Assembly: GCA_019429145.1 (NCBI GenBank)
Contig: JAHYJI010000003.1
Location: 47 to 64,046, forward strand
DNA: 64,000 nucleotides
Source: Coriobacteriia bacterium
GTDB lineage: Bacteria; Actinomycetota; Coriobacteriia; Anaerosomatales; SLCP01
Direction of reading: 5' to 3'
How positions within the stretch are numbered: position 1 is the first letter of the stretch; every line of letters begins with the position of its first letter. Under the pieces are notes generated by a model. The model made no database searches. It saw only the letters and a program-made list of their open reading frames with translations, and was not told the origin of the DNA. The translations under genes were made by a program, and so were the position numbers. Of this stretch, positions 1-64,000 are shown piece by piece.

Positions 1-246
1 GGCCGCCCTCAGCGATGCGCGGATGCGCTCGACCAGCTCGCCTGCGGCCTTCTCGGTAAACGTGATCGTCAGTAGCTCGTTGACGGCCGCCGGCGCCCAC
101 TCTTCGTCGACGCCGGGAATCACCGCCCTCACGAACCGCTCGGTGAGCGCCCGGGTCTTGCCGGTTCCCGCCCCGGCGCTGATAAGGACGGGCCCGGCCA
201 GCGTGCTTGCTGCTCGTTCCTGCCCTTCGTTGAGCGGAAATGTCAT
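1..246 (-). CDS. addA: UvrD/AddA-type superfamily-1 helicase, N-terminal fragment (gene runs off the left edge)
   Basis: Own translation of the minus strand from ATG at 246: MTFPLNEGQERAASTLAGPVLISAGAGTGKTRALTERF..., with Walker A GAGTGKT. The start overlaps the stop of the upstream addB-like gene (ATGA junction at 243-246). Confidence 0.75.
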   Translation of the reverse strand, partial: MTFPLNEGQERAASTLAGPVLISAGAGTGKTRALTERFVRAVIPGVDEEWAPAAVNELLTITFTEKAAGELVERIRASLRAA

Positions 247-3056
247 CGGGGATGCGCCTCCTCGCACGCCGCGCATGCAGGGCACGTGGCGCAGGCGTCG
301 CAGCCACCGGCGACCGGCGCGATCGCGCCCGAACGAATGCCCTCAGCCGCAGCGCGAACCCGGTCGGCGGCTGTTGAGAGGATCGAGGCCAGGGCCTGCG
401 CGTCCACCGCGTCGACGCTCGATCCGCACTCCAGCAGGGAGAGACGATCCTCCCGCCAGAAGCCACGCGCGGTACGCGATCGTAACGACCGGTAGATCGC
501 ACCGTGCGGTTCACCGGCGAACAGGGTAGCCGCTGTCAACAGGTAGACGGGCAGCTGGATGACGCCGCTGCCGGCGAACGAAGCGTGTCCGGATACGCTT
601 GCTGCCGACTTGTAGTCCGTGACCACCAGGCCGCCGTGGCCCGAGTCGATCCGGTCGATCCTCCCCTTCAGGGCGACCCCGGCCAGCTCGAAGGGCCGCC
701 CTTCCTCGCGTCCGAAGGCGAGTTCGTGCTGGATAGGGGTGTACCCGGGGAGCAGAGATGCATCGTCCTCCACGACTCCTGCGACCCACCGTCTCACGCG
801 CGCCGCCGCAAGCTCCTCAGCAAGACCTCTGGTGTCGGGCGCTTTTTCGAGGACCGCGTCGACGGCCTCATCCGCCACGCGCAACGCCTCCGGCAGGTCC
901 TCTGGAAGGACCCGCCTCGAAGCGCCCGTCCCCGACCACCGCTCGTAGAAGAGGGCGAGCGCTTCGTGTGCCGCACTCCCCGCCTCGCGTGCTTCGAAGG
1001 CGACATCGATCTCCCGGGGCCTGACCGCGCTCTCGACGAACCACCGGTAGGGACAGATCGTATACCGCTCCAGCTCGGACACCGAGAACTCGTCCCGTGC
1101 CCTGATGGCGGCGAGTACGTCATCGGAGGCAAGAACGCCTCTGGAGGGCCGGAACGGGCGGTGTCGTCCCGAGGCTCGCTCCTGCCTCCGGCCGGGCGAG
1201 TAGCTGACCGAACTCTCGGCAAGCGTGCTGAGCGGTCGGCAGACACACGGGAGGCCCTCGGGGTGGCCTTCATCGTCCTGACCGGCGCCTGGATCGCGGT
1301 ACAGATCGAGCACCTCGTCCCAGAACACGGAGGGCCGAAGTGCCTGGCCGGTCACGTCCGTGGCCTGCCGCAGCAATACCAGGCGCTTCCTGGGCCGCGT
1401 GACCGCCGTGTAGAAGAGGAGCCGCTCGGAGCCGCGTCCGTCGGCTCCTGCAGAGACACCGAGGCGTTCGATGAACTCCTCGGCGACCGAATGCGGGCGC
1501 TCCGGCGAGAACTCCGTCGCGTTGAGCCCGCCGAGTATCACCGCGTCGAACCGGCGCGAGCGCACCCGGTGCACCTCGGTAACGAGTACCGCGTCATCTC
1601 GCCCCGAGCCGCCGGGCGAGACGGTGGTCCGGCACAGAGCCTCTCGTGCTTCGCCCTCTCCTACCGCCTGCGAGATACCTCCTGCCAGGGCAGCCAACGT
1701 TCTCAGGGCTTCCCGGTGTACGGCGCAGTCCATCCTCCCGGCAGCGCCTGCCAGTCCGCGGCGAGCCTCTGCCGCCATCAAGAGCGCGTCGACGAGGTGT
1801 TGCCATTTATTGACATTCTGTCGACTCAAGCCCTCTGCGCACACGCTGCGAGCCCTCCCGATCGCCACGGCGGTGGCCGGCACTCGAGTCGCCGCATCCT
1901 GCAGCAGCCGTGGCCCGGAAACGCGATGTCGTCTCCACATCACATCGAGTTGCTCCACGTCGGCAGGCGCCGCTCCGGAATACGGTGAGTGGAGGAACGC
2001 CAGCATCCGTTCTCGCGATGCGTCCCGTCCCGAGGACGTGTCCAGAAGGCCGAGAAGCGCCCTGCCCATCGCAGTGGAGGCCAGGGGCACCGCCACGTCG
2101 ACGCTCACGGCTACTCCCGCCTGTGCCGCTGCAGCCTCGATCGCAGCGGTGCGAGAGGCGGCGTTGCGGAAGACGATGGCGATGCGGGAGGGCTCGACCC
2201 CATCCGCGACCATCTCGGCGGCGAGGTCGACGGCGAGTACGGCCTCGGCCTGCTCCCCTGCCGCCTCGGCGAAGACAACCGCTCCGCACGGCGTGATCGG
2301 CTCTGAAGGTCGATAGAGATCGTGTTCCAGCCGACCAAGCTCCTCCGTCGAGGGCGGTGTTTGCACGTGAACGTGCTCGCCGAGGGCGGCGAGGCGTCGC
2401 ACGAGCGGCGTCAGCGCCTCCGTTGCCGGCACGTCCTCCTCCCACGGGAGTGCAACCCTAACGTCTGCTACCGCGGCCAGGCCTGACACGAAGGACTCCT
2501 GGGCCGGTGAGAGGTCCGTGAACCTATTGACCGCTATCGGGCCCTCGTGCAACGGGGGGTCCGTCCCGAGCAGCGTCGCGGCTCGGCCCGGTTCGATCAG
2601 CCCCTGCGCGCGCGCGAGATCGTCGTAGCGACGGAGGACCGCGACCAGCTCCGTGTCCTCCGCACTCAGCGGCCGGGGGTCGGTGGGGCCGGCAAGACGC
2701 TCGGCGACCGAAGCAAGCGCACGAACGAAGCCCGGCCGTTTCGCCGAAGAGGCGATGGTGGAAAGTGGCGCCTCGGCACATGCTCGCACCATGAGGGCCT
2801 CTCGGAGCCCCCTGTCGATGAGGCGACGCCCGTCACCGTAGAGCGACCACAGCTCTGAGATCCACTCGTCGAGGACGATCGTGCGCACGCCGCTGATCTG
2901 CCGAATGGCGAACTCGTCGGCTGCCCTGCGCGCATCCGGCCTCGTTGGCACGAGAACGACGGCGTTCGTTCCCGTGCGTGCTGCGTCGAGCACCGGTTCG
3001 TACAGCAGCCCCGACTTGCCCGCGTTCGGGCGCCCTGTCACGAGGGTGAGCGTCAT
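243..3056 (-). CDS. addB: AddB/RexB-type helicase-nuclease subunit with PD-(D/E)XK nuclease and Cys-cluster C-terminus
   Basis: 937-aa ORF with N-terminal Walker A GRPNAGKSG. C-terminal RecB-nuclease-like motifs (GRIDRID ... VVTDYKS) are bracketed by Cys residues (ICPYRW ... GGCDACATCPACAAC), as in Fe-S AddB. addB-addA order and overlap as in Bacillus. Confidence 0.8.
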   Translation of the reverse strand: MTLTLVTGRPNAGKSGLLYEPVLDAARTGTNAVVLVPTRPDARRAADEFAIRQISGVRTIVLDEWISELWSLYGDGRRLIDRGLREALMVRACAEAPLSTIASSAKRPGFVRALASVAERLAGPTDPRPLSAEDTELVAVLRRYDDLARAQGLIEPGRAATLLGTDPPLHEGPIAVNRFTDLSPAQESFVSGLAAVADVRVALPWEEDVPATEALTPLVRRLAALGEHVHVQTPPSTEELGRLEHDLYRPSEPITPCGAVVFAEAAGEQAEAVLAVDLAAEMVADGVEPSRIAIVFRNAASRTAAIEAAAAQAGVAVSVDVAVPLASTAMGRALLGLLDTSSGRDASRERMLAFLHSPYSGAAPADVEQLDVMWRRHRVSGPRLLQDAATRVPATAVAIGRARSVCAEGLSRQNVNKWQHLVDALLMAAEARRGLAGAAGRMDCAVHREALRTLAALAGGISQAVGEGEAREALCRTTVSPGGSGRDDAVLVTEVHRVRSRRFDAVILGGLNATEFSPERPHSVAEEFIERLGVSAGADGRGSERLLFYTAVTRPRKRLVLLRQATDVTGQALRPSVFWDEVLDLYRDPGAGQDDEGHPEGLPCVCRPLSTLAESSVSYSPGRRQERASGRHRPFRPSRGVLASDDVLAAIRARDEFSVSELERYTICPYRWFVESAVRPREIDVAFEAREAGSAAHEALALFYERWSGTGASRRVLPEDLPEALRVADEAVDAVLEKAPDTRGLAEELAAARVRRWVAGVVEDDASLLPGYTPIQHELAFGREEGRPFELAGVALKGRIDRIDSGHGGLVVTDYKSAASVSGHASFAGSGVIQLPVYLLTAATLFAGEPHGAIYRSLRSRTARGFWREDRLSLLECGSSVDAVDAQALASILSTAADRVRAAAEGIRSGAIAPVAGGCDACATCPACAACEEAHPR

Positions 3057-3105
3057 CAGGTTCTCCCCTTTCGAGGAGAGAGCGTCTCACCCGCATCTGA
3101 CACGA

Positions 3106-3405
3106 TCAGTGTGCGGCCTGCGCGCGCGTGTACCGCTGGACCCCCTCGCGAATCTCGCGAACCTTGCGCCAGGCGACTTCCTCATCGCGACCGAGATAGT
3201 GCTCGACACGATCGCCGAGATTCTCCGCGGCGCGCTCGGCACTATCCGCGACGTTTCGCGCGACCTCGGCAGCATGTCGTGCCTCGGCTGCGATCCTGCG
3301 CCGGGTCTTCGCTCCGCTTGAAGGAGCAAAAAGGATCCCGAAGATCACTCCTGCGGCCAGGCCAACGAGCGTACCCACGACGAACCACGCCATCTTGTCC
3401 CTCAT
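3106..3405 (-). CDS. YtxH-like small membrane/stress protein
   Basis: Only the last 99 codons of the 308-aa ORF are credible: MRDKMAWFVVGTLVGLAAGVIFGILFAPSSGAKTRRRI..., a TM helix plus the LFAPxSGxxTR motif typical of YtxH proteins. The rest of that ORF is antisense to parB. The start overlaps the parB stop (TGATG). Confidence 0.6.
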   Translation of the reverse strand: MRDKMAWFVVGTLVGLAAGVIFGILFAPSSGAKTRRRIAAEARHAAEVARNVADSAERAAENLGDRVEHYLGRDEEVAWRKVREIREGVQRYTRAQAAH

Positions 3406-4277
3406 CACGCCTCCTCGGTGGAGATCGCGGGTGCCTCGCCTTCGGTGAGGAGTCTGAAGATGCGTTCGAGCTCCTCCTCGCCGTGGAACTCTATCTCTAT
3501 CTTGCCCTTCTGCTGGGTCTGCTTGACCCGGACACCCGTGCCGAGAATGCGTCTCAGCTTCCGCGCGACTATCTTGAACGACTTCGGCGTCTGGGGACGA
3601 GGCGCCCGTTCCGCCTGCCCGGCCGCGAACAATCGCGCCATGTTCTCGGTATCGCGAACCGACAACCCCTCTGCAACGACCTTCTCCGCGAGCCTGACCC
3701 GCATCGCCTCGTCGGGCACAGAGAGGATCGTGCGAGCGTGGCCCGCGGACAGGGCTCCTTGGTACACGAGTCCCTGCACTTCTTCGGGCAGGTCGAGCAG
3801 GCGCAGCGCGTTGGTGACCGCAGAACGGGACTTCGACACCTTGTCTGCGAGCTCGGCCTGGGTCATCTGGTGATCCGAGAGCAGGCGCCTGAAGCCGCGC
3901 GCCTCCTCGATCGGGTTGAGGTCTTCCCGTTGCAGATTCTCTATGAGCGCAAGCTCGAGTGACTCGGTCTCGCCGATGTTGAGCACTCTGACCGGCACCC
4001 GCTCCAGGCCCGCCATACGGGCCGCCCTCCACCGCCGTTCACCTGCGATGATCTGATAGCCATCGCTGTAGGGACGCACGATGATCGCCTGCAGAACGCC
4101 GACCTTGCGCACGGAATCGGCGAGCTCGGCTACGGCGCCATCGTCGATGTCGGTCCTCGGCTGCTTGGGGTTCGGGGCGATCTGATCGACCGCGACCTCC
4201 CTGACCTCCTCGTCGCCCTCCTCGATGGTGTTGGGTATGAGCGCCGACAGGCCCCGTCCCAGTCCCCTCTTAGACAC
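3405..4277 (-). CDS. parB: Chromosome partitioning protein ParB/Spo0J
   Basis: 290 aa with MSKRGLGRGLSALIP N-terminus and IIAGERRWRAARMAG ParB box. Sits downstream of parA, with two parS sites nearby. Confidence 0.95.
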   Translation of the reverse strand: MSKRGLGRGLSALIPNTIEEGDEEVREVAVDQIAPNPKQPRTDIDDGAVAELADSVRKVGVLQAIIVRPYSDGYQIIAGERRWRAARMAGLERVPVRVLNIGETESLELALIENLQREDLNPIEEARGFRRLLSDHQMTQAELADKVSKSRSAVTNALRLLDLPEEVQGLVYQGALSAGHARTILSVPDEAMRVRLAEKVVAEGLSVRDTENMARLFAAGQAERAPRPQTPKSFKIVARKLRRILGTGVRVKQTQQKGKIEIEFHGEEELERIFRLLTEGEAPAISTEEA

Positions 4278-5130
4278 GATCGATCACTTCCTTCGCTAGT
4301 GCCCGGTAGGCTTGGGCACCCTTGCCGTTAGGGTCGTAGAGCGTCACTGGTTGCCCGAAGCTCGGGGCCTCGGAGAGACGCACCGAGCGCGGGATGAGGG
4401 TGTCGAACACCTTGCCGTTGAAGAACTCGCGCACCTCATCGACGACCTGCTGCGAGAGCCGTGTCCTCACATCGAACATCGTCATGACCACGCCGAACAC
4501 CTCGAGTGCCGGATTGAGGTGGGCACGAACCAGGCGCACGCTGTCAAGCAATTTGGAAAGTCCTTCCAGCGCGTAGTACTCGCACTGTATCGGGATGATC
4601 AGACCCTCAGCTGCGGTGAGTGCGTTCACCGTCAGCAACCCGAGCGAGGGCGGGCAGTCGATGATGATGTACTCGAAGTCGGCAAGAACCGGTGCCAGAA
4701 TCGTCTTCAGGCGGTTTTCCCGGCTCATTGCAGAGACCAGCTCGATCTCGGCGCCGGCGAGTTGGATCGTCGCGGGAACTGCGAACACGTGTTCGACTTC
4801 AACCGGCTCGATCAGAGAGGCGAGCTCGGACTCGCCGAGAAGCGCATCGTAGATACACTCGCTGCGCTGGTTCCGGTTCAGCCCGAAGCCCGAAGTCGCA
4901 TTGCCCTGCGGGTCCAGGTCGACGAGAAGCACCTTGCGACCAAGCTCTCCGAGGCAGGCGCTGAGATTCACAGCTGTAGTGCTCTTGCCGACGCCGCCCT
5001 TCTGGTTGACCACGGCAAGGACTCGACCTCTCCTGGCCGGAGACTGGTCCTGGCGAACGATCCCGTCACTCTCGGACACAAGCACCCCTCTCCCCGCATG
5101 AGCGAGACGACAGCCGATAGTATAGGCCAT
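4270..5130 (-). CDS. parA: Chromosome partitioning ATPase ParA/Soj
   Basis: Deviant Walker A VVNQKGGVGKSTT. Overlaps the parB start by 8 nt. The true start may be an internal GTG (5085 or 5079), preceded by GGGGAGAGGG. Confidence 0.9.
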   Translation of the reverse strand: MAYTIGCRLAHAGRGVLVSESDGIVRQDQSPARRGRVLAVVNQKGGVGKSTTAVNLSACLGELGRKVLLVDLDPQGNATSGFGLNRNQRSECIYDALLGESELASLIEPVEVEHVFAVPATIQLAGAEIELVSAMSRENRLKTILAPVLADFEYIIIDCPPSLGLLTVNALTAAEGLIIPIQCEYYALEGLSKLLDSVRLVRAHLNPALEVFGVVMTMFDVRTRLSQQVVDEVREFFNGKVFDTLIPRSVRLSEAPSFGQPVTLYDPNGKGAQAYRALAKEVIDRV

Positions 5131-5160
5131 CCGAGCAGGTGAGGGAAGTGACGGACGCCT

Positions 5161-5922
5161 CTAGCCGAGGGGCCGCTTCTGGGCAAGGCCGATACGTCGA
5201 GGCAGCTGGACCCTTGGGCTCCCGGTCTTGGTGTAGCGAATCAAAGTGCGGCGTTCTCCGGACTCCGGCAGGACATACTCGACCGATTCGCTTTCCTCCA
5301 AACCAACGACATCCGCAGCCGTGCGACCGGCCTCCATCTCCTGCGCGGTTGGTGATCCCTTCATTGCAAGCAGGTGCCCACCGTCTCTGATGAGCGGACT
5401 CGCGAGTTCCACGAGCGAAGGCAGTGACGTCAGCGCCCGCGCCGTGACGCACCCGTAGAGTCCTGGGTGCGCTTCGGCGACCTGCTCGGCTCGCATGGGA
5501 AGTGACTCGCTGCCAGAGAGGCCACCGAGACTCTGGATGCACTCCTCGAGAAAGCGAGCCTTCTTCTTCGCAGACTCTATCAGGTCAACCGGACGAGAGC
5601 ACACTATGGACAGCGGAACGCCGGGGTAGCCGGCGCCGCTACCGATATCGCCGATTCGGCCCTCGGTGCGGCTGACATACGGTACAAGCGCGAGAGAATC
5701 GACCACATGCAAACGAATCGCGGAAGCCCGGTCCTTGATCGCAGTTAGGTTAAGGAGCTCGTTCGCTGCGAGCACCTTATCCATGTGCGCCAACAACATG
5801 CTCGCTTGGCTCTCAGTTACGACAACCCCGACTTCCGCAGCAAGCTCGATGATCTGCGCGCGTTCCCCATTGCCCAAGGCTAAATCCTTCCGTGAGTATG
5901 TTTCACGTGAAACATCATACAC
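5161..5922 (-). CDS. rsmG: 16S rRNA (guanine527-N7)-methyltransferase RsmG/GidB
   Basis: 253 aa with SAM-binding motif DIGSGAGYPGVPL. N-terminal MYDVSRET is encoded by a parS site. Canonical position next to parAB. Confidence 0.9.
   Translation of the reverse strand: MYDVSRETYSRKDLALGNGERAQIIELAAEVGVVVTESQASMLLAHMDKVLAANELLNLTAIKDRASAIRLHVVDSLALVPYVSRTEGRIGDIGSGAGYPGVPLSIVCSRPVDLIESAKKKARFLEECIQSLGGLSGSESLPMRAEQVAEAHPGLYGCVTARALTSLPSLVELASPLIRDGGHLLAMKGSPTAQEMEAGRTAADVVGLEESESVEYVLPESGERRTLIRYTKTGSPRVQLPRRIGLAQKRPLG
5899..5914. promoter_or_regulatory. parS centromere-like site 1 (TGTTTCACGTGAAACA)
   Basis: Perfect 16-bp palindrome matching the ParB-binding consensus tGTTtCACGTGAAACa. Lies in the first codons of rsmG. 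Confidence 0.85.
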
Positions 5923-5959
5923 CTCAAGTCGGGCATTTCGGGCGGCTGCTCATCGAACA

Positions 5960-5975
5960 TGTTTCACGTGAAACA
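5960..5975. promoter_or_regulatory. parS centromere-like site 2 (TGTTTCACGTGAAACA)
   Basis: Identical 16-bp palindrome 61 bp from site 1, just upstream of rsmG. Confidence 0.85.
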
Positions 5976-6443
5976 CCCGCTTTGGTGATTGAGCTCGCCC
6001 GTTACAGGCGGACACGACGCTGCATCCTGCGGGCATGCAGTCAGAGGAGACTCCCAGTGGGGCTCTACCGGAACTGCAGCGCCTGAGGGGGTGCGACCCA
6101 TTGTCGGACGTTCCCCTCTGAGGTGCCTGTCACTCGAGAGACTCCTGCTGCAAGACTGCACGCTTCAATGACAAGAACCTTCGATTCACAGAATTCTGGC
6201 AAGGAGTCCGGTTCTGTCGATTGTCAGATGAGTTTGGAGTTGCGAAGTGCCTGTGAGGGTTTCTGAACACGCGCAGACCGAGAAGGCACCCTGCAGGCCG
6301 GACACTGGTCGTCCGTCAGGCTCTGTCACCAGGAAGGCCGTCGAACGGATTCTCATATCCCCGAGCAACGACTTCGCGTCTCGACGAGTGAGCTCGATCG
6401 GAGACGCACCGACCCCGGCTCTTCTCTCCGCTCGCCCCGAACG

Positions 6444-6476
6444 TGAAAGGGCGGCCATCGTGGCCGCCCTTTCACC
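6444..6476. terminator. Strong hairpin downstream of jag (putative bidirectional terminator)
   Basis: GTGAAAGGGCGGCC-atcgt-GGCCGCCCTTTCAC, a 14-bp perfect stem 22 nt after the jag stop. No clear U-tract. Confidence 0.6.
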
Positions 6477-6497
6477 AGTGATGCTTTGAATGACAGA

Positions 6498-7286
6498 CTA
6501 TCCGCGTCGCGGGCTCACCACAACCGAGCGGAAGGGCTCTTCGCCTTCGCTCGCGGTGACTACTCGCTGGTCTTCCCTCAGCGCGACATGTACGACCCTG
6601 CGCTCCAATGCAGACATCGGACGGAGTTTGACCGGCCCGTTCTGGCGAACAGCTCTGTCCGCAGCACGCTGCCCGATCTCTTCCAACTTGACGCGTCGCC
6701 TGTTCCGGTAGCCCTCCACGTCGACGAGAACGGGATAGCGGAATCCCAGTCGCCGGTTGGTTATCGCGGCCACGAGTACCTGCAGCGCATCGAGTGTCCG
6801 ACCGTGCCGGCCGATCAGCAGGCCGAGGTCCCCACCGACGATATCCAGGATGATCTCGCCCTCGTCGCCCTCGTACTCCTCGATGGTGGCTTCGATTCCG
6901 AAACCATCCAGTACGCTCTGTATCGAGCTTACGGCCTCATCGGCGATGCGGTCGAGGTCCTCGTCGCTCAGTTCCTCAGGCGCGACGGTCGGAAAGCCAC
7001 CCCGGGGAACTGCCGGCGACTGTACGCCCTCGGCTGCCTCGGCAACGGTAGAGTCTTCTGTCGAGAAGGCCTCCTCCTGTTCCCGCGCGCTGATCTCTGC
7101 CACGAACTCCTCGCGCAACCACACCCGGACCTGTGCGCGACGCTCCGAACCCAGGCCGAACAGGCGCTTGCCCGGCTCCCCTACAACCTCGTACTGAACT
7201 GCGTCCTGCTGCACCCCAAGCTCTGCGAGCGCCGTATCGAGTGCTTCTTCAACGGTTGTGCCTTCGGCTGTCGTCTCTCTCTTCAT
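6498..7286 (-). CDS. jag: Jag/KhpB RNA-binding protein (Jag-N, KH, R3H)
   Basis: 262 aa; N-terminus MKRETTAEGTTVEEALDTALAELG, C-terminal R3H-like end. Conserved yidC-jag pairing. Confidence 0.85.
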   Translation of the reverse strand: MKRETTAEGTTVEEALDTALAELGVQQDAVQYEVVGEPGKRLFGLGSERRAQVRVWLREEFVAEISAREQEEAFSTEDSTVAEAAEGVQSPAVPRGGFPTVAPEELSDEDLDRIADEAVSSIQSVLDGFGIEATIEEYEGDEGEIILDIVGGDLGLLIGRHGRTLDALQVLVAAITNRRLGFRYPVLVDVEGYRNRRRVKLEEIGQRAADRAVRQNGPVKLRPMSALERRVVHVALREDQRVVTASEGEEPFRSVVVSPRRG

Positions 7287-7289
7287 AGA

Positions 7290-8003
7290 CTACGCGTCCT
7301 CTCCGTGTCCAAGGAGTTTCAGCTGGATCTGCTGTTGTGCGATTCCGAGCACGCTCGAAGTGACCCAGTAGAGCAGCACTCCCGCAGGGCTTATCCACCC
7401 GATATACAACATGAAGACCGCCATGATCATCGCTATCTGCTTCTGCTGGCCTTCGCCGGGCATGAGCATCTGGGGAAGCCAGATGCTCAGACCGAAGAGA
7501 ACAACGAGCAGGGCGTAGGGGATTGCAGACACGAGACCCCCTGAAGACCAAATTGATGCGGGTGTTGCAGTGAGGTCTGGAAGAATTATCCAAAACCGCG
7601 TAGCCGCGGCCTGCTGTGCCTCCGAAAGAGAGGCCACGTACTGAAGGAAGAGTCCCGGGCGATCCGGGGTTCCTCCCAGAACTTGGTAAAGGGCGATGAA
7701 TACCGGCATCTGCAGAAGCAGGGGCAGGCATCCACCGAACGGGTTGACCTTGTTCTCCTGGTAGAACTTGAGCGTCTCCTCCTGGAGCTTCTCCTTATCG
7801 TTCTTGTACTTCTTCTGGAGCTCCTTGATCTTGGGTTGGATGCGCTGCATCTCGTACATCGAACGCGTCTGCTTGACGGTGAGCGGGATCATCAGGAGAC
7901 GTATAGCTACGGTGAGCAGGATGATCGCTACTCCGTAGTCGCCAGTCATGTCGTGCAGGAACTGCAGACCGGAGAAGATGGCTTCCTTGATTGCTAGCCA
8001 CAC
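7290..8003 (-). CDS. yidC: Membrane protein insertase YidC (short monoderm type)
   Basis: 237 aa with motifs LLMIPLTVKQTRSM, KFYQENKVNPFGGCLPLLLQMPVF. GTG start with GAGGAGG 10 nt upstream. Confidence 0.9.
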   Translation of the reverse strand: MWLAIKEAIFSGLQFLHDMTGDYGVAIILLTVAIRLLMIPLTVKQTRSMYEMQRIQPKIKELQKKYKNDKEKLQEETLKFYQENKVNPFGGCLPLLLQMPVFIALYQVLGGTPDRPGLFLQYVASLSEAQQAAATRFWIILPDLTATPASIWSSGGLVSAIPYALLVVLFGLSIWLPQMLMPGEGQQKQIAMIMAVFMLYIGWISPAGVLLYWVTSSVLGIAQQQIQLKLLGHGEDA

Positions 8004-8061
8004 GGGTCGGTGACCTCCTCATTCAAGCCGCCGGGGCGGCTGGTCAGGCGTGGGTGGTACT

Positions 8062-8283
8062 TCAGGGCACCGGGTCGTGTCCACCGGGGTGCCATGGATG
8101 GCATCGGCTCAGGCGTCGAAGCGAGAGCCACCCTCCTTTGATCACACCATAGCGCTGCAGTGATGTTATCGCATACGAGGAGCACGAGGGAGTGAATCGG
8201 CACGAAGGGGGGAAGAGTGGCGACACCACCGTCTGGTAGAGACGCACGAGAGCGATGACGATGCGCCTCGGGATCCTGTTCAT
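8062..8283 (-). CDS. yidD: Membrane protein insertion efficiency factor YidD
   Basis: 73 aa: [24 protein letters not shown]...[13 protein letters not shown]. Confidence 0.9.
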
Positions 8284-8612
8284 CGCCCTGCGCCAACTGC
8301 ACGGGAAACGGCTGCGACCGCGTCATCAAGCTGCGATGGGGGAGCGGTCGCCGTGGACGGCCGGGCAATGAGAACGACGTCCGTTCCCGGCCAGGGCCCA
8401 CCAGCCCGGTCCATTGCTGCCCGCATGACTCGCTTGGAGCGATTGCGCTTCACCGCGTTCCCGAGTTTCTTCCCCGCAACAAAAGCGACGCGGCCCTCAG
8501 GGCCGCGCCCGGCTGGTGTCTGCCGTGTCAGGGCGATCACGAGTGGATGAGAAACCCGGGCGCCCGTACGAAACACCTCGTCGATCTCACGGTTAGACCG
8601 GATCGTGCGCAT
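8280..8612 (-). CDS. rnpA: Ribonuclease P protein component
   Basis: Taken from internal Met32 ([14 protein letters not shown]...) of the 141-aa [24 protein letters not shown] is the RNR motif region. Sits downstream of rpmH. Confidence 0.85.
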
Positions 8613-8643
8613 CACGTCACGCCCCGCCCAGGGATTCGAACGG

Positions 8644-8778
8644 TTACGCCGACAGGACCTCGCGACCCTTGCGACGGCGATTCGCGAGTATGCGGCGACC
8701 GGCACGCGTCGACATGCGCACGCGGAATCCGTGCGTCTTGCTGCGCCTGCGGTTGTTCGGCTGAAATGTCCTCTTCAC
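8644..8778 (-). CDS. rpmH: 50S ribosomal protein L34
   Basis: GTG-initiated 44 aa: [50 protein letters not shown] is upstream. Confidence 0.9.
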
Positions 8779-8937
8779 GACCTGCTCCTCTGATCCAGCT
8801 CCCGAACGGGAGCAAAGCCCGACGATTATATGCGGCTCCTCCACACGATGTCAACGACATGCTGGCTCCCCGGCTGGTTTTCGCATGGCTCAGCCGGGCT
8901 CGGAGAGGAAAACCGTGTTCCGAAGTGTCGTCAAATC

Positions 8938-9480
8938 TGTGGACAGTGTGGAAAACCCAGCGTGTATGGTTGTTGAACCTGTGGACAAGTACCTCGTCTT
9001 CATTGTTGGGTCTAGTGCCCTTTGCTAGTATCGGCGGTGCCTGAGCGTTCTCTAGATTTCTCGGGCGCACCTTGAAAACACCTGTTCAGAGGGGATGTTC
9101 CGCTCACCCTCTCCGGCCTGAAGCCTCGACCGCGTCGTTCTCTCCACAGGAGATCGGCCCGCTGACAGTAACTCAGTCCCTCTATCCACAGTATCGGGCG
9201 CGCCAGACGGGGTCTTTTCAACAGCCGGGGAAAGCCGGAGCCCATGCGAAAGCCCGTACGCTGGCAACTTTAGGGTTTCTCCGGGCCGAGACGGAAAGGG
9301 CTGTCCACAGATGTGGAAAGCCCTGTGGACAAGAACGAAAAGTCCTTGTCAGAAGCGCAGGGCCCAGAGCCCCAAGCACGTACCCGCTGGTGGCTACGGT
9401 CGTTTACAGGTGTTTAAGGAGCTGGCGACGAGCCCGCGACTGTTGAAAAGCATGTGGATGAACCACCCTTGTGTGGAAAG
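8938..9480. promoter_or_regulatory. DnaA-box cluster upstream of the dnaA transcription unit
   Basis: 9-mers matching TTGTCCACA/TTATCCACA or their complement, with 0-2 mismatches. Positions: 8938-8946, 8947-8955, 8980-8988 (perfect TTGTCCACA complement), 9182-9190, 9301-9309, 9312-9320, 9324-9332 (perfect), 9453-9461 and 9472-9480. Confidence 0.7.
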
Positions 9481-9482
9481 TG

Positions 9483-10358
9483 ATGGGGGAGTACGTGAAG
9501 AGTTTTTTCGGCGACCAGGCGGTCGCCTCAAAGGGGGAGAGAGAGACGTTGCACCCATCGGTACTGGCGGTGCCGCCTCCCGATGAGACGATCGGCTCAC
9601 CAGCATGGTCGGCTCGCATCGCCGTCTATGACGCTCCCGCCGCAGCTCCTCGCACCGAGGAAGTCACTGGCTCGTCCGAGGAGGAGCTCATCGAACAGAT
9701 CGCGTCCCGCGTCTTCTCTCACTCACGCGAGACGGGAGGGGATGTGCCCTACACCGTCATACGAGAAGTGACGGAGAACTTCATTCATGCTGAGTTCCGG
9801 GAGCCCGTAGTATCTATATTAGAGGGTGGTCAGACGATTCGCTTCGCAGACCAGGGTCCCGGCATCTGCGACAAGAAGCGGGCGGTGCTGCCGGGCTTCA
9901 CAACCGCAACCAGTCGTATGAAAGGCGTCATACGAGGGGTCGGGTCGGGCCTTCCCATCGTCAACGACTACCTCGGCTTCTCAGGGGGAAGCCTGGAGAT
10001 CGACGACAACCTCGGCTCCGGGACGGTCGTGACCGTACGTTCCTCGGTCCACGAGGGAGAGTCACCGAATCTACTTCGGGCCCCCGGGGGGGAAACGGCC
10101 GTCGAGGCAGAGCCTGCTGCTGCCGTTGCCGGCCTCACTCCGCTGACCACGCGTCAGAAGCAAGTCCTTTCCCTCGTCCTCGAGCTCGGAGAGGTCGGCC
10201 CGACCATCGTCTCCAAGGAGCTGTCAGTAGCGCTTTCAACCGCCTACCGCGACCTCGCGTACCTGGAGCAGGGCGGCCTCATCGAGTCAGACGCATCCGG
10301 GAAGCGCGTGCTCACGGGTGAAGGTTCGTCCTACCTCGATAGTCTATTCGCCCAGTGA
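9483..10358 (+). CDS. GHKL-type (HATPase_c_4-like) ATP-binding domain plus C-terminal winged-HTH protein
   Basis: N-box-like [15 protein letters not shown]-boxes ADQGPGI and GVGSGLP. C-terminal [47 protein letters not shown] (wHTH). The ORF could start at GTG 9471 or ATG 9483. Its stop TGA (10356-10358) overlaps GTG 10355 of the dnaA ORF. Confidence 0.7.
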
Positions 10359-10375
10359 GTACCCAGGGAGCATCG

Positions 10376-11764
10376 ATGCACATGTACGACGCGGATCAGA
10401 TCTGGACCGACGTGCTCGACGTCGTGCGGTCAGAACTCAACACCCCTACCTTCAAGACGTGGTTCGAACATACCTCACCGATGGAGGTTAAGGACAACAG
10501 CTTGGTGATAGCGGTGCAGAACGAGTTTGCCAGGGAGTGGCTCGAGTCACGCTACTCGGGACTTCTCCGCTCCGCTCTTCTCCAGGTACTCGGCCAGGAA
10601 CTGTCAGTGGAGTTCATCGTGCCCGCTGAGGGCGCCTCGTCTGCGTCCGCGGACGCAGACGCAGAAGTTGCTGAACTGATGTCGTCCTCGGAACCCGACG
10701 TCGTCCCCAAAGCCCGGAAATCCGAGAATGGGGAGTTTAACCCGAAGTACACATTCGACTCGTACGTTATCGGGGCTTCGAACCAGTTCGCTCACGCAGC
10801 CGCTCTCGCGGTCGCCGAGGCCCCGGGTCGTGCGTACAACCCCTTGTTCATCTATGGAGGCGTAGGGCTCGGCAAGACGCATCTCTTGCAAGCCATCGGG
10901 CACTACGTTCAGATGAGCTTCCCCCACCTGAAGGTCAAATACGTCTCCACCGAGCAGTTCACTAATGACTTCATCAACTCGATCGGAGACCGGGACAAGA
11001 AGCGGATCGACGGATTTCGTCGTCAGTATCGGACCAATGACGTTCTGCTCGTCGACGACATCCAGTTCCTTAAAGGCAAGGAGGGGACTCAGGAGGAGTT
11101 CTTCCATACCTTTAATACGCTGCAGCAAGCAGGTAAGCAGGTTGTTCTGTCGTCGGACCGGACGCCAAAGGAGATCGAGAAGCTCGAGGAGAGACTTCGG
11201 AGCCGTTTCGAGATGGGTCTGATAACGGATATCCAACCACCGGACCTGGAGACGCGAATCGCCATCCTGAGACGAAATGTCGAGGTCCAGAACCTCTCCG
11301 TTCCCGACGATGTCCTGTCGTTCGTGGCAGACCGGGTATCTTCGAACATCCGGGAACTCGAAGGTGCGTTGATCCGTGTAATGGCTTTCAGCTCTCTTAC
11401 CCGGCACCCCGTGGATATAGAACTCGCTCGCGACGTTCTCAAAGACATCTTCCCTGAAAGATCCAAGCGCCCTATCACTCTCGCTACGATCCAGAGAGAA
11501 GTCTGTAAGTATTACTCACTCTCTCATTCAGAACTTGTAGGGGGAAAGCGGTCCCAGGCGATCGTCTATCCACGCCAGATCGCGATGTATCTCACTCGGG
11601 AGCTGACCGAGCTTTCCCTGCCTGCTATCGGTGCGGAGTTTGGTGGCCGGGACCACACCACAGTCATGCACGCGAAGGCCAAGATCGAGAAGCTTATCAA
11701 CGCGGACCGCGAGGTATACAACCAGATACAGAGTCTGACGAACCAGATCCGGCAGAAGAGCTGA
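10376..11764 (+). CDS. dnaA: Chromosomal replication initiator DnaA
   Basis: Walker [16 protein letters not shown] and C-terminal DNA-binding [14 protein letters not shown] 10376 is preceded by GGGAG; the ORF is open from GTG 10355. Confidence 0.95.
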
Positions 11765-11774
11765 TGTCTGGTGC

Positions 11775-11998
11775 TGTGGAGTAGCCTGTGGACGAGCGGG
11801 GGACGGACTGGGGAACACCGCTCACGCCTGTTGACCGAAGTAGACCCCTGGGGAACGTGTGGACGACGAGGAGCACTTCGCGCACATGTTCTCTACAGTG
11901 GATACGCCGTGAACGATGAGGGAGTATGTGACATGTCCACACACTCCACAGCCCTTATTACTACTGTTGTTGTCTGAATATGTAGAAAGGAACAGAAG
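11775..11998. promoter_or_regulatory. dnaA-dnaN intergenic DnaA boxes plus AT-rich tract (candidate oriC unwinding side)
   Basis: Boxes at 11775-11783, 11787-11795, 11858-11866 and 11897-11905 (weak), plus tandem ATGTCCACA/CACTCCACA at 11933-11950. These are followed by CTTATTACTACTGTTGTTGTCTGAATATGTAGAAAGG, the most AT-rich stretch seen locally. Confidence 0.65.
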
Positions 11999-12000
11999 AG

Positions 12001-13107
12001 ATGAAGCTGACAGTCGCCAGAGGAGAACTCGTCGAGGCCCTCACGGTAGTAAGCAGAGGGCTCTCATCGAGATCGACCCTCCCGATTCTCTCAGGCATTC
12101 TCGTGTCAGCCTCATCAGAAGGGGCCGTGACGCTCCAGTCGACCGATCTCGAGGTGTCGGTGAGGAGAAGCCTTCCGTTCGTCTCGGTAGAAAGGGAAGG
12201 AACGATCGTCGTACCCGGCAAACTCTTCACAGATATCGTTCGCTCTCTGCCTGAAGCAGCGGTAACCCTTTCGCTGGAAGCGGAGAGTCTCTCTGTCTCG
12301 TGCCTACAGTCGTCGTTTGCGGTAAAGACCCTGCCGGCAGATGATTTTCCCCGCTTCCCCGAAGTGGAGCCGGACAAATCGATTACTCTTCCGGCTTCCC
12401 GTGTCTCGGAGATAGTCAGGCACGTTGCCAAGGCCGTCAGCAGAGACGAGACGAGGCCGGTACTCACCGGGGTCCTTCTGTCGGTCGAGGGTAAGACGGT
12501 CAGGATGGTGTCAACGGATTCGTATCGTCTTGCCGTCAAGGAGTTGATGATCGAGGAAGGAAGCCTCGAAGACATCCAGGTCGTGGTTCCCGGCAAGGTC
12601 ATGGAGGAGGTATCGAGGCTTGCACCTCAAGGGGAGGACGTGACCCTGGGAATCAGTGAGAACCAGGCCGTCTTCGCCTTCGGCACGACGGAGTTCGTGG
12701 CTCGGAGGATCGAAGGAACGTTTCCAAACTATCGCCAGCTGATCCCGAAGGAGAGTGAGACAACGGTCGACGTCTCACGCGAGGAGATGCTCGCCGCGGT
12801 CAAGAGGGTCTCACTCCTGGCGCAGCACAACACCCCCCTCCGGATGACGGTGAACAGTGAGGATCAGACTCTCGGCTTGTCGGCAACGACCCATGATGTC
12901 GGAGACGCGTCAGAAGACTTGATGTCCAAGGTCGAGGGGTCAGATGTAGAGATCGCGTTCAATCATTCGTTCCTGCTCGACGGATTGCTCGCGGCCGAGG
13001 GGGATTCGGTTCGGATCAGCATCGTGAGCCCGCTGAAGCCCGGGGTCATCACCAGCTCCGGCGACGAGGGATTCCTGTATCTGTTGATGCCGGTCCGGCT
13101 CGGATAG
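12001..13107 (+). CDS. dnaN: DNA polymerase III beta sliding clamp
   Basis: 368 aa with MKLTVARGELVEAL start and LMPVRLG end. Canonical position after dnaA. Confidence 0.95.
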   Translation: MKLTVARGELVEALTVVSRGLSSRSTLPILSGILVSASSEGAVTLQSTDLEVSVRRSLPFVSVEREGTIVVPGKLFTDIVRSLPEAAVTLSLEAESLSVSCLQSSFAVKTLPADDFPRFPEVEPDKSITLPASRVSEIVRHVAKAVSRDETRPVLTGVLLSVEGKTVRMVSTDSYRLAVKELMIEEGSLEDIQVVVPGKVMEEVSRLAPQGEDVTLGISENQAVFAFGTTEFVARRIEGTFPNYRQLIPKESETTVDVSREEMLAAVKRVSLLAQHNTPLRMTVNSEDQTLGLSATTHDVGDASEDLMSKVEGSDVEIAFNHSFLLDGLLAAEGDSVRISIVSPLKPGVITSSGDEGFLYLLMPVRLG

Positions 13108-13113
13108 GCCACG

Positions 13114-14224
13114 TTGGAAGGTCTTCGGGTCGTATCGGTTTCACTGAGCCGCTTCCGGAATCACAACGAGTGGTCTTCGGAGCTGGATCCGGGGCTCACA
13201 GTGCTGGTTGGAAAGAACGCGGCGGGAAAGACGAACATCCTCGAGGCGGTCATGGTTGCCTCCACGGGCACCTCGTTTCGCTCCTTTGTCTGGGAAGATC
13301 TGGTCATGAGGGGAGAGCAGGAAGCCCGGGTGTCGATAGTGTCCTCGCGCAGTGGAGCGCCTTCTGAGATAGATCTGCGTATCACAGACCAGGGATATCG
13401 TGAGTACTCGGTGAACGGCAGCAAGAAGCGAACGATGGCCGAGATCGTTGGGCGGATCCCGCTCGTCTCGTTCGTTCCCGAGGACCTCTCCATGTCCAAG
13501 GGCGCATCTGAGAAGAGAAGAACTCCGTTGGATGCCCTTGGCGATCGGCTCTCATCTGCGTACTCCGCGCTGAGGGTGGAGTACGCCCGACTCGTACGTC
13601 AGCGCAACACCCTTCTCAGGCAGGGAGCAGCAGACCGGGACCTCGAGCCGTGGGACGACATGCTCGCCTCGGTGGGGGCATCACTGACGATGCACCGAAT
13701 CCGGCTTCTGGTACGGATGAAGCCTCCGGCCGTCATCGCCTACGAGCGGGTAAGCGGAGGCGAGGCGCTCGGCGTCGAGTATCTCGCCTCGTGGGCCGAT
13801 GGTTCCGCGCTCGGCGTCGAGGAGATCGCCGCGATGAGTAGGGACGAGATAGAGAAGGGGATCGGCCGGTCGCTGAAGGGAGCCCGGGAGCGGGAGAGGG
13901 ATCGCGGGATGACCCTCTCGGGACCCCATAGGGACGACGTGGTCTTGTCGATACAGGGGCACCCTGCGAGAGCCTACGCTTCCCAGGGGCAACACCGGAC
14001 CGTCGCCCTGGCGTGGAAGATGGCCGAGGTCGACGTGGTGCACGAGGTCACCGGAGTGAGGCCGCTCCTCCTGCTCGACGACGTCATGTCCGAGCTCGAC
14101 TCGAGACGGAGAGCCGAGCTCTCCTCGTATGTGTTGGAGGGATCGCAATCCATCCTCACCACGACGAACCTGAGCTACTTCACCGGGGAGATGCTGGGTG
14201 CGGCCACCGTGGTGGAGCTCGGTC

Positions 14225-14232
<8 letters not shown>
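13114..14232 (+). CDS. recF: DNA replication and repair protein RecF
   Basis: Walker A GKNAAGKTNILEA, signature/Walker B LLLLDDVMSELD. TTG start at 13114. Confidence 0.9.
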
Positions 14233-16794
<2,562 letters not shown>

Positions 16795-16815
16795 GGCCGG
16801 TCGGGCGGGTGACGC

Positions 16816-17295
16816 ATGGCGAACGGGCCACAACGGCGGGAACCGAGAAGGTTCGAGCCCCCTCCATGGGAGCGGGAGCAGTTCGAGCGTCTCGAGCGGG
16901 AACGGGCGCGCGACGTCGTGCCTGTGGCGCCGGAGGTGGCCCCGGACGCCGAGGCGAGGCCGGAACCGGCCACACCGGAGCCGAAACCCTCCGCGACGGA
17001 GCCAGAACCGGGGCCGGCCGGGCCGCCAGGCGTGGACGCGATGCTGCTCGCGCTGAAGGCCGAGGAGCCGTCTGCGGTGGAGGCGGCGTGGAAGTTCGGG
17101 TTGGCTGCGGCCGTGTTGGTGGGAACGATAGGTTTCATGCTCGTGATCTGGGGCATGGTCGCGCTCGCGCGCAGCGCGGGCAGCGGGCCGGCCGGAATCA
17201 TGGGGGCGACGATCATGAGCGTGATGGGCGGCCTGTTCGTAGGGCTGGCCACATGGATGGGTGCGCGTAGTCTCAAACAGCGAGGAGTGCTCTAA
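16816..17295 (+). CDS. Hypothetical Pro/Glu-rich protein with two C-terminal TM helices
   Basis: 159-aa ORF filling the gyrB-gyrA gap exactly. Hydrophobic segments: FGLAAAVLVGTIGFMLVIWGMVAL and IMGATIMSVMGGLFVGLATWMG. No recognisable family. Confidence 0.5.
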   Translation: MANGPQRREPRRFEPPPWEREQFERLERERARDVVPVAPEVAPDAEARPEPATPEPKPSATEPEPGPAGPPGVDAMLLALKAEEPSAVEAAWKFGLAAAVLVGTIGFMLVIWGMVALARSAGSGPAGIMGATIMSVMGGLFVGLATWMGARSLKQRGVL

Positions 17296-19890
<2,595 letters not shown>

Positions 19891-19901
19891 GGCAAGCTGA
19901 C

Positions 19902-20642
19902 ATGACCCCGACAGGACTCGGCGGTCGAGTCAGGGCGCTCCTCTTCGACCTCGACGGTACGCTCATCGACACGGTCGCGCTCATTCTGAGCTCGTTTCGC
20001 CATGCAACGAACGAGGTGCTGGGCGCCCCGCTCCCCGACGAGGTTCTCATGCGCAACGTCGGGGTGCCGCTGGCTATCCAGATGCGGGAGTTCGCCCCGG
20101 ACCACGCCGACGAGCTTTTGCGCGTGTACCGGGAGCACAACTCGAAGATCCACGACGACATGGTCGCCGAGTACCCGGGCACCCACGCCACACTCGAAGG
20201 GCTCGCTGCCCGTGGGTTTCCGATGGGAGTCGTGACCTCGAAGGGGACCCCGATGGCGCGCCGCGGGCTGGACGCGTTCGATCTGGGCCGCCTCTTCGAG
20301 GTGGTCGTCACCTCGGATGACGTCGACGTCTACAAGCCCGAGCCCTACCCGCTGATCTACGCGGCGGAACTGATGGGGGTCCGTGCCGAGGAGTGCCTCT
20401 ACCTCGGCGACAGCCCGCACGACATGTCTGCGGCCATCGCGGCCGGAGCGGTCTCGGTGGCAGCGCTGTGGGGAGCGTTCGGCGCCGCCTCCGTGCTCGA
20501 GCCCGGACCGGATTTCGCCCTGAGATCGATCGTCGAACTGCCGGGGCTTCTCGAAGGTAGTGGCGACGAGTACCGCGTGGTTCATACTGATGTCAACAGT
20601 GCCGGCGGCAGTCGGCATCTGCCCGGATGGGAACCCATGTAA
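19902..20642 (+). CDS. HAD-family hydrolase (phosphoglycolate phosphatase/PpaX-like)
   Basis: ALLFDLDGTLIDT motif I, VTSK motif II, GDSPHDM motif III/IV. Confidence 0.8.
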   Translation: MTPTGLGGRVRALLFDLDGTLIDTVALILSSFRHATNEVLGAPLPDEVLMRNVGVPLAIQMREFAPDHADELLRVYREHNSKIHDDMVAEYPGTHATLEGLAARGFPMGVVTSKGTPMARRGLDAFDLGRLFEVVVTSDDVDVYKPEPYPLIYAAELMGVRAEECLYLGDSPHDMSAAIAAGAVSVAALWGAFGAASVLEPGPDFALRSIVELPGLLEGSGDEYRVVHTDVNSAGGSRHLPGWEPM

Positions 20643-20648
20643 GGTGTC

Positions 20649-22157
20649 ATGAATCCGGTCGACTCCGAGGAGGAGCCCGTGTCATCGAGAGGGAAGATAC
20701 TAGCGGCGGTCGGTGCGCTCGTGGTGGTCGGTGCGATCGTAGCCGCAGTAGCGTTTACGACAGCCCGCCCGGCCGCCGACGTCGAGACCGTCCAAGTCGA
20801 GGTCCGGGACCTCTCGGTCACCGTGACCGCGTCGGGGAGGGTTGAGTCGGGCGTGAGAGCCGATGTCTTCCCGCCCACCGCCGGGGTGCTCGCCGAGGTG
20901 CGGGTGACCGATGGCCAACGGGTGACGGCCGGCACCGTGCTCGCCGTGCTGGACACCGGCCCGCTTGAGATCGCGGTCGCCCAGGCTGAAGCGGGGCTGG
21001 CCCAGGCCGAAGCGGGACTCTCGTCCGTCGATGAACAGGCTCCGACGAGTGCTGACGTCGCGGCGGCCCGGGCCGCCACCGATGCCGCGTGGGCGGCATA
21101 TCGCTCAGCGCAGGCCGGCGCAAACGCAGTAGGAAGCCAGGCGCCGTCTCAGTCCGATCTGGCTGCAGCAGCAGCGGCGACTGCTGCGGCGAAGGCGGCC
21201 TACGATCAGGCGGCGGAAGCATACGACTCACTGAAGGCTCTCCACGAGATGGTGCCGACGCCACCCGACCTGCCCAGTCTCGCGGCCGCTGAGGTGGCCC
21301 GCGATCAGGCATACGCGGCCTACCTGGGAGCTCAGTCAACGGAGCGACAGCTGCGATCGGTCGATCTCTCCGGCCAGCAGGCTGCTGCCGACGCCGGCGT
21401 CGATCAGGCATACGCCGCCTATCTCGGGGCCAAGGCGCAGCAGGAGAAGCTGGAGGAGCTCGACCTCTCGCCCCAGCGCCGCGCCGCTCGCGCCGCGGTC
21501 GACCAGGCGCGTGAAGCGCTCGCACTCGCGAGCCAGAACCTCGCAGGCGCGGAGCTCGTGGCGCCGATCGACGGGGTCGTGCTCTTCAATGCCCTGGGCA
21601 CTCCCTCCTCGGACGGCACCGTTCCCAAGGCAGCCGTCGACGCCGGAGTGGCGCCGCAGGCCGCACCGTTCACCATCGTCCAGCTCGAGGCGGCTCGCTT
21701 CACGGCCGAGGTGGACGAGGTGGATGTCGAGCTCGTCGAGGAAGGAATGAACGCAACGGTGCGCCTCGACGCCTTCGCCGATCGCTCGTTCGAGACGACC
21801 GTTACCGAGATCAGGCCAGCCGCGACACTCACCCCGACCGGCGGAACGGTCTTCCCGGTCTACCTGCGTCTGGCGGGCGGGGACGCCAACATCTTGCTTG
21901 GCATGAAGGGTGACGCCACGATCGAGGTCAGCCGCGTGCAGAACGTGACAACGGTTCCGGTCGAAGCGCTCTTCGATGAAGCCGGGGAGACCTTCGTTTA
22001 CGTTGTCGACGATGGGCGTCTCGCCCGTACGCCGGTGGAGGTAGGCACCTTCACTGAGACTGCGGTCGAGATACGCTCCGGCATCTCTGATGGGACGGAG
22101 GTCGCCCTCTCGAGTGCGACCGAGTTCGAGGACGGCATGACCGTTCGCGTGCGATAA
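20649..22157 (+). CDS. Efflux periplasmic adaptor (HlyD/MacA-like membrane fusion protein)
   Basis: 502 aa with N-terminal TM helix, lipoyl-like GVLAEVRVTDGQRVTAGTVLAVLD, and a long Ala-rich coiled coil. Adjacent to MacB-type ABC genes. Confidence 0.8.
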   Translation: MNPVDSEEEPVSSRGKILAAVGALVVVGAIVAAVAFTTARPAADVETVQVEVRDLSVTVTASGRVESGVRADVFPPTAGVLAEVRVTDGQRVTAGTVLAVLDTGPLEIAVAQAEAGLAQAEAGLSSVDEQAPTSADVAAARAATDAAWAAYRSAQAGANAVGSQAPSQSDLAAAAAATAAAKAAYDQAAEAYDSLKALHEMVPTPPDLPSLAAAEVARDQAYAAYLGAQSTERQLRSVDLSGQQAAADAGVDQAYAAYLGAKAQQEKLEELDLSPQRRAARAAVDQAREALALASQNLAGAELVAPIDGVVLFNALGTPSSDGTVPKAAVDAGVAPQAAPFTIVQLEAARFTAEVDEVDVELVEEGMNATVRLDAFADRSFETTVTEIRPAATLTPTGGTVFPVYLRLAGGDANILLGMKGDATIEVSRVQNVTTVPVEALFDEAGETFVYVVDDGRLARTPVEVGTFTETAVEIRSGISDGTEVALSSATEFEDGMTVRVR

Positions 22158-22159
22158 CG

Positions 22160-22950
<791 letters not shown>

Positions 22951-22954
<4 letters not shown>

Positions 22955-24144
22955 ACCTCCTCGAGAGCATGCGCATCGCGCTGCGCGCTCTGAACGCCAA
23001 CAAGGTCCGCAGTGCGCTCACCATGCTCGGTGTGATCATCGGCGTTGCCGCGGTCATCCTCCTTGTGGCGATCGGCACGGGCGTGCAGGACGAGATCACC
23101 GGATCGATCGAAGGTCTGGGGTCCAACCTCATCTTCGTCTTCCCGGGTAGCTTCGAGGAAGGCCCGGGCGGAGGAGGTCCGGGGGGCATCTCAACCAGGC
23201 AGTTCACGATCGAAGATGCCGACCTCCTCCAGCGTCGACTGGGCCCGGAGCATGCGGTTGCTCCCGTGCTCCAGGGACCGCTCACGTTGCGTGTGGGCAA
23301 CCGCACCATGAGGACGGTCGTGGCCGCTGCCAACGAGAACGCAGGCGAAGTCTTCGGCGGCGACTATCTGGACGGCCGCGGGTACCGCCGCAGCGAGGTG
23401 TCCGCAGGCGCGAGGGTTGTCATCCTCGGGTCGACGGTGCGAGACCGGCTCTTCCCGAACCAGGATCCGGTCGGAGAGACGATGAGCGTGAACGGCCAGC
23501 GCTTCACCGTCATCGGTCACTTAGCAGCGCAGGGGGGCTCGCTCACGGGCGATCAGGACAACCAGGTCTACATGCCTATCACCGCAGCCCAGCGCCTGAT
23601 CGGAACGACCGATGTCGGCCTGATAGCGGTCAAAGCGGCTACCGCCGATGACGTCGAGGCCCTTCAGCGGAGGATCAGGCAGGTGCTGACCCCGCGGTTC
23701 GGAGACGAGTTCAGCGTCTTCTCGCAAGACCAGACGCTCGGCATATTCCAGCAGATCCTCGGTACGCTGACCTTCATGCTCGCCGGCATCGCCGGCATAT
23801 CGCTGCTGGTCGGCGGCATCGGCATCATGAACATCATGCTGGTGAGCGTCAGCGAGCGCACGCGGGAGATCGGCATCCGCAAGGCTGTCGGCGCCCGAAC
23901 CTACGACATCATGAGCCAGTTCGTCATCGAGGCGGTGACGCTGTCGGTGGCAGGCGGAGTCGTGGGAATCGCGATAGGGGCGCTCGGCGCCCGGGTCCTC
24001 ACCCAGTGGGTGCCGACCGAGGTGACGGCGTGGGCAGTGGCTCTCGCGTTCACGTTCTCGGCGGGAGTCGGGATCTTCTTCGGCGTGTATCCGGCGTACA
24101 AAGCTTCGAGGCTCGACCCGATCGAGGCACTGCGGTACGAGTAG
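22951..24144 (+). CDS. ABC transporter permease (MacB/FtsX-type)
   Basis: 397 aa with MacB_PCD-like extracytoplasmic domain and C-terminal FtsX motif [14 protein letters not shown]. Overlaps the ATPase gene by 4 nt. Confidence 0.9.
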
Positions 24145-24159
24145 CGGCGCGCGCGCGGA

Positions 24160-24663
24160 CTAGCCCTGGAAGTCCTCGGGGTCCACACCTTCGAGGAACT
24201 CCCGGAACTGCTCGACCTGCGTCTCCTCGTCCTCCTCGGTCACCTCTACCACGGCGGCTTCGTCGAGCACCTGCTCGGAGATGAAGATCGGCGCACCTGT
24301 GCGCACGGCGAGCGCGATGGAGTCGCTCGGCCGGGCATCGACCTGAAGGCTCATGTCACCGGGACCCGAGAGCACGATGAGCGCGTAGAACGTCCCGCTC
24401 TCGATCCGCGTGATCTCGACACGCTCGACCTCGGCACCGAGTGCTTCGATGGCGTCCTTGAGCAGGTCGTGCGTCATCGGGCGCGGGGGAGCGATGTCCT
24501 GCAAAGCGAGAAGGATGGCCGTTGCCTCGTTCTGTCCGATCCAGATCGGCAGAAGGCGGCCTCCGGTGTCGTCTCCCTCGAGGGGACGCAGGATGATGAC
24601 CGGCTGATTGCTCGCCGAGTCGACACTGAGACTTGCGATCCCCACGGGTATCACGGCCCGCAC
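24160..24663 (-). CDS. Bifunctional nuclease family protein (DUF151)
   Basis: 167 aa: ...NQPVIILRPLEGDDTGGRLLPIWIGQNEATAILLAL...RPMTHDLL..., typical of the BFN DNase/RNase domain. Confidence 0.8.
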   Translation of the reverse strand: MRAVIPVGIASLSVDSASNQPVIILRPLEGDDTGGRLLPIWIGQNEATAILLALQDIAPPRPMTHDLLKDAIEALGAEVERVEITRIESGTFYALIVLSGPGDMSLQVDARPSDSIALAVRTGAPIFISEQVLDEAAVVEVTEEDEETQVEQFREFLEGVDPEDFQG

Positions 24664-24812
24664 CTCCCTTCATGCTCCTACGCTGTACGTTCCACTATCA
24701 TACGTGAAGCTATCCGCCGCGGCTTTGGTCGCCGGGGCGCGCTCCGCTGGATGCGCTGACCCGGGGACGGGCGCGCGTCTGTCGGTCTCAGCGGTGCTGA
24801 GCAGGGAGATGC

Positions 24813-24842
24813 TTGACGCTCGCGCGAGCGTTGGGCTATGGT
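24813..24842 (+). promoter_or_regulatory. Candidate sigma-70-type promoter of tRNA-Ile
   Basis: TTGACG (24813-24818), an 18-nt spacer, then TATGGT (24837-24842), about 27 nt before the mature tRNA 5' end. Confidence 0.5.
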
Positions 24843-24868
24843 ACGGAAGCGTTTCGCCCGATTGGGCG

Positions 24869-24945
24869 GGGCCCGTAGCTCAGTTGGTTAGAGCGCACGG
24901 CTGATAACCGTGAGGTCGTTGGTTCGAATCCAACCGGGCCCACCA
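24869..24945 (+). tRNA. tRNA-Ile (anticodon GAU), CCA encoded
   Basis: Hand-folded cloverleaf. Acceptor GGGCCCG/CGGGCCC, D arm GCTC-AGTTGGTTA-GAGC, anticodon arm CACGG-CTGATAA-CCGTG, T arm GTTGG-TTCGAAT-CCAAC, then ACCA. Confidence 0.9.
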
Positions 24946-25683
24946 TCAAGAACCAGTTCAGGCGGGGCACTCGCCCCATCTGTTTCTGTCGAGAGACAGA
25001 CGTCGTTCGAGATCAAGCCGCCATCCATCACGCGCCGGGCTCACGGTCGAAGCAACCCCTCGACGCTAGATACTCGGCGAACCGCCTGTCCGCGTATCCT
25101 ATGCGGTCGCAGAGCCAGGTGGTCACAAGGCCGCCATCTCGTCTGAGGCATCCTCGAATACGATCGCGTCATGGAGTTCATTGGCGAGCGCAGCCTCAGG
25201 TCTCGGCTGTGAGGCCTCAGTCTGGTTCGACGGTTCACGTTCGAAGAGACCCAGCACGAACTCGCCGAGTTCGACGAATCTCCCCGGCTCCAAGCCCGGT
25301 CAGTTCCCGGAACTCAGGTTGTCGCATACCGATCACGCAGGCGAGGAACAGCGGGGCGACAAAGCGGTGGTCCGCGGGCGGCTGCGCACAAGGTCGACGT
25401 AGAGCATCTGATGCGCCGCGCTGGTTCGTCGAGGCTCAGATTAGCGAAGCCTTCGGCAAGCACGATCTTCGCCATTCGTCATGGCGTCTAGGAGAGGACT
25501 TCGGCGGAATCCACACAAGTGCCACAACCCATCTGGGTATATAGGTGGAGTTGAGCGTGAAAAACTCAAGTTCTGCGCATAGCCGACAGCCAAACGTGGC
25601 TGAGGTCAAGATTGAGGCGATTCCCGGTGCGCGTACAGATTGTTCGTGCCCGCAGACCGAAACACAGATCTCGAGTTCTAAGA

Positions 25684-28600
25684 ATGCGTAAGGGTCCAGC
25701 CACAGTCTGGTTGCTGGTGGCGGTCTTGCTGCTCGGTCAAGTGTCGGTATTCCCCGCCTCGGAGGCCAGCGCATCCGAGCGTTCGTTCGCTGCGGGGTCG
25801 CTCATCATCCCGATGGACACCACCTACCAAAACTACGGTATGTGGAAGGCGTACGGCCTTGTCAACGAGTTGCTGCTTCACGGCATTCCGGTTGCCTGGG
25901 CGATCGCGCCCGACAAGAGCTTTGGCGGGATAGACTTCACCGCCACGACGCAGGATTACCGGACCGCCGCCGGCCCAACCACCGTCAACTACACCGGCGG
26001 GCCGTTCATCATCGAGGCCGCCTTTGCCGCGCAGGCGCAGCCGATCATCCAGGCGTGGTGGGCGAAGTACGCCAACCAGCCAACGGTGCATGAGGCGACC
26101 AGTCCGTTCACGGCGAACGTTGACATCGTCCTCAAGAGCCCGCCCAGGATCGCGCTCGAGGCGACCAACGCGAATATCGCCATGGCCTACTTCAACGCCG
26201 CCGGCATCACGGACTTGGATGGCAACGCGTGGACGACCGCGTCGCCGAATGTCCTGGACCAGCTTGAGATCGTCAACGGTGGGCTCTTCACGCAGGGCGA
26301 CTGCTCGCAGCGCAAGTTCGATATCTTCGTGACGCCGCACAACGGCGGCTACAGCTACTCGCTCACCGACCCCCTCAACCTCGGCACGCGGACGTACGCG
26401 CAGCTGGACTACTTCGTGAATCAAGGCGGCGGCTGGCTCGCGCTGTGCCACTCGATACTCAGCAACGAGAACGCCATCGCCGACCTGTACAACAACAGCA
26501 GCCCCGCCGTGCGTTCCCTGTTCACGGCGAGCGGGGGCGGCGGCTTCCTGACACGGACGGGTTTCACCACCATCGCGAACAAGGCCGGAACCTGGACGGT
26601 CGGCGAGCCTGAGCTCCCGCTCGCGCAGGCGGTGCCCACCACGGTGCTGCAAGCGCTGCCGGGCGGCTCCGTGCAGACGTGGGACCGCACGAGTGTGAGC
26701 TACTTCGACCAGACCGAGCGGGTCGCAAGCTTCATCACTCCCACGAACACCTACGACTGGGCGATCAACGGCGTCGCGCACGACGGCACCACGCTTGGCA
26801 AGGTGACGTTCCTGGGCGGCCACTCCTACGCCACGTCGTTGCCGTACACCTCCAACTACGAAGCGCCGTACCTGCGCTTCTTCTTCAACGCGCTCTTCTT
26901 CAACGGCGGTGCGGTGGCCAAGCTGGATCTGGCCGTGACGTCTCAGGACATCCCGCAGGGCCTGACGTCCGTGGTGGTAGTCAGCCTTCTCAATACGGGC
27001 TCGAGCGTGGCGGAGGGCACGCAAGACGTCACCATCCGGCTGCCGCAGGGCGTCACGTACGTTGAGACGGTTGCGGGTTACCCCGCGCCGCTTTCGGTCA
27101 CGACGGACCCGGTAACGAACGCCACTGTGCTCACATGGGGCAGCTCGTTGGGGAACATCCCGGGCGGGGAGACTGCCACGCAGATCAGGGTCAGTCTGAC
27201 GCCGGACACCCTCGGCGATACCTACTGCGCTCACCTCGACGCGCGATATGGTGACGTCTACGGAGAGTCGTTCACGGCCAGCCTGTGCAGGACCGTGAAC
27301 GTCTATCCGGCCGCCGACCTTGAGATCACCAAGACGCTGAACGCCCCCAGCAGCGAGATGTACGCGGGGTCGCTTGCCGAGTGGACCCTCTCCTTCCGCA
27401 ACACGGGTGATGCGGACCTGCTCGACGGCGTTGTGGAGGACCTGCTGCCTCTGGGGTACGCCTACAAGAGTTCGTCGCTCGCGCCCTCGAGCGTACTGCA
27501 GCAGCCTGACGGCACCACGCGCATCAGATGGAACGTGGGGACGGTCGTCGCCAAGGCGGGCGCCCGGACGATCACGATGTCAGCGTTCGCGCCAAGTGAC
27601 CCCGGGCAGTACACCAACACCGTCACCCTCACGGGACCGGACTGGGCCGGTTTCCTGTACCAAGCCTCCGCGGCCTCCGATGTGGAGGTCATCCCACCAC
27701 CCATCCAATTGCGGAAGTCGGTCTCCCCGGAAGGCGACGTGGAGGTCACCACGCCCGGTCAGGTGCTGACCTACACGCTGCGGCCGCACTACTCGGGCGC
27801 GTATCTCCTGCAGAACGCGCTGGTCTCGGACGCAACGCGCGCCTACACCACCTACGTTGCGGGCAGCGCGAACGCAGGGGGGACGCTGGGGTTCACGCCG
27901 CTGCCCGAGGAGGACGGCGATGACGCGGAGATGCGGATCGCGCTGACCGCCAGCCCCACAGCGGTGCCGCTGGGCGGCGAGGTCACCGTCACCATGACCT
28001 TGACCAACAAGACCGGCACGGCACGGACACTGGACCTGTCCGTCTTAGAGGCGCTGGACGGAGCGACCCTCACCGGCCCGACCAGTGCGACCGTGGCGGC
28101 GAACTCGACATTCACGCTCACCTACACGGCCACGATGACGTCCATCGGCGAGCGTGTGTTCGAGGCGCAGGCGGAGAACGTGACCCTCGACTACAGCTCG
28201 CATGTCGCTCTCTCGAACACCGTACTGGTGACGAGCCACCTGAACGCATCGCCCTCGAACGACGTCGTCACGTGGCGCCTGGGGAGCAACACGCCTCCGG
28301 TGCCCGGCGAGACCATCCTCACCGGCTATCCGGCCGGTGTGTATGCGTTCCGGGGCGGGAACAAGAAGGAGTTCTCGAAGTACCGGCAGGCGACTGACGT
28401 GTGGCAGTTGGAGGCGCAGCCCACCAACGGCATCGAGAAGGGCGGCGCGCTCACGGTCGACAGCGCCACGGGAACCATCTACGCCAGCGAGGGCAACTCG
28501 AAGTGGTTCTACGAGTACAGCATCACCACGAACACCTGGACCCGCTTGACCGATGCTTCCGCGAACTTCAACGAGGGCGGAGGGATCCAGTTCCTGCAGG

Positions 28601-30849
28601 TGGGCGGCGTGAAGTACGTCTTCGCCGTGCTGGGCAACGGCACCGCCTTCAGGCGCTACAACATCGCCACCGACAACTGGACCAACCTGGCCAACGTGCC
28701 GGTCACCGTCAAGCGCGGCGGTGCGATCACCACCGACGGCACGTATCTGTACGTCCTGCAGGGCGACGGCAAGAAGGGCTTCTACCGCTACGACGTGAGC
28801 GCCAACACGTGGACCGCGATGGCGCCCACGCCCGCCAATGTCAGCTGGGGAGGCGCGCTCACCAGCGTGGACACCAACGGCGACGGGGCGATCGACTCCA
28901 TCTACGCGCTGCAGGGCGACGGCAAGACGGGCTTCTGGCGCTACAGCATCGCCACCAACACGTGGACGGCGATGGCGGTGACCCCTGGTGCGGTCAAGGC
29001 CGGCGGCGCACTCACCAACGACGGCCAGTACATCTACGCGCTCCAGGGAGGCACGGCTCTGTTCTGGGGCTACTCCGTCGCGGACAATGCGTGGACGGCA
29101 CTCCAGCCGACCAACTTCACCGGGTCGGTGGGAGAAGGCGGTGCGCTCGTCTTCGATCCCGGCGTGAGCCCCACGGGCTATTTCACGCAGATGAGCGCCA
29201 GCGCAGCGCTCATCACGTCCGAGGAGACCATCACGGTCCAGCTGGCGGCCTCATCGTCGTACAGCGTGGGCGGCGTCGTCCCCGGTCCGATGACGATCAC
29301 CTCGACGGGGGGCGCTTCCGCGGTCCTCGTGAGCGGCCCGACACTGGTCAGCGCGGACGATCATACGAGTGGCATCAGCGACTACGTCGTCTACGAGTGG
29401 GTCTACCGTGGCATGGCGGGGTCGGGCCCCGGCACCCTCACCTTCGTCGCCGGGGCCACGGGCACCAGCCCGGACTCGACGTTCCCGGAGGCGAAGACGC
29501 TCGGGATCATCGTCTCTCCGGAGCTGACGTTTCAAGTGCGGGTGTTCGACGCGGACCAGGTCCCCGACTACGAGACCCAGATTGTGAACACGGGCATGAT
29601 CAGCGACCGTGCTGCCCTCGGCTACGGACTTAACTCCAACGCGGTGACGAACATGCTCATCAGGCCCCGGCTGAGCATCGCCAAGTCCAACGACCCCATG
29701 GGCCTGGTGCATCAGGGTGATGAGATCACCTATAGGGTCGTCATCAGGAACGACGGGACCGGCCCTGCGCACAACATCGTGATCACTGACCCGATACCGC
29801 AGTACACGACCTACGTGCCGGGAAGCGCGGCGATCCAGAGCACGGACGTGCAGAGCGTCGGTCAGGTGACGGAACCGGCAGATCCGGGCAGTCCGCTTCT
29901 GGCCACGCTGGACAGGCTCGGCTCCGACCAGTCCGCAACGCTCACGTTCCGCGTGCGTGTCGACGACGGTCTTTCGCCGGGCTCCTACCAGATCCCCAAC
30001 ACGGCCACCGTGACGGCGGCCATCGTACCGCCGCTCACCAGCAACACCGTCAACAACCAGGTCGACGTCGTGCCGTCGTTCTCCCTCGAGAAGATCGCAA
30101 GCGTCGAACGGGTCACCAATGTCGGCGAGGCCATCGAGTACACGGTCCTCGTCACCAACACCGGCGACGCGGCGTTGCACAACCTCACCGTCAATGACCC
30201 GATGCTGCCCGGCCTCGCGCCTGTCCTGGGTACCGACGCGGTCCACAACGTCGGCGACATCGACAACGACGGCGTCCTCGACGTGATGGAGATGTGGTAC
30301 TTCACCGGCAGCTACACCGTGACCGAGTCGGACATCGACAACGGCCCTGAGGGCTACACGATGCTCACGAACACGGTCACCGCGGACACCGACGAGACCG
30401 ACCCCGAGACGGCCTCGGCCGATGTGATGCTGGACATCGCGTTCTCGTCGCTCACCATCGCCAAGAGCGTGCTCCCCGGGGCCGGCTACGACACCCCGGA
30501 TCAGGCGACCCCGTTCATCATCCGCGTCGTCAATGAAGAGCGGGGCTACTCGACGGACGTGGTTCTCACCGACGGACAGGCCGTGGAGGTCATGGCCCCC
30601 AGGGGCACCTTCTCCATCAAGGAGATCGCGGTCCCCGTGGAGTACCGTCTGACCGGCGACGTCACGGTCACGCGGTACGTGGACGGAGTGCCGCAGGAGT
30701 CATTCGCGCTCGGCAGCGACAGCCTTCTGGACGTCCAGCCGGGCAGCGACTACCGGGTGACCTTCACCAACCGGTTCGAGCACCTTCTGTACTTCCACAG
30801 CTCCTCGCGCGCCGTGAACACGTTCGCGCCAGGAGGGGTGCTGCCATGA
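25684..30849 (+). CDS. Giant secreted surface protein: signal peptide, ~440-aa N-terminal domain, DUF11-type repeats, six-bladed Kelch-like propeller, more DUF11 repeats, C-terminal prealbumin/SpaA-like domain; no anchor
   Basis: Start moved to Met25 (MRKGPATVWLLVAVLLLGQVSVFPASEASA|SE, Sec signal). DUF11-like units: LEITKT...FRNTGDADL...YTNTVTLTG, LSIAKSNDP...VIRNDGTGPAHNIVITD, FSLEKIASV...LVTNTGDAALHNLTVND. C-terminus ...VTFTNRFEHLLYFHSSSRAVNTFAPGGVLP has no LPXTG or TM segment. Confidence 0.85.
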   Translation: MRKGPATVWLLVAVLLLGQVSVFPASEASASERSFAAGSLIIPMDTTYQNYGMWKAYGLVNELLLHGIPVAWAIAPDKSFGGIDFTATTQDYRTAAGPTTVNYTGGPFIIEAAFAAQAQPIIQAWWAKYANQPTVHEATSPFTANVDIVLKSPPRIALEATNANIAMAYFNAAGITDLDGNAWTTASPNVLDQLEIVNGGLFTQGDCSQRKFDIFVTPHNGGYSYSLTDPLNLGTRTYAQLDYFVNQGGGWLALCHSILSNENAIADLYNNSSPAVRSLFTASGGGGFLTRTGFTTIANKAGTWTVGEPELPLAQAVPTTVLQALPGGSVQTWDRTSVSYFDQTERVASFITPTNTYDWAINGVAHDGTTLGKVTFLGGHSYATSLPYTSNYEAPYLRFFFNALFFNGGAVAKLDLAVTSQDIPQGLTSVVVVSLLNTGSSVAEGTQDVTIRLPQGVTYVETVAGYPAPLSVTTDPVTNATVLTWGSSLGNIPGGETATQIRVSLTPDTLGDTYCAHLDARYGDVYGESFTASLCRTVNVYPAADLEITKTLNAPSSEMYAGSLAEWTLSFRNTGDADLLDGVVEDLLPLGYAYKSSSLAPSSVLQQPDGTTRIRWNVGTVVAKAGARTITMSAFAPSDPGQYTNTVTLTGPDWAGFLYQASAASDVEVIPPPIQLRKSVSPEGDVEVTTPGQVLTYTLRPHYSGAYLLQNALVSDATRAYTTYVAGSANAGGTLGFTPLPEEDGDDAEMRIALTASPTAVPLGGEVTVTMTLTNKTGTARTLDLSVLEALDGATLTGPTSATVAANSTFTLTYTATMTSIGERVFEAQAENVTLDYSSHVALSNTVLVTSHLNASPSNDVVTWRLGSNTPPVPGETILTGYPAGVYAFRGGNKKEFSKYRQATDVWQLEAQPTNGIEKGGALTVDSATGTIYASEGNSKWFYEYSITTNTWTRLTDASANFNEGGGIQFLQVGGVKYVFAVLGNGTAFRRYNIATDNWTNLANVPVTVKRGGAITTDGTYLYVLQGDGKKGFYRYDVSANTWTAMAPTPANVSWGGALTSVDTNGDGAIDSIYALQGDGKTGFWRYSIATNTWTAMAVTPGAVKAGGALTNDGQYIYALQGGTALFWGYSVADNAWTALQPTNFTGSVGEGGALVFDPGVSPTGYFTQMSASAALITSEETITVQLAASSSYSVGGVVPGPMTITSTGGASAVLVSGPTLVSADDHTSGISDYVVYEWVYRGMAGSGPGTLTFVAGATGTSPDSTFPEAKTLGIIVSPELTFQVRVFDADQVPDYETQIVNTGMISDRAALGYGLNSNAVTNMLIRPRLSIAKSNDPMGLVHQGDEITYRVVIRNDGTGPAHNIVITDPIPQYTTYVPGSAAIQSTDVQSVGQVTEPADPGSPLLATLDRLGSDQSATLTFRVRVDDGLSPGSYQIPNTATVTAAIVPPLTSNTVNNQVDVVPSFSLEKIASVERVTNVGEAIEYTVLVTNTGDAALHNLTVNDPMLPGLAPVLGTDAVHNVGDIDNDGVLDVMEMWYFTGSYTVTESDIDNGPEGYTMLTNTVTADTDETDPETASADVMLDIAFSSLTIAKSVLPGAGYDTPDQATPFIIRVVNEERGYSTDVVLTDGQAVEVMAPRGTFSIKEIAVPVEYRLTGDVTVTRYVDGVPQESFALGSDSLLDVQPGSDYRVTFTNRFEHLLYFHSSSRAVNTFAPGGVLP
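28336..29200 (+). repeat. Six tandem ~45-50-aa Kelch-like repeats inside the giant CDS
   Basis: Repeating GGA(L/I)T..dg..(I/L)YA(L/S)(Q/E)G.g...F.RY.i.TNTWT....P. Examples: GGALTVDSATGTIYASEG..., GGAITTDGTYLYVLQGDGKKGFYRYDVSANTWTAMAP, GGALTNDGQYIYALQGGTALFWGYSVADNAWTALQP. Confidence 0.7.
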
Positions 30850-31535
30850 CGTCCAGAGGCCGCCATCCCGTGAGCGTTCGTGTGGTCGCCCTGGGCGCCG
30901 TCATGCTCGTGCTGGGGGCCGGCTTCGCGTACGCCGTGATTGCCAGCCGTGCACTCAACACGGTGACCACGCCGGCGCTCACGGTGGCCGTCGAGGAAGG
31001 AACCGATGGTGAGCACTACGAGGGATGGACCGACCCCGGCACCCAGTGGGGTGCGACGGTTCCCAAGTACGTCCGCTTCACCAACACCGGCCAGGCCCAC
31101 GTGGTCATGCGCGTCAGCTACGCACAGGCGTGGACGCTCGAGACCACCGAGGGCGGCGTTCCCGTCACGAAGCAGCTCAGCAACACCTACCGGACGGAGA
31201 CGGCCGAGTACGCGGTCGCCACACTCGACTGGACGTCTGCCGGCCTTCTCAACACCGACCTGTGGTTCGACGGCGGTGACGGCTGGTACTACTACCGGCA
31301 CGTGTTGGCGCCGGGCGAGAGCTCTGACGCCGTGCTGGCTTCGGTGACCTTCGTGGAGCCGGCACCGTACGGGTACGACGGTGCCGAGTACCAGCTCCGC
31401 TTCATCACCGAATCCTGCCAGTACAGCACGAACCTCCTGAACAAGAACCAGGAGGCGGTCTGGACGACGTTCGGCATGACCTACGAGGAAGTCGGCGGGG
31501 CGCTGGTCTGGAGCCAGACCGCGCCGGGCGTGTGA
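30846..31535 (+). CDS. TasA/camelysin-like SipW-dependent exported protein, paralog 1
   Basis: 229 aa. N-terminal VVALGAVMLVLGAGFAYAVIAS, core VPKYVRFTNTGQAHVVMRVSY, GGDGWYYYRHVLAPGES and YQLRFITESCQ. The ATG overlaps the stop of the giant gene (ATGA). Confidence 0.7.
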   Translation: MTSRGRHPVSVRVVALGAVMLVLGAGFAYAVIASRALNTVTTPALTVAVEEGTDGEHYEGWTDPGTQWGATVPKYVRFTNTGQAHVVMRVSYAQAWTLETTEGGVPVTKQLSNTYRTETAEYAVATLDWTSAGLLNTDLWFDGGDGWYYYRHVLAPGESSDAVLASVTFVEPAPYGYDGAEYQLRFITESCQYSTNLLNKNQEAVWTTFGMTYEEVGGALVWSQTAPGV

Positions 31536-31564
31536 GCGCCGGGCAGCAAGGGGCGAGAGACGCG

Positions 31565-32176
31565 ATGGGCAAGCACAGGAAATGCGGCAACAACTGGTTC
31601 ATGAAGCTGCTGCTGGCATGCTTCGTGGGCCTCACGCTTGCCGCGATCTCCTACACGCTCGCGTTCTTCACCGACGAGGGCTCGGCGGAGAACTTCATCA
31701 CCGCGCGGTCCCACAACGTGGCCCTTGTCGACCTCTTCGACAAAGGCCAGTTCACGCTTCCGGGCGACACCGTGCCCAAGGTGGTCTACATGCGCAACAC
31801 GGGTGGCGCAAAGGCCGTGATCCGGATGCGCCTGACGCCGTCGTGGGACCCGGCACAGGCGGGCGAGTACGTCCTCGACCCCGCGGTCGTGACCGTTCAC
31901 CTGGGCGAGACGGTGGCAAGCGACTGGACGTTCTACGACGGCTGGTACTACTACAACCACATCCTGGAGCCGGGCGACGCCACCGGCCATCTGGTGGAAG
32001 CGATCGAGCTGGGCGTGGTTGCTAACGACGCGCACGCCGCGGACTACTCGGGGGCTTCGTACACGCTGGACGTGGAGGGCGAGTCGCTCCGGGCGGACGC
32101 AACCCTGACGCAGGACGAGTGGAACATCGGCTTCCAGGTTGACGCGGGCACCGCGATCACCTGGCTGACACCCTAG
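31565..32176 (+). CDS. TasA/camelysin-like SipW-dependent exported protein, paralog 2
   Basis: From ATG 31565: MGKHRKCGNNWFMKLLLACFVGLTLAAISYTLAFFTDEGSAENFIT. Core VPKVVYMRNTGGAKAVIRMRL, YDGWYYYNHILEPGDA, YTLDVEGESLRA. Confidence 0.75.
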   Translation: MGKHRKCGNNWFMKLLLACFVGLTLAAISYTLAFFTDEGSAENFITARSHNVALVDLFDKGQFTLPGDTVPKVVYMRNTGGAKAVIRMRLTPSWDPAQAGEYVLDPAVVTVHLGETVASDWTFYDGWYYYNHILEPGDATGHLVEAIELGVVANDAHAADYSGASYTLDVEGESLRADATLTQDEWNIGFQVDAGTAITWLTP

Positions 32177-32184
32177 GAGGCGAC

Positions 32185-32691
32185 TTGAAGATCGTTGGCG
32201 GCGTCATCAACGTACTGACTGCACTCGCGTATGTGGTGGTGGTGTTCGTCCTCGTCATCGCGGCGCCGCTTGCGCTCGGCTACAACCCGGTGGTCGTGCT
32301 GAGCGGGAGCATGGAGCCCACCTACAAGGTGGGGAGCGTCATCTACTACAAGCAGGTGGCGTTCGACGACATCCAGGTGGGCGACGTCATCACCTACAAG
32401 TCCCGGGACGACGTTGGCAACGCGGTCACCCACCGCGTGCACGCCATCAACGAGGCCGAGCGGACGCTCACGCTCAAGGGGGACGCCAACCCCTCGCCCG
32501 ACCCAAGCGCGATCCCCTACGGAATGGTGCAGGGGGAGGTGATGCTGTACGAGCTGCCCTACGTCGGCTACATGGTCCAGTACCTGCGCAACTACTACTT
32601 CATTGCGGCGCTGTTCGTGGTGTTCGTCGCCAAACTGCTCTACGACCGGCTCTCAGGAGGCAAGGCAGATGCAGAAGAGGAGTCTCAATAG
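32185..32691 (+). CDS. sipW: Signal peptidase I, SipW/archaeal-ER type (S26B)
   Basis: 168 aa with N-terminal TM helix, catalytic VVLSGSMEPTYKVGS, VTHRV, LKGDANPSPD, and a C-terminal TM helix. TTG start 4 nt after AGGAGG (32175-32180). Confidence 0.85.
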   Translation: MKIVGGVINVLTALAYVVVVFVLVIAAPLALGYNPVVVLSGSMEPTYKVGSVIYYKQVAFDDIQVGDVITYKSRDDVGNAVTHRVHAINEAERTLTLKGDANPSPDPSAIPYGMVQGEVMLYELPYVGYMVQYLRNYYFIAALFVVFVAKLLYDRLSGGKADAEEESQ

Positions 32692-32824
32692 CAGCCGAGC
32701 CTCGCGTGTGGGGTCGCTGCTCCGGCAGCGCACCGTAAGGGGGGTGATGCGGGCGCACACGTGAGGATCGATCCATGGCACCAGACTGAACCGTATGCAC
32801 GAATGGACTGAAGGAAGGATCATC

Positions 32825-33625
32825 ATGCGTAAGATCAAGAAGTCGCTGCCGCTGTTCGGCATGATCGCGCTGGTTGTCGCGATCGCCATCGGTGGCACCT
32901 TCGCCTACTTCTCCCAGACGGGAACGGCGGAGAACTACCTGACCACGATGACCTACGACTCGACCATCACGGAAGACTTCACCCCGCCGGCCGACGGCGC
33001 GTTCGCCCCGGACGTCGAGATCGACAAGGAGGTGGGCGTCACCAACACCGGCGAGATTCCGTTCCTCGTCCGCATCAAGTACGAAGAGGCTTGGAACGGT
33101 ACCCCCGTGTCGCTCACCTACGCCGACGCGGTCAACACCCCGTCGGGTTCGGAAGTCTGGATCTACGACGGCGACACCGAGGACGACTCGGTCGTCAAGA
33201 AGATCAAGTACGGCGAGACCGCCGGCTGGACCTACGGTGGCGACGGTTACTACTACTACCTGGCCGAACTGGATCCGGGCCAGACCGCGCCGAGCTTCAT
33301 CGACTCCATCATGCTGAAGGCGTCGACCGTCAACGAGGACACCAGCTGGGTGCTGACGTGGTGGGACGGCACCGCCGCGGACTACGTCGATGAGACCTTC
33401 ACGAGCCAGGGCGCAGTCGACGATCGCAAGGCTGCAATCATGCTCATGGAAGACGGATCGTATCTCGTCAACGTCATCGAGAACACGAAGACCACGCTCG
33501 ACATGGAGGGCGGCTACACGCTGACCTTCACGATGGAGACCGTCCAGGCCATCGAAGAGGGCGCGGATTCGTGGACGACCCCGACCGTTACAGACGTCAT
33601 TACGTTCCTCGGCGGCGTTCTGTAG
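32825..33625 (+). CDS. TasA/camelysin-like SipW-dependent exported protein, paralog 3 (candidate major subunit)
   Basis: From ATG 32825: MRKIKKSLPLFGMIALVVAIAIGGTFAYFSQTGTAENYLTT. Core DKEVGVTNTGEIPFLVRIKY, GGDGYYYYLAELDPGQT, YTLTFTMETVQA. It has its own 130-bp upstream gap and is followed by strong hairpins. Confidence 0.75.
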   Translation: MRKIKKSLPLFGMIALVVAIAIGGTFAYFSQTGTAENYLTTMTYDSTITEDFTPPADGAFAPDVEIDKEVGVTNTGEIPFLVRIKYEEAWNGTPVSLTYADAVNTPSGSEVWIYDGDTEDDSVVKKIKYGETAGWTYGGDGYYYYLAELDPGQTAPSFIDSIMLKASTVNEDTSWVLTWWDGTAADYVDETFTSQGAVDDRKAAIMLMEDGSYLVNVIENTKTTLDMEGGYTLTFTMETVQAIEEGADSWTTPTVTDVITFLGGVL

Positions 33626-33662
33626 TCAGCCCCTTAGGGGCTAGTCGCTCTTACGAGTGGTG

Positions 33663-33692
33663 GCACCCGGTGGCGCTTGCGCCACCGGGTGC
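33663..33692 (+). terminator. 13-bp perfect hairpin after paralog 3 (terminator/attenuator candidate)
   Basis: GCACCCGGTGGCG-cttg-CGCCACCGGGTGC, preceded by a smaller hairpin AGCCCC-tta-GGGGCT (33628-33642). No U-tract. The next gene starts 30 nt later. Confidence 0.55.
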
Positions 33693-33721
33693 GCCCCGGA
33701 AGATCCAGGAGGGGAGGTGCC

Positions 33722-35497
33722 GTGAACAACGCCTATCGACGCTCGATGACTGCAGCGCTGCTCGCGGCACTGCTCCTCGTCGCGCTTGGTGCTGCGCCCG
33801 TCGGGGCGTTAGCCGCAGTCGCCATACCCACCACCACCTACGATGGCTGGCGCGCGGACATGGACGGGAAACTGCTCACCGACAGCGAAGGCTACTACGT
33901 CCTCACGGTCACGCCCCAGATGGCGGCGGACGGCGACATCACGCTCCAGTGCAACCGATTCGCGCGGCTGTTCCTGAAGGACTTCCGCAACATCTCCAAC
34001 ACCGACACGACGTACAAGATGAAGATCGTCAACGCCAGCGGCAAGACGATCACCTACCGCGACTACGCGTTCACCACCCACAACGTGCTGCCCCGCACGG
34101 ACAACATCTTCGGACCCGCCACCGGCGCGATCACCGACTCGCCGGAGCTGGGCAGGGGGTTGGGCTCGGCCTATGCCGCGATGCTCCCCACCATCCTGAC
34201 CGCCGGGACCTATACCGACCTCTGCATCGACACGCAGGGGTTCGACGGCAATAACATGAACCTCATGATGGTGCCGCTCCGCTGCACGAACGACGCCATC
34301 TGTTCGTTCTACGGCGTGGACCACACGTTCGATGTCACGCTTCCCCAGATCATGCATCTCGACGAGAATCTCGCCGCGCGTGGCTACTCCAGCTACGCCC
34401 ACTACCTCAAGAGCTACTACGGCGTCGCCAGCCTCTCCAACCTGCCGCCGGCGACCGTGTACAACATCCTCGGCACCACCAACGGCGCACAATCCGCCAT
34501 CACCAACTGGCGTGACAATACCATCGGCGGGAAGCCCATCCCGGCCTCCGAGCTCGGTAGCCTGACGAACGAGTTCAGGATCTGGGGGCTTCTCCACCTC
34601 AACGGCGATTCCAGGGACGCGGCGCAGTATCCGTACGTCCCCAACTTCTTCATGATGGAGACCGATCCCGAGGTCCTCCAGCTGGCCTACGACTACCTGT
34701 ACACTGACGGTCTTCGCTTCAGCTTCGACCAACTCACCCAGCCGTTCGACACCACGGACAACGAGCACGGCCGCGGCGGCGACTTCGGCATCAAGGCGTA
34801 TGTGAACAAGAGCCCGGGCTCCACCGCCCACGTCAACAGCGTCTTCGGCGGCGTCACCCTGGCCGACGGCGATGAGCTGAAGCTCGACAACGTGACGGCG
34901 GGCCTCTACGTCCCCAACGCGTGGAACCAGTACCGCCTCTACGACTTCGGATTCAACCTTATCTTCACAACTGACGAGGTCTACACGCTCGCTATCACGA
35001 AGACCGGCCGGGACCTGAACGGCCCGCGGCTTGTTCCGGGCGACGTCATCGAGTGGCGGATCGTGGTCAGGAACACGGGTCCGACGGTGTTGACGAACGT
35101 CGAGGTCGTCGATGACGTCCCATCGACGACGGCGTACGTCCCGGGCTCGATCACCGGGCGCGGAGCTGATGATTCCGCGTCTCGACGCCTGCGATGGCTG
35201 GTGGGCACGCTGAACCCGGGCGAGTCGGTCACGCTCACCTTCCGGTCGACCGTCAACGCGGGCCTGCCCAACGGAACGGAGATCCGCAACCAGGCTGCGG
35301 TGCATTCCGATCAGGTCGGCTGGCGCTACTCGGACGATTCGAGCACGCCGATTCCCGGCGACGCCACGCTGCTGCGCACCGGAGGGAACGACTGGATATG
35401 GCTGGGCGTCACCGTGGCCGCAGTGCTGTTGGGGCTTGTGGCACTGCTGTACGGGTTGCTCCTGAAGCGCCGGAAGCGTAAGCAGGCATCGTCCTAG
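33722..35497 (+). CDS. Cell-wall-sorted surface protein: novel N-terminal region, C-terminal DUF11 domain, LLRTG sorting signal
   Basis: GTG 33722 follows AGGAGGGGAGG. Signal peptide TAALLAALLLVALGAAPVGALA. DUF11-like LAITKTGRD...VVRNTGPTVLTNVEVVDDVP. C-terminus ATLLRTGGNDWIWLGVTVAAVLLGLVALLYGLLLKRRKRKQASS. Confidence 0.8.
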   Translation: MNNAYRRSMTAALLAALLLVALGAAPVGALAAVAIPTTTYDGWRADMDGKLLTDSEGYYVLTVTPQMAADGDITLQCNRFARLFLKDFRNISNTDTTYKMKIVNASGKTITYRDYAFTTHNVLPRTDNIFGPATGAITDSPELGRGLGSAYAAMLPTILTAGTYTDLCIDTQGFDGNNMNLMMVPLRCTNDAICSFYGVDHTFDVTLPQIMHLDENLAARGYSSYAHYLKSYYGVASLSNLPPATVYNILGTTNGAQSAITNWRDNTIGGKPIPASELGSLTNEFRIWGLLHLNGDSRDAAQYPYVPNFFMMETDPEVLQLAYDYLYTDGLRFSFDQLTQPFDTTDNEHGRGGDFGIKAYVNKSPGSTAHVNSVFGGVTLADGDELKLDNVTAGLYVPNAWNQYRLYDFGFNLIFTTDEVYTLAITKTGRDLNGPRLVPGDVIEWRIVVRNTGPTVLTNVEVVDDVPSTTAYVPGSITGRGADDSASRRLRWLVGTLNPGESVTLTFRSTVNAGLPNGTEIRNQAAVHSDQVGWRYSDDSSTPIPGDATLLRTGGNDWIWLGVTVAAVLLGLVALLYGLLLKRRKRKQASS

Positions 35498-36112
35498 ATG
35501 AGCGGGTCGAGGGCCAACGGGTCCGGCTGGGTGCTGTTGGGCATCGCATTGCTCGTGTTCAGCGTTGCCGTTGCGGTATACAACCTGTGGCCGGACATCA
35601 CGTTCCAGGCCGGCCTGGTCGAGCCCTCGGTGCCGTACCCGTCCAAGTTCGCCGACGCGCCTGCGGGTGAGGTGCCGTCAGACGCCACTCAGGCGATCCC
35701 TGCCGAGCCGAGGGTCGTCATCCCCCGCATCGCCGTGGACGTACGCATCTACAAGGGCGATGCGCAACGGGCGCTCAAGCTCGGCGTGTATCACCACGCC
35801 GGGACAGCCGCCCCCGGGGAGCCCGGTAACATGGTCATCGCCGGCCACCGCAACAGGCGGCAGTTCGCGCCGCTGTCCTATCTCGAGAGCGGCGACGTGA
35901 TCCTGGTCTACTGGGATGGCGCCGAATACGGCTACAGGGTCACGCAGGTCTATCAGGTCGAGGCGGTGGAGACGTCGGTGCTTGCGCGGGGAGACACCGA
36001 GATGCTGACCCTCTATACCTGCACCCCGCGATTCCTGGGCAACAAGCGGACCGTCGTGGTGGCCGAGCCACTCACGGGCGTCCCCGAGGCAACTTTCGGA
36101 GACTCCCAGTAA
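35498..36112 (+). CDS. Sortase (membrane-anchored transpeptidase, class E/F-like)
   Basis: 204 aa with N-terminal TM helix, catalytic His in MVIAGHRN, Cys in MLTLYTCTP, and Arg in GNKRTVVVAE. Starts directly after the stop of the LLRTG protein. Confidence 0.85.
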   Translation: MSGSRANGSGWVLLGIALLVFSVAVAVYNLWPDITFQAGLVEPSVPYPSKFADAPAGEVPSDATQAIPAEPRVVIPRIAVDVRIYKGDAQRALKLGVYHHAGTAAPGEPGNMVIAGHRNRRQFAPLSYLESGDVILVYWDGAEYGYRVTQVYQVEAVETSVLARGDTEMLTLYTCTPRFLGNKRTVVVAEPLTGVPEATFGDSQ

Positions 36113-36120
36113 CATCAGAA

Positions 36121-36149
36121 AGTGGTTCGAATCCACTCGGGCCCACCAT
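36121..36149 (+). repeat. tRNA 3'-end remnant (T arm, acceptor 3' strand, CCA) = att-like direct repeat of tRNA-Ile
   Basis: AGTGGTTCGAATCCACTCGGGCCCACCAT versus tRNA-Ile GTTGGTTCGAATCCAACCGGGCCCACCAT. The four differences keep the T stem paired (AGTGG/CCACT). No 5' half is present. Confidence 0.7.
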
Positions 36150-36160
36150 GAGACAACACG

Positions 36161-36186
36161 TCAGACGGGGTATCTGCCCCGTCTGA
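36161..36186. terminator. Hairpin after the tRNA remnant and after the convergent DUF1295 gene
   Basis: TCAGACGGGG-tatctg-CCCCGTCTGA, followed by TTGTGTTAT on the plus strand. Confidence 0.5.
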
Positions 36187-36243
36187 TTGTGTTATGCGGA
36201 ACTCCTCCGCTCCCGGATGTGGTCATGGACCGGCAGCTCCGCG

Positions 36244-37029
36244 TCAGCCGCCCTTGCGCCCGATCCACGGCACCAGCACCGGCGTCCGCCGCTTGTAGTC
36301 CTCGTACTCCTCGTGCCCGCCCCACTTCTCCTCGGCCTTCCTCTCCAGAAGAGGGATGCCGCTCACGCGCGTGAGCAGCAGGTAGACGAAGACCGGCGAT
36401 ACCAGAGTCGCGAGTTGCCAGCCGCGAAGAACGGGGAGCGCGATGAGCGCCACGCCGGTCCAGAGCACGATCTCGCCGAAGTAGTTGGGGTGGCGCGACA
36501 GCGCCCACAGGCCCGAGCTGATGAATGCACCTTCGTTTGCAGGTTGGGCCCGGAAGCGGCTCTTCTGGTAGTCCGCTACCACCTCGATCGAGAATCCCGC
36601 TGTCCACGCTGCCAGCCCCACGAGCATGAGGATGTCGACCCCGGCACGCGTCTGTGAGGTGACGGCGGCAAGCGCCGCTGCGAGCGTCAGGCTCACCCAC
36701 AGCCCCTGCAGCGTCCACGTCATAAGGAATCGGGCGAAGGAGCTCTTGAGCTCGTCGAAGCGGCTGTCTTTGCCGGATCGCAGGACGCGTCGGAACAAGA
36801 AGGTACCCAGTCGCCCTGCCCATACGAGCACGAGCACCAGCAGCAGCATGGAGCGCGCGTCGGCGTACGCGCTCGACGCGACAGCGAACACCATGACCGA
36901 GATGTACGTGAGGCTGCCGGTCAGGTCGTAGTAGCGCTCGGTGCGCATCACGTAGGAGGGGATGAAGACCACCCACTGCACGAGGAAGGCGAGCGCCACC
37001 CCGAGTGCGAACACCGGAACCCCGCCCAT
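36244..37029 (-). CDS. DUF1295 membrane protein (steroid 5-alpha-reductase/isoprenylcysteine methyltransferase-like fold)
   Basis: C-terminal 261 codons of the 418-aa ORF, from MGGVPVFALGVALAF... Multi-TM, with motif LSRHPNYFGEIVLW. An alternative ATG at 37068 exists. The upstream part of the ORF overlaps the SDR gene and is Arg-rich junk. Confidence 0.8.
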   Translation of the reverse strand: MGGVPVFALGVALAFLVQWVVFIPSYVMRTERYYDLTGSLTYISVMVFAVASSAYADARSMLLLVLVLVWAGRLGTFLFRRVLRSGKDSRFDELKSSFARFLMTWTLQGLWVSLTLAAALAAVTSQTRAGVDILMLVGLAAWTAGFSIEVVADYQKSRFRAQPANEGAFISSGLWALSRHPNYFGEIVLWTGVALIALPVLRGWQLATLVSPVFVYLLLTRVSGIPLLERKAEEKWGGHEEYEDYKRRTPVLVPWIGRKGG

Positions 37030-37052
37030 TACCTGTCCTGCCGCGTCCGCAC

Positions 37053-37820
37053 CTACGCTGACGTCCATCCCGCGTCGGTCGCCAGGACGGCTCCGTTGAT
37101 GCCCTTCGCCTCGTCGGAAGCGAGGAAGAGCGCGACGTGCGCGATGTCCTCGGGCTTGAGCTGCCACGGGATCATCCCGTACCACTTCTGCAGGCGCTCG
37201 CTTGCCTTCGGATCCATCTTCGTGGGGTCGACGCTCTGCATGATGTTGGTCTCGACCGCTCCGATCGCGATCAGATTGCACCGGATACCGTCGTGCGCGT
37301 AGATGTAGGCGGTGCTCCGGGTTAGGCCCTTGAGTGCATGCTTCGAAACGGTGTAGGCGGCACCCGCGGCCGCGCCTCCCTGTCCGGCGACCGAGCCGCT
37401 GTTGACGATGGACCCGCCGCCGCCCTTGATCATCTCCGGCACGGCCGCCCGTGTCAGGCACATCGGGCCGTACACGTTGATGCCCATGACCCTGTTCCAC
37501 ATCTCGTCTTCGAGTTCGGCAACGCCCTGGTTGAGGTCCATCACGCCTGCGTTGTTGCAGAGCACGTCGAGACGCCCGTAGGCGTCGACAGCACTGGCGA
37601 CGATGCGCTCGCAGTCCTCACGCTTCGAGACGTCGCCCTGCACCCCGACCACATCGCGACCCGCGTCGCGAAGCTCAGCGACTATGCCCTCGAGCGACTC
37701 CTGATTCCAGTCGGCTGCGACGATCTTTGCGCCCTGCGCCGAGAAGATCTGTGCCATCGATCGGCCCATACCTGAGCCTGCGCCGGTGATGATCGCAACC
37801 TTACCCTCGAGCGTCAACAT
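37053..37820 (-). CDS. SDR-family oxidoreductase
   Basis: From Met21: MLTLEGKVAIITGAGSGMGRSMA (TGxxxGxG), with catalytic YTVSKHAL (YxxxK). Confidence 0.85.
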   Translation of the reverse strand: MLTLEGKVAIITGAGSGMGRSMAQIFSAQGAKIVAADWNQESLEGIVAELRDAGRDVVGVQGDVSKREDCERIVASAVDAYGRLDVLCNNAGVMDLNQGVAELEDEMWNRVMGINVYGPMCLTRAAVPEMIKGGGGSIVNSGSVAGQGGAAAGAAYTVSKHALKGLTRSTAYIYAHDGIRCNLIAIGAVETNIMQSVDPTKMDPKASERLQKWYGMIPWQLKPEDIAHVALFLASDEAKGINGAVLATDAGWTSA

Positions 37821-37960
37821 GTCTCTCTCCCTCTTCCCGTGTTCGTCGAACATGCCGGTGTTCTTCCGTTCCAGAACCACAGTCCGAATACTTCCAGGCC
37901 GTCAATCTGGAATGTACCCCTCGCGAACCAGCGCGCCGACGCCTGCTGTCTCCTGCGCGG

Positions 37961-39166
37961 TCAGGGGCGAAGCCCGACCTGCATGACATCGATCGTGCGG
38001 TAGGAGAAGCCTGCCCGGCAAAACGCAAGGTAGAAGCGCCACATGCGGATGAACCGTTCGTCGAATCCGAGCGCACGCACCTCGGGGTGGACGGCGTCGA
38101 ACCGCTGCAGCCACGTGTCGAGGGTGCGGGCGTAGGAGTCGCCGATGAAGCGCGGCTCGTCCGTTGCGAGACCGGCATCGCGGGCGGCCTTGTCGAAGCG
38201 CTCGGGACTCGGCAGCATGCCACCGGGGAAGATGTAGCGCTGGATGAAGTCCGGGCCGCTGCGGTACGCCTCGAAGCGCGCCTCGGGGATGGTGATCGTC
38301 TGCAGCGCCGCGGCTCCTCCGGCCTTCATCAGTTCGCGCACGCGCTTGAAGAAGACGGGCCAGTACTTCTCTCCGACCGCCTCGAACATCTCGATCGACA
38401 CGAGCCGGTCGTAGGTCTCGGGAACGTCGCGGTAGTCCTGCAGCCGGATCTCGATCCTGTCCTCCAGGCCCTCCTCGGCCACGCGCGCCTTCGCGAAGTC
38501 GTGCTGCTCCTGCGAGAGGGTGACCCCCGTCACTCGGCACCCGGCCTGCTTGGCAGCGTGGATGGCGAACCCGCCCCAGCCGCACCCGATCTCGAGCAGG
38601 TTCGAGCGGCTGTCGGGATCGGCGATCTCCAGGATGCGGTCCCACTTGCGGTGCTGTGCCTCGGCCAGATCGCTGCAGTCCTCCTCGAAGCATGCTGCCG
38701 AGTACGTCATCGTATCGTCGAGCCACAGACGGTAGAAGTCGTTGCCGAGGTCGTAGTGTGCGGCAATGTTGCGCTTCGAGCCGCGACGGCTGTTGAAGCG
38801 AAGAGCGTGCGTCAGCCGGTCGAGGAACCCGGCACGCCGGTTCGCTCCGTCCATACCGCCCGCCGCCATGCCGGCCGCACCGAGATCGAGCACTGCTCGC
38901 AGGTCCGGTGCGTCCCACTCGCCGGCCATGTAGCTCTCGGCGAGCCCGAGCGAACCTTCGCGCGCGATACGTCGTGCGACATGGTGGTCGTGCAGGGCGA
39001 CCCGAGCGTGCGGTCCCGCCTCCCGTCCTTCGTACGTCGTGCTGCCGCCGCGGGGCCACGTGATCTCGAGGCTGCCTGCGGGAAGCCCGCGGTCAAGCAT
39101 CGTGTCGACGACGCGCTCGGTCAGTGTGGACGGACCCTTCCCGTCGATGGTGCGTGCTGTGCTCAC
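37961..39166 (-). CDS. cfa: Cyclopropane-fatty-acyl-phospholipid synthase family SAM-dependent methyltransferase
   Basis: 401 aa with LLEIGCGWGGFAIHAAKQAGCRVTGVTLSQEQ, and SIEMFEAVG...FIQRYIFPGG typical of CFA/mycolic-acid methyltransferases. Confidence 0.9.
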   Translation of the reverse strand: MSTARTIDGKGPSTLTERVVDTMLDRGLPAGSLEITWPRGGSTTYEGREAGPHARVALHDHHVARRIAREGSLGLAESYMAGEWDAPDLRAVLDLGAAGMAAGGMDGANRRAGFLDRLTHALRFNSRRGSKRNIAAHYDLGNDFYRLWLDDTMTYSAACFEEDCSDLAEAQHRKWDRILEIADPDSRSNLLEIGCGWGGFAIHAAKQAGCRVTGVTLSQEQHDFAKARVAEEGLEDRIEIRLQDYRDVPETYDRLVSIEMFEAVGEKYWPVFFKRVRELMKAGGAAALQTITIPEARFEAYRSGPDFIQRYIFPGGMLPSPERFDKAARDAGLATDEPRFIGDSYARTLDTWLQRFDAVHPEVRALGFDERFIRMWRFYLAFCRAGFSYRTIDVMQVGLRP

Positions 39167-39167
39167 C

Positions 39168-39938
39168 CTAGGTGGTCTCCTCGGCCGGGGGCTCGGTGCG
39201 CGGTACGTACTTGATGCGCTTGGCGACGATGCGCAGTGCCTGGAAGTGGATGAGCAGCCAGGCCCGTGCCGACATCGGCCCGAAACGCAGGAAGGTCCTT
39301 ACGATCTGCCCGTCGGTCAGCGGGCGGGCACCGAGCGAGACCGCAGCCACGAGAAGGAGCGGACCCTTCACGTAGTCGAAAATGCTGACCGACAACCGCT
39401 CGGCAGGTTCGCTGACGTGGAACCGGTAGCGCGCATCCATCTCGATGAAGGGTGATACGTGGAACACCTTCACCTTCTCCGGTGAGCTGCGCCAGTCGTA
39501 CGGTGCCCCGCCGTTGTGCAGCAGGTAGTTGTGGTGATCGCCGAAGGTGTTCTGTACCTCCGCGAGAACGGCAATGGGCGTGCCGTCGGCGTGGAAGCAG
39601 TACCAGAACGACACCGGGTAGAACTTGAATCCGAGGACGCGCGGGAAGGTGAGCAGGCGCACGGGGCCACCCTCGAGATCGATGCCTGCGCGGGCGAGGG
39701 TGGCGTCGATCCAGGGACGCCAGGGCGAGCCGTCGCGTGGACCGTGGTCCTTCAGTCTCAGCGAGAAGAGATTCGGCCTGTCCACCGAGAAGAGCCTCAG
39801 CGACGCATCGAGGGCATCGAGTTCGTCGAGGTCCGCGTAGACGAAGTACACACCGTAACGGAACCGGTTGACGCGAGGGACCTTCCGCTCGTGAGCAACG
39901 GTCCCGACGTAGAGCGTGCTGTGCACCGGGGTTTCCAT
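39168..39938 (-). CDS. DUF1365 family protein
   Basis: 256 aa: LYVGTVAHERKVPRVNRFRYGVYFVYADLDELD... Usual partner of CFA synthase and FAD oxidoreductase genes. Confidence 0.85.
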   Translation of the reverse strand: METPVHSTLYVGTVAHERKVPRVNRFRYGVYFVYADLDELDALDASLRLFSVDRPNLFSLRLKDHGPRDGSPWRPWIDATLARAGIDLEGGPVRLLTFPRVLGFKFYPVSFWYCFHADGTPIAVLAEVQNTFGDHHNYLLHNGGAPYDWRSSPEKVKVFHVSPFIEMDARYRFHVSEPAERLSVSIFDYVKGPLLLVAAVSLGARPLTDGQIVRTFLRFGPMSARAWLLIHFQALRIVAKRIKYVPRTEPPAEETT

Positions 39939-39947
39939 GCCTGAATC

Positions 39948-41240
39948 CTATACGACCTGCGTGCGGCTCGCGTCAAGCTCGTCGGCCCACGGCAGCCCGG
40001 CACCGATCGCCTCGGCGACGCGCACCGCGGAGAGCAGACCGTCCTCGTGGAACCCGTACCGCTGCCACGCACCCGTGAACCATGTCCCGCGCCGGCCCTG
40101 GATCTCGGCGAGACGCCCCTGCGCCGCCATCGCGTCCGCCGAGAAGAGCGGGTGCGTGTAGGCGATGCGCGCGATGACGTGCTCCGGGTCGGGCTCGCGC
40201 ACGGGGTTGAGTGTGACGAGCAGGGGAGTCTCGACCCCGAGCGGCTGGAGCCGGTTCAGGTAGTACGTCAAGGACAGGCCACCGGAGGTCATATCCGCAG
40301 CTTCGGAGTAGTAGTTCCACGAGGCGTGCGTACGCTCGAGCGAGGGCAGGAACGAGGTGTCGGTGTGCAGCACGGTGTCGTTGGGGCTCGCGCCGAACGC
40401 GCCGAGAATCTCGCGCTCGGCGTCGGACGGGTCGGCAAGCATCCCGAGGGCCTGGTCCGCGTGGGACGCGATCACCACCGCGTCGTAGAGCTCCTCACCG
40501 CCCGGCCACTGCACGACAACGCCCTCCGGCCGTCTCTCGATCCGCTCGACGGGAGCCGACACGCGAGTCGTTCCGGAGATCGACCGCGCGGCCGCGTCGA
40601 CGTAGGTCCGGCTCCCGCCGACCACGCTTCGCCACTGCGGCTTGCCGGTTATGTGCAGCAATCCGTGGTTGTCGCAGAAGCGCAGGAACGACTTGGCCGG
40701 GAATCCGAGCATCTGTCCCGGGGGCGTCGACCAGATCGCGGAACCCATCGGGATGAGGTACCAATCGGTGAATCCCTTGCCAAGTCCCTCCCGATGCAGC
40801 AGCTCACCCAGGGTGAGCGAGTCCAGGCTGTCGTCAGCCAGCAGCCGCTCGGCCATGCCCGAGAAGCGCACGATGTCGACGAGCATGCGCAGGAATGCGG
40901 GACTCGCGAGGTTGCTCCGCTGGGCGAAGACCGAGTCAAGCCCCTTGCCGGCCCACTCGATCCCCTCGCCCGGGCACTGCACGGAGAAGGACATGTCGCT
41001 CGACGCATGCTCGATGCCGAGCCGCTCGAAAAAACGGATGAGGTTCGGGTAGGTTCGCTCGTTGTAGACCATGAAGCCGGTGTCGGCTGGAACGATCCTC
41101 CCGTCGAGAAGTACGTCGTGCGTGTGCGCGTGTCCCCCCAGCCTGTCATCGGCCTCGAAGAGGTCGACCTCGTGCATCGGTGATAGCAGCCAGGCCGCTC
41201 CGGTTCCGGATATTCCCGAGCCGACGACACCTATCCTCAC
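39948..41240 (-). CDS. NAD(P)/FAD-dependent oxidoreductase (amine-oxidase/desaturase-like)
   Basis: GTG 41240 after GGGGGAA: VRIGVVGSGISGTGAAWLL (GxGxxG dinucleotide fold). 430 aa. Confidence 0.85.
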   Translation of the reverse strand: MRIGVVGSGISGTGAAWLLSPMHEVDLFEADDRLGGHAHTHDVLLDGRIVPADTGFMVYNERTYPNLIRFFERLGIEHASSDMSFSVQCPGEGIEWAGKGLDSVFAQRSNLASPAFLRMLVDIVRFSGMAERLLADDSLDSLTLGELLHREGLGKGFTDWYLIPMGSAIWSTPPGQMLGFPAKSFLRFCDNHGLLHITGKPQWRSVVGGSRTYVDAAARSISGTTRVSAPVERIERRPEGVVVQWPGGEELYDAVVIASHADQALGMLADPSDAEREILGAFGASPNDTVLHTDTSFLPSLERTHASWNYYSEAADMTSGGLSLTYYLNRLQPLGVETPLLVTLNPVREPDPEHVIARIAYTHPLFSADAMAAQGRLAEIQGRRGTWFTGAWQRYGFHEDGLLSAVRVAEAIGAGLPWADELDASRTQVV

Positions 41241-41350
41241 GTGTTCCCCCGTCCGTTTGCGCGCACCGTCCCGTGCGCACCGGTCTCGGGTATATGTTCC
41301 CGAAGGAGGCGCTTGAAACCCGGGTGCCCGCGGGAAATGGAGGCTTCGAC

Positions 41351-42172
41351 GTGCCACTCATCCTGATCACCGGCGTGTCCACGGGAATCGGGCGCGCTCT
41401 TGCAGAGCGCTTCGCCCGCGACGGGTGGACGGTCGTCGGCACGGTGCGCGACGCAGCGAAGATGGCCGACGTGCAGTGGCCGGGTGAGGTGCGGCTCGAG
41501 ACCGCGGACCTGGCGCAGCGCGGATCGGGTCGCGCTCTCGCCGCGCGCGTGCTCTCCGCCCACGGGACGCCCGACGTGGTCGTCAATAACGCCGGCACGC
41601 TGGAGTTCGGGCCGGTGGAGGACGAGTCTCCCGACTCCGCGGAGGAGGTCTTCCGCGTCAACGTCTTCGAGCCGGTCGAGATCATCCGGGCGCTCGCGCC
41701 CGCGATGCGTACGGCAGGCGGGGGAACCGTGGTGAACGTGACGTCGCTCGGCGGACGCATGGTGTTCCCCTTCTTCACGACGTACAACTCCAGCAAGCAT
41801 GCGCTCGAGGGGTACTCGGAAGGGCTCTGGCACGAGCTCCAGCTCTCGAAGATACGCGTCAAGGCGGTCGAGCCGGGGTTCGTCGAGACCGCAGTCTGGG
41901 GTAAGTCGGTGCGCAACCGGGGAGACTCCCCCTACCAGGGCAGTGGCCCGTACGGTCCGGCGATGGAGGCCATGGCCCGCTTCGAAGGGTCCATCTCGAA
42001 CCGTTCGACGCCGGAGCAGGCCGCCGAGGAGATACGGACGGCGATCCTCGACCCGTCTGACCGGCTCCGCTATCCGGTCGCCTCCTACGCCCGCCCGATG
42101 CTGCGTGCGCGCCGCTGGCTCGGAGACCTGAGGGTGATGCGCTTCTTCCACTCCCGGTGGATGGGGAAGTAG
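41351..42172 (+). CDS. SDR-family oxidoreductase (divergent from the fatty-acid cluster)
   Basis: GTG 41351, 7 nt after GGAGG: VPLILITGVSTGIGRALAERFA, catalytic YNSSKHAL. Confidence 0.8.
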   Translation: MPLILITGVSTGIGRALAERFARDGWTVVGTVRDAAKMADVQWPGEVRLETADLAQRGSGRALAARVLSAHGTPDVVVNNAGTLEFGPVEDESPDSAEEVFRVNVFEPVEIIRALAPAMRTAGGGTVVNVTSLGGRMVFPFFTTYNSSKHALEGYSEGLWHELQLSKIRVKAVEPGFVETAVWGKSVRNRGDSPYQGSGPYGPAMEAMARFEGSISNRSTPEQAAEEIRTAILDPSDRLRYPVASYARPMLRARRWLGDLRVMRFFHSRWMGK

Positions 42173-42259
42173 GCGACGGGAGCACGCGGGCGCCCCTTTG
42201 CGTTGTCATACCAAGATGCATACAATCGGTATGAACGATTGGCTGTCCGAGGAGTAAGC

Positions 42260-42580
42260 ATGGCTGCACGCGTTACGATCACACTGCCCGAGGACGTGCT
42301 CGATCGACTCGACACGATCGCTCGCGAGGAGGGCGTGGCACGCAGCGAGGTCGTTCGTGAAGCTGCGGCGCACTATCTCACGGCGCATGCCACGCGCGCC
42401 GAGGCCGATGCGCGCAAACATGCCGTCGATGACGGGATCGTATGGCTCGAAGGGCTTGCGATGTCCGGCTCAGCAGCTCCCGGCGTAGACAGCCTGGCGG
42501 TCCTTCGGGAGCTTCGGGGAGACGAGGCGGCCGGCACTCCGCTCGAACACGATGGGCGCAGGAGTGAGAGGCGTCGATGA
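42260..42580 (+). CDS. vapB: Ribbon-helix-helix (CopG/VapB-like) antitoxin
   Basis: ATG 42260 after GAGGAG: MAARVTITLPEDVLDRLDTIAREEGVARSEVVREAAAHYL. ATGA overlap with the PIN gene. Confidence 0.7.
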   Translation: MAARVTITLPEDVLDRLDTIAREEGVARSEVVREAAAHYLTAHATRAEADARKHAVDDGIVWLEGLAMSGSAAPGVDSLAVLRELRGDEAAGTPLEHDGRRSERRR

Positions 42581-42975
42581 ACACGGTGGTGCTCGATGCC
42601 TCGGTAGGCGTCAAGTGGTTTCGCGACGAGTCCGGTTCGGCGGAGGCCCGCGCGATGCTTCGGTCGCACGGCTCCGGAGAGATACGGATCGTGGTGCCGT
42701 CGCTGTTCGTGTACGAGTTCGCGGGTGTAGCCACGCGACTTCTCCAGCCCGATGAGGCACGGGATCTGTGGGCACGCTTCCTCGACTGGCGCATCAGCGT
42801 GCGCGAGGTCGGGGATTCGCTGATGCGCGACGCGTTCGACATCCGCGAACGCTATGGCTGCACGCTGCACGACGCGCTCTCACCCGCACTTGCAGCGCAG
42901 ATCGGGGCGACTCTCTGCTCGGCCGATCGCCGCGCCCATGGCGGAATGCCCGGTGCGGTCATCATCGGCGAGTAG
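42577..42975 (+). CDS. vapC: PIN-domain toxin VapC
   Basis: 132 aa: MNTVVLDASVGVKWF... (first acidic residue) ...YGCTLHDALSPALAAQIGATLCSADRR. Confidence 0.8.
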   Translation: MNTVVLDASVGVKWFRDESGSAEARAMLRSHGSGEIRIVVPSLFVYEFAGVATRLLQPDEARDLWARFLDWRISVREVGDSLMRDAFDIRERYGCTLHDALSPALAAQIGATLCSADRRAHGGMPGAVIIGE

Positions 42976-42996
42976 AGCAGCGTCGGTGTCCGGCCG

Positions 42997-45900
42997 CTAC
43001 CCTCCGAGCAGCATGACCTTCACGTGGTGCTCCCGGCCGTCGCCTGACAGCGGCACGAGGGGTTCGTCGAGGACGGCGCCATCGAGCTCGATCCAGGCCA
43101 CGCCCCGGTTCACGCCGCGGGGGTTCTCGACCGTGATGTGGTAGGTCGAGTCCCCGTCCCGGTAGATCATCTCGAACCCGGGCCACGTCTTGGGTATGCA
43201 GGGGTCGACGGTGAAGTGCCGTTGTCCGCTCTGTGCCAGGGGGCGCAGGCCGAGCAGGTTGTTGACGGTCACCCGGTAGAACCACGACGCCGAGCCGGTG
43301 TACCAGGTCCACCCGCCCCGGCCGGTGTGCGGGGCGACCGCGTAGACGTCGGCGGCCACCACGTACGGCTCGACCTTGTAGCGGGCCACGCCCCCGGCAT
43401 CGAGTGCATGGTTGATCGGGTTGATGAGATCGATGAGCGAGACACCCTCGTCGCCGTCACCCCTCAGCAGGTGTGCGAGCGCGACCCAGATCGCCGCGTG
43501 CGTGTACTGCCCGCCGTTCTCGCGAACGCCGGGCACGTAGCCCTTGATGTAGCCGGGGTCATGCGACATGCGATCGAACGGCGGCGAGAGCAGGGCGACC
43601 AGCCCGTCCTCCATCCGCACCAGTTTCTCCTCGACCGATTCGAGCGCGCGGGCGGCGCGAACGGGGTCGCCCTGGCCGGAGATGACCGCCCATGCCTGGG
43701 CGATCGCGTCGATCCGGCACTCCTCGGCGTCCTTGGTACCGAGCGGCGTGCCGTCGTCGAAGTACGCACGGCGGTACCAGCCGCCGTCCCAGCCGGACTC
43801 GTCGGCCGCTGCGACGAGCCGGGCGGCGTGTTCGCGGTAGCGCTCGGCGCGATCCGTCTCGCCCTTCAGCTCGCAGAGCGGAGCGAATGCCCGGAGTGTC
43901 ACGTCGAGGAACCACGCGAGCCACACGCTCTCACCCAGGCCTTCGTGACCGACGCGGTTCATGCCGTCGTTCCAGTCGCCGCCGCCGATGAGCGGGAGCC
44001 CGTGCGCGCCGACATCGAAGGCGAGATCGAGGGCGGCCGTGCAGTGCTCGTAGACGCTCGCGGTCTTCTCGCTCACCGTCGGCTGTACGTAGGCGTCCTC
44101 GGCACCCGGCTCCAGCAGGGGCGCCTCGATAAAGGGAGTGCGCACGTCGAGCACGCTCGTGTCCCCGGTGGCAGCGACGTACTCGGCGGTCACGAAGGCG
44201 AGCCAGTGGCGGTCGTCGGTGATGCGGGTGCGCACGCCCCGGCCGGAGAGAGGCTGCCACCAGTGCAGCACGTCGCCCTGTTCGAACTGGCGGCGCGAGG
44301 CCTCGACGATCTGGGCGCGCATGAGGTCGGGGCGTGCAAGCGCAAGTCCGAGCGTGTCCTGCAGTTGGTCGCGGAAGCCGAGGGCTCCTGACGACTGGTA
44401 GGTTGCGGTGCGTCCCCACAGCCGGCATGCGAGCGACTGGTAGAGCAGGCGCCCGTTGACGAGCAGGTCCAGCGTCGGGTCCGGGGTGCTCACCTGGACG
44501 GTCTGTAGCATCCCGGCCCACATCGCGCGGACTCCCTCGAGTGCGCGGTCGACCGACCCGGGGGAGCGGTAGCGTGCGACGAGGCCGCGGGCTTCCTCGA
44601 GCCGCTCGGTCTGGCCGAGCATGAACGTGACCTCGCTGCTCTCGCCGGGTGCGAGCGAGACCCCGGTCATGAGCGCGCCGCAGTTGTCGTGGAAGCGCCC
44701 GCTGCGCCCGTCGAGCCGCTCGCGTTCCATTGCGGCGGGGGCGGCGGGTCGGCGGTTGCGGCCCACGAACTCGCTGCGGCTCGCGGTCCACGAGTGGAGT
44801 GGCCGGTCGCACGCGAGGAAGGTCGGCCGCCCGGGGAAGTCGGGATTGTAGTGGTTGTGCGCGGTGAGCATGTCGTGCTCGGCATCGAACCACGTGACGA
44901 CGAGATGTTGTGCCTGGCTGCGCGATGAGCCGAGCACCCACTCGACGAACTGGGTCGCGGTGAGCCGCCTCGGCACGGCCGAGACGTTGGTCAGGCGAAG
45001 TCGTACGAGACGTACGGGGTCCTCGGCGGGTACGAACCAGTCGAGTTCGTGGGCGATCCCGTGGGAGATGTGCTCGAAGCGCGTGTAGCCGAACCCGTGG
45101 CGAACGACAAAGGGCTCGGTCGAGCGACAGGGGAGCGGGGTGGGGCTCCAGTACTCGCCGGTCTCCTCGTCGCGGATGTAGATGACCTCGCCCGAGCCGT
45201 CCGAGACCGGGTCGTTGTTCCAGGTGGTGATCCGGTTCTCGTGGCTGTTGACCGCCCACGTGCATCCAATGCCCGCCTCTGAGACCAGGCAGCCGAACTC
45301 GGGCGTGGCCATGACGTTGACCCACGGTGCGGGAGTGGTCGCGCCATCCTCGAGCACGATGACGTACTCGCTGGTCTGCGGGTCGAAGCCGCCCAGACCG
45401 TTGTCGTGCACGAGCGATGGCCGCTCGAAGGCAGGCGCGTCGAACTCGCGCGGCTCTGACACCAGTTCCAGCGCCGGTGGGTCGACCGGCCGCTCGCCGC
45501 GGCGGTTGAGTTGCAGTTCGATGGTGCCTCCATCGCCCTCGAGCACGGCGCGCGCCACGCTCTCGAGCAGGTTCAAGACGTCGGGGTGCATCTGGTCGGA
45601 GCGGCGCAGGAAGATGCCGCCCGGCTTGTCGACGAGCTGCAGAGCGTGTCCGGTGCGCACGAGGAGTCGCAGCCGGTCGTCGAGCTCGTCGGAGTAGGCG
45701 GTGGGGCGCGTGTTGAGCACGACGAGGTCGGAGACGAGTCCCTTGTGCCGCCAGTACTGGTGGGCAAGGAGCGCCTGGCGTACGAGAGGTGCATGCTCCG
45801 GCTCGTCGATGCGCACGAGCAGGATGGGGTTGTCCCCGGAGATGCCGAGCGACCAGAGCCCGGAGATCGGCAGGCCATTCTCGACCGGCGTCTTGGCTTT

Positions 45901-48900
45901 GAGCGGTGAGTACGGATCGGTGAGCAGCAGGCGAGACGCGAGCCGCTGCAGCACCACCGCGTCCTCGGCCGCGATCCCCAGGTCTCGCAGCTCGATCTGG
46001 GCCGCCGTCCAGGACAGGTCGATGGCGCGCTGTGAGGTGCGGATGTCCTGGTAGCGCTCGGCCAGCGTGAGTGCCTCGTCCCGGCTGGCGGCTACGCCGG
46101 TCACGTATGCGAGCCGTGCGCTCTCACCGGGACCGAGCTCGAGCGTATGCCGGATGGCGCACGCCGGGTCGAGCACGGCGCCCGCGGTCCCGGACAGGGC
46201 GCCTCCGGCGTGTACGGCCGCAGGAGTATCTGCGCCGTGCAGCCGTCCGAGGAAGCGGGCGCGGTCGCTCTCGTAACTCCACTCGCACGGACCGTCTTCG
46301 CAGCCCAGCACGTGGAAGCCCCACAGCCGCTCCTCGGCCGAGGAGCGCGGGCGCCGCGAGAAGAGCAGCGTGTCCTGTGTGTCGACGGCCTCGGTCTCGA
46401 CGAAGAGGTTGGAGAACGCCTTGTGTGCCTGGTCACCGCCCTGGTCGGTGAGGGCGATCTCGAAGTAACTCGTGACCTCGATCCGGTGGGGTTCCAGTCC
46501 ACGGTTCGACACGGTGAGACGGCGCACCTCGACGTCGTCTTCGGGAGAGACCGCGACCTCGGTACGGGTCTCGATGTCTCCGTCGCGACGGTAGTACTCG
46601 GCTTTGTCCGCCGAGAAGGTGACATGGTACGTGTCCGGCCGGGTCGAGACCGGGTTGTGCGCCGCCGACCAGACCGCACCGCTATCGACATCTCTGAGGT
46701 AGAAGAAGTGCCCCCAGCAGTCGCGAGTGATGTCCTCCCGGTACCGGGTCACCGAGATCCCCTTGTAGCGGCTGTAGCCGCCTCCCCCGTTGGTGACCAT
46801 GACCGAGTAACGGCCGTTGGACAGGAAGTGCGTGGCGGGTGCGGGAGTGTCCGCGAGCGGGTAGGAGCGGGTGACCGGCACCGGCAGCTCTTCGACCGAG
46901 CGGACCGACTCGACCTCGGCGACGTGGGGCGTGGCGAGCGCCACCGCACGCGGTGCACGCTCCTGGAGCAGCAGTTCGGCCGAGGCGACGGTCGGGTCGC
47001 AGTGGAAGCGCTCGCGCATGCGGTCACCCGTCAGCGCGTTGCCGATCGCAACGAAGCTCATGCCCTGGTGGTGCGCGAAGTACGAGCGGACCACTGCCCG
47101 CCGTTCGCCGGCGGGTACGCGTCCGGGAGTGAAGTCGACTGCCTCGTAGTACCCGTAGCGCCCGCGAGCGCCGATGTCGGCGAGGCGCCCGAGGTTGGCG
47201 TGGACGTGATCTGCCGCCACCGGCAGTGCGAGCAGCGTGGCGTAGGGAGCGATGACGATGTCCTCGGACAGGCCGCGCTTCAGGCCGAGACCCGGAACGC
47301 CGAACGCCTGATACTGGTAGGTCAGGTCCGCGTCGAGCACGTTGAACGCGGACTCCGACACGCCCCACGGGACTCCGAGCTCCCGCCCGTAGTGGATCTG
47401 CCGTCTGACCACCGCATCGTAGGTCTGGTCGAGCAGGGTCAGAGGCCAGGAGCGCATGACAAGCAGGGGCATGAGGTACTCGAACATCGACGCACTCCAC
47501 GAGAGCAGCGCCTGACCACCGTTCGCACGCGTGATCTGTCTACCGAGCCGGAACCAGTGCTCCTGCGGTACGTCGCCCTTCGCGATGGAGAGGAACGACG
47601 CGAGACGGCACTCCGAGGCGAGCATGTCGTAGTAGGAGTCGTCGAGGTGACCCTCTGCGGTGTTGTACCCGATCGAGAACAGCAGCCGCCGCTCGTCGAA
47701 GAGTACCGAGAAGTCGGTGTGTTCCCACATCTCGCGCGCGATATCGGCGCTCAGCCGCAGTCTGCCGAGCAACTCCGTGCAGCCCGGGCGTGCCGAGCGC
47801 ACGCCGGCGGCGACCGTCTCGGCCCACCGCGCCGCGGTCGATCGCTCGGACTCCTCCTCGCCCGGTGGTCCCTGCGCGATAGAGTCCAGGGCCTCGAGAG
47901 CCAGATCGAGCCCCTCGGAGAGCCCCACCAGGCTCGGCACGTGCGTGAGCAGGGGAGCGAGTGCAGCCGCGCGGACGTCGGTGGCAACCGCCCGGGGCAC
48001 CTCGGAGGTGACGGCGGCCCACGGGGCGAATGTCTCGAGGAGGGAGAGGGCGTCAGTGACCAGTCCGGTGACACTCTCAAGCGAGGCGCGGATACGGGCG
48101 GCCGGATCGGTGACGTGGAGCGGGTCTGCGGAGACGGCAGGAGCCGCGATGCTTTCGAGGTCCCCCGCCGCGTCGAGGGCCCGCTCGGCTAGTCCGTACC
48201 AGCGCATCAGCAGCGCGTGCCACGCGCCGGCATCGGCCGGCTGATCGGCGATCGCGGCATCGCGCCGCAACTCTTCGAGGGCCGTGCGCACCGCGGAGAC
48301 CGACTCCTCCGGTGTGAGGTGCGTCCGCTCCTCGGCAAGGTCGTGAAGCGCGAGCGCGACCGTGTCCTCGAGACCGGAGCGCAGCTGCGGGCCGAGGACC
48401 GGCGCTTCGGACGCCTCCAGGAGGCCGCCGCGAAGCACGAGCAGGTGGCCGGCGAGGTTACCGCTGTCCACGGTCGAGATGTAGTGTGGCGGCAGCGGTT
48501 CGAGCGTGCGAGTGTCGTACCAGTTGTAGAAGTGGCCCCGGAACCGCCGCATGCCGGCCATCGAGGAGAGCGTGTCTGCCGTGCGCTCCACGAGCGCGCC
48601 CAGCGTCTGGTAGCCGAGGTCGTATGCGGTCAGACCTGCGATGAGCTGCAGTCCGATGTTGGTGGGAGAGGTCCGGTAGGCCACCTCGCCCTTCGGGTCC
48701 TCCTGGAAGTTGTCGGGTGCCAGGTGGTTGCCTTCAGGCCCCACGAAGGTCTCGAAGAAGCGCCACGTCGACCGCGCGGTGCGCCTCAGCTCCTGGACGA
48801 GTGCGGGCTCCAGGGGCCTGCGCTCGAGGGCCCGGGTGCGTGAGACCCGCCATGCAACGAACGGCCCCGCTGCGAAGAGCGCGATGAGTGGTGCCGCCAC

Positions 48901-51813
48901 TGCCGCCCGCATGGGGGAGGCGAGCGTGCCCGGCATGAGCAGCACGATGGCGGCGACAGCGGCGGGGCCGAGGCGCCGCAGGTATCCGGAGACGCCCGGG
49001 CCGACGGAGCGCTCCACGTCTGCGGCGGTCTCCCACTCGAGCAGATCCCGGCGCGACACCCACATGCGCCACAGAGCACGCGACGCGGCGTCGATCATCT
49101 GGTACGCGTGATGGGGGAGTATCGCAAGCGCGAGGAGCGTGCGTGCGGAGTCCCGGCCGAAGTTGGCCCATACGGTCGAGGCGGTCCGCAGGAACGGGAC
49201 GTCCGGCGTCCGGAAAAGCAAGCCGTTCGCAGCGCTGAAGTACACGGGAAAGAGCAGCATGAGCATCATGATGAGCGGCCACGCCCATGCGGGCCCGGGC
49301 AGGAGCGCCCAGCCAAGTGTGAGCAGGGCCAGCATCGCCGGTCCGGACAGACTGCGCCGCAGGTTGTCGATCATCTTCCAGCGGTGCAGTGGGGTCAGCG
49401 GGTTGGGTGCCGTTCCCTGCTCGCGCGGTATGCGGCCACCGAGCCAGGGGAGCGTCTGCCAATCACCGCGCACCCACCGGTGCAGCCGCGCCGCCTGAGC
49501 GCGGTAGGCCGCGGGGTAGTCGTCGAGTACCTCGATGTCGGACGCCAGCCCGACGCGCACGAAGCACCCCTCGAGCAGGTCGTGAGAGAGTAGGGTGTTT
49601 TCCGGGATGGCGCCGTCCAAGACGCCTTCGAAGACGTTGATCTCGTAGATGCCTTTGCCGGTGAAGCTACCCTCGGCAAAGACGTCCTGGTAGGTGTCGG
49701 AGACGGCGCCGGAGTACGGGTCGATGCCCGTGACCCCTGAGTGCAACCACGCGTAGAAGGACCGGGTCGAGGCGGGGAGCGCCATGGAGACTCTCGGCTG
49801 GATGAGTCCGTAGCCCCTCCGGACGATGGGTTCGCCCGGTGTCCAGCGAGCGCGGTTCAGCGGGTGGGCGATGGTTGAGACGAGCTTGCGTGCCGTGTCG
49901 CGCGGCAACTGGGTGTCGGCATCGAGAGTCAGCACGAAGGTGACGCCTGCGAGGAACGATTCATCTCCGATGCGGTGGGTGAAGGACGTCTCGCGCGAGC
50001 GTTTCAGCAGGTGGTTGAGCTCGACGAGCGAACCGCGCTTGCGCTCCCAGCCCATCCAGGTGCCCTCGGTCTCGTTGAACGTGCGGCCCCGCATGAACAT
50101 GAAGAAAGGCGACCGCCCGTGCTCGGCGGCATAGCGCTCGTTGAGCTCGGCCACGCCGCGGATCGCCGCCTCGATGATCTCCGAATCGCCCTCGCGGTGT
50201 TCGCTGTCGCCGCCGCGGAGGTCGCCGAGGAGCCCGAAGCCGAGTTGCTCGTCACGGTTCGCAAGGTACGCCACCTCGATGTTGTCGAGCACCGAGCGAA
50301 CCGAACCCACGGACGTGAGCAGTGCGGGCACGACGACCAGGGTGCGGTGCGGTTCTTCGAGTGGCTCGAGGTAGTCGAGTTTGGGCAGCACGCGCGGGGG
50401 AAATGCAGCCGCCGCAAGCCGGTTGGTCACCGTGAGCGCGACATCGGAGAGCGGTATGAGTGCGAGCAGGATCACCGGGACGAGCAATACGGGTGCAGTG
50501 CCGGAGGAGAGCGCGTAGAACGCCAGCACTGCCGCGAGCACTGCGGTGATCGCCGCGATCGAACCCCAGTAGAAGAGAGCGCGGTGGCGGTGCAGGCTCG
50601 TCTCGAACCGGTCTCGCATACTCCGGGAGTAGGCGATGCTCTCTTCGAAACCCGGCCGGCCTTCCCCTATCAGGTAGTAGCCGACATGGCCGAGCGCAGG
50701 ATCGCCGTCCGCCAGCTCTGCGCCCTCCAGAGCCCAGCTCATCGCCGCCTCTGCGACCGCTATCTCCCCCAACGCGCAGCGCCGTGCGAGCTTCTCGAGT
50801 ACGTGCCGGTAGCGGTCGCGGCTGTGGAAGTCCATCCGTGCGTACACGCCGACGGGATCCGTGCGCAGGATGAGTTCGACGAAGCTGGTCTCCTCGAAGA
50901 ACCCCTTCCAGTCGAACGCCTCGAGGAAACGCACCGACGTGATGGAGTTCGCGATCGAGACCTGGTCGGCGGCCTGCTCCTGTTGGAGGCTGTGGGCCAG
51001 TGCGTCAAGGTCATAACCCGCCGAGACGAACCGCCGGGCGAGGAATGCGTTGGTGGCCTCTGAGCCCGCGTCCTCCCCCTGGAGACGCTGCGAGAGACGT
51101 ACGAAGAACGCTGGCGTCGCGTCTCCCGATACCTCACCGAGTTCGCCGAGGAGCGAGCGCAGTTCGTCGGGCCGGTCCTGGGCGGTCAGGAGGAGGCGCT
51201 CTGCCCACTCGTCCGCTGCCCGGGTTGCCCGGTACGAGGCGACCACCCGGGCGGAGAGCCGGCGGAGGTTCTCGACGAGCGCGACCCGCAGCATGATGGG
51301 GATCGCCCACGTCTCTCCGATGGTGAGCGGGGAGACGTCCTGGAAGCCCTGAACGAAGCGTCCGAGGAACTCCTCATCGAGGCGGGCGTCGGTGTAGGCC
51401 ACCAGAGATATCGTGGCCTCGTAGATGCGGGGGAACCCCTTGAGAGGATCGGTGGTCAGGCGCGGCAGCTCGACACCGTAGCGTTCGGGCAGGTCGTGGA
51501 GCACGGCTCGCACCTGCTCGTCTATCAGGTAGTAGTTGTCGAGAAGCCACTCGGTTGCGGGGGAGACCGGGTGCAGGTTGCGAACGGCCGCCGTCAGCAC
51601 GGCGTTGTCCGATTCGAGAGAGGCTGCCGCGCGCTTGAGCAGCGGAATGAGCGGGGTGGTCGCGGGCGGGGACTCGGTGGTCCACGTCTGCGCCCGAGCG
51701 AGGCGTCGCGCAGCATCTCCGATGCGCTCTGCACTGAGGAGCTCGCCCCTGTAGGGAGGCTCCATGCCCGCCTGATCGCCGGCGATTGGTACTGCGGTAC
51801 GCACGTCGGTCAC
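42997..51813 (-). CDS. Cyclic beta-1,2-glucan synthase-type giant protein (GT84 glycosyltransferase, TM region, GH94 phosphorylase-like domains; Cgs/ChvB/NdvB family)
   Basis: 2,938 aa. GT domain with VLTLDADTQLPRD. TM-rich middle section. C-terminal GH94-like GLPLIGGGDWNDGMN and GGQYTHAAIW. Size and order match Cgs/NdvB. GTG start after GAAAGG. Confidence 0.9.
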   Translation of the reverse strand: MTDVRTAVPIAGDQAGMEPPYRGELLSAERIGDAARRLARAQTWTTESPPATTPLIPLLKRAAASLESDNAVLTAAVRNLHPVSPATEWLLDNYYLIDEQVRAVLHDLPERYGVELPRLTTDPLKGFPRIYEATISLVAYTDARLDEEFLGRFVQGFQDVSPLTIGETWAIPIMLRVALVENLRRLSARVVASYRATRAADEWAERLLLTAQDRPDELRSLLGELGEVSGDATPAFFVRLSQRLQGEDAGSEATNAFLARRFVSAGYDLDALAHSLQQEQAADQVSIANSITSVRFLEAFDWKGFFEETSFVELILRTDPVGVYARMDFHSRDRYRHVLEKLARRCALGEIAVAEAAMSWALEGAELADGDPALGHVGYYLIGEGRPGFEESIAYSRSMRDRFETSLHRHRALFYWGSIAAITAVLAAVLAFYALSSGTAPVLLVPVILLALIPLSDVALTVTNRLAAAAFPPRVLPKLDYLEPLEEPHRTLVVVPALLTSVGSVRSVLDNIEVAYLANRDEQLGFGLLGDLRGGDSEHREGDSEIIEAAIRGVAELNERYAAEHGRSPFFMFMRGRTFNETEGTWMGWERKRGSLVELNHLLKRSRETSFTHRIGDESFLAGVTFVLTLDADTQLPRDTARKLVSTIAHPLNRARWTPGEPIVRRGYGLIQPRVSMALPASTRSFYAWLHSGVTGIDPYSGAVSDTYQDVFAEGSFTGKGIYEINVFEGVLDGAIPENTLLSHDLLEGCFVRVGLASDIEVLDDYPAAYRAQAARLHRWVRGDWQTLPWLGGRIPREQGTAPNPLTPLHRWKMIDNLRRSLSGPAMLALLTLGWALLPGPAWAWPLIMMLMLLFPVYFSAANGLLFRTPDVPFLRTASTVWANFGRDSARTLLALAILPHHAYQMIDAASRALWRMWVSRRDLLEWETAADVERSVGPGVSGYLRRLGPAAVAAIVLLMPGTLASPMRAAVAAPLIALFAAGPFVAWRVSRTRALERRPLEPALVQELRRTARSTWRFFETFVGPEGNHLAPDNFQEDPKGEVAYRTSPTNIGLQLIAGLTAYDLGYQTLGALVERTADTLSSMAGMRRFRGHFYNWYDTRTLEPLPPHYISTVDSGNLAGHLLVLRGGLLEASEAPVLGPQLRSGLEDTVALALHDLAEERTHLTPEESVSAVRTALEELRRDAAIADQPADAGAWHALLMRWYGLAERALDAAGDLESIAAPAVSADPLHVTDPAARIRASLESVTGLVTDALSLLETFAPWAAVTSEVPRAVATDVRAAALAPLLTHVPSLVGLSEGLDLALEALDSIAQGPPGEEESERSTAARWAETVAAGVRSARPGCTELLGRLRLSADIAREMWEHTDFSVLFDERRLLFSIGYNTAEGHLDDSYYDMLASECRLASFLSIAKGDVPQEHWFRLGRQITRANGGQALLSWSASMFEYLMPLLVMRSWPLTLLDQTYDAVVRRQIHYGRELGVPWGVSESAFNVLDADLTYQYQAFGVPGLGLKRGLSEDIVIAPYATLLALPVAADHVHANLGRLADIGARGRYGYYEAVDFTPGRVPAGERRAVVRSYFAHHQGMSFVAIGNALTGDRMRERFHCDPTVASAELLLQERAPRAVALATPHVAEVESVRSVEELPVPVTRSYPLADTPAPATHFLSNGRYSVMVTNGGGGYSRYKGISVTRYREDITRDCWGHFFYLRDVDSGAVWSAAHNPVSTRPDTYHVTFSADKAEYYRRDGDIETRTEVAVSPEDDVEVRRLTVSNRGLEPHRIEVTSYFEIALTDQGGDQAHKAFSNLFVETEAVDTQDTLLFSRRPRSSAEERLWGFHVLGCEDGPCEWSYESDRARFLGRLHGADTPAAVHAGGALSGTAGAVLDPACAIRHTLELGPGESARLAYVTGVAASRDEALTLAERYQDIRTSQRAIDLSWTAAQIELRDLGIAAEDAVVLQRLASRLLLTDPYSPLKAKTPVENGLPISGLWSLGISGDNPILLVRIDEPEHAPLVRQALLAHQYWRHKGLVSDLVVLNTRPTAYSDELDDRLRLLVRTGHALQLVDKPGGIFLRRSDQMHPDVLNLLESVARAVLEGDGGTIELQLNRRGERPVDPPALELVSEPREFDAPAFERPSLVHDNGLGGFDPQTSEYVIVLEDGATTPAPWVNVMATPEFGCLVSEAGIGCTWAVNSHENRITTWNNDPVSDGSGEVIYIRDEETGEYWSPTPLPCRSTEPFVVRHGFGYTRFEHISHGIAHELDWFVPAEDPVRLVRLRLTNVSAVPRRLTATQFVEWVLGSSRSQAQHLVVTWFDAEHDMLTAHNHYNPDFPGRPTFLACDRPLHSWTASRSEFVGRNRRPAAPAAMERERLDGRSGRFHDNCGALMTGVSLAPGESSEVTFMLGQTERLEEARGLVARYRSPGSVDRALEGVRAMWAGMLQTVQVSTPDPTLDLLVNGRLLYQSLACRLWGRTATYQSSGALGFRDQLQDTLGLALARPDLMRAQIVEASRRQFEQGDVLHWWQPLSGRGVRTRITDDRHWLAFVTAEYVAATGDTSVLDVRTPFIEAPLLEPGAEDAYVQPTVSEKTASVYEHCTAALDLAFDVGAHGLPLIGGGDWNDGMNRVGHEGLGESVWLAWFLDVTLRAFAPLCELKGETDRAERYREHAARLVAAADESGWDGGWYRRAYFDDGTPLGTKDAEECRIDAIAQAWAVISGQGDPVRAARALESVEEKLVRMEDGLVALLSPPFDRMSHDPGYIKGYVPGVRENGGQYTHAAIWVALAHLLRGDGDEGVSLIDLINPINHALDAGGVARYKVEPYVVAADVYAVAPHTGRGGWTWYTGSASWFYRVTVNNLLGLRPLAQSGQRHFTVDPCIPKTWPGFEMIYRDGDSTYHITVENPRGVNRGVAWIELDGAVLDEPLVPLSGDGREHHVKVMLLGG

Positions 51814-51930
51814 ACGCTCGACCTTTCATCGGGGGCCACACCTGTAGTCTAGACGACCGGGAACCCGTTTGGTGGGCTCCTTGCTTGGTGATGCCTGCGG
51901 CATGCGTCGTGCGGGCAGCGGTTGGTTTAC

Positions 51931-51960
51931 TTGCTCGTGGAATACCCCACAGGGTATGAT
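51931..51960 (+). promoter_or_regulatory. Candidate promoter with overlapping palindromic operator ATACCC-CACA-GGGTAT
   Basis: TTGCTC (51931-51936), an 18-nt spacer, then TATGAT (51955-51960). A perfect 6-4-6 inverted repeat at 51942-51957 spans the spacer and -10 element. Confidence 0.4.
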
Positions 51961-51972
51961 GTCCGGGTATCG

Positions 51973-52698
51973 ATGACTGACGGAAGGTGTTCATTGGACG
52001 CGAAGAAGATACTCCTCTGGGCCGGCGTGGCCCTGGTGATCGTCGTCGGCGCCGTGTTCCTCATGCGGCCGGCGAGCGGCGACGTTCAGAACGTCACCCC
52101 TGATCGAGCCGCGGAACTCGTGGCCGATGGGGTGCGCGTCGTCGACGTGCGGACGCCGGGCGAGTACGACCTCAGCCACATCCCGGGAGCCGAGAACGTC
52201 CCGATGGATGTGCTTGCCTCCGAGGCGTCAGCGTGGGACCCCGGCGAGCCGTTGCTCGTCTACTGCACCACCGGTGCGCGCTCCGCACAGGCGGTCACCT
52301 ACCTGGAGGCGCAGGGCTTCGAGACCATCTATCATCTGGACGCCGGGATCGTCACCTGGTCCGGTGACCTGGAAAAGGGGAGCGAGATCGCGGAGATGCC
52401 CGCGGACGTGAAGCCGGGGGATTCACCGGTGATATACGAGTTCTCCACCGACTGGTGACCCGCCTGCAAAGCGATGAAGCCTGTGGTCGACAGGCTCAAG
52501 CAGGAGTACGAGGGTAGGGTCGAGTTCCGGATCTACGACGTTGACAAGGACTCCGAGGGACAGGAGCTTATGCGGCAGTACGGTGCCCAGTACGTGCCGA
52601 CCTTCGTGTTCGTCAACAGTGATGGAACCGAGGCAAACCGTGCTGTCGGGGAGACCTCGGAGAGTGAGATGCGCAGACTGCTTGACTCTTTGCAGTAG
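51973..52698 (+). CDS. Membrane-anchored rhodanese-thioredoxin fusion with in-frame TGA at the CxxC nucleophile position (candidate selenoprotein, W-U-P-A-C)
   Basis: ORFs 51922-52458 and 52474-52698 are in the same frame and are separated only by TGA 52456-52458. Joined sequence: ...GDSPVIYEFSTDW[TGA]PACKAMKPVVDRLKQEYEGRVEFRIYDVD...YVPTFVFVNSDG..., a complete thioredoxin fold. The rhodanese active-site loop VYCTTGARS lies upstream. The start could be ATG 51973, or TTG 51994 after GGAAGG. Confidence 0.65.
52478..52496 (+). other. SECIS-like hairpin downstream of the in-frame TGA
   Basis: AGCCTGT-GGTCG-ACAGGCT, a 7-bp stem. The GGUC-containing apical loop lies 27-33 nt after the UGA. Confidence 0.5.
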
Positions 52699-53153
52699 AC
52701 CCGTGATAGGCGTTTCGCCCGCGGGGGTACAAACTTGATAGGCCCGGACCGGGACCGCAGGTCGGGTCTGGACAGTATCCGAGGCGGTCGAGAGGGTGAA
52801 TGCATCTCATTGGATGAGACGCAGAGCCAGGATTCAACCGGGATGGCAGACAAGACCTCCGGATGACCTCGCAGTGGAAGCGGTTAGATCGTTGAGAGTG
52901 ATCGATTCGACCAGCCGCCTCGAAGTGAGGCAGGCTTACTAGATACGTTTGGAACGGTAGGACTGGTCGCCGGAGAGTCGGGCATAAGCCCCTGGAAACG
53001 TGAGGATGCGGCCGGGAGTCAGAGCTCGAATGGCCAAGAGTCCTCAAAGGATATCCCTTTGGAGGGGAGCCTCGGGCGGTGCGAAGGCCATCTCGGTTAT
53101 TCCTGTCCGGACGCAGTGAAGAGCCCGCCCCGAGCGGGCTCTCGTGTACCCGC

Positions 53154-53184
53154 GGGACAACCCCGTCTTATGGCGTGATATAAT
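53154..53184 (+). promoter_or_regulatory. Candidate promoter of tRNA-Ala
   Basis: GGGACA (53154-53159), a 19-nt spacer, then TATAAT (53179-53184), 52 nt before the tRNA. Embedded in the short inverted repeat CGTGAT-ata-ATCACG. Confidence 0.35.
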
Positions 53185-53235
53185 CACGCGGCTCCAAGCG
53201 GCCTACCGGCAGCGGTGGCCGCAGGAGACATCCAC

Positions 53236-53310
53236 GGGCGAGTGGCGCAACGGGAGCGCACCTGCTTTGCACGCAGGGGGTTGAGGGTTCGAATCCCTTC
53301 TCGTCCACCA
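53236..53310 (+). tRNA. tRNA-Ala (anticodon UGC), CCA encoded
   Basis: Hand-folded. Acceptor GGGCGAG/CTCGTCC with the G3:U70 alanine identity pair, D arm GCGC-AACGGGA-GCGC, anticodon arm CCTGC-TTTGCAC-GCAGG, T arm GAGGG-TTCGAAT-CCCTT, then ACCA. Confidence 0.9.
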
Positions 53311-53318
53311 ACAGTATC

Positions 53319-53362
53319 GGGCGGCCGACCTCGCAGTAGAGGTCGGCCGCCCTTTGGGTTTT
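53319..53362 (+). terminator. Rho-independent terminator after tRNA-Ala
   Basis: GGGCGGCCGACCTC-gcagta-GAGGTCGGCCGCCC (14-bp stem), followed by TTTGGGTTTT. Confidence 0.75.
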
Positions 53363-53442
53363 CGGGACGCCGGGCGCTCATCCGGAAGAGAGGATAGTGG
53401 TATAGTGACCGCATTCCCGCGGCCCCGATCCCGGCAGAGCCT

Positions 53443-54003
53443 ATGCCCACAACGACAACCCCATCGCTCATCCGCGTCCTCATGCGACCGCTCAGACGAG
53501 CGGTCGTCTTCGCCGCGGTCTGGTGGGTCGTCGCTGAGGCGGATCCCGAGGGCTGGGTGTTCGGCATACCGTTCGTGGCACTTGCCACGGGTGCCTCGCT
53601 CGCGCTCACTCCCACCAGGGAGTGGCGGATCCGGCCGGTCGGCGCGCTCCGGTACGCCGGCTACTTCATCCAGCAGTCAGTTCTAGGGGGCATCGATGTC
53701 TCGATGCGGGCCATCAAGCCGTCCCTGCCGCTCGATCCGCTTATTCTCCGCTATCGGATGCGGCTCGTTCCGGAGTACGCACGAGTGCTCTTCGCGGACA
53801 CGGTGAGTCTTCTTCCCGGCACTCTGAGCTCGGGTTTCGAGGATGACACGATGACGCTGCACGTTCTGGACTGCGAGCTGGATGTGGAGCAGAGTCTGCG
53901 CGACGTCGAGCAGCGCGTGGCCGACGTCTTCGGGCTGGACCTCTCTGCAGAAGGCGGCGAGCTCGCTGCGATCGACGGCGGGGCTGTGGGTGATTGTCGG
54001 TGA
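53443..54003 (+). CDS. mnhE: Mrp/Mnh cation:proton antiporter subunit E
   Basis: 186 aa: ...YFIQQSVLGGIDVSMRAIKPSLPLDPLILRYRMRL..ARVLFADTVSLLPGTLS, typical MnhE. Confidence 0.85.
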   Translation: MPTTTTPSLIRVLMRPLRRAVVFAAVWWVVAEADPEGWVFGIPFVALATGASLALTPTREWRIRPVGALRYAGYFIQQSVLGGIDVSMRAIKPSLPLDPLILRYRMRLVPEYARVLFADTVSLLPGTLSSGFEDDTMTLHVLDCELDVEQSLRDVEQRVADVFGLDLSAEGGELAAIDGGAVGDCR

Positions 54004-54281
54004 AAGTGGTGCTGATCGGGTTTGCGAGCGTGCTCATGCTCACTGTCATCGCGGGACTCATCCGGGTCGAGCGCGGGCCGAACCCTGCGGACCGGATGCT
54101 CGCAGCGCAGCTCTTCGGGACGACCGGTGTCGCTATCCTGCTCCTCCTTGCCGAGGCGATGGAGATCCCGGCGCTCCGAGACGTTGCTCTCGTGTTCGCG
54201 CTGCTGGCTGCGATGGCCGCCGTCGCGTTCGTGAAACGCGCGTGGCATCCGGGTCCTCACGAGAAGGGGGATCCTTCGTGA
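54000..54281 (+). CDS. mnhF: Mrp/Mnh antiporter subunit F
   Basis: GTG 54000 overlaps the mnhE stop (GTGA): VKVVLIGFASVLMLTVIAGLIRVERGPNPADRMLAAQLFGT. Confidence 0.85.
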   Translation: MKVVLIGFASVLMLTVIAGLIRVERGPNPADRMLAAQLFGTTGVAILLLLAEAMEIPALRDVALVFALLAAMAAVAFVKRAWHPGPHEKGDPS

Positions 54282-54577
54282 TCGGCTGGATCTCGATAGC
54301 GCTGATCGCGACCGGGGCCTTCTTCTTCATGGCCGGTTCGACCGGTGTCCTGCGATTCCCCGACGTCTACACGCGTCTCCACGCGCTCACGAAGGCGGAC
54401 AACCTCGGGCTCGGCTTCGTGGTGCTCGGTCTCTCCCTACGGGCGGACTCGTGGATCGTCGTGCTCAAGATGCTCCTGATCTGGTCGCTCGTGATCGTCG
54501 CAGGTGCCACCGCGAGTCACCTGGTGGCCGAAGCCGCACGTATGTCCAACGTGCCGCCGTGGAGGAAGCGCTCGTGA
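54278..54577 (+). CDS. mnhG: Mrp/Mnh antiporter subunit G
   Basis: GTG 54278 in a GTGA overlap: VIGWISIALIATGAFFFMAGSTGVLRFPDVYTRLHALTKADNLG. Confidence 0.85.
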   Translation: MIGWISIALIATGAFFFMAGSTGVLRFPDVYTRLHALTKADNLGLGFVVLGLSLRADSWIVVLKMLLIWSLVIVAGATASHLVAEAARMSNVPPWRKRS

Positions 54578-54879
54578 CCGCGTCAGGGTGGGTCTTCGAC
54601 ATACTGCTCGTCGGCACGCTCGTCTGGCTCGCCGTGCGCGCGCTTGCCGAGGTGAAGCTCTTCAAAGCGGTCGTTCTGTTCATCGCGTTCGGCCTGTTGG
54701 TCGCACTCGCCTGGGTGAGGCTCTCCGCACCCGATATCGCGCTTGCCGAGGCCGCGATCGGTGCGGGCATCACCGGAGCGCTGCTTCTCGATGCGGTGGG
54801 GCACATGCGCGGTCGGGCCGAACCCTACCCCACGTCTCCCGACGCCGAGAAGACGTCCGGGGGTGACGCCGATGGGTAA
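54574..54879 (+). CDS. DUF4040 membrane protein (MnhB N-terminal-like / MbhD-like)
   Basis: GTG 54574 in a GTGA overlap. 101 aa with three TM helices: FDILLVGTLVWLAVRAL..., SAPDIALAEAAIGAGITG. Confidence 0.75.
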   Translation: MTASGWVFDILLVGTLVWLAVRALAEVKLFKAVVLFIAFGLLVALAWVRLSAPDIALAEAAIGAGITGALLLDAVGHMRGRAEPYPTSPDAEKTSGGDADG

Positions 54880-55591
54880 GGTCACGCCGAAGAGTCCACT
54901 GCCGATCCGCATCGCCGCACTCGCCATCTGTGCGGGCGTCGGCGCGCTTCTCTCCCGTGCGGTACTCGCGATACCCGAGACAGAGTCCGGCTTGGCACCG
55001 CTGGTGGACGCCAATCTAGAGGCAAGTGGCGTGAAGAATGCGGTGACCGCAGTGCTCCTGAACTTCCGGGGCTACGACACCTTGCTCGAGATAGCGGTGC
55101 TCATGCTCGCCACCATCGGCGTGCTCTCTCTCAGCGTGACCCAGAAGGGTACGTGGGACCCGATCGCTGCCCAGGCCGATCCCGTCCTCTCCGCGCTCGC
55201 GCGCTTCCTCGCGCCCGTGATGATACTCGTCTCGGGCTACCTGCTCTGGGCCGGGGAGCACGCGCCGGGAGGGGCGTTTCAGGCCGGGTCGGTCGTCGGC
55301 GCGGCGGGCGTCCTGCTCGCGTTGTCGGGCTATGCACGACCGGCGTGGATCAGCCGCTTCGCGCTTCGCGCCGCCATCAGCGTGGGGTTCATCGTGTTCA
55401 TCGCGGTGGCCATCGGCGAGATGATCGCCGGTGGGCTGTTGCTCCAGTACCCCGCGGACCTCGCCAAGACGCTGATGCTTCTCGTGGAAACGTGGCTCAC
55501 GGTCTCCATCGGCGCCATCCTCGTCAGCCTCTTCATCGCGTCGGCCTCGCCTGCCGAGGAACTCCGGATGCGGTCGGGGGGTGAGGGGTGA
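54872..55591 (+). CDS. mnhB: Mrp/Mnh antiporter subunit B
   Basis: ATG 54872 overlaps the previous stop. Motif NAVTAVLLNFRGYDTLLEIAVLMLA is typical of MnhB. Confidence 0.8.
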   Translation: MGKVTPKSPLPIRIAALAICAGVGALLSRAVLAIPETESGLAPLVDANLEASGVKNAVTAVLLNFRGYDTLLEIAVLMLATIGVLSLSVTQKGTWDPIAAQADPVLSALARFLAPVMILVSGYLLWAGEHAPGGAFQAGSVVGAAGVLLALSGYARPAWISRFALRAAISVGFIVFIAVAIGEMIAGGLLLQYPADLAKTLMLLVETWLTVSIGAILVSLFIASASPAEELRMRSGGEG

Positions 55592-55917
55592 GCCAGACCG
55601 ATCTCTATACGCTGGCCGGATCGGCCCTTTTCGTCATCGGACTCTACGGGCTGATGACACGGCCCCACCTGTTGCACAAGGTGCTTGCGCTCAACATCTC
55701 GAGCGCGGGGGTCTTCTTCGTGCTCGTCGGCATCGCGCGGCGGGTTCCCGGAACGACGCCCGACCCCCTGCCACACGCCATGGTGCTCACGGGCATCGTC
55801 GTCACGGTGAGCTCGACCGCGTTCGCGCTCGCGCTGGCCAAGCGGATCTTCACCGAGACGGGTACGGCGGCACTCGACGCGTCCGACGTGGACGTCGAGG
55901 AGGACGCCGGTGACTGA
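55588..55917 (+). CDS. mnhC: Mrp/Mnh antiporter subunit C (NuoK-like)
   Basis: 109 aa: LAGSALFVIGLYGLMTRPHLLHKVLALNISSAGVFFVLV. GTGA overlap with the previous gene. Confidence 0.85.
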   Translation: MSQTDLYTLAGSALFVIGLYGLMTRPHLLHKVLALNISSAGVFFVLVGIARRVPGTTPDPLPHAMVLTGIVVTVSSTAFALALAKRIFTETGTAALDASDVDVEEDAGD

Positions 55918-57400
55918 GTGGATCATGCGGCAGCTGCCCGCACTCGTCATCCTCGTGCCGTTCACGGCGGCACCCCTCGCGTACCTGCTGGGCACGAAGT
56001 TCGGGCGTCCGATCGCGCTCGTCTCGGCACTGCTCTCGCAGCCGCTCGCAGTCCTGCTTGCGATGAGGGTCTCGAGGGAGGGAGCCCTGCGCTACGAGGT
56101 CGGTGGCTGGGGTGGTCCGCTCGGTATCGACCTGGTCGTGGATGGCGTTGCCGCTGTGATGGTCCTTGTGACGACCGTTGTAGGGCTGTTCGTCACCGTG
56201 TACGCGCTCGGCTACTTCGGGGACCGGGAGAGGTACCGTTTCTTCTGGCCGCTCTGGCTCTTCCTGTGGGGCTCGCTGCTCGCGCTCTTCCTCTCGGGGG
56301 ACATCTTCAACCTCTACGTCTGCCTCGAGCTGGTCAGCATGTCGGCGGTCGCGCTGGTTGGGCTGACGTTGCGCCGCGAAGCGCTCGTCGCGGCGATGCG
56401 CTACATGCTCGCCGCCATTCTTGGCTCGCTCTTCTACCTGCTTGGCGTCGCGCTGATCTACGGCGCCTTTGGCAGCGTGGACATGCAGACGCTCCGTGAG
56501 GTCATCCGGGTCGACACCACGGGTCAGGCCGCGCTCGCGCTGATGACGGTGGGGCTCGTGCTCAAGACCGCGCTCTTCCCGCTGCACTTCTGGCTGCCAC
56601 CGGCGCACTCCAACGCACCCTCGCCGGTAAGCGCAGTGCTCTCGGCGCTCGTCATCAAGGGATCCTTCTACATCCTCGTGCGGCTCTGGGTCGATGTGGC
56701 CCAGCCGGCGGCGTTTCCGGGTGTGTCGACCGTGCTCGGCGTGCTCGGTGCGACGGCGATCGTCTGGGGCTCGATCCAGGCGTTACGCCAGGAACGGCTC
56801 AAGATGCTTGTCGCGTATTCGACCGTCGCCCAGATCGGATACCTCTTCCTGATGTTCCCGCTCGTGACCGGGGGAGGACCGGCGGCCGCCGACGCGTGGA
56901 TGGGAGGCGTCTTCCACGCCGCCTCGCACGCGCTCGCCAAGTCGGCGATGTTCCTCGCCGCCGGCACCGTGCTTGCCCGCTTCGGTCACGACCGCATCGA
57001 GGGACTCGGCGGGCTTTCGCGGCGCGCTCCGGCAACAGCGATGACGTTCGGGCTTGCCGGCGTGACGATGATGGGGCTCCCGCCGAGCGGCGGGTTCGTG
57101 GCCAAGTGGCAGATGATCCGCGCCTCGATCGAGTCGGGCCAGTGGTGGTGGGCCGTGGTGGTCGTTGCAGGGGGGCTGCTCGCCGCAGCCTACGTCTTCA
57201 AGGTGGTGGGCCCGTTCTTCGGCCGCGAGCCCGAGGCGCTGGACGAGGCCGATCTCGACCCAGGGCCGTCGCCGTGGACGATGGAGGGCGCCGCACTCGC
57301 GCTCGCACTCGGCTCGCTCGTCCTCGGTGTCCTCGGACAGCCGCTGCTCGATCTGATCATGGTGAGCGCTCCGGCACTCGTGACGGGGGTGACCCCGTGA
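55910..57400 (+). CDS. mnhD: Mrp subunit D-type proton-conducting antiporter-like subunit (NuoN/M-like), copy 1
   Basis: 496 aa, multi-TM, with LHFWLPPAHSNAPSPVSAVLSALVIKGSFY and KMLVAYSTVAQIGY. Confidence 0.85.
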   Translation: MTEWIMRQLPALVILVPFTAAPLAYLLGTKFGRPIALVSALLSQPLAVLLAMRVSREGALRYEVGGWGGPLGIDLVVDGVAAVMVLVTTVVGLFVTVYALGYFGDRERYRFFWPLWLFLWGSLLALFLSGDIFNLYVCLELVSMSAVALVGLTLRREALVAAMRYMLAAILGSLFYLLGVALIYGAFGSVDMQTLREVIRVDTTGQAALALMTVGLVLKTALFPLHFWLPPAHSNAPSPVSAVLSALVIKGSFYILVRLWVDVAQPAAFPGVSTVLGVLGATAIVWGSIQALRQERLKMLVAYSTVAQIGYLFLMFPLVTGGGPAAADAWMGGVFHAASHALAKSAMFLAAGTVLARFGHDRIEGLGGLSRRAPATAMTFGLAGVTMMGLPPSGGFVAKWQMIRASIESGQWWWAVVVVAGGLLAAAYVFKVVGPFFGREPEALDEADLDPGPSPWTMEGAALALALGSLVLGVLGQPLLDLIMVSAPALVTGVTP

Positions 57401-58899
57401 CCTGGGAGACCACAGCGCTCGTCGGTGCGGTTGGTGCGCCGTTCCTGACTGCGGTGCTCATCTTCGTGTTGGGAGAGCACCGTGACGCTGCGCGCTCCCG
57501 CATCAATCTGGCAGGCGCCGCGCTCACCGTCGTCGCGGTTGTCGCGGCAGCGGTTGCGGCGCGGGCGGGCGCTCCGGATGCGTATCCGAGTGCGGGCATC
57601 GCGCTGCTCGACATCGGGTTCAGCCTGCGAGCCGACATGCTCGGCGTGCTCTTCGCGGTCGTGGCGGGCGTACTCTGGCTCATCACCACGGTCTACGCCA
57701 TCGGCTACATGTCGCATGCGAGCGACCGCGCGCGCTTCTTCGGCTTCTTCTCGGTGTGTGTGGGCTCGGCCATAGGCATCGCGCTCTCCGCAAACCTGCT
57801 CACGTTCTTCGTCTTCTACGAGGTGCTGACGCTCGCGACCTATCCCCTGGTCATCCACTCGGGCACCCCCGCCGCGCTTAAGGGTGGGCGAACCTACCTC
57901 ACCTATGCGCTGCCTGCAGGCGGGGCGCTGGCTGCCGGTGTGGTCTGGCTCAACCTGATCGCCGGCCCGGTGGAGTTCGCTGCGGGCGGCTCGCTGGATC
58001 CTGCTCTCGCCTCGACGCATCCCGGCGCACTGATAGCGATCTTCGCGCTGCTCATGCTCGGCGTCGGGGTGAAGGCCGCGCTCTTCCCCCTGCACGGATG
58101 GCTTCCGGCCGCGATGGTCGCGCCGGCTCCGGTGAGTTCGCTGCTGCACGCGGTAGCGGTGGTCAAGGCGGGCGTGTTCGGCATCGCACGCATCGTGCTC
58201 GAGGTCTACGGACCCCTCGGACACGAGCTGGGGGTCACGCAGGTGTTGGCAGCGCTCGCCGGCTTCACGATCATCTTCGGCTCGGTGCGCGCGCTCGCGC
58301 AGGATGACTTCAAGAAGAGACTTGCGTACTCCACGGTAGCTCAGCTCTCCTACATCACACTCGGCGTTGCACTCGCCAGCCCGATCGCGATTGCGGGCGG
58401 TATCGCGCACCTCGCGCACCATGCCGCGATGAAGATCACCATGTTTTTCACCGCCGGCGCCGTCGCCGAGGAGGTCAAGGCGTACCGGGTCAGCGAGTTC
58501 GACGGTCTCGGGCGGAGAATGCCACTCACGATGACGGCGTTCTCGCTTGCGGCCATCGGCATAGTCGGCGTGCCGCCGGTGGCGGGCTTTACCAGCAAGT
58601 GGCTGCTCGGGGTCGGCGGGGTGGACGCCGGAACCGGCTGGGTCGTCGCGGTGCTCGGCATCAGCAGCGTGCTCAACGCAGCCTACTTCTTCCCGATCAT
58701 CCACCGGGCGTGGTTCCGCACGCCCAAGCCCGAGTGGGCACACGGGCCCGCGGCAGGGAAGCCCGAGGGTGATATGCGGATGATCGTGCCGCTGGTCATC
58801 ACGGCAGCCATCGGGCTGGCCATGGGTGTGTTCGCCGGAGCGGATCTCTCACCGGCGTCCTGGGCGCAGACCATCGCAGGATGGGAGTTCCCATGGTGA
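57397..58899 (+). CDS. Antiporter-like subunit (NuoM/MnhD-like), copy 2
   Basis: GTG 57397 in a GTGA overlap. Motifs LHGWLPAAMVAPAPVSSLLHAVAVVKAGVFG and KRLAYSTVAQLSY. The 167 N-terminal codons of the listed 667-aa ORF overlap copy 1 and were discarded. Confidence 0.85.
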   Translation: MTWETTALVGAVGAPFLTAVLIFVLGEHRDAARSRINLAGAALTVVAVVAAAVAARAGAPDAYPSAGIALLDIGFSLRADMLGVLFAVVAGVLWLITTVYAIGYMSHASDRARFFGFFSVCVGSAIGIALSANLLTFFVFYEVLTLATYPLVIHSGTPAALKGGRTYLTYALPAGGALAAGVVWLNLIAGPVEFAAGGSLDPALASTHPGALIAIFALLMLGVGVKAALFPLHGWLPAAMVAPAPVSSLLHAVAVVKAGVFGIARIVLEVYGPLGHELGVTQVLAALAGFTIIFGSVRALAQDDFKKRLAYSTVAQLSYITLGVALASPIAIAGGIAHLAHHAAMKITMFFTAGAVAEEVKAYRVSEFDGLGRRMPLTMTAFSLAAIGIVGVPPVAGFTSKWLLGVGGVDAGTGWVVAVLGISSVLNAAYFFPIIHRAWFRTPKPEWAHGPAAGKPEGDMRMIVPLVITAAIGLAMGVFAGADLSPASWAQTIAGWEFPW

Positions 58900-60605
58900 C
58901 GATCCTGCCTGTCTGGATGGCTCTCGCTGCCGCGCTCGTTCCGCTCCTGGTAGCGGCGGGATGCGCGCTTCCCTCGACCCGGATCTCGGCCCGACGGGCG
59001 CTCCCGTTCGCAGCGTTGCCCGCGCTGGCGGCAGCCGCGCTCGTTCCCGAGGGCTCCGTCAGCGTCGACTGGCTCATGACCGGCGTACTGGTCGACCTCG
59101 ACGCCACGGGCCGGGTCTTCCTCGCGCTCTCGGCTGTGGTGTGGACGGCCGCCGCGCTGTACGCGCCGCCGCGCGCCTCATCGCGCCCGACCTGGTTCGC
59201 GGGCTGGTTTGCGCTTGCGATGGCCGGCAACCTCGCCCTGTGCTGCGTCACCGACCCGGCAGCGTTCTACACGTTCTTCGCGATGATGGCGCTCTCGACG
59301 TACGCGCTCGTGTCCTCCGGGGGCGACCGCAGCGCAGGCCGTGCGTACATGGCCTTCACCGTCGTGAGCGAGGCCTTCCTCGTCGGCGGTCTCTTCGTCG
59401 CAGGGGCGGCTGCGTTCGGTGTCGATCCCGGCCCGGTGCTCGGGCCGGTCGGCATAGGTCTGGTGCTTGCCGCGTTCGGTACCAAGATCGGCGCGGTGGG
59501 CCTGCACGGCTGGATGCCGGTCAGCTACGCAGCCGCCCCCACCGCCGTGGCTGCCGCGCTCGCCGGCTCGATGAGCAAGGCAGGCGTCCTCGGCTTGGTG
59601 CGCTTCCTGCCCGCCGGGCAGGAAGCGGGGATCGCGTTCGGGCCGGTAGTGATCGCGTTCGGCCTCGCGGCGGCGTTCTACGGCGCGGCGGTCGGTGTCA
59701 CGCAGACGCGGCCCAAGGTGGTGCTGGCGTACTCGAGCATCAGCCAGTTCGGTCTGATCACCGCTGCGCTCGGAGTGGGTCTTGCCGAGCCGGTCGCGTG
59801 GCTTCTTGCCGTAGCGGCCGCAACCGCCTACTCGGTGCACCACGGGCTCGCGAAGGCCGCACTCTTCATCGGCGAGGACATCGCCCGACGCGCCCGGTCC
59901 TCCCGCCTGGCCCTGCTCGGGCTGGCACTGCCCTCCCTGGCCCTGGCGGGTGCGCCACTGACGAGCGGCGCGGTTGCGAAGCTGGTGCTCAAGGAGGCCA
60001 CGGGTCTTGCGCCCGGCCCCTGGCACGATGCTCTCGAGATGCTCCTGCCGCTCGCCGCAGTCGGAACGACGCTGCTCGTGGCGCGATTCCTGTATCTGGT
60101 CGCGACCAGGCGTGCTCCGGCGCATACCGGGACCGAGGTGGACACCCCGACGCCGCAGCGTGTGATCGTGTGGCTGCTTCTGCTCGCGGCTGTTGCCGTG
60201 ACCCTCTGGGTCTGGCCAGAGACCGGGATCCGGTACGCAGCCGAGAAGTCACTCACCGCTCACTACCTCTGGGTGGCGAGCTGGCCTGTGCTTGCCGGCA
60301 TCGTCGCGGCCGCTGCGGTATGGGCCGCCGGGAGCGCGATGAGCCGCTTCGCCGGAGTGCTTCCCCCGTCAGACATCTACGCGCCTGTCCTCGCGTGGGC
60401 CGACCGCCTCGTCGAGCGCCGGGAGAAGGCGGTTCACGCAACGCCAGCAGCCTCAGCGCCTGTCGTGTCGCCAGCCGGCAAGCGAGGCCGGGCGCTCCTC
60501 GAGTACGCCGGGGCGCTGGAGACCGGCCTGTTGGCCTGGGCAACGGCGGCCTCGGCCATAGGCGCGCTTACCGTGCTGCTCCTCCTGCTTGCGATGCGTG
60601 GCTAA
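58881..60605 (+). CDS. Antiporter-like subunit (NuoL/MnhA-like), copy 3
   Basis: 574 aa with LHGWMPVSYAAAPTAVAAALAGSMSKAGVLG and VVLAYSSISQFG. The start may be ATG 58893 (ATGGTGA overlap). Confidence 0.8.
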   Translation: MGVPMVTILPVWMALAAALVPLLVAAGCALPSTRISARRALPFAALPALAAAALVPEGSVSVDWLMTGVLVDLDATGRVFLALSAVVWTAAALYAPPRASSRPTWFAGWFALAMAGNLALCCVTDPAAFYTFFAMMALSTYALVSSGGDRSAGRAYMAFTVVSEAFLVGGLFVAGAAAFGVDPGPVLGPVGIGLVLAAFGTKIGAVGLHGWMPVSYAAAPTAVAAALAGSMSKAGVLGLVRFLPAGQEAGIAFGPVVIAFGLAAAFYGAAVGVTQTRPKVVLAYSSISQFGLITAALGVGLAEPVAWLLAVAAATAYSVHHGLAKAALFIGEDIARRARSSRLALLGLALPSLALAGAPLTSGAVAKLVLKEATGLAPGPWHDALEMLLPLAAVGTTLLVARFLYLVATRRAPAHTGTEVDTPTPQRVIVWLLLLAAVAVTLWVWPETGIRYAAEKSLTAHYLWVASWPVLAGIVAAAAVWAAGSAMSRFAGVLPPSDIYAPVLAWADRLVERREKAVHATPAASAPVVSPAGKRGRALLEYAGALETGLLAWATAASAIGALTVLLLLLAMRG

Positions 60606-60620
60606 GCGGTAGCCCGGGCG

Positions 60621-60950
60621 TTACGCTCTCTTCCGAAGCTCGCGCATCGCGTCGCTGCCGACCCAACGTGTGCTGCGTACCGTTGAGTGAGAGAGGTCCT
60701 CGGCGATCGCGAGCGCCTGCCTGTGGAGCGAGCCCCCGCGCTTGCCGATCTGCCGCAGCGCCCAGTTGACTCCCTTGGACACCATCGGTCGCTCGTCGGC
60801 CGCTCCCTCCGGGATCAGCCGCAGCAGCGCGGCGAAGCTCCTCGAGGAGCTTGGCGCACGCCTGTTTCGCCTCCACGCGGCCTCGCTCTCGTGAATCGTC
60901 GCTGCGGTCGGGAATGAATGTACCCATGGGGCGCACGTGGGCCCGGTAGC
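60621..60950 (-). pseudogene. Truncated remnant of a HEAT-repeat DNA alkylation repair (AlkD-like) gene
   Basis: Own translation of the minus strand: ...FAALLRLIPEGAADERPMVSKGVNWALRQIGKRGGSLHRQALAIAEDLSHSTVRSTRWVGSDAMRELRKRA*. This matches only the C-terminal ~100 aa of that family. There is no start codon, and no room for the N-terminal ~130 aa. Confidence 0.45.
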
Positions 60951-60974
60951 CCTGTTTCCTGCCGAGGAGGATGT

Positions 60975-61784
60975 ATGGCGACGCTTTCGCTTCCCGACGC
61001 ACCCGTCGAGCGCTGGCTCGAGGCCGCTCGCGAACGCCGGTCAAGGCGCTCCTTTGACGGGACGAAGGTGAGCACCGAGCACGCATCGGCTCTCGGCGAA
61101 GCATGCGCGCTGATGCGACCCTCGCCCTCGGCTCGCGCGGTGTTCGAGACCGACGTGTCAGAGGACATCTTCAAGGGGATCGTCGGCTCGTACGGCAAGG
61201 TGACAGGGGCCTCCTCGGCGCTGCTGTTCGTCGCAAGTGCCGACTCGTCGCAAGCGCTGGCCGCTGTCGGCTACACGGGCGAAGCGCTCATCCTCGAGGC
61301 TACTGCCCTCGGACTGGGCACGTGCTGGGTGGGGGGCATGTTCGATGGCAAGCTCGCCCGAAAGACCGCCGGACTGGTCAACGGGGAGAAGGTCTTTGCT
61401 GTAAGTCCCGTGGGACAGCCGCTGCAGAAAGTCTCGACGACCGAGCGGATCGTGTATGGGATGCGAAAGCCCAAGCCCCGCAAGCCGTCCGAGCAGATCG
61501 CGCCCGACTTGAACGCTCCGGGCTGGCCGACGTGGGCCCGGCCGGGCGTGGAGTCGGCGAGAATCGCGCCTTCGGCTCACAACCGCCAGCCGTGGCGGTT
61601 CCGTGTCGAGGGGGGAGCGGTCGTCGTCTCCTTCGACGGCCCCGACACGCCGATCGTGTCCAAGCGGCTCGATTGCGGGATCGCGATGCTACACTTCGAG
61701 CTTGCGGTGCGAGCCGCGGGCGCATCGGGCTCGTGGGAACTGCTCGAGCACCGCTCCGACGTCGCTCGCTTCACTCTCGGCTAG
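60975..61784 (+). CDS. Nitroreductase family protein
   Basis: ATG 60975 after GAGGAGG: MATLSLPDAPVERWLEAARERRSRRSFDG..., later IAPSAHNRQPWRF. Confidence 0.8.
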   Translation: MATLSLPDAPVERWLEAARERRSRRSFDGTKVSTEHASALGEACALMRPSPSARAVFETDVSEDIFKGIVGSYGKVTGASSALLFVASADSSQALAAVGYTGEALILEATALGLGTCWVGGMFDGKLARKTAGLVNGEKVFAVSPVGQPLQKVSTTERIVYGMRKPKPRKPSEQIAPDLNAPGWPTWARPGVESARIAPSAHNRQPWRFRVEGGAVVVSFDGPDTPIVSKRLDCGIAMLHFELAVRAAGASGSWELLEHRSDVARFTLG

Positions 61785-61798
61785 AGCTCGGAGGTCAT

Positions 61799-62719
61799 GT
61801 GGACCAGCACTCCTGGCGTCGCGAGCCGGCGACCTGGGCTGCCATCATCGTCGCGCTCCTGTTGTGGGCCTCGGCGTTCGCCGGGATCCGCGCCGGGCTC
61901 GAATCCTACGGGCCGGGACAGGTCGCGCTGTTGCGCTTCGGCACCGCATCGGTGGTCTTTCTCGCGTGGGCGACACTCACCCGCATGCGTCTCCCGGACG
62001 CGCGGGACGTCCCGCGCATCGTGCTCGCCGGGCTGCTCGGGATCACCATCTATCACGTCGCGCTCAACTACGGTGAGGTCACGGTCACCGCAGGGGCTGC
62101 CAGTCTCATCATCTCGGCGAGCCCGATCATCACCGCTCTGCTCTCGACCGCGTTTCTGCGTGAGCGCCTGAGCGTCTTGGGCTGGGTCGGGATCGTGGTA
62201 TCTTTCGCGGGCGTCGCCCTCATATCGCTCGGCGAGGGTGGCGATCTCGCCTTCGAGCCCGGGGCGGCCCTCGTGTTGCTCTCGGCCGTTGCGACCTCGG
62301 TCTACTTCATCGTGTCGAAGCGACCGCTTCGCCGATACACGGCACTGGAGTTCACCTCGTACGCCATCTGGGCGGGAACCGTCCCGATGCTCGTCTTCGC
62401 TCCCGGACTCGTGACTCAGATGGCCGGGGCCACTCCCGCCGCCACCTGGGCGGTGGTCTACCTCGGTGTCTTTCCCGGGGCGGTGGCCTACGTCCTGTGG
62501 TCCTACGCGCTCGCGCGGATGCCCGCCACGGCGCTCTCCACGTTCCTCTACTTCCAACCGGTGAACGCGATCGTCATCGCATGGCTGTGGCTCGGCGAGG
62601 TCCCCGCACTGCTGGCGCTCGTCGGAGGGGTCATATCGCTTGCCGGTGTCGCCGTCGTCAACGTGCGTGGCGTAGCCTCGAAGCCGGGGTCGGTCGCTAC
62701 CAGCCCGCGTTCCACATAA
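61799..62719 (+). CDS. EamA/DMT-family transporter
   Basis: GTG 61799 after GGAGG. 306 aa with ten predicted TM helices in two EamA halves (WAAIIVALLLWASAFAGIR...; PGAALVLLSAVATSVYFIV...). Upstream ORF codons overlap the nitroreductase gene and were discarded. Confidence 0.85.
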   Translation: MDQHSWRREPATWAAIIVALLLWASAFAGIRAGLESYGPGQVALLRFGTASVVFLAWATLTRMRLPDARDVPRIVLAGLLGITIYHVALNYGEVTVTAGAASLIISASPIITALLSTAFLRERLSVLGWVGIVVSFAGVALISLGEGGDLAFEPGAALVLLSAVATSVYFIVSKRPLRRYTALEFTSYAIWAGTVPMLVFAPGLVTQMAGATPAATWAVVYLGVFPGAVAYVLWSYALARMPATALSTFLYFQPVNAIVIAWLWLGEVPALLALVGGVISLAGVAVVNVRGVASKPGSVATSPRST

Positions 62720-63134
62720 GCAGCACGGAGGCGACCCAGACCGCTGCCTGCACCACCGTGCCGGGCACCGGCGGTGCCGAGCCGTGCGGGAATCCGCTCC
62801 AGTGACTCGGGAAGATCCTGGTCCTGCGCTCGCCCGACCACAGCGCGTCGAGCACATCGAGGTCCGGGAGGGCAGAGACCGCCCCGGCGAGAAGAACCGC
62901 CCACGAGGCGTCGCCGAGCGTGGCTGCCCATATCAGCAGTGCGGCCGTGGCTCCCACGTCACCGAGCGACCAGATCACGCGGTGGCGGGTTCGCACGTAG
63001 TCCCAGTGCGGAACCATGTCGAGCAGGACATGCAGGAGGAGTGCGGCGGCAACCACCGCCCACACCGGGGCGCCCCGCTGGCCGAGTACCGCGCCGAGCG
63101 CCATGCCCGTAAGCGCGTGCGTGATCACCCACAT
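62697..63134 (-). CDS. Membrane-bound metal-dependent hydrolase-like protein (YdjM/DUF457-like)
   Basis: 145 aa: MWVITHALTGMALGAVLG..., HVLLDMVPHWDY. Four hydrophobic segments. Family assignment is from motif memory only. Confidence 0.55.
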   Translation of the reverse strand: MWVITHALTGMALGAVLGQRGAPVWAVVAAALLLHVLLDMVPHWDYVRTRHRVIWSLGDVGATAALLIWAATLGDASWAVLLAGAVSALPDLDVLDALWSGERRTRIFPSHWSGFPHGSAPPVPGTVVQAAVWVASVLLMWNAGW

Positions 63135-63144
63135 GCCGGTTGCC

Positions 63145-64000
63145 TCATGAGCGCGTGAGCGTCACGCGGAGTCGCCATGCGCCCAGTGCGTAGACCACGA
63201 CGGCGAAGGCGGAAAGCACGCCCAGCTCCGGCAGGATGTCGGCGATAGTGCCCCCGTGCAGGATGAGCGTCTCGAAGGCCTCGATGCCCCAGGCGTGCGG
63301 GGTGATGTGCGCGATGCGGTACAGGGTGGGCGAGAACATCTCCATGACGGTGAGCGGCACCATCGCGCCGCCGAACGCGCCAAGAGCGATTCCGAGCACC
63401 ACGCCGATCCCGCCGGCCTGCTGCTCGTTGCGCAGCAGCGAGCCCATGAGCATCGCCGTGCCCGATGCGCCGAGCGCGAAGATGAGGAAGATCGCCGCGG
63501 CACCGAGCGGGTCGCCCCATCGCACGCCGAAGACGAGCGAGGAGCCGAGCATGATGAAGAGCCCCTGCACCAGTGCCACGGCGAACCGGGCCGCCGCTTC
63601 GCCGAAGAGTATCGTGCGCACGGGAGTGGGCGACGCGAGCATGCGCGACGCGATCCCGAGTCGTCTGGTTTCGATGAGCGCGGTCGAGCCGGTCATGGAC
63701 GTGAGGAACACGAAGAGCAGCAGCTGGGAGTAGGCGCCCAGCTCGAACTGCCCCATGCTCTGGAAGGGCGAGATCTCGCCCACGGCCTCGGTCTCCACCG
63801 TCAGACTGCGCGCGCCGCCTGCGACCTCCCCGGCGACCTCCAGCGCCTCGGCCGGGGACGCATCGGTGAACTCACCTGCGAGCGCAGCCGCTCGCAGCAG
63901 CGAGCCCTGCTCGACAACGACCGACTCGATCGCGTTGCGGATCGCCTGTGCGGAGGCATCGGGGCGGGCGACGAACTCGATCGTCACTTCATCGCCGGCG
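63145..64000 (-). CDS. ABC-2-type transporter permease (partial, continues beyond the right edge)
   Basis: The C-terminal 280+ aa carry six hydrophobic segments (LLLFVFLTSMTGSTALI..., IFLIFALGASGTAMLMG...). The frame stays open to position 64000 (..AGDEVTIEF..). Confidence 0.7.
   Translation of the reverse strand, partial: AGDEVTIEFVARPDASAQAIRNAIESVVVEQGSLLRAAALAGEFTDASPAEALEVAGEVAGGARSLTVETEAVGEISPFQSMGQFELGAYSQLLLFVFLTSMTGSTALIETRRLGIASRMLASPTPVRTILFGEAAARFAVALVQGLFIMLGSSLVFGVRWGDPLGAAAIFLIFALGASGTAMLMGSLLRNEQQAGGIGVVLGIALGAFGGAMVPLTVMEMFSPTLYRIAHITPHAWGIEAFETLILHGGTIADILPELGVLSAFAVVVYALGAWRLRVTLTRS

Follow-up and report, generated by a model that had tools for sequence, protein, structure and literature searches.

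The integrative elements of actinomycetes that reside at the 3′ end of a tRNA gene, pSAM2 in tRNA-Pro for example, possess int and xis as well as genes for replication and transfer. The 11.2-kb island described here, from an uncultured Coriobacteriia bacterium, resembles them in its actinobacterial host, its tRNA 3′-end target and a putatively element-borne att segment that rebuilds the gene; none of their mobility genes is found in it. Islands in tRNA genes have been catalogued with Islander (PMC4383910). As in these tDNA islands, the block is enclosed by an intact tRNA gene and a 3′ fragment cognate to it, both in one orientation (+), the fragment begins in the T-arm region ('J' class), and element sequence keeps the tRNA gene whole. 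The spacing of 11,203 bp lies inside the 2–200 kb range, and the fragment falls outside conserved protein domains, 8 nt after a sortase stop codon. Unlike them, the present island has no tyrosine integrase, and the Islander integrase filter would reject it. It also differs in that the repeat runs about 45 nt past the tRNA into a terminator-like hairpin, and in that its two copies carry different, internally compensated T-stem alleles. CIMEs as defined in ICEberg 2.0 (PMC6323972) likewise have attL- and attR-like repeats at both ends and hold cargo only, without integration, excision or transfer genes; described CIMEs, however, are mainly streptococcal, whereas this island comes from uncultured Coriobacteriia, and no cognate ICE or IME that shares its att site is known. 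For the cargo only, sipW-bsaA of Clostridium perfringens and tapA-sipW-tasA of Bacillus are comparable, in that a SipW-type peptidase adjoins BsaA/TasA proteins with SipW-type signal peptides, whereas here three BsaA-like paralogues, two large DUF11/CLIPPER proteins and a sortase belong to one operon.

A surface-fibre gene block of 11.2 kb that is inserted at a tRNA-Ile end without its own recombinase is an ordinary, textbook genomic island. It belongs to an already known kind, the integrase-less, CIME-like or decayed tRNA island, and it leaves the current understanding of how such islands arise unchanged. It illustrates cleanly how a tRNA-linked island can escape the standard finders, which would drop it for want of an integrase. 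Furthermore, its differing, compensated T-stem alleles serve as natural markers that narrow the probable crossover down to a block of 12 nt, a resolution that sequence data by themselves seldom allow. The island also suggests that a complete seven-gene surface-fibre/adhesin operon (SipW, BsaA-like, DUF11, sortase) acts as a movable module in one poorly known group of uncultured Coriobacteriia.

The window, i.e., the whole stretch of 64,000 nucleotides that was analysed, is part of a MAG contig, and the island site lies ~13 kb from dnaA. Its tRNA and boundary features are the following.

24813–24842, strand +: promoter-like site of tRNA-Ile (TTGACG, 18 nt, TATGGT) from a promoter scan, host-owned and kept in all relatives
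24869–24945, strand +: intact tRNA-Ile(GAU) with encoded CCA (ARAGORN call tRNA-Ile(GAT); Rfam tRNA, 78.5 bits)
24918–24989, strand +: left, attL-like repeat of T arm, acceptor 3′ strand, CCA and proximal hairpin (repeat family D10)
24935–24946, strand +: left copy of the putative crossover block, CGGGCCCACCAT, identical in both repeats, at the T-stem/acceptor junction
24990–25683, no strand: gene-free stretch of 694 bp within the island, either an operon leader or an unrecognisably decayed relic
36121–36149, strand +: right, attR-like repeat, a 29-nt tRNA-Ile 3′ fragment with T stem AGTGG/CCACT (sequence and repeat analysis)
36138–36149, strand +: right copy of the putative crossover 12-mer, CGGGCCCACCAT, placed by sequence comparison
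36155–36193, strand +: native tRNA-Ile terminator hairpin, displaced by 11.2 kb (fold −27.4 kcal/mol, z = −6.3)
36244–37068, strand −: host flank DUF1295 gene (Pfam), syntenic with the relative L082, marking the return to chromosomal sequence

According to the original prediction, the 3′ end of tRNA-Ile recurs downstream with paired T-stem changes, and the distal copy represents a functional allele. All three points agree with our reading of both sites. The 3′-terminal 29 nt of the tRNA, GTTGGTTCGAATCCAACCGGGCCCACCAT at 24918–24946, return as AGTGGTTCGAATCCACTCGGGCCCACCAT at 36121–36149. Exact matches to the pattern GGTTCGAATCCNNNCGGGCCCACCA in the 64 kb are these two copies only, with none expected from 100 shuffles. 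The copies differ at tRNA positions 49/65 (G-C to A-T) and 50/64 (T-A to G-C). Because these four differences form two compensatory pairs, the T stem is fully paired in both copies. The distal 29-mer matches the intact tRNA-Ile 3′ end of five relatives (L083, L086, L097, L100 and L158) in 29/29 positions and is hence a real allele. The T stem of the present tRNA-Ile, GTTGG/CCAAC, is an allele seen in none of the eight relatives; its derived G49-C65 pair is common to the sister genomes L081 and L082. The repeat extends past the 29 nt, with 76% identity over 70 nt (24920–24989 against 36123–36192). For the 48 nt that follow CCA, the alignment of copy against copy beats 5000/5000 shuffles, and within the window the two segments are each other's sole matches at ≥28/48. 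On the other side, homology ends abruptly: the 8 nt left of 36121 match the tRNA at one position (1/8), and nothing homologous lies 5′ of 36121.

A terminator-like hairpin had been predicted at 36161–36186, and it is contained in the folded segment 36155–36193, which now separates the sortase operon from the convergent DUF1295 gene. This distal hairpin shares 81–84% identity with the terminators that lie directly behind tRNA-Ile in L081 and L082. The L081 and L082 terminators are 81% identical to each other, and the flanking genes reach about the same identity as the distal hairpin (81–84%). The proximal hairpin folds less stably (−18.2 kcal/mol, z = −2.9), with a core at about 24959–24982 and a terminator scan match at 24961–24977. 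The proximal 48 nt after CCA share only 64–68% identity with the hairpins of the distal copy, L081 and L082 (68% with the distal one). From these comparisons, the distal hairpin is the native terminator, and the proximal, more diverged one is a foreign, putatively element-borne stand-in.

Eight related metagenomic genomes with the same flanks each have one tRNA-Ile, and neither the second fragment nor the island occurs in any of them (0/8 each). They hence represent empty sites. Directly behind tRNA-Ile and its terminator, L081, L083, L086 and L158 have the CMAS gene (window position 37960 onward), and L082 has a beta-helix gene with DUF1295 after it. These five genomes bear out an insertion at the 3′ end of tRNA-Ile. 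Had the 29-nt fragment been present in all relatives, including those without the SipW locus, the prediction would have failed. In no relative, however, does a further tRNA fragment or a further hairpin occur. The flanks are collinear with the relatives at 80–84% nucleotide identity, and the sequence 5′ of tRNA-Ile can be aligned with L081–L086, L097, L100 and L158; beyond the island, 36237–37019 matches L082 at 81% (blastn). All relatives are 18–27% diverged from the window in nucleotide sequence, and no same-species empty site is among them. Downstream of tRNA-Ile, the DNA takes at least four forms among the nine related genomes compared. In general, this region is unstable.

The T-stem alleles also bear on the position of the exchange. 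The differences at positions 49, 50, 64 and 65 co-segregate; past them, the copies do not differ again until 2 nt after CCA. Since the T-stem halves stay matched and homology is lacking 5′ of 36121, the only place left for a conservative crossover is 3′ of position 65, in the 12-mer CGGGCCCACCAT, which we regard from the sequence as its most likely site. The location corresponds to the J subsite of tDNA islands, the 'junction between T and acceptor stems' (PMC4383910). With a crossover there, the present T arm would come from the host and the distal one from the element; the G49-C65 pair shared with L081 and L082 fits a native present T arm. Our preferred reading, which we hold with slightly better than even confidence, is that 24947–36149 was acquired horizontally by conservative site-specific recombination at the tRNA-Ile(GAU) 3′ end, with a junction crossover. 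The incoming element would have carried an attachment segment modelled on the tRNA-Ile 3′ end of a related lineage, comprising T arm, acceptor 3′ strand, CCA and a terminator-like hairpin. Exchange within the 12 nt identical in both copies (CGGGCCCACCAT) would have left the host's own tRNA in place up to the end of the T arm, with the element hairpin as a substitute terminator. The T-arm copy of the element, together with the original terminator of the host, would have come to lie 11.2 kb downstream. The tyrosine integrase required for this step, now absent from the island, would have been lost or always supplied in trans. What remains would be an att-flanked block that cannot move by itself and carries only the seven-gene operon. 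As no integrase, relic or parent element was found, we infer the enzymatic step from its footprint. Two points run counter to this reading: the supposedly element-borne distal T arm is identical (29/29) to the commonest host allele of the family, which would come for free with a simply displaced host end, and a right attP arm overlapping the sortase coding sequence would be unusual.

A T-loop crossover is excluded, as it would yield mismatched hybrid T stems. The original prediction would place the exchange in the anticodon loop or further 5′, so that the present 3′ end and the proximal hairpin came from the element and the distal copy was the host end; a later deletion at the right end would have taken the integrase module and left a fragment starting at position 49. 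We regard this as a possible but tentative alternative. It would make the distal copy self-explanatory, with a T arm that is the allele of five relatives and a hairpin orthologous to those of L081 and L082, and the unique T-stem allele and diverged hairpin of the present tRNA would be foreign together. Mobility genes were evidently lost or never present, so deletions are plausible. However, because there is no tRNA homology 5′ of 36121, such a crossover needs an extra deletion that ends exactly at the T-stem start; in about half of the catalogued tDNA islands the fragment starts in the T-arm region without any deletion (PMC4383910). What stands of the displaced host end is its hairpin, clearly native. 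That the whole copy was displaced and a whole replacement end supplied by the element fits less well with the co-segregating T-stem pairs and with homology that stops at 36121. Entry without an integrase, by RecA, is improbable in our view, either as a Campbell-style circle via the ~70-nt homology or as a ready-made island exchanged through conserved flanks with a related donor. It would account for the undetectable integrase gene or relic, and as the homology reaches past the tRNA into a hairpin from a related lineage, transfer within the family is plausible. Yet the longest identical runs of 12–13 nt are very short for a RecA-mediated crossover, while flank replacement would only mean that the repeats had arisen in the donor, and no identity jump was found in the flanks beside the island.

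That the cassette is ancestral at tRNA-Ile and was lost in all sampled relatives, the repeat being a local duplication of the tRNA end, appears very unlikely. The cargo does have the same GC3 as the host, and the instability downstream of tRNA-Ile would favour losses. It would, however, take several clean losses, independent of one another, in at least five lineages, and absence from 8/8 relatives already counts against it. Moreover, a duplicate younger than the splits would not be expected to show the observed lower identity between proximal and distal hairpins (68%) than between the distal hairpin and its orthologues (81–84%). We give hardly any credence to an assembly artefact, in which a chimeric contig was joined at shared tRNA sequence. 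The window is indeed a MAG contig, and two related assemblies end exactly at tRNA-Ile; but assemblers usually work with k-mers longer than the identical runs of 12–13 nt, both junctions lead back to the same syntenic chromosome, and the repeat copies differ, as expected of real attL and attR.

Integration by a site-specific recombinase, as we prefer it, raises the question of the mobility genes. The island's seven genes are contiguous and fully annotated, and Pfam and NCBIfam found no recombinase, excisionase, replication or transfer domains among them, which confirms the predicted lack of recombinase, excisionase and transfer genes between the repeats. The other large ORFs scanned on the contig yielded no integrase, searches of IMG/VR, phage records and plasmid records gave no element with these att alleles, and shared arm-type repeats were not found. 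A prophage was rejected, since there are no phage structural, lysis or replication genes, all seven genes concern secretion or the surface, and the PHROG scan of the spacer was negative. An ICE or AICE was likewise rejected, as the island has neither relaxase with type IV secretion nor FtsK-like Tra with Rep domains. Because the start of gene 1 is most likely at 25684, the gene-free stretch spans 24990–25683. The overlapping stretch 24950–25611 had been seen as a decayed vehicle, a view that gained no support. Six-frame Pfam and PHROG scans of 24946–25720 gave nothing significant, tblastn of this segment or part of it against plasmids and phages revealed no integrase relic, and there was no Rfam match. 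In a phmmer search of 1.84 billion proteins, a 58-aa spacer piece found its own ORF and one 28-residue local match in a 7924-aa protein, which we take as compositional. No homologue of any kind and no integrase remnant thus emerged from the profile, tblastn and phmmer searches. Codon-position GC periodicity in the spacer is weak, at 25150–25400. Related cassettes in other genomes also have 0.4–1.5 kb of gene-free DNA before the big gene, and the stretch may simply be an operon leader. We consider it rather unlikely that the block is a working hitch-hiker, moved in and out of tRNA-Ile by an integrase encoded elsewhere, either in the genome itself or by a co-resident element. If so, a complete biofilm-fibre/adhesin operon would be shuttled among uncultured Coriobacteriia, and the att segment, with its compensated T arm and related-lineage terminator, would record the tRNA allele of a former host.

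As predicted, a fibre/adhesin locus is the only cargo. It forms one operon of seven genes, encoding a SipW-type signal peptidase, three BsaA/TasA-like proteins, two DUF11 proteins and one sortase.

25684–30849, strand +: gene 1, 1721-aa secreted surface protein with Kelch-like repeats and C-terminal DUF11/CLIPPER and DUF7507 (Pfam; NCBIfam TIGR01451)
30846–31535, strand +: gene 2, BsaA/TasA-like SipW-dependent matrix paralogue, 229 aa (TIGR04090 47.3 bits, below the cut-off of 60)
31532–32176, strand +: gene 3, BsaA/TasA-like paralogue, 214 aa (TIGR04090 53.4 bits, below the cut-off of 60)
32185–32691, strand +: gene 4, SipW-type (archaeal-type) signal peptidase I (TIGR02228 108.2 bits, cut-off 51.85; Pfam Peptidase_S26)
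32795–33625, strand +: gene 5, BsaA-family SipW-dependent biofilm matrix protein, 276 aa (TIGR04090 125.6 bits, cut-off 60)
33677–35497, strand +: gene 6, 606-aa surface protein with DUF11 domain and C-terminal membrane anchor (Pfam DUF11, DUF7507; translation)
35498–36112, strand +: gene 7, sortase (Pfam Sortase 105 bits; TIGR01076 69.2 bits, cut-off 39.35), its stop codon 8 nt before the distal tRNA fragment

The most likely start of gene 1, ATG at 25684, gives the public 1721-aa protein MBW6467738.1 of a Coriobacteriia MAG (100% identity and coverage); its nearest homologue is only about 55% identical. Genes 2, 3 and 5 have a DGWYYY motif in common. Gene 5 features a SipW-type signal peptide (TIGR04088 29.1 bits, cut-off 19), and the SipW-type peptidase thus adjoins a BsaA/TasA protein with such a signal peptide, as in SipW-dependent fibre operons. 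With a dinucleotide delta* of 106, compared with 20–64 in other 11-kb chunks, the island deviates more than any other 11-kb stretch of the contig, which may be an effect of the amino-acid make-up of surface proteins. Its GC content is 0.647, and the GC3 of its genes (0.86–0.90) is host-like compared with that of the flanks (0.78–0.86); the cargo is presumably foreign. The same seven-gene cassette occurs elsewhere at about 47–55% protein identity, in unrelated chromosomal contexts and without a tRNA, and is present in several uncultured lineages.

Our analyses indicate that the block between the two copies of the tRNA-Ile 3' end (24947-36149) is a horizontally acquired, integrase-less island with a surface-fibre/adhesin operon as its only cargo. 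This core of the original prediction holds. The site is empty in relatives, and recombinase domains occur in 0 of the 7 cargo genes. These genes are tightly packed on one strand (25684-36112), downstream of the sole tRNA-Ile gene with this anticodon in the window:

24869-24945, + strand, tRNA-Ile(GAT) (Rfam, 78.5 bits)
Cargo gene 1, + strand, 1721-aa surface protein with Kelch-like repeats and DUF11/CLIPPER domains
Cargo genes 2 and 3, + strand, two small BsaA/TasA-like proteins
Cargo gene 4, + strand, SipW-type signal peptidase
Cargo gene 5, + strand, clear BsaA-family matrix protein with a SipW-type signal peptide
Cargo gene 6, + strand, 606-aa DUF11 protein with a C-terminal anchor
Cargo gene 7, + strand, sortase, stop codon 8 nt from the distal tRNA fragment

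The final 29 nt of the tRNA, GTTGGTTCGAATCCAACCGGGCCCACCAT (24918-24946, the base after CCA included), recur as AGTGGTTCGAATCCACTCGGGCCCACCAT (36121-36149), and the proximal junction reads CCAACCGGGCCCACCATCAAGAACCAGTTCAGGCGGGG. The copies differ at tRNA positions 49, 50, 64 and 65, with two Watson-Crick pairs kept, which confirms the paired T-stem changes described earlier. Exact matches to a 25-nt pattern of the shared part were found at these two sites only, with 0 expected from shuffles. The repeat is longer than first reported and extends over 70 nt at 76% identity (24920-24989 versus 36123-36192, spacing 11,203 bp); similarity of the 48 nt after CCA exceeded that in all 5000 shuffles. 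Hairpins end both the left copy (-18.2 kcal/mol) and the right copy (-27.4 kcal/mol, z = -6.3). The only counterpart of the 70-nt block in relatives is the 3' end of tRNA-Ile with its terminator; we therefore rejected both chance similarity and a dispersed repeat unconnected with tRNA.

Related loci were reached via homologues of the bifunctional-nuclease gene adjoining the tRNA, in eight uncultured genomes (L081, L082, L083, L086, L095, L097, L100 and L158) that diverge from the window by 18-27% at the nucleotide level, L081 and L082 being nearest. Reference-genome contigs searched with the DUF1295 flank protein gave only distant homologues (≤68%) in other phyla, as conserved motifs swamped the search. 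The left flank (dnaA side, gyrB, gyrA, HlyD/ABC/MacB transporter, nuclease gene) and the right flank, beginning at the CMAS gene, are each collinear with the relatives at 80-84% identity. The empty sites sought were found: tRNA-Ile and terminator lead directly to the CMAS gene in L081, L083, L086 and L158, and to a beta-helix gene, DUF1295 and CMAS in L082. Every relative reaching the site has exactly one tRNA 3' end and one hairpin and lacks the cassette, so that the fragment is not, as might have been objected, carried by relatives as well. Both junctions of the island lead back to one syntenic chromosome and identical runs are just 12-13 nt long, which makes an assembly chimera unlikely.

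The cargo is a variant of SipW-dependent BsaA/TasA fibre operons. Its 1721-aa protein matches MBW6467738.1, encoded in a metagenome-assembled Coriobacteriia genome, at 100% identity. The three BsaA/TasA-like proteins have a conserved DGWYYY..L.PG motif in common (window 30846-33625), which shows up in the DNA as repeat family D6 at 31278, 31937 and 33242; at the sequence level this points to paralogues from duplication inside the cassette. Recombinase, excisionase, replication, transfer and phage domains were found in none of the seven genes. This bears out the earlier statement that recombinase, excisionase and transfer genes are missing between the repeats, and we hence rejected a prophage, ICE or AICE. 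With islands of the Islander tDNA-integrated type, the island shares the tDNA, a cognate 3' fragment in the same orientation and a size within 2-200 kb, but it differs from them in having no integrase. A CIME is defined as an element that has lost its integration and transfer genes and kept attL and attR (PMC6323972). Judged by its sequence, the island fits this definition and may be a CIME, a class defined by its relation to a cognate mobilising element. It belongs to a well-known class of element and is of modest significance.

Which of the two copies is native can be approached from their alleles and hairpins. Three T-stem alleles were seen. AGTGG/CCACT is present in L083, L158, L086, L097 and L100/L101, i.e. 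in four separate lineages, and is therefore ancestral; GATGG/CCATC is found in L081 and L082, and GTTGG/CCAAC in the working tRNA of the window only. The distal fragment is identical to the ancestral allele at 29/29 positions, and it was thus rightly described as the 3' end of a functional allele. The hairpins are of two unrelated types, one of which is common to both window copies, L081 and L082. Within this type, the distal hairpin shows 84% identity with that of L081 and 81% with that of L082, the same as between L081 and L082 and about that of the flanking genes. From this ortholog-level identity it follows that it is the native terminator. The proximal hairpin, just 64-68% identical to the other three, is therefore a more distant copy from outside, from a lineage with the same terminator type.

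These assignments constrain the crossover position. A conservative crossover has to fall within the shared block. Between positions 50 and 64 it would leave hybrid T stems mismatched; both copies are perfectly paired, and we hence rejected the T loop. Sites left of position 49 are excluded as well, given that just 1/8 of the nt immediately preceding 36121 agree with the tRNA, and so are sites deep in the hairpin, given the native origin of the distal one. The most likely remaining site, from the sequence, is a run of 12 identical nt, CGGGCCCACCAT (24935-24946 and 36138-36149), where the T stem meets the acceptor stem. Such a junction counts among the three crossover subsites known for islands that target tRNA genes (PMC4383910). 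A crossover here would leave the host's own T arm in the present tRNA and the element's attachment-site copy in the distal T arm. The host terminator would be displaced to the distal end, with the foreign hairpin now behind the working tRNA. The derived G49-C65 pair is common to the window tRNA and the sister genomes L081 and L082.

We favour this assignment of the present T arm to the host and the distal one to the element, and the distal copy is then probably a mosaic of element T arm and host terminator. The original prediction took the whole distal copy for a displaced host end, which would explain the 29/29 identity to the ancestral allele for free. That requires an upstream crossover and a later deletion trimming the fragment to position 49 and fusing it behind the sortase gene, and we consider it less likely. 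The displaced host end stands for the terminator; the T arm, if the crossover lay in the 12-mer, is probably the element's.

Directly after the proximal hairpin lie 694 bp without a gene (24990-25683). Six-frame translation of 24946-25720 gave no credible match to Pfam and PHROGs at permissive thresholds, a frameshift-corrected minus-strand translation had no tblastn match in plasmids and phages, and Rfam gave no known RNA or riboswitch. With phmmer, a 58-aa piece searched against 1.84 billion representative proteins retrieved only the window's own ORF and, in a protein of 7924 aa, a short stretch of local similarity that we read as compositional. Codon-position GC showed only a faint, frame-shifting periodicity at 25150-25400. 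Since all these searches were negative and the periodicity is faint, an integrase remnant, and with it the proposed decayed vehicle, is not demonstrable in the spacer. A plus-strand ORF (25101-25544) was rejected as coding, its third-position GC being the lowest of the three codon positions. The minus-strand stretch APLFLACVIGMRQPEFRELTGL (~25290-25360), a by-eye candidate for an integrase box-I motif, was withdrawn because neither an integrase nor any other family was matched by Pfam, PHROG, tblastn or phmmer. The big gene of related cassettes elsewhere is likewise preceded by 0.4-1.5 kb devoid of genes, and the spacer may simply be an operon leader.

For the big protein, the closest homologues show ~55% identity. 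The same seven-gene order recurs at 47-55% identity in L091-L094 and L087, none with a tRNA beside the cassette. The settings are unrelated and include a fumarase/LysR region, the end of a prophage that has serine recombinases, and a genome of lower GC. The cassette is therefore a conserved module whose chromosomal location varies. In L094, a distant genome, the cassette directly abuts a prophage end in which two large serine recombinases accompany genes for tail, holin and amidase (L094 6357-9172 and 10001-20643). Comparison of composition with the flanks gave a mixed result: the dinucleotide signature of the island is the most deviant of any 11-kb stretch of the contig, but GC and GC3 are host-like. 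As evidence, composition is therefore no more than suggestive; it would agree with a donor whose composition was similar.

In IMG/VR, the tRNA 3' end matched unrelated T-stem alleles only, mostly in intact CAT-anticodon tRNA genes and in some tRNA fragments; none of the three local alleles was among the matches, and SipW and sortase queries gave no match. Blastn of 24918-25700 against plasmid and phage records was also negative. As arm-type repeats common to both inner island ends, only two chance 9-mers were seen. The other large contig ORFs scanned contained no integrase; they were housekeeping genes (ParB, ParA, RsmG, DnaA, DnaN, RecF, Mrp antiporter and others).

The surroundings of the tRNA also vary. 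In seven relatives, a YjbQ-family gene (PF01894, ~396 nt) separates the nuclease gene from the tRNA-Ile promoter (L081 9509-9904 and equivalents). The window has just 73 bp (24724-24796) at this position, and L097 has no YjbQ gene either; this deletion, just upstream of the tRNA, is a separate event. Downstream (window 36244-37960 and the equivalent stretches of L081, L082, L083, L086, L097 and L158), at least four forms occur among the nine genomes compared: CMAS directly; beta-helix gene, DUF1295 and CMAS; a 120-aa ORF and a P-type ATPase; and the window's island, DUF1295, SDR and CMAS. Relatives with contigs reaching beyond the tRNA lack the extra SDR gene (37053-37880) at this position. 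The site resembles a general hot spot where genes are gained and lost. L100 and L101, contigs of different sequence sources, both end exactly at the CCA of this tRNA-Ile, and L095 and L096 stop short of any callable tRNA, a hint that strains in those communities differ downstream of it.

The window covers the replication-origin region (3405-19890, with ParB, ParA, RsmG(GidB), DnaA at 10355-11764, DnaN, RecF, DciA, GyrB and GyrA), and the island lies only ~13 kb from dnaA. Unrelated to the island, a 2938-aa ORF (42997-51813, - strand) is conserved in the relatives and collinear with their giant gene, which has GH94 and glycoamylase domains and resembles cyclic beta-1,2-glucan synthase.

Follow-up and report, generated by a model that had tools for sequence, protein, structure and literature searches.

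Organisation of the locus

The analysed stretch of DNA, 64,000 nucleotides long (hereafter the window), contains seven tightly packed ORFs at positions 25684–36112, all on the plus strand. They encode, in order, a giant secreted protein, two small paralogous proteins (paralogs 1 and 2), a signal peptidase, a third paralog, a protein with an LLRTG sorting signal (the LLRTG protein) and a sortase (Table 1). A preliminary description of this DNA had listed seven co-directional, closely spaced genes; each ORF was found where it had been placed, and the motifs described were located. The stop codon of the giant gene overlaps the paralog 1 start (ATGA at 30846–30849), and the two genes appear to be translationally coupled. 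The ATG of the sortase gene abuts the TAG of the LLRTG-protein gene. Paralog 3 is preceded by a ribosome-binding site, GGAAGGA, 7 nt 5′ of its ATG. An alternative GTG start of paralog 2 at 31532 overlaps the paralog 1 stop and would give a 214-aa product; for the LLRTG protein, ATG 33746 is possible in addition to GTG 33722. In the leader upstream of the giant gene no Rfam family and no plasmid match was found, and an Arg-rich 147-aa ORF (25101–25544) without a match is probably spurious.

Table 1. Features of the cassette and its borders (window coordinates)
Feature	Position	Strand	Evidence	Comment
tRNA-Ile(GAT)	24869..24945	+	ARAGORN; Rfam tRNA 78.5 bits	Putative integration target
Left direct repeat, attL-like	24920..24989	+	Repeat search, alignment	tRNA 3′ end and terminator-like hairpin (24961–24977)
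Leader, ~700 nt	24990..25683	+	ORF, Rfam and plasmid searches	No credible gene
Giant secreted protein, 1721 aa	25684..30849	+	Sec-type signal; Pfam domains; orthologs	Proposed tip protein
GGGW-x-A-x-CHS motif of giant N-terminal domain	26425..26454	+	Invariant in alignment of 6 orthologs	Looks like a nucleophile elbow
Giant C-terminal tail, YFHSSSRAVNTFAPGGVLP	30790..30846	+	Invariant motif	Proposed donor-strand mimic
Paralog 1, 229 aa	30846..31535	+		Divergent BsaA-like subunit; proposed first adaptor
Paralog 2, 203 aa (ATG 31565)	31565..32176	+		Proposed second adaptor or minor subunit
Signal peptidase I, archaeal/ER-type (S26B, Ser-His)	32185..32691	+	TIGR02228; motifs SGSMEP, THRV, GDAN	
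Paralog 3, 266 aa	32825..33625	+		BsaA family; proposed major fibre subunit
LLRTG protein, 591 aa	33722..35497	+		Sortase substrate
Sortase, 204 aa	35498..36112	+	PF04203 105 bits; catalytic His (IAGHR) and Cys (TLYTCTP)	N-terminal TM
Right direct repeat, attR-like	36123..36192	+	Repeat search, alignment	Directly 3′ of sortase gene

Three BsaA-like paralogs and their peptidase

Paralog 3 scored 125.6 bits against the NCBIfam model of BsaA-family SipW-dependent biofilm matrix proteins, TIGR04090 (cut-off 60), and 29.1 bits against the SipW-cognate signal model TIGR04088, being the only paralog to reach the cut-off of 19; it is annotated by NCBI as a BsaA family protein. Paralogs 1 and 2 stayed below the TIGR04090 cut-off with 47.3 bits (E 2.1e-12) and 53.4 bits (E 2.8e-14), respectively. 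With TIGR04088, paralog 2 gave 13.6 bits and paralog 1 no match. Orthologs of paralog 2 from two other loci, L001 and L005, exceeded the TIGR04090 cut-off (89.7 and 70.4 bits); paralog 1 orthologs from the same loci did not (53.4 and 40.1 bits). The BsaA-like placement proposed earlier for all three proteins is upheld by HMM score for paralog 3, while paralogs 1 and 2 belong to the same family but fall short of the threshold. The sequence comparisons support the view that paralog 3 is a BsaA-family SipW-dependent protein and that paralogs 1 and 2 are divergent members.

The motifs that the three proteins had been said to share were confirmed: when 19 orthologs from 7 loci were aligned jointly, Ala(−1), Asn(+10), K-x5-N-x-G, R, W, DGxYY, PG and Y.L...E..Q stood out as invariant. 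Cleavage of paralog 3 is predicted between GGTFA and YF, and in the alignment paralogs 1 and 2 keep Ala(−1), an aromatic residue at +1 and Asn(+10) despite not reaching the TIGR04088 cut-off. Asn+10, Glu+23 and a Lys are kept in 10/10 paralog 1 orthologs, and Asn+10, Asp+23 and a Lys in all 11 orthologs of paralog 2; of the 134 members of the broader family, 131 have NEK at the positions of Asn37/Glu50/Lys68 in paralog 3. This combination of Asn(+10), Glu/Asp(+23) and Lys in all three families resembles the N35-E56-K74 triad of BsaA, which forms an intermolecular isopeptide bond and was proven by mutagenesis (PMC11580942). Asn37/Glu50/Lys68 was likened to N35/E56/K74 by pattern and spacing: Glu and Lys lie 18 residues apart in both proteins, but Asn and Glu are 13 apart in paralog 3 against 21 in BsaA.

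An AF2 model of paralog 3 had a pLDDT of 82, with residues 22–36 disordered. The TasA fold attributed to this protein was not recovered: TasA was absent from the Foldseek matches of the model, and searching PDB sequences with a profile gave no match. The camelysin domain PF12389 occurs in some of the relatives of paralog 3, whose own N-terminal match to it reaches 18 bits.

The peptidase encoded between paralogs 2 and 3 scored 108.2 bits against TIGR02228 (cut-off 51.85), and its best solved relatives are SEC11C and SEC11A, in agreement with the ER/archaeal type assigned to it before. It is of the same peptidase type as B. subtilis SipW but not an ortholog, as it gave 78.5 bits with the Bacillus SipW equivalog NF046067 (cut-off 190). 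Judged from its sequence, this dedicated enzyme appears to be functionally SipW-like.

The giant secreted protein

The Sec signal of the giant is followed by an N-terminal domain, a region of CLIPPER/DUF11 and Ig-like domains, a Kelch propeller, CLIPPER and CLIPPER_2 domains and a SpaA-like last domain. Domain matches comprise three DUF11/CLIPPER stretches (PF01345, 107 bits over the three, above the Pfam gathering threshold), two DUF7507 stretches and Kelch. The conserved N-terminal domain of ~430 aa, which carries the GGGW-x-A-x-CHS motif, had no Pfam match, and neither a sorting signal nor a SipW-type signal was found in the giant. All features ascribed to this protein in the preliminary description, namely its length, Sec signal, DUF11 and Kelch domains, lack of an anchor and overlap with the next gene, were seen. 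Wherever a locus extends far enough, an ortholog of the giant (1700–2113 aa, 48–54% identity) is found at this position.

The giant ends in a tail in which the motif F-x-H-x-x-Y-F-H-x6-N-x-F is invariant in 10/10 distinct loci. The tail has the same register, aromatic residue plus Asn, as the predicted mature N-termini of the subunits. In a PSSM scan of six whole giants (1700–2100 residues) the tail was the top match in four and the second in one; in the remaining giant it lay outside the top four. We read the tail as a probable C-terminal donor strand and propose the giant as the tip protein.

The LLRTG protein and its sortase

The LLRTG protein consists of a Sec signal, a conserved ~380-aa head (~33830–34981), a CLIPPER/DUF11 domain (~34988–35347; PF01345, 59.8 bits, above the Pfam gathering threshold), the LLRTG pentapeptide (35369–35383) and a TM segment with KRRKRK (35393–35482; hydrophobic stretch of ~24 residues). 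The earlier DUF11 call and the reported C-terminal layout were thus borne out. Position 2 of the sorting signal is Leu instead of Pro; pentapeptide, hydrophobic segment and basic tail are all present. No second credible sorting signal was found in the 64-kb window. In each of the 19 aligned orthologs the C-terminus consists of [LPIV][PL]xT[GS] followed by a TM segment and K/R, the signals of 18 of them being LP[DRN]T[GS], PPKTG, PTPKTG, [VI]PKTG or VPETG. The close anchor subfamily is rare, with only 23 clusters among 5.8 billion proteins, and wherever the flank is long enough, its gene lies directly 3′ of paralog 3.

No TasA/BsaA-like domain was detected in the head. Alignment of the anchor family with the paralog 3 family by hhalign gave a probability of only 7%, maximum-sensitivity HMM scans for a subunit-like domain returned non-significant matches only, and Foldseek found no match to any solved fold in the PDB. 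The role of basal anchor that had been given to the protein is unproven. The head has distant homologs within ordinary sortase-dependent fibrillar LPXTG-type adhesins that carry DUF7601, FctA and Cna_B and have no BsaA gene nearby; one of them, at L015, has its own class B-like sortase and likewise no BsaA-like gene nearby. Since these homologs occur in adhesins outside BsaA cassettes, the head may be an independent adhesin module.

The sortase call stood, on the Pfam match and both catalytic motifs. No class-specific HMM reached its cut-off: the scores were 75–76 for class D (cut-off 140–165), 73 for E (160), 65.6 for C (160) and 26 for F (166). The best PDB match was a class C sortase at 54 bits, and a C-terminal TM is absent by sequence inspection. 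The orthologous clostridial cassettes carry class B sortases, to which the window's enzyme appears to be unrelated; blastp against the other cassette loci gave no match.

Borders and distribution of the cassette

The left repeat copy begins with the last 26 nt of tRNA-Ile(GAT). The right copy is a partial copy of this tRNA 3′ end, identical at 24/26 nt including the specific acceptor stem; extended over 70 nt, the two copies align with 76% identity. A strong bidirectional terminator hairpin (36160–36187) lies inside the right repeat, which is the end of both the island and the operon. Because a direct repeat of the tRNA-Ile 3′ end flanks the seven genes, the cassette appears to be an 11.2-kb island integrated at that 3′ end. 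The preliminary description had spoken of a tRNA-flanked island; with tRNA-Ile upstream and the 70-nt repeat after the sortase, the borders are more exact than claimed. A tRNA-Ala at 53236 was ruled out as a boundary, being 17 kb distant.

The whole cassette is syntenic in at least ten distinct metagenomic loci (the window, L001, L003, L005, L007, L008, L009/L012, L020, L021, L022 and L023), so the conservation in relatives on which the earlier proposal depended is strong. Gene order is strictly conserved over at least ten loci and two phyla; L003/L004 have no adjacent sortase. The host MAG of the window is named Coriobacteriia, and all other carriers with a taxon name are Clostridia; the label "actinobacterial" thus fits the host but not the named relatives of the cassette. 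In other BsaA cassettes, BsaA paralogs are paired with small PPxTG proteins and class B-like sortases.

Relation to known systems

The closest parallels are found in the sipW-bsaA-bsaB-bsaC system of C. perfringens (Obana 2020, PMC7395162; Kivimaki 2024/25, PMC11580942), which likewise has a SipW-type peptidase with a BsaA-family major subunit directly after it, further BsaA-like paralogs, a large secreted accessory protein and a sortase gene alongside. The window differs in its order (giant, two paralogs, peptidase, major subunit, anchor) and in its high-GC Coriobacteriia host. The accessory protein BsaC is a VWA protein of 70 kDa; that of the window is a 1721-aa CLIPPER/Kelch giant with a conserved donor-like tail. 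The 380-aa head of the window's LPxTG-type protein does not resemble TasA, and the triad is present, by pattern, in all three paralogs, whereas BsaB lacks it. In C. perfringens, BsaA oligomers appeared membrane-anchored rather than wall-anchored (PMC11580942), and deletion of srtB left BsaA polymers unaffected (PMC7395162).

The earlier statement that no sortase anchoring is known for such fibres was too strong, as two preprints of 2024–2026 note operons of this kind. Kivimaki et al. described operons in which BsaA/TasA genes are accompanied by several paralogs and by genes for LPxTG proteins and sortases, and noted that most C. perfringens strains have a bsaB-like gene with an LPXTG signal adjoining srtB (PMC11580942); the AbpX preprint reports bacterial loci with LPXTG anchors and sortases (10.64898/2026.01.04.697558). 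None of these links has been demonstrated by experiment.

B. subtilis tapA-sipW-tasA (PMC9674648) and B. cereus CalY/TasA share with the window a SipW-type peptidase, SipW-cognate signals and the TasA superfamily. TasA fibres of B. subtilis assemble by N-terminal donor strands (PMC9674648), the mode proposed here for the paralogs. The sequence similarity of TasA to paralog 3 is, however, below direct detection, and TasA has no isopeptide triad; neither a sortase nor an LPXTG partner takes part, and in B. subtilis TapA serves as nucleator and anchor. The B. cereus system is described explicitly as sortase-independent (PMC13082335). The haloarchaeal Tat-fimbriae, or tafi (PMC11821415), and AbpX loci (10.64898/2026.01.04.697558) have been proposed to combine a tip, adaptor, major subunit, anchor, dedicated signal peptidase I and donor-strand joints, and AbpX loci share the reported LPXTG anchors and sortases. 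Tafi use Tat export and a membrane-spanning anchor, TafF, with a TafA-like N-terminal domain, in contrast to Sec export and sortase anchoring in the window; the TafC tip donates an N-terminal strand (PMC11821415), whereas the strand of our proposed tip is C-terminal. Unlike TafF, the anchor of the window has no subunit-like acceptor domain detectable by hhalign, HMM or Foldseek.

Sortase-assembled Gram-positive pili (SpaA, FctA and BcpA type) resemble the window in the proposed roles of tip adhesin, shaft and wall-anchored base, in CLIPPER/SpaA-like Ig stalk domains, isopeptide-type by family, and in a dedicated sortase adjoining its substrate. In contrast to pilins, the proposed shaft subunits of the window lack both a sorting signal and a pilin motif and would therefore polymerise independently of sortase; the sortase, with its single substrate, would act as an anchoring enzyme only.

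The system is confirmed as real and of a kind already sketched in recent papers. New are the island bounded by tRNA-Ile repeats, the triad-like set in all three paralog families, the invariant tail of the giant, the LPxTG-type end on every LLRTG-protein ortholog, the swapped sortase and the added CLIPPER domain.

Proposed assembly and alternatives

We consider it fairly probable that the island carries a single operon whose products build a heteropolymeric, SipW-dependent BsaA/TasA-superfamily fibre with a sortase-anchored partner. We infer every subunit contact in the following chain. The three paralogs would be exported by Sec with a SipW-type signal anchor and cut by the S26B peptidase after a (G)GTFA-type motif, so that an N-terminal donor strand is freed whose residue +1 is aromatic and residue +10 is Asn. 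This strand would insert into the open β-sheet groove of the neighbouring subunit (donor-strand exchange) and might be locked by an Asn-Lys isopeptide bond catalysed by Glu/Asp +23, as described for BsaA of C. perfringens. The order of the genes would reflect that of assembly: the anchor-less giant would plug its C-terminal strand into paralog 1, whose own strand would go to paralog 2 and that of paralog 2 to paralog 3, which would polymerise into the shaft. The adjacent sortase would attach the LLRTG protein covalently to peptidoglycan through LLRTG, and this protein may receive the fibre base or hold the fibre by its head, the weakest step. The tip-adaptor-major-anchor arrangement of the preliminary description matches published models for tafi (PMC11821415) and AbpX loci (10.64898/2026.01.04.697558).

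The encoded proteins could instead be co-regulated modules without a physical link: the paralogs and peptidase would form a released or membrane-tethered BsaA-type matrix fibre, the giant would be a separately secreted adhesin or enzyme, and the LLRTG protein an independent adhesin. The family of the head in classical LPXTG-type fibrillar adhesins, the self-sufficient homolog at L015, the undetected TasA-like domain in the anchor, the srtB result in C. perfringens (PMC7395162) and the sortase-less loci L003/L004 all speak for such independence. It would, however, leave the giant's invariant donor-register tail unexplained, and strict gene order across two phyla, a rare anchor subfamily directly after paralog 3 in every locus examined and the apparent translational coupling of giant and paralog 1 argue for a physical connection. 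We regard independent modules as unlikely, though a serious competitor. Far less probable is a classical sortase-polymerised pilus with the giant and/or LLRTG protein in a covalent shaft and the small paralogs as chaperones or matrix accessories. That the best solved relatives of the enzyme are class C pilus sortases would suit a pilus, as would the CLIPPER and SpaA-like isopeptide-type stalk domains, but with a sorting signal on a single protein the cassette has no set of pilins to polymerise. Moreover, the class C score is well below its cut-off and the C-terminal TM is absent, orthologous cassettes use class B sortases, and the family of the paralogs self-polymerises without sortase (PMC7395162, PMC11580942).

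A further alternative concerns the origin of the fibre operon: the direct repeat, and with it the island, could be coincidental, with the cassette passed on by vertical descent and the tRNA-like fragment left over from a second, decayed tRNA gene. Such a history would fit the cassette GC of 0.63–0.66, close to that of flanking DNA, and the fact that no integrase, integrase remnant or other mobility gene was found in the island. It is nevertheless improbable, given that the repeat matches the adjacent tRNA-Ile including its acceptor stem and brackets the operon exactly, that every other named carrier belongs to Clostridia, and that genes for a serine recombinase and an IS66 transposase flank one of the homologous cassettes, L023. 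On the favoured reading, the cassette would have reached its Coriobacteriia host by horizontal transfer; there the sortase would have been exchanged for a different one, the sorting signal would have changed to match it, and a further CLIPPER stalk domain would have been gained.

Gene organization and conservation of the cassette

The seven open reading frames reported in the preliminary description are all present, in the same direction and tightly packed. The first encodes a 1721-aa protein (hereafter, the giant) with a Sec-type signal, three DUF11 stretches (a Pfam domain since renamed CLIPPER), two DUF7507 (CLIPPER_2) stretches, Kelch matches and a weakly SpaA-like final domain. No sorting signal was found in it. 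Genes for two subunit homologs (paralogs 1 and 2), a signal peptidase, a third subunit homolog (paralog 3), an LLRTG protein (the anchor protein) and a sortase follow. The TGA of the giant gene and the ATG of the paralog 1 gene overlap as ATGA, and paralog 2 can start either at ATG 31565 or at a GTG overlapping the paralog 1 stop codon. The peptidase gene begins 9 nt past paralog 2, 133 nt lie between the peptidase and paralog 3 genes, the latter with a GGAAGGA ribosome-binding site of its own, and the anchor TAG is directly abutted by the sortase ATG. A strong bidirectional hairpin ends the operon. A search of the window and of seven homologous loci found no riboswitch or other regulatory RNA in the 700-nt leader or upstream of paralog 3. 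An upstream open reading frame was rejected as a candidate regulator: it is Arg-rich, has no homolog at the other loci and matches no family.

Coordinates of the cassette and of associated features (window positions unless a homologous locus, L003 to L025, is named)
Feature	Position	Strand
Chromosomal genes dnaA, dnaN, recF, gyrB, gyrA	10355-19890	
HlyD/ABC/MacB-FtsX efflux set	20649-24144	
Direct repeat, left copy	24920-24989	
Rejected regulator candidate	25101-25544	
Giant	25684-30849	+
N-terminal domain of giant (residues ~30-440)	25771-27000	+
GGGW-x-A-x-CHS..SNE motif of giant	26425-26454	+
118-nt direct repeat in giant gene	28750-29020	+
CLIPPER region of giant closest to that of anchor	29700-30100	+
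Paralog 1	30846-31535	+
Paralog 2	31565-32176	+
Signal peptidase	32185-32691	+
Paralog 3	32825-33625	+
Anchor protein	33722-35497	+
CLIPPER domain of anchor protein	34988-35347	+
Sortase	35498-36112	+
Direct repeat, right copy	36123-36192	
Bidirectional hairpin	36160-36187	
Lipid-modification genes	36244-41357	-
2938-aa open reading frame	42997-51813	-
tRNA-Ala	53236	
Extra S26B peptidase genes	L003:12349-13668; L005:12548-13918; L007:11554-13029	
Adhesin with anchor-type head	L015:628-5973	
Serine recombinase	L023:68-1642	
IS66-family transposase	L023:13186-14658	
Small PPPTG/PPNTG proteins	L024:10749-11447 (232 aa); L025:11317-12114 (265 aa)	

Synteny in related genomes had been set beforehand as a test of the system, and the same string of genes recurs at no fewer than ten other distinct loci (L001, L003/L004, L005/L006, L007, L008, L009/L012-14/L019, L020, L021, L022 and L023). 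These were located by anchor-profile scans of genome contigs (5 loci) and metagenome contigs (2 loci), the remainder by exact-protein look-ups; those with a named taxon are all Clostridia MAGs. The order is giant CLIPPER/Kelch protein, paralog 1 (~235 aa), paralog 2 (~205 aa), S26B peptidase, paralog 3 (~250-275 aa) and a 460-500-aa protein, with the sortase gene just up- or downstream of the string except at L003/L004. Identity to the window proteins is 48-54% for the giant, 41-50% for paralog 1, 39-49% for paralog 2, 42-50% for the peptidase, 45-55% for paralog 3 and 53-62% for the N-terminal domain (head) of the anchor protein.

Additional S26B peptidase genes follow the anchor gene in some clostridial copies: two short ones at L003, and at L005 and L007 one of 456-491 aa with a long N-terminal extension before the transmembrane segment and peptidase domain. 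In two metagenomic loci (L021 and L023) the giant gene is called in several fragments, which may reflect frameshifts or assembly errors, or decay or phase variation. In the window, the Kelch region of the giant gene contains a 118-nt direct repeat (74% identity, spacing 153 nt), probably corresponding to adjacent propeller blades. The ~430-aa N-terminal domain of the giant has no Pfam match and is highly conserved in six orthologs. Its invariant GGGW-x-A-x-CHS..SNE motif resembles a nucleophile elbow as in Cys-His enzymes, and the domain could be catalytic rather than purely adhesive.

Family assignment of the subunits and the peptidase

The three paralogs had been described as TasA/BsaA-type subunits, and the assignment of paralog 3 was upheld: it scores 125.6 bits against a cut-off of 60 with TIGR04090, the NCBIfam model for BsaA family SipW-dependent biofilm matrix proteins, and 29.1 bits against a cut-off of 19 with TIGR04088, the model for SipW-cognate signals. 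An identical protein in NCBI, from a 'Coriobacteriia bacterium' MAG, is named as BsaA family. Paralogs 1 and 2 resemble the same family (E 2e-12 and 3e-14) but both stay below the TIGR04090 cut-off, which is passed by paralog 2 orthologs at other loci; TIGR04088 is sub-threshold on paralog 2 and silent on paralog 1.

The peptidase is an archaeal-type signal peptidase I, as proposed (TIGR02228, 108 bits versus 51.85). Since it fails the Bacillus SipW equivalog model (78.5 versus 190) and its closest solved structures are eukaryotic SEC11C and SEC11A, it is an S26B enzyme of the Ser-His type and not an ortholog of B. subtilis SipW.

Conserved residues and a possible isopeptide lock

Alignment of the three paralog families across all loci revealed four invariant sites: Ala just before the predicted SipW cut (-1); an aromatic residue just after it (+1; Arg in the L003 ortholog of paralog 1 being the exception); Asn at +10 with Glu/Asp at +23; and Lys within K-x5-N-x-G. 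Among 134 proteins of the broader paralog 3 family, 131 carry NEK in the columns of Asn37, Glu50 and Lys68. Polymers of C. perfringens BsaA require N35, E56 and K74, as established by mutagenesis, and it was proposed that the N-terminal strand of one BsaA subunit enters the next, where an Asn-Lys isopeptide locks it (Kivimaki et al., PMC11580942). The NEK pattern fits this scheme, with the columns tentatively equated to the BsaA residues by pattern and spacing: Glu-to-Lys spacing is 18 in both proteins, while Asn-to-Glu spacing is 13 here versus 21 in BsaA. A homolog search gave 931 family members, and the 120 listed included no named C. perfringens entry.

The C-terminal tail of the giant

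In 10 of 10 distinct loci the last Ig-like domain of the giant is followed by a tail, F-x-H-x-x-Y-F-H-x6-N-x-F plus 1-7 residues, in which residues between the fixed positions vary freely. Numbered from the Tyr, position +1 of the tail is aromatic, +2 is Phe, +10 is Asn and +12 is hydrophobic. The same register is found in the predicted mature N-termini of the subunits (YFSQTGTAENYL, FFTDEGSAENFI and YAVIASRALNTV). A PSSM built from subunit N-termini only was scanned across each whole giant (1700-2100 residues). The tail ranked first in four of six giants and second in one; in the remaining one it fell outside the top four.

Neither an anchor nor a SipW signal is present in the giant. On the basis of the shared register, we propose that its tail is a donor strand placed on a C-terminus, which would occupy the groove left free in the first subunit and so attach the giant. 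Given the ATGA coupling of the two genes, paralog 1 is the likely partner. We take this to be the most specific new prediction of the analysis; it implies that a 12-residue C-terminal motif would be enough to attach the giant to the fibre. A BsaA cassette at L024 encodes a 1523-aa giant with a faint VWA match, a similar last domain and the end ...GYHSEGNIVNEL, which hints that the donor-tail idea may extend to BsaC-like proteins.

The anchor protein and the sortase

The close family of the anchor protein comprises 23 clusters among 5.8 billion proteins. All 19 aligned members end in a sorting signal (LP[DRN]T[GS], PPKTG, [VI]PKTG or VPETG) followed by a transmembrane segment and a basic tail, so LLRTG in the window copy is an altered form of an LPxTG signal shared by the orthologs. 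A CLIPPER domain between head and signal occurs in the window copy alone. This domain is closest to those of the giants (37% over 100 aa with the window's own giant, 36% over 122 aa with that of L009), and may be a copy of stalk sequence from a giant.

The AF2 model of the 380-aa head (pLDDT ~90 across residues 40-420) has no significant match in the PDB. In the working model of the preliminary description, the LLRTG protein was the basal anchor. A TasA-like acceptor domain was rejected, as both hhalign of the anchor family against the paralog 3 family and maximum-sensitivity hmmsearch were negative; the resemblance of the anchor N-terminus, GW.DLDGN...GYYVL..P, to the subunit motif W.yggDGyYYY..L.PG is non-significant. 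No similarity of the head to the BsaA-like paralogs was detected; that it serves as basal acceptor is hypothetical. Among 1.84 billion representatives, a full HMMER search gave 65 relatives, and in the more distant of these the head is part of adhesins of ~900-2075 aa with DUF7601, DUF5979, SpaA, FctA and Cna_B stalk domains. One such adhesin, at L015, ends in PPQTG and has an adjacent sortase, which by its sequence looks like the clostridial class B ones, and no BsaA-like gene nearby. The head is thus a separate module among Gram-positive surface proteins; it defines an uncharacterised domain family, embedded in large adhesins as well (P0159-P0177; L015). About a dozen polar residues of the head are kept in both groups (N104, T119, N121, D175, E313, D315, R332, D336, N399, R405 and D408 among them), a pattern that points to a site for metal or ligand binding, or to an internal isopeptide.

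The anchor's sorting signal is the single credible one within the 64-kb window, and for this reason a classical sortase pilus was rejected. The window's sortase has a clear sortase domain (105 bits) and reaches the cut-off of none of the sortase class models. The clostridial cassette sortases tested are homologous to one another and belong to class B (TIGR03064, 193-201 bits versus 153.75); blastp of the window's sortase against them gave no match. In the Coriobacteriia copy, therefore, three changes occur together: the sortase is non-orthologous, Leu replaces Pro in the signal, and a stalk domain has been added. We infer that the anchoring end was refitted after transfer to a different envelope; the sortase/anchor swap would be a case of a horizontally transferred kit being adapted to its new cell envelope.

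Relation to known fibre systems

TasA/BsaA-type fibres are emerging as a matrix scaffold common to bacteria and archaea. Their capping, cargo loading and cell tethering are unsettled, and the role of TapA is debated. To our knowledge, the sortase encoded beside bsaA in C. perfringens has no known function. That such fibres have no known link to sortases, as stated earlier, no longer holds at the genomic level: BsaA/TasA genes are reported in operons with LPxTG proteins, sortases and several paralogs, the last suggesting heteropolymers, an LPXTG bsaB-like gene adjoins srtB in the majority of C. perfringens strains (PMC11580942), and the AbpX preprint describes bacterial loci with LPXTG anchors and sortases together with AF3 models of anchor-fibre complexes (10.64898/2026.01.04.697558). 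The tip-adaptor-shaft-anchor order proposed for tafi, with a dedicated signal peptidase, matches the model here (PMC11821415). We found no experimental demonstration of sortase anchoring of a BsaA/TasA-type fibre in the literature; the sole test of a sortase role, srtB deletion in strain 13, which is without the LPXTG protein, was negative (PMC7395162). In two further BsaA cassettes, L024 and L025, small proteins with C-terminal PPPTG or PPNTG sorting signals are encoded next to the subunit genes. They have ordinary signal peptides and are candidate minimal wall anchors of BsaA-type fibres; a class B-like sortase is also present at L025.

The system is real, conserved and horizontally mobile; the original observation is confirmed and its family-level interpretation supported. 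Its kind has recently been outlined elsewhere and is not new. What appears to be new is this seven-gene cassette, the donor-like C-terminal tail of the giant, the triad in all three paralogs, the LPxTG-type partner with a non-subunit head, and the presence in a Coriobacteriia genome of a tRNA-Ile island whose sortase has been swapped. The cassette offers a compact, conserved case with a candidate for each role. The chain of contacts from wall to tip is a model, which predicts that the LPxTG-type partner decides if the fibre is wall-bound.

A bolder reading, which we consider rather unlikely, is that the product of the cassette is a Gram-positive surface fibre held together covalently along its whole length, with no sortase needed for polymerisation. 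Each junction would combine donor-strand insertion with a self-catalysed Asn-Lys isopeptide lock, the 1721-aa adhesin would be joined likewise through its C-terminal donor-strand mimic, and the housekeeping-like sortase would couple the base alone to peptidoglycan. Such a fibre would represent a third covalent-pilus route beside sortase pili and non-covalent TasA fibres, and the tail a natural 'strand tag' loading a subunit-unrelated protein onto a TasA-type fibre. With a lock at every junction, strand-and-groove pairs could be used as orthogonal protein-ligation tags.

The probable tRNA-Ile island and its surroundings

The cassette had been placed on a tRNA-flanked island, and a 70-nt direct repeat containing the tRNA-Ile 3' end indeed bounds an 11.2-kb insert that holds the 700-nt leader, the seven genes and nothing else. 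The left copy consists of the last 26 nt of tRNA-Ile and a terminator-like hairpin; the right copy begins 11 nt past the sortase stop codon. In the tRNA part 24 of 26 nt are identical, and similarity starts exactly at the T-arm. Judged by its sequence, the repeat has the form typically left by integration into the end of a tRNA gene (3' side). No integrase or remnant of one was found in the island, its short leader ORFs have no Pfam match, and there was no plasmid match. Since the GC content of the island is also near that of the flanks, the event is probably old, or the donor was GC-rich too. At L023 the cassette lies between a serine recombinase gene and one for an IS66-family transposase, consistent with cassette mobility.

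The window lies beside the chromosomal replication origin, whose genes dnaA to gyrA stand in canonical order. After gyrA come a HAD hydrolase, the efflux set and then tRNA-Ile. Convergent with the island is a run of lipid-modification genes, including DUF1295, a short-chain dehydrogenase, a cyclopropane-fatty-acyl-phospholipid synthase-like methyltransferase, DUF1365 and an amine oxidase/FAD protein. Between the island and tRNA-Ala lies a 2938-aa open reading frame with GH94 supersandwich, GH94 catalytic and glucoamylase-like domains, which resembles a giant of the cyclic beta-1,2-glucan synthase or glucan phosphorylase type.

Follow-up and report, generated by a model that had tools for sequence, protein, structure and literature searches.

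In single-domain rhodaneses of the GlpE/PspE type, which have a six-residue loop, a thioredoxin partner resolves the rhodanese persulfide, and both PspE and Sud, a polysulfide-sulfur transferase, function outside the cytoplasm. Rhodanese and thioredoxin domains also appear in a 2026 catalogue of 119 prokaryotic selenoprotein families, which includes thioredoxin (Trx) itself with an experimentally verified UxxC, several exported Trx-fold families with UxxC, rhodanese forms 1 to 4 with selenocysteine (Sec) in the rhodanese domain, and TsoB, a rhodanese/DsbD fusion with a UxxxxU motif (PMC13188914). No entry among the 119 families is a Cys-containing rhodanese fused to a Sec-containing Trx (PMC13188914), in line with the initial annotation of the locus described here, which knew of no selenoprotein with this architecture.

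The locus lies in a 64-kb stretch of Coriobacteriia DNA, referred to below as the window. Two ORFs, 51922-52458 and 52474-52698, are in one frame there, and between them lie just the TGA at 52456-52458 and five sense codons, which confirms the initial annotation in naming the TGA as their only separator. Translation across the TGA gives ...VIYEFSTDW-[TGA]-PACKAMKPVVDRL...QYVPTFVF.... We consider it very probable that this is one gene for a membrane-anchored protein, with the UGA decoded as Sec, rather than two genes. Its features are as follows.

51994..52701, + strand: complete candidate selenoprotein gene, with TTG start, 234 codons including the Sec-UGA, and TAG stop (52701)
51973, + strand: alternative ATG start, less likely than TTG 51994
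52009..52065, + strand: N-terminal hydrophobic helix ILLWAGVALVIVVGAVFLM, after MDAKK, read from the sequence; signal anchor or signal peptide
52096..52362, + strand: rhodanese domain with catalytic loop CTTGARS (Pfam PF00581, E=1.5e-17)
52264-52266, + strand: TGC codon of the rhodanese catalytic Cys91, within CTTGARS
52405..52683, + strand: thioredoxin-fold domain with predicted active site W-U-P-A-C (PF00085, E=3.1e-15; PF13098, E=6.8e-14)
52456..52458, + strand: in-frame TGA, residue 155, at the nucleophilic position of UxxC; aligns with Cys in P0168, P0161, P0171, and L045-47
52465-52467, + strand: TGC codon of the resolving Cys158, the second UxxC residue
52478..52496, + strand: SECIS-like hairpin AGCCUGU-GGUCG-ACAGGCU, with a 6-7 bp stem and a 5-nt loop
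52478-84 with 52490-96, + strand: hairpin stem strands; loop GGUCG at 52485-89
52597-52599, + strand: CCG codon of the cis-Pro in VPT, in the thioredoxin domain downstream of the TGA

Translation more likely starts at TTG 51994 than at ATG 51973, because a Shine-Dalgarno-like GGAAGGTG (51982-51989) precedes the TTG by 4 nt, the aligned position is an ATG in orthologues, and the NCBI call for a 97% identical protein (P0001) is 154 aa long, which implies the same start. The predicted product is therefore 234 aa, and the 241 aa given in the initial annotation was not borne out.

The read-through protein was searched against Pfam with Cys placed at the TGA. The Trx domain scored 56.5 bits for PF00085, against a gathering threshold of 23.5, and 52.5 bits for PF13098. 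Together with the hydrophobic helix, the rhodanese match, and the cis-Pro of VPT, these scores support two proposals of the initial annotation, namely, that a membrane anchor and a rhodanese domain with CTTGARS lie upstream and that the TGA falls on the nucleophilic Cys of a thioredoxin WCxxC. The rhodanese loop, C-[AT]-[TV]-G-x-R-S, is of the six-residue sulfurtransferase type, and its catalytic Cys is retained in 31 of 32 loci, the exception being a MAG (L009) with Tyr. Among solved structures in the PDB, the closest rhodanese relatives are GlpE, PspE, YgaP, and Sud, and the relatives of the Trx domain are classical thioredoxins. A basic N terminus and a hydrophobic helix of ~20 residues are present in all full-length orthologues, while stand-alone and Cys-containing forms have a lipoprotein box (LAGC or MAGC) in place of the helix. 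Given these N-terminal helix and lipoprotein signal sequences, both catalytic domains most likely lie outside the cytoplasmic membrane.

With the Trx selenoprotein (PF00085; WP_010956703.1, PMC13188914 Table 1), the protein shares the thioredoxin fold, Sec (predicted here) at the N-terminal nucleophilic Cys of W-C-x-x-C, and a bacterial SECIS, here a candidate, directly downstream inside the coding sequence. In contrast to that protein, the Trx here is the C-terminal part of an anchored, probably extracytoplasmic rhodanese fusion, and its motif is U-P-[AST]-C instead of one with the classical G-P dipeptide; against the NCBIfam thioredoxin model TIGR01068 it scores 54.6, below the cutoff of 96.8. 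TsoB (NF045694; Haft & Tolstoy 2025 as cited in PMC13188914), as far as its description there goes, likewise joins a rhodanese and a DsbD-type thioredoxin-like domain in one selenoprotein, and the window Trx domain matches the TsoB model over positions 471-551, in its C-terminal Trx region (E=2.8e-10). However, TsoB as described there comprises ~572 aa, includes a DsbD membrane domain, and carries two Sec in UxxxxU, whereas the protein here has no DsbD_TM, has a single predicted Sec, located in the Trx UxxC, and reaches 38.9 bits against a cutoff of 805.

The rhodanese-like selenoproteins of forms 1 to 4 (PF00581/NF041203) have in common with it a rhodanese domain of predicted sulfurtransferase type. 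Their Sec is in the rhodanese, whereas here that position is an ordinary Cys (TGC) in 31/32 loci and the predicted Sec is in the Trx; the score for NF041203 (rhodanese_LYCAU) is 29.7, with a cutoff of 115. The exported or anchored Trx-fold families share UxxC together with export or an anchor, and PF13098 is matched here as well, but no rhodanese fusion is described among them; these families are set apart here by their descriptions rather than their sequences. The SaoT thioredoxin-like (seleno)protein model NF040730 gave 23.4 bits, short of its cutoff of 65. For ResA, StoA, and TlpA, the stand-alone form scored 30, 28.9, and 17 against cutoffs of 170, 210, and 230, respectively, and the fusion scored lower still. 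None of the curated selenoprotein models in NCBIfam was reached by the protein. GlpE, PspE, and Sud differ in being separate Cys proteins, whereas here the partners are fused and anchored and the acceptor nucleophile is predicted to be Sec. The protein is thus a new architectural variant of the Trx-fold UxxC selenoproteins, with a mechanism within the commonest class of bacterial selenoproteins.

To establish how the TGA is conserved, ten genomic loci were compared with 30 metagenomic loci that were fetched; with L051, 39 loci inform this codon. All 39 have TGA at the active site, at protein identities of 40-97%. It is kept in 10 of 10 genomic orthologues (50-97% identity), the nearest being MAG C14-13 (L001) at 97%, and in every metagenomic relative that covers the site. 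The latter include fusion orthologues at 40-45% identity, in which the flanking motif is altered from TDW to ST-U-PTC or PT-U-PTC and the TGA is still kept. A stand-alone lipoprotein-type Trx lacking the rhodanese domain retains it too. The sequence beyond the TGA is conserved as protein: over 79 post-TGA codons, dN/dS is 0.34 in frame and 0.91 and 1.95 in the other frames, and by this measure the post-TGA sequence is under purifying selection in frame.

These data bear on the reading of the locus as a pseudogene, in which a TGC-to-TGA nonsense mutation has interrupted a former Cys-type fusion. A single base change would suffice for this, and a Cys form does exist. The chance that it applies is nevertheless negligible, given TGA in all 39 loci down to 40% identity, an intact downstream frame under purifying selection, and a covarying hairpin, described below, that is limited to TGA forms. 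A TGC-to-TGA change restricted to this strain, with decay downstream, had been raised in the initial annotation as a possible outcome; what we find is TGA in every orthologue and an undamaged frame after it.

A second reading is that of two separate genes, a 154-aa rhodanese ending at the TGA and a 74-aa thioredoxin-like protein starting from ATG 52474. Public annotation at present treats the locus in this way, as gene callers give precisely such fragments in >100 clusters, and an ATG stands at the restart codon in 29 of 31 sequences. We find this arrangement highly improbable. The 74-aa product would have no strand beta1, no Trp, and no part of the CxxC center, and selection at the protein level is evident in the five codons that separate the TGA from the ATG: Pro+1 is invariant through three synonymous codons, Cys+3 is invariant, and at Ser+2 AGC and TCN codons replace one another. 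In place of the restart ATG, L044 has GTC, and L033 and L051 have GTG; the Met is explained as a conserved residue of the Trx helix, and the Cys form P0168 is a single continuous protein. The initial annotation had pointed out that the second ORF alone lacks beta1 and the active site, and the invariant Pro+1 and Cys+3, along with the GTC of L044, further contradict a two-gene locus.

The same break recurs across databases. A protein search returned about 40 homologues, all of ~154 aa and with a query coverage of 64%, and therefore cut at one common place. With the Trx domain alone as the query, 119 of the 120 nearest homologues are fragments of 71-76 aa that start at the post-motif Met, and all 120 are Sec forms. 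When 1.84 billion representatives were scanned exhaustively by HMMER, with the 80-aa post-TGA segment as the query, such fragments made up dozens of clusters at 50% identity. The sole apparent full-length match of the 120, P0297, reads 'TDWWPSC'; its DNA has TGA, translated by genetic code 4.

This entry, with W at the position, could be taken as a sign that UGA means tryptophan in this lineage (genetic code 4), and such a reassignment was reported in 2026 for a clade of Eggerthellaceae, within Coriobacteriia (PMC13462651). That clade has a GC content of 31-40% and almost no UGA stops (PMC13462651). The window, in contrast, is 65.6% GC, and TGA terminates 16 of its 38 well-supported genes. In nine orthologues, TGA also terminates the gene itself, 80 codons beyond the active-site TGA (9/39 loci), so that the meaning of TGA depends on context. 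The position aligns with Cys, not with Trp, and the W of P0297 arose when the gene caller wrongly translated TGA by code 4. A lineage-wide UGA-to-Trp code is, on this evidence, extremely improbable.

Downstream of this UGA, the hairpin stem begins after 19 nt and the loop after 26 nt. In isolation the hairpin folds at -11.2 kcal/mol (z=-4.6), with 0 of 200 shuffles as stable. The published bSECIS model calls for an apical loop of 3-9 nt, an upper stem of 4-16 bp, a G in the first two loop positions, a UGA-to-loop distance of 16-37 nt, and an MFE of <= -7.5 kcal/mol (PMC13188914 Fig. 2A), and every hairpin variant that we examined agrees with it on all points. The loop is 5 nt long, or 3 nt if the outer bases pair, and reads GGUCG in the window, with GGUCA, CGUGG, CGUUG, and GGUUC as variants; across these, the stem is 5-7 bp, the spacing is 26 nt, and the MFE ranges from -8.9 to -12.3. 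The initial annotation had proposed a hairpin at 52478-52496 with spacing in the range of bacterial SECIS elements, and its sequence and position both stand.

Comparison among orthologues shows that the pairing itself is maintained. Over 37 distinct sequences, 95.4% of the alignment cells are paired, versus 18-46% when the 3' partner is slid. Columns 27 and 37 pair as U-A in 28 sequences and as C-G in 9, and no sequence has changed at one of the two columns only; columns 28 and 36 switch once from G-C to C-G, and a third pair shows U-A changing to U-G. RNAalifold, unprompted, returned the identical 6-bp helix. The codons that form the stem are rare in this genome (CCT, 8.5% of Pro codons; AGG, 8.3% of Arg codons), and they change together, as all 28 Arg-bearing sequences have CCT...AGG and all 9 with CCC have GGG, making Arg into Gly. 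This codon usage shows selection on the RNA beyond that on the protein. Since the hairpin also overlaps conserved codons (KPVVDRL), part of its conservation is protein driven.

No SECIS family of Rfam was matched, either at the gathering threshold on the window or at E<=10 on 52380-52620, but this result carries little weight, as Rfam models bacterial SECIS elements poorly. A screen for further Sec-TGA candidates, defined by an in-frame TGA, high GC3 on both sides, and a hairpin, picked up this gene and otherwise only noise, hairpins being common at 66% GC.

Proteins with Cys at the active site offer a contrast to the TGA forms. P0168 (230 aa) combines a lipoprotein signal with a rhodanese domain (CNTANRS) and a Trx domain that includes YEFYTDWCPGC, and it is 40% identical to the window protein end to end (231 residues, E=5e-59). 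It thus is a Cys-containing homologue (WCPGC) with the same signal-rhodanese-Trx architecture, of the kind that the initial annotation had suggested looking for. Its DNA has TGT at the active-site codon, on a contig of 64.8% GC, and the 21-nt stretch equivalent to the hairpin folds at only -1.7 kcal/mol. The other Cys forms, L045-47, P0161, and P0171, are also without the hairpin or its codons, and in Cys-form loci the equivalent stretch folds at -1.7 to -3.9 kcal/mol or not at all. The hairpin is therefore found only together with the TGA; its conservation in homologues, likewise a point for checking in the initial annotation, takes the form of a covarying element that the Cys form lacks. In a further relative, P0123, a DsbD_TM/CcdA domain is joined to two Trx domains of the type described here, an arrangement suggestive of a reductive pathway fed by CcdA.

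We next turned to the Sec insertion machinery. Neither the 64-kb window nor 284 kb of locus DNA yielded selA, selB, selD, or tRNA-Sec; ARAGORN, run on the window and on 37 loci, detected no tRNA-Sec, and tblastn of E. coli SelA and SelB against all 284 kb gave no match. The orthologue L010, however, belongs to Coriobacteriaceae bacterium EMTCatB1, for which selD (1d0835), selA (1d0837), and selB (1d0838), listed under its 1c/1d locus tags, are annotated and all transcribed (PMC7943316 Table S5). These three Sec genes are thus present in one carrier genome. The same data set includes 1d0707, 'pspE, rhodanese-related sulfurtransferase', transcribed at a TPM of 106-283 (PMC7943316 Table S5). This gene is the 5' part of the L010 orthologue, as shown by 1d0709, two genes further along, which is the DMT permease located at L010:7173-8111. 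Within the same class, most Eggerthellaceae have tRNA-Sec and selB (PMC13462651). In the literature on Anaerosomatales, we found no mention of selenium.

The window spans the chromosomal origin region (parAB, rsmG, dnaA, dnaN, recF, and gyrBA) and also encodes surface-protein, SipW, and sortase genes, a giant GH94 gene, and an Mrp antiporter. Conserved neighbors of the candidate gene are the giant GH94 gene on its upstream side and, on the other, amtB-glnK or tRNA-Ala, and they give no functional clue; no CcdA/DsbD or sulfur-metabolism gene is a conserved neighbor among the loci compared. An identity of the downstream RNA as Ms1/6S was ruled out by synteny, and no Rfam family recurs there.

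Sequence data alone cannot show which residue is inserted, and SelB-dependent insertion of Cys at UGA has been described in some bacteria. The UGA might accordingly be recoded, dependent on the hairpin and SelB, to a residue other than Sec, through a selC*-type tRNA(Cys) that inserts Cys or through near-cognate read-through. We regard this as very unlikely. Both selA and selD, which are needed only for making Sec-tRNA(Sec), are annotated and transcribed in the carrier EMTCatB1. If Cys were wanted, a TGY codon would serve, as it does in P0168, and yet Sec forms far outnumber Cys forms (120/120 of the nearest Trx-domain homologues), a predominance which argues that the residue matters. From the sequence evidence taken together, we strongly infer insertion of Sec at UGA 52456-52458.

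Under Sec insertion, the UGA would be decoded by Sec-tRNA(Sec) delivered by SelB, which the hairpin starting 19 nt downstream would recruit. Where recoding failed, RF2 would terminate translation and leave a 154-aa anchored rhodanese without the redox motif. The full-length protein would be tethered by its N-terminal helix at the outer face of the cytoplasmic membrane, presenting first the rhodanese (Cys91) and then the thioredoxin fold with a U155-P-A-C158 redox center. The rhodanese Cys would take up sulfane sulfur from thiosulfate, polysulfide, or a persulfide to form a Cys-persulfide, and the tethered selenolate would attack it, with sulfide released or the sulfur passed on. The resulting selenenylsulfide U155-C158 would then be re-reduced by a membrane electron conduit of the CcdA/DsbD type. 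This scheme draws on the likeness to GlpE, PspE, and Sud, on the DsbD_TM/CcdA fusion of P0123, and on respiration in the host order, which uses sulfur/thiosulfate or Fe(III) (PMC9686372). By the same analogies, the protein would have a role in extracytoplasmic sulfane-sulfur or disulfide reduction, while the substrate and electron donor named here are tentative assignments, possible at best.

A more far-reaching and rather doubtful proposal is that the protein is a selenium-dependent module of subsurface Coriobacteriia for extracytoplasmic sulfane-sulfur (thiosulfate/polysulfide) reduction, recharged by a CcdA/DsbD-type conduit. Under this proposal, the supply of selenium would decide whether the cell makes a rhodanese-only product or the full two-center enzyme, as the UGA lies between the catalytic units. 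Were this so, the protein would represent a novel type of exported selenoenzyme in a monoderm bacterium, linked to the respiration of sulfur or iron at the surface of the cell.

In all genomes and metagenomes that were checked, public annotation breaks this gene in two, leaving >100 clusters of ~74-aa 'thioredoxin family protein' and ~40 clusters of ~154-aa 'rhodanese' in the databases; no full-length member was annotated by any source in the protein collection searched. The JGI label for the 74-aa fragments is 'thiol:disulfide interchange protein'. A protein that is widespread in Anaerosomatales (OPB41) and related Coriobacteriia has thus been hidden from functional inference. Its recognition adds a membrane-anchored Cys-rhodanese/Sec-thioredoxin architecture to the 119 catalogued families and provides a clean, covariation-backed example of a SECIS from high-GC Actinomycetota. 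The cultured relatives Anaerosoma tenue and Parvivirga hydrogeniphila make experiments possible, if their genomes carry the gene. For the organisms themselves, the finding implies selenium dependence of subsurface sulfur- and iron-respiring bacteria.

At least 28 loci carry a conserved structured RNA immediately 3' of the selenoprotein gene and in the same orientation (the window plus L001-L010, L019-L027, L031-L033, L037-L039, L044 and L051, related genomic and metagenomic loci). In the window, this RNA and its neighbor are placed as follows.

About 52745-53170, + strand: conserved structured RNA, just 3' of the selenoprotein gene
About 52836-52847 with about 53087-53098: closing helix of this RNA
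53236-53310, + strand: tRNA-Ala(TGC), also found in 20 other loci

The consensus structure, computed with RNAalifold from 15 sequences, has 53 pairs, 21 of them with compensatory changes, and includes a 12-bp long-range helix (CCGGGAUGGC/GCCAUCCCGG). The RNA is also present beside the stand-alone thioredoxin (Trx) type, which lacks the rhodanese domain, and where amtB-glnK stands between the selenoprotein gene and tRNA-Ala. A search of Rfam 15 gave no match; identity with tmRNA was rejected, as was Ms1, whose synteny does not fit. In Coriobacteriaceae bacterium EMTCatB1, a "hypothetical" open reading frame at the RNA position (1d0708) reaches 150,000 to 250,000 TPM in RNA-seq, the second highest value (PMC7943316, Table S5). 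We regard the downstream RNA as a candidate abundant non-coding RNA.

The tRNA-Ala(TGC) gene, conserved 3' of the selenoprotein locus across the family, is a solitary gene outside any rRNA operon, with a conserved promoter-like box of its own, GTGATATAATCACGCGGC. The surroundings on the other side, and farther off in the window, are these.

42997-51813, - strand: giant GH94 gene, divergent from the selenoprotein gene
1-24000 and 25612-36112: origin region and surface-protein cluster

The giant gene encodes a 2938-aa protein that combines two supersandwich domains and a catalytic domain, all of GH94 type, with a glucoamylase-like domain and resembles cyclic beta-1,2-glucan synthase. Its position upstream of the selenoprotein gene is kept in all 12 loci with sufficient upstream flank (L001-L004, L008, L010, L019, L022, L023, L026, L030 and L033). 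The chromosomal origin region comprises parB, parA, rsmG, dnaA, dnaN, recF, gyrB and gyrA. The surface-protein cluster encodes very large DUF11-repeat proteins together with matrix proteins of the BsaA/SipW type, a SipW signal peptidase and a sortase of class D/E, and may be connected with the pili-like appendages described for Anaerosomatales.

A JGI gene call for a related protein, P0297, shows Trp at the Sec position.

L051:232-642: P0297 gene call, reading TDWWPSC

Here the Sec-TGA has been rendered as Trp, apparently because genetic code 4 was picked for the 1-kb contig, an artefact that could be mistaken for a Trp variant or taken as a sign that the codon had been reassigned. In the metagenome-assembled orthologue L009, the rhodanese catalytic Cys is replaced by TAT (Tyr) at about position 6265, with the Sec-TGA retained, and the distant relative P0214 has Ser (STSQSC) in place of Sec. 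The Tyr and Ser substitutions may mark naturally occurring inactive proteins or may be sequencing errors.

Among the Cys-type relatives, the 514-aa P0123 from a JGI metagenome joins two Trx domains in tandem (FYSGDCPICERMAPVIDGLK), both belonging to the Trx family of the selenoprotein, to a DsbD_TM/CcdA membrane domain. This fusion suggests that a CcdA-type conduit is the electron donor of that family.
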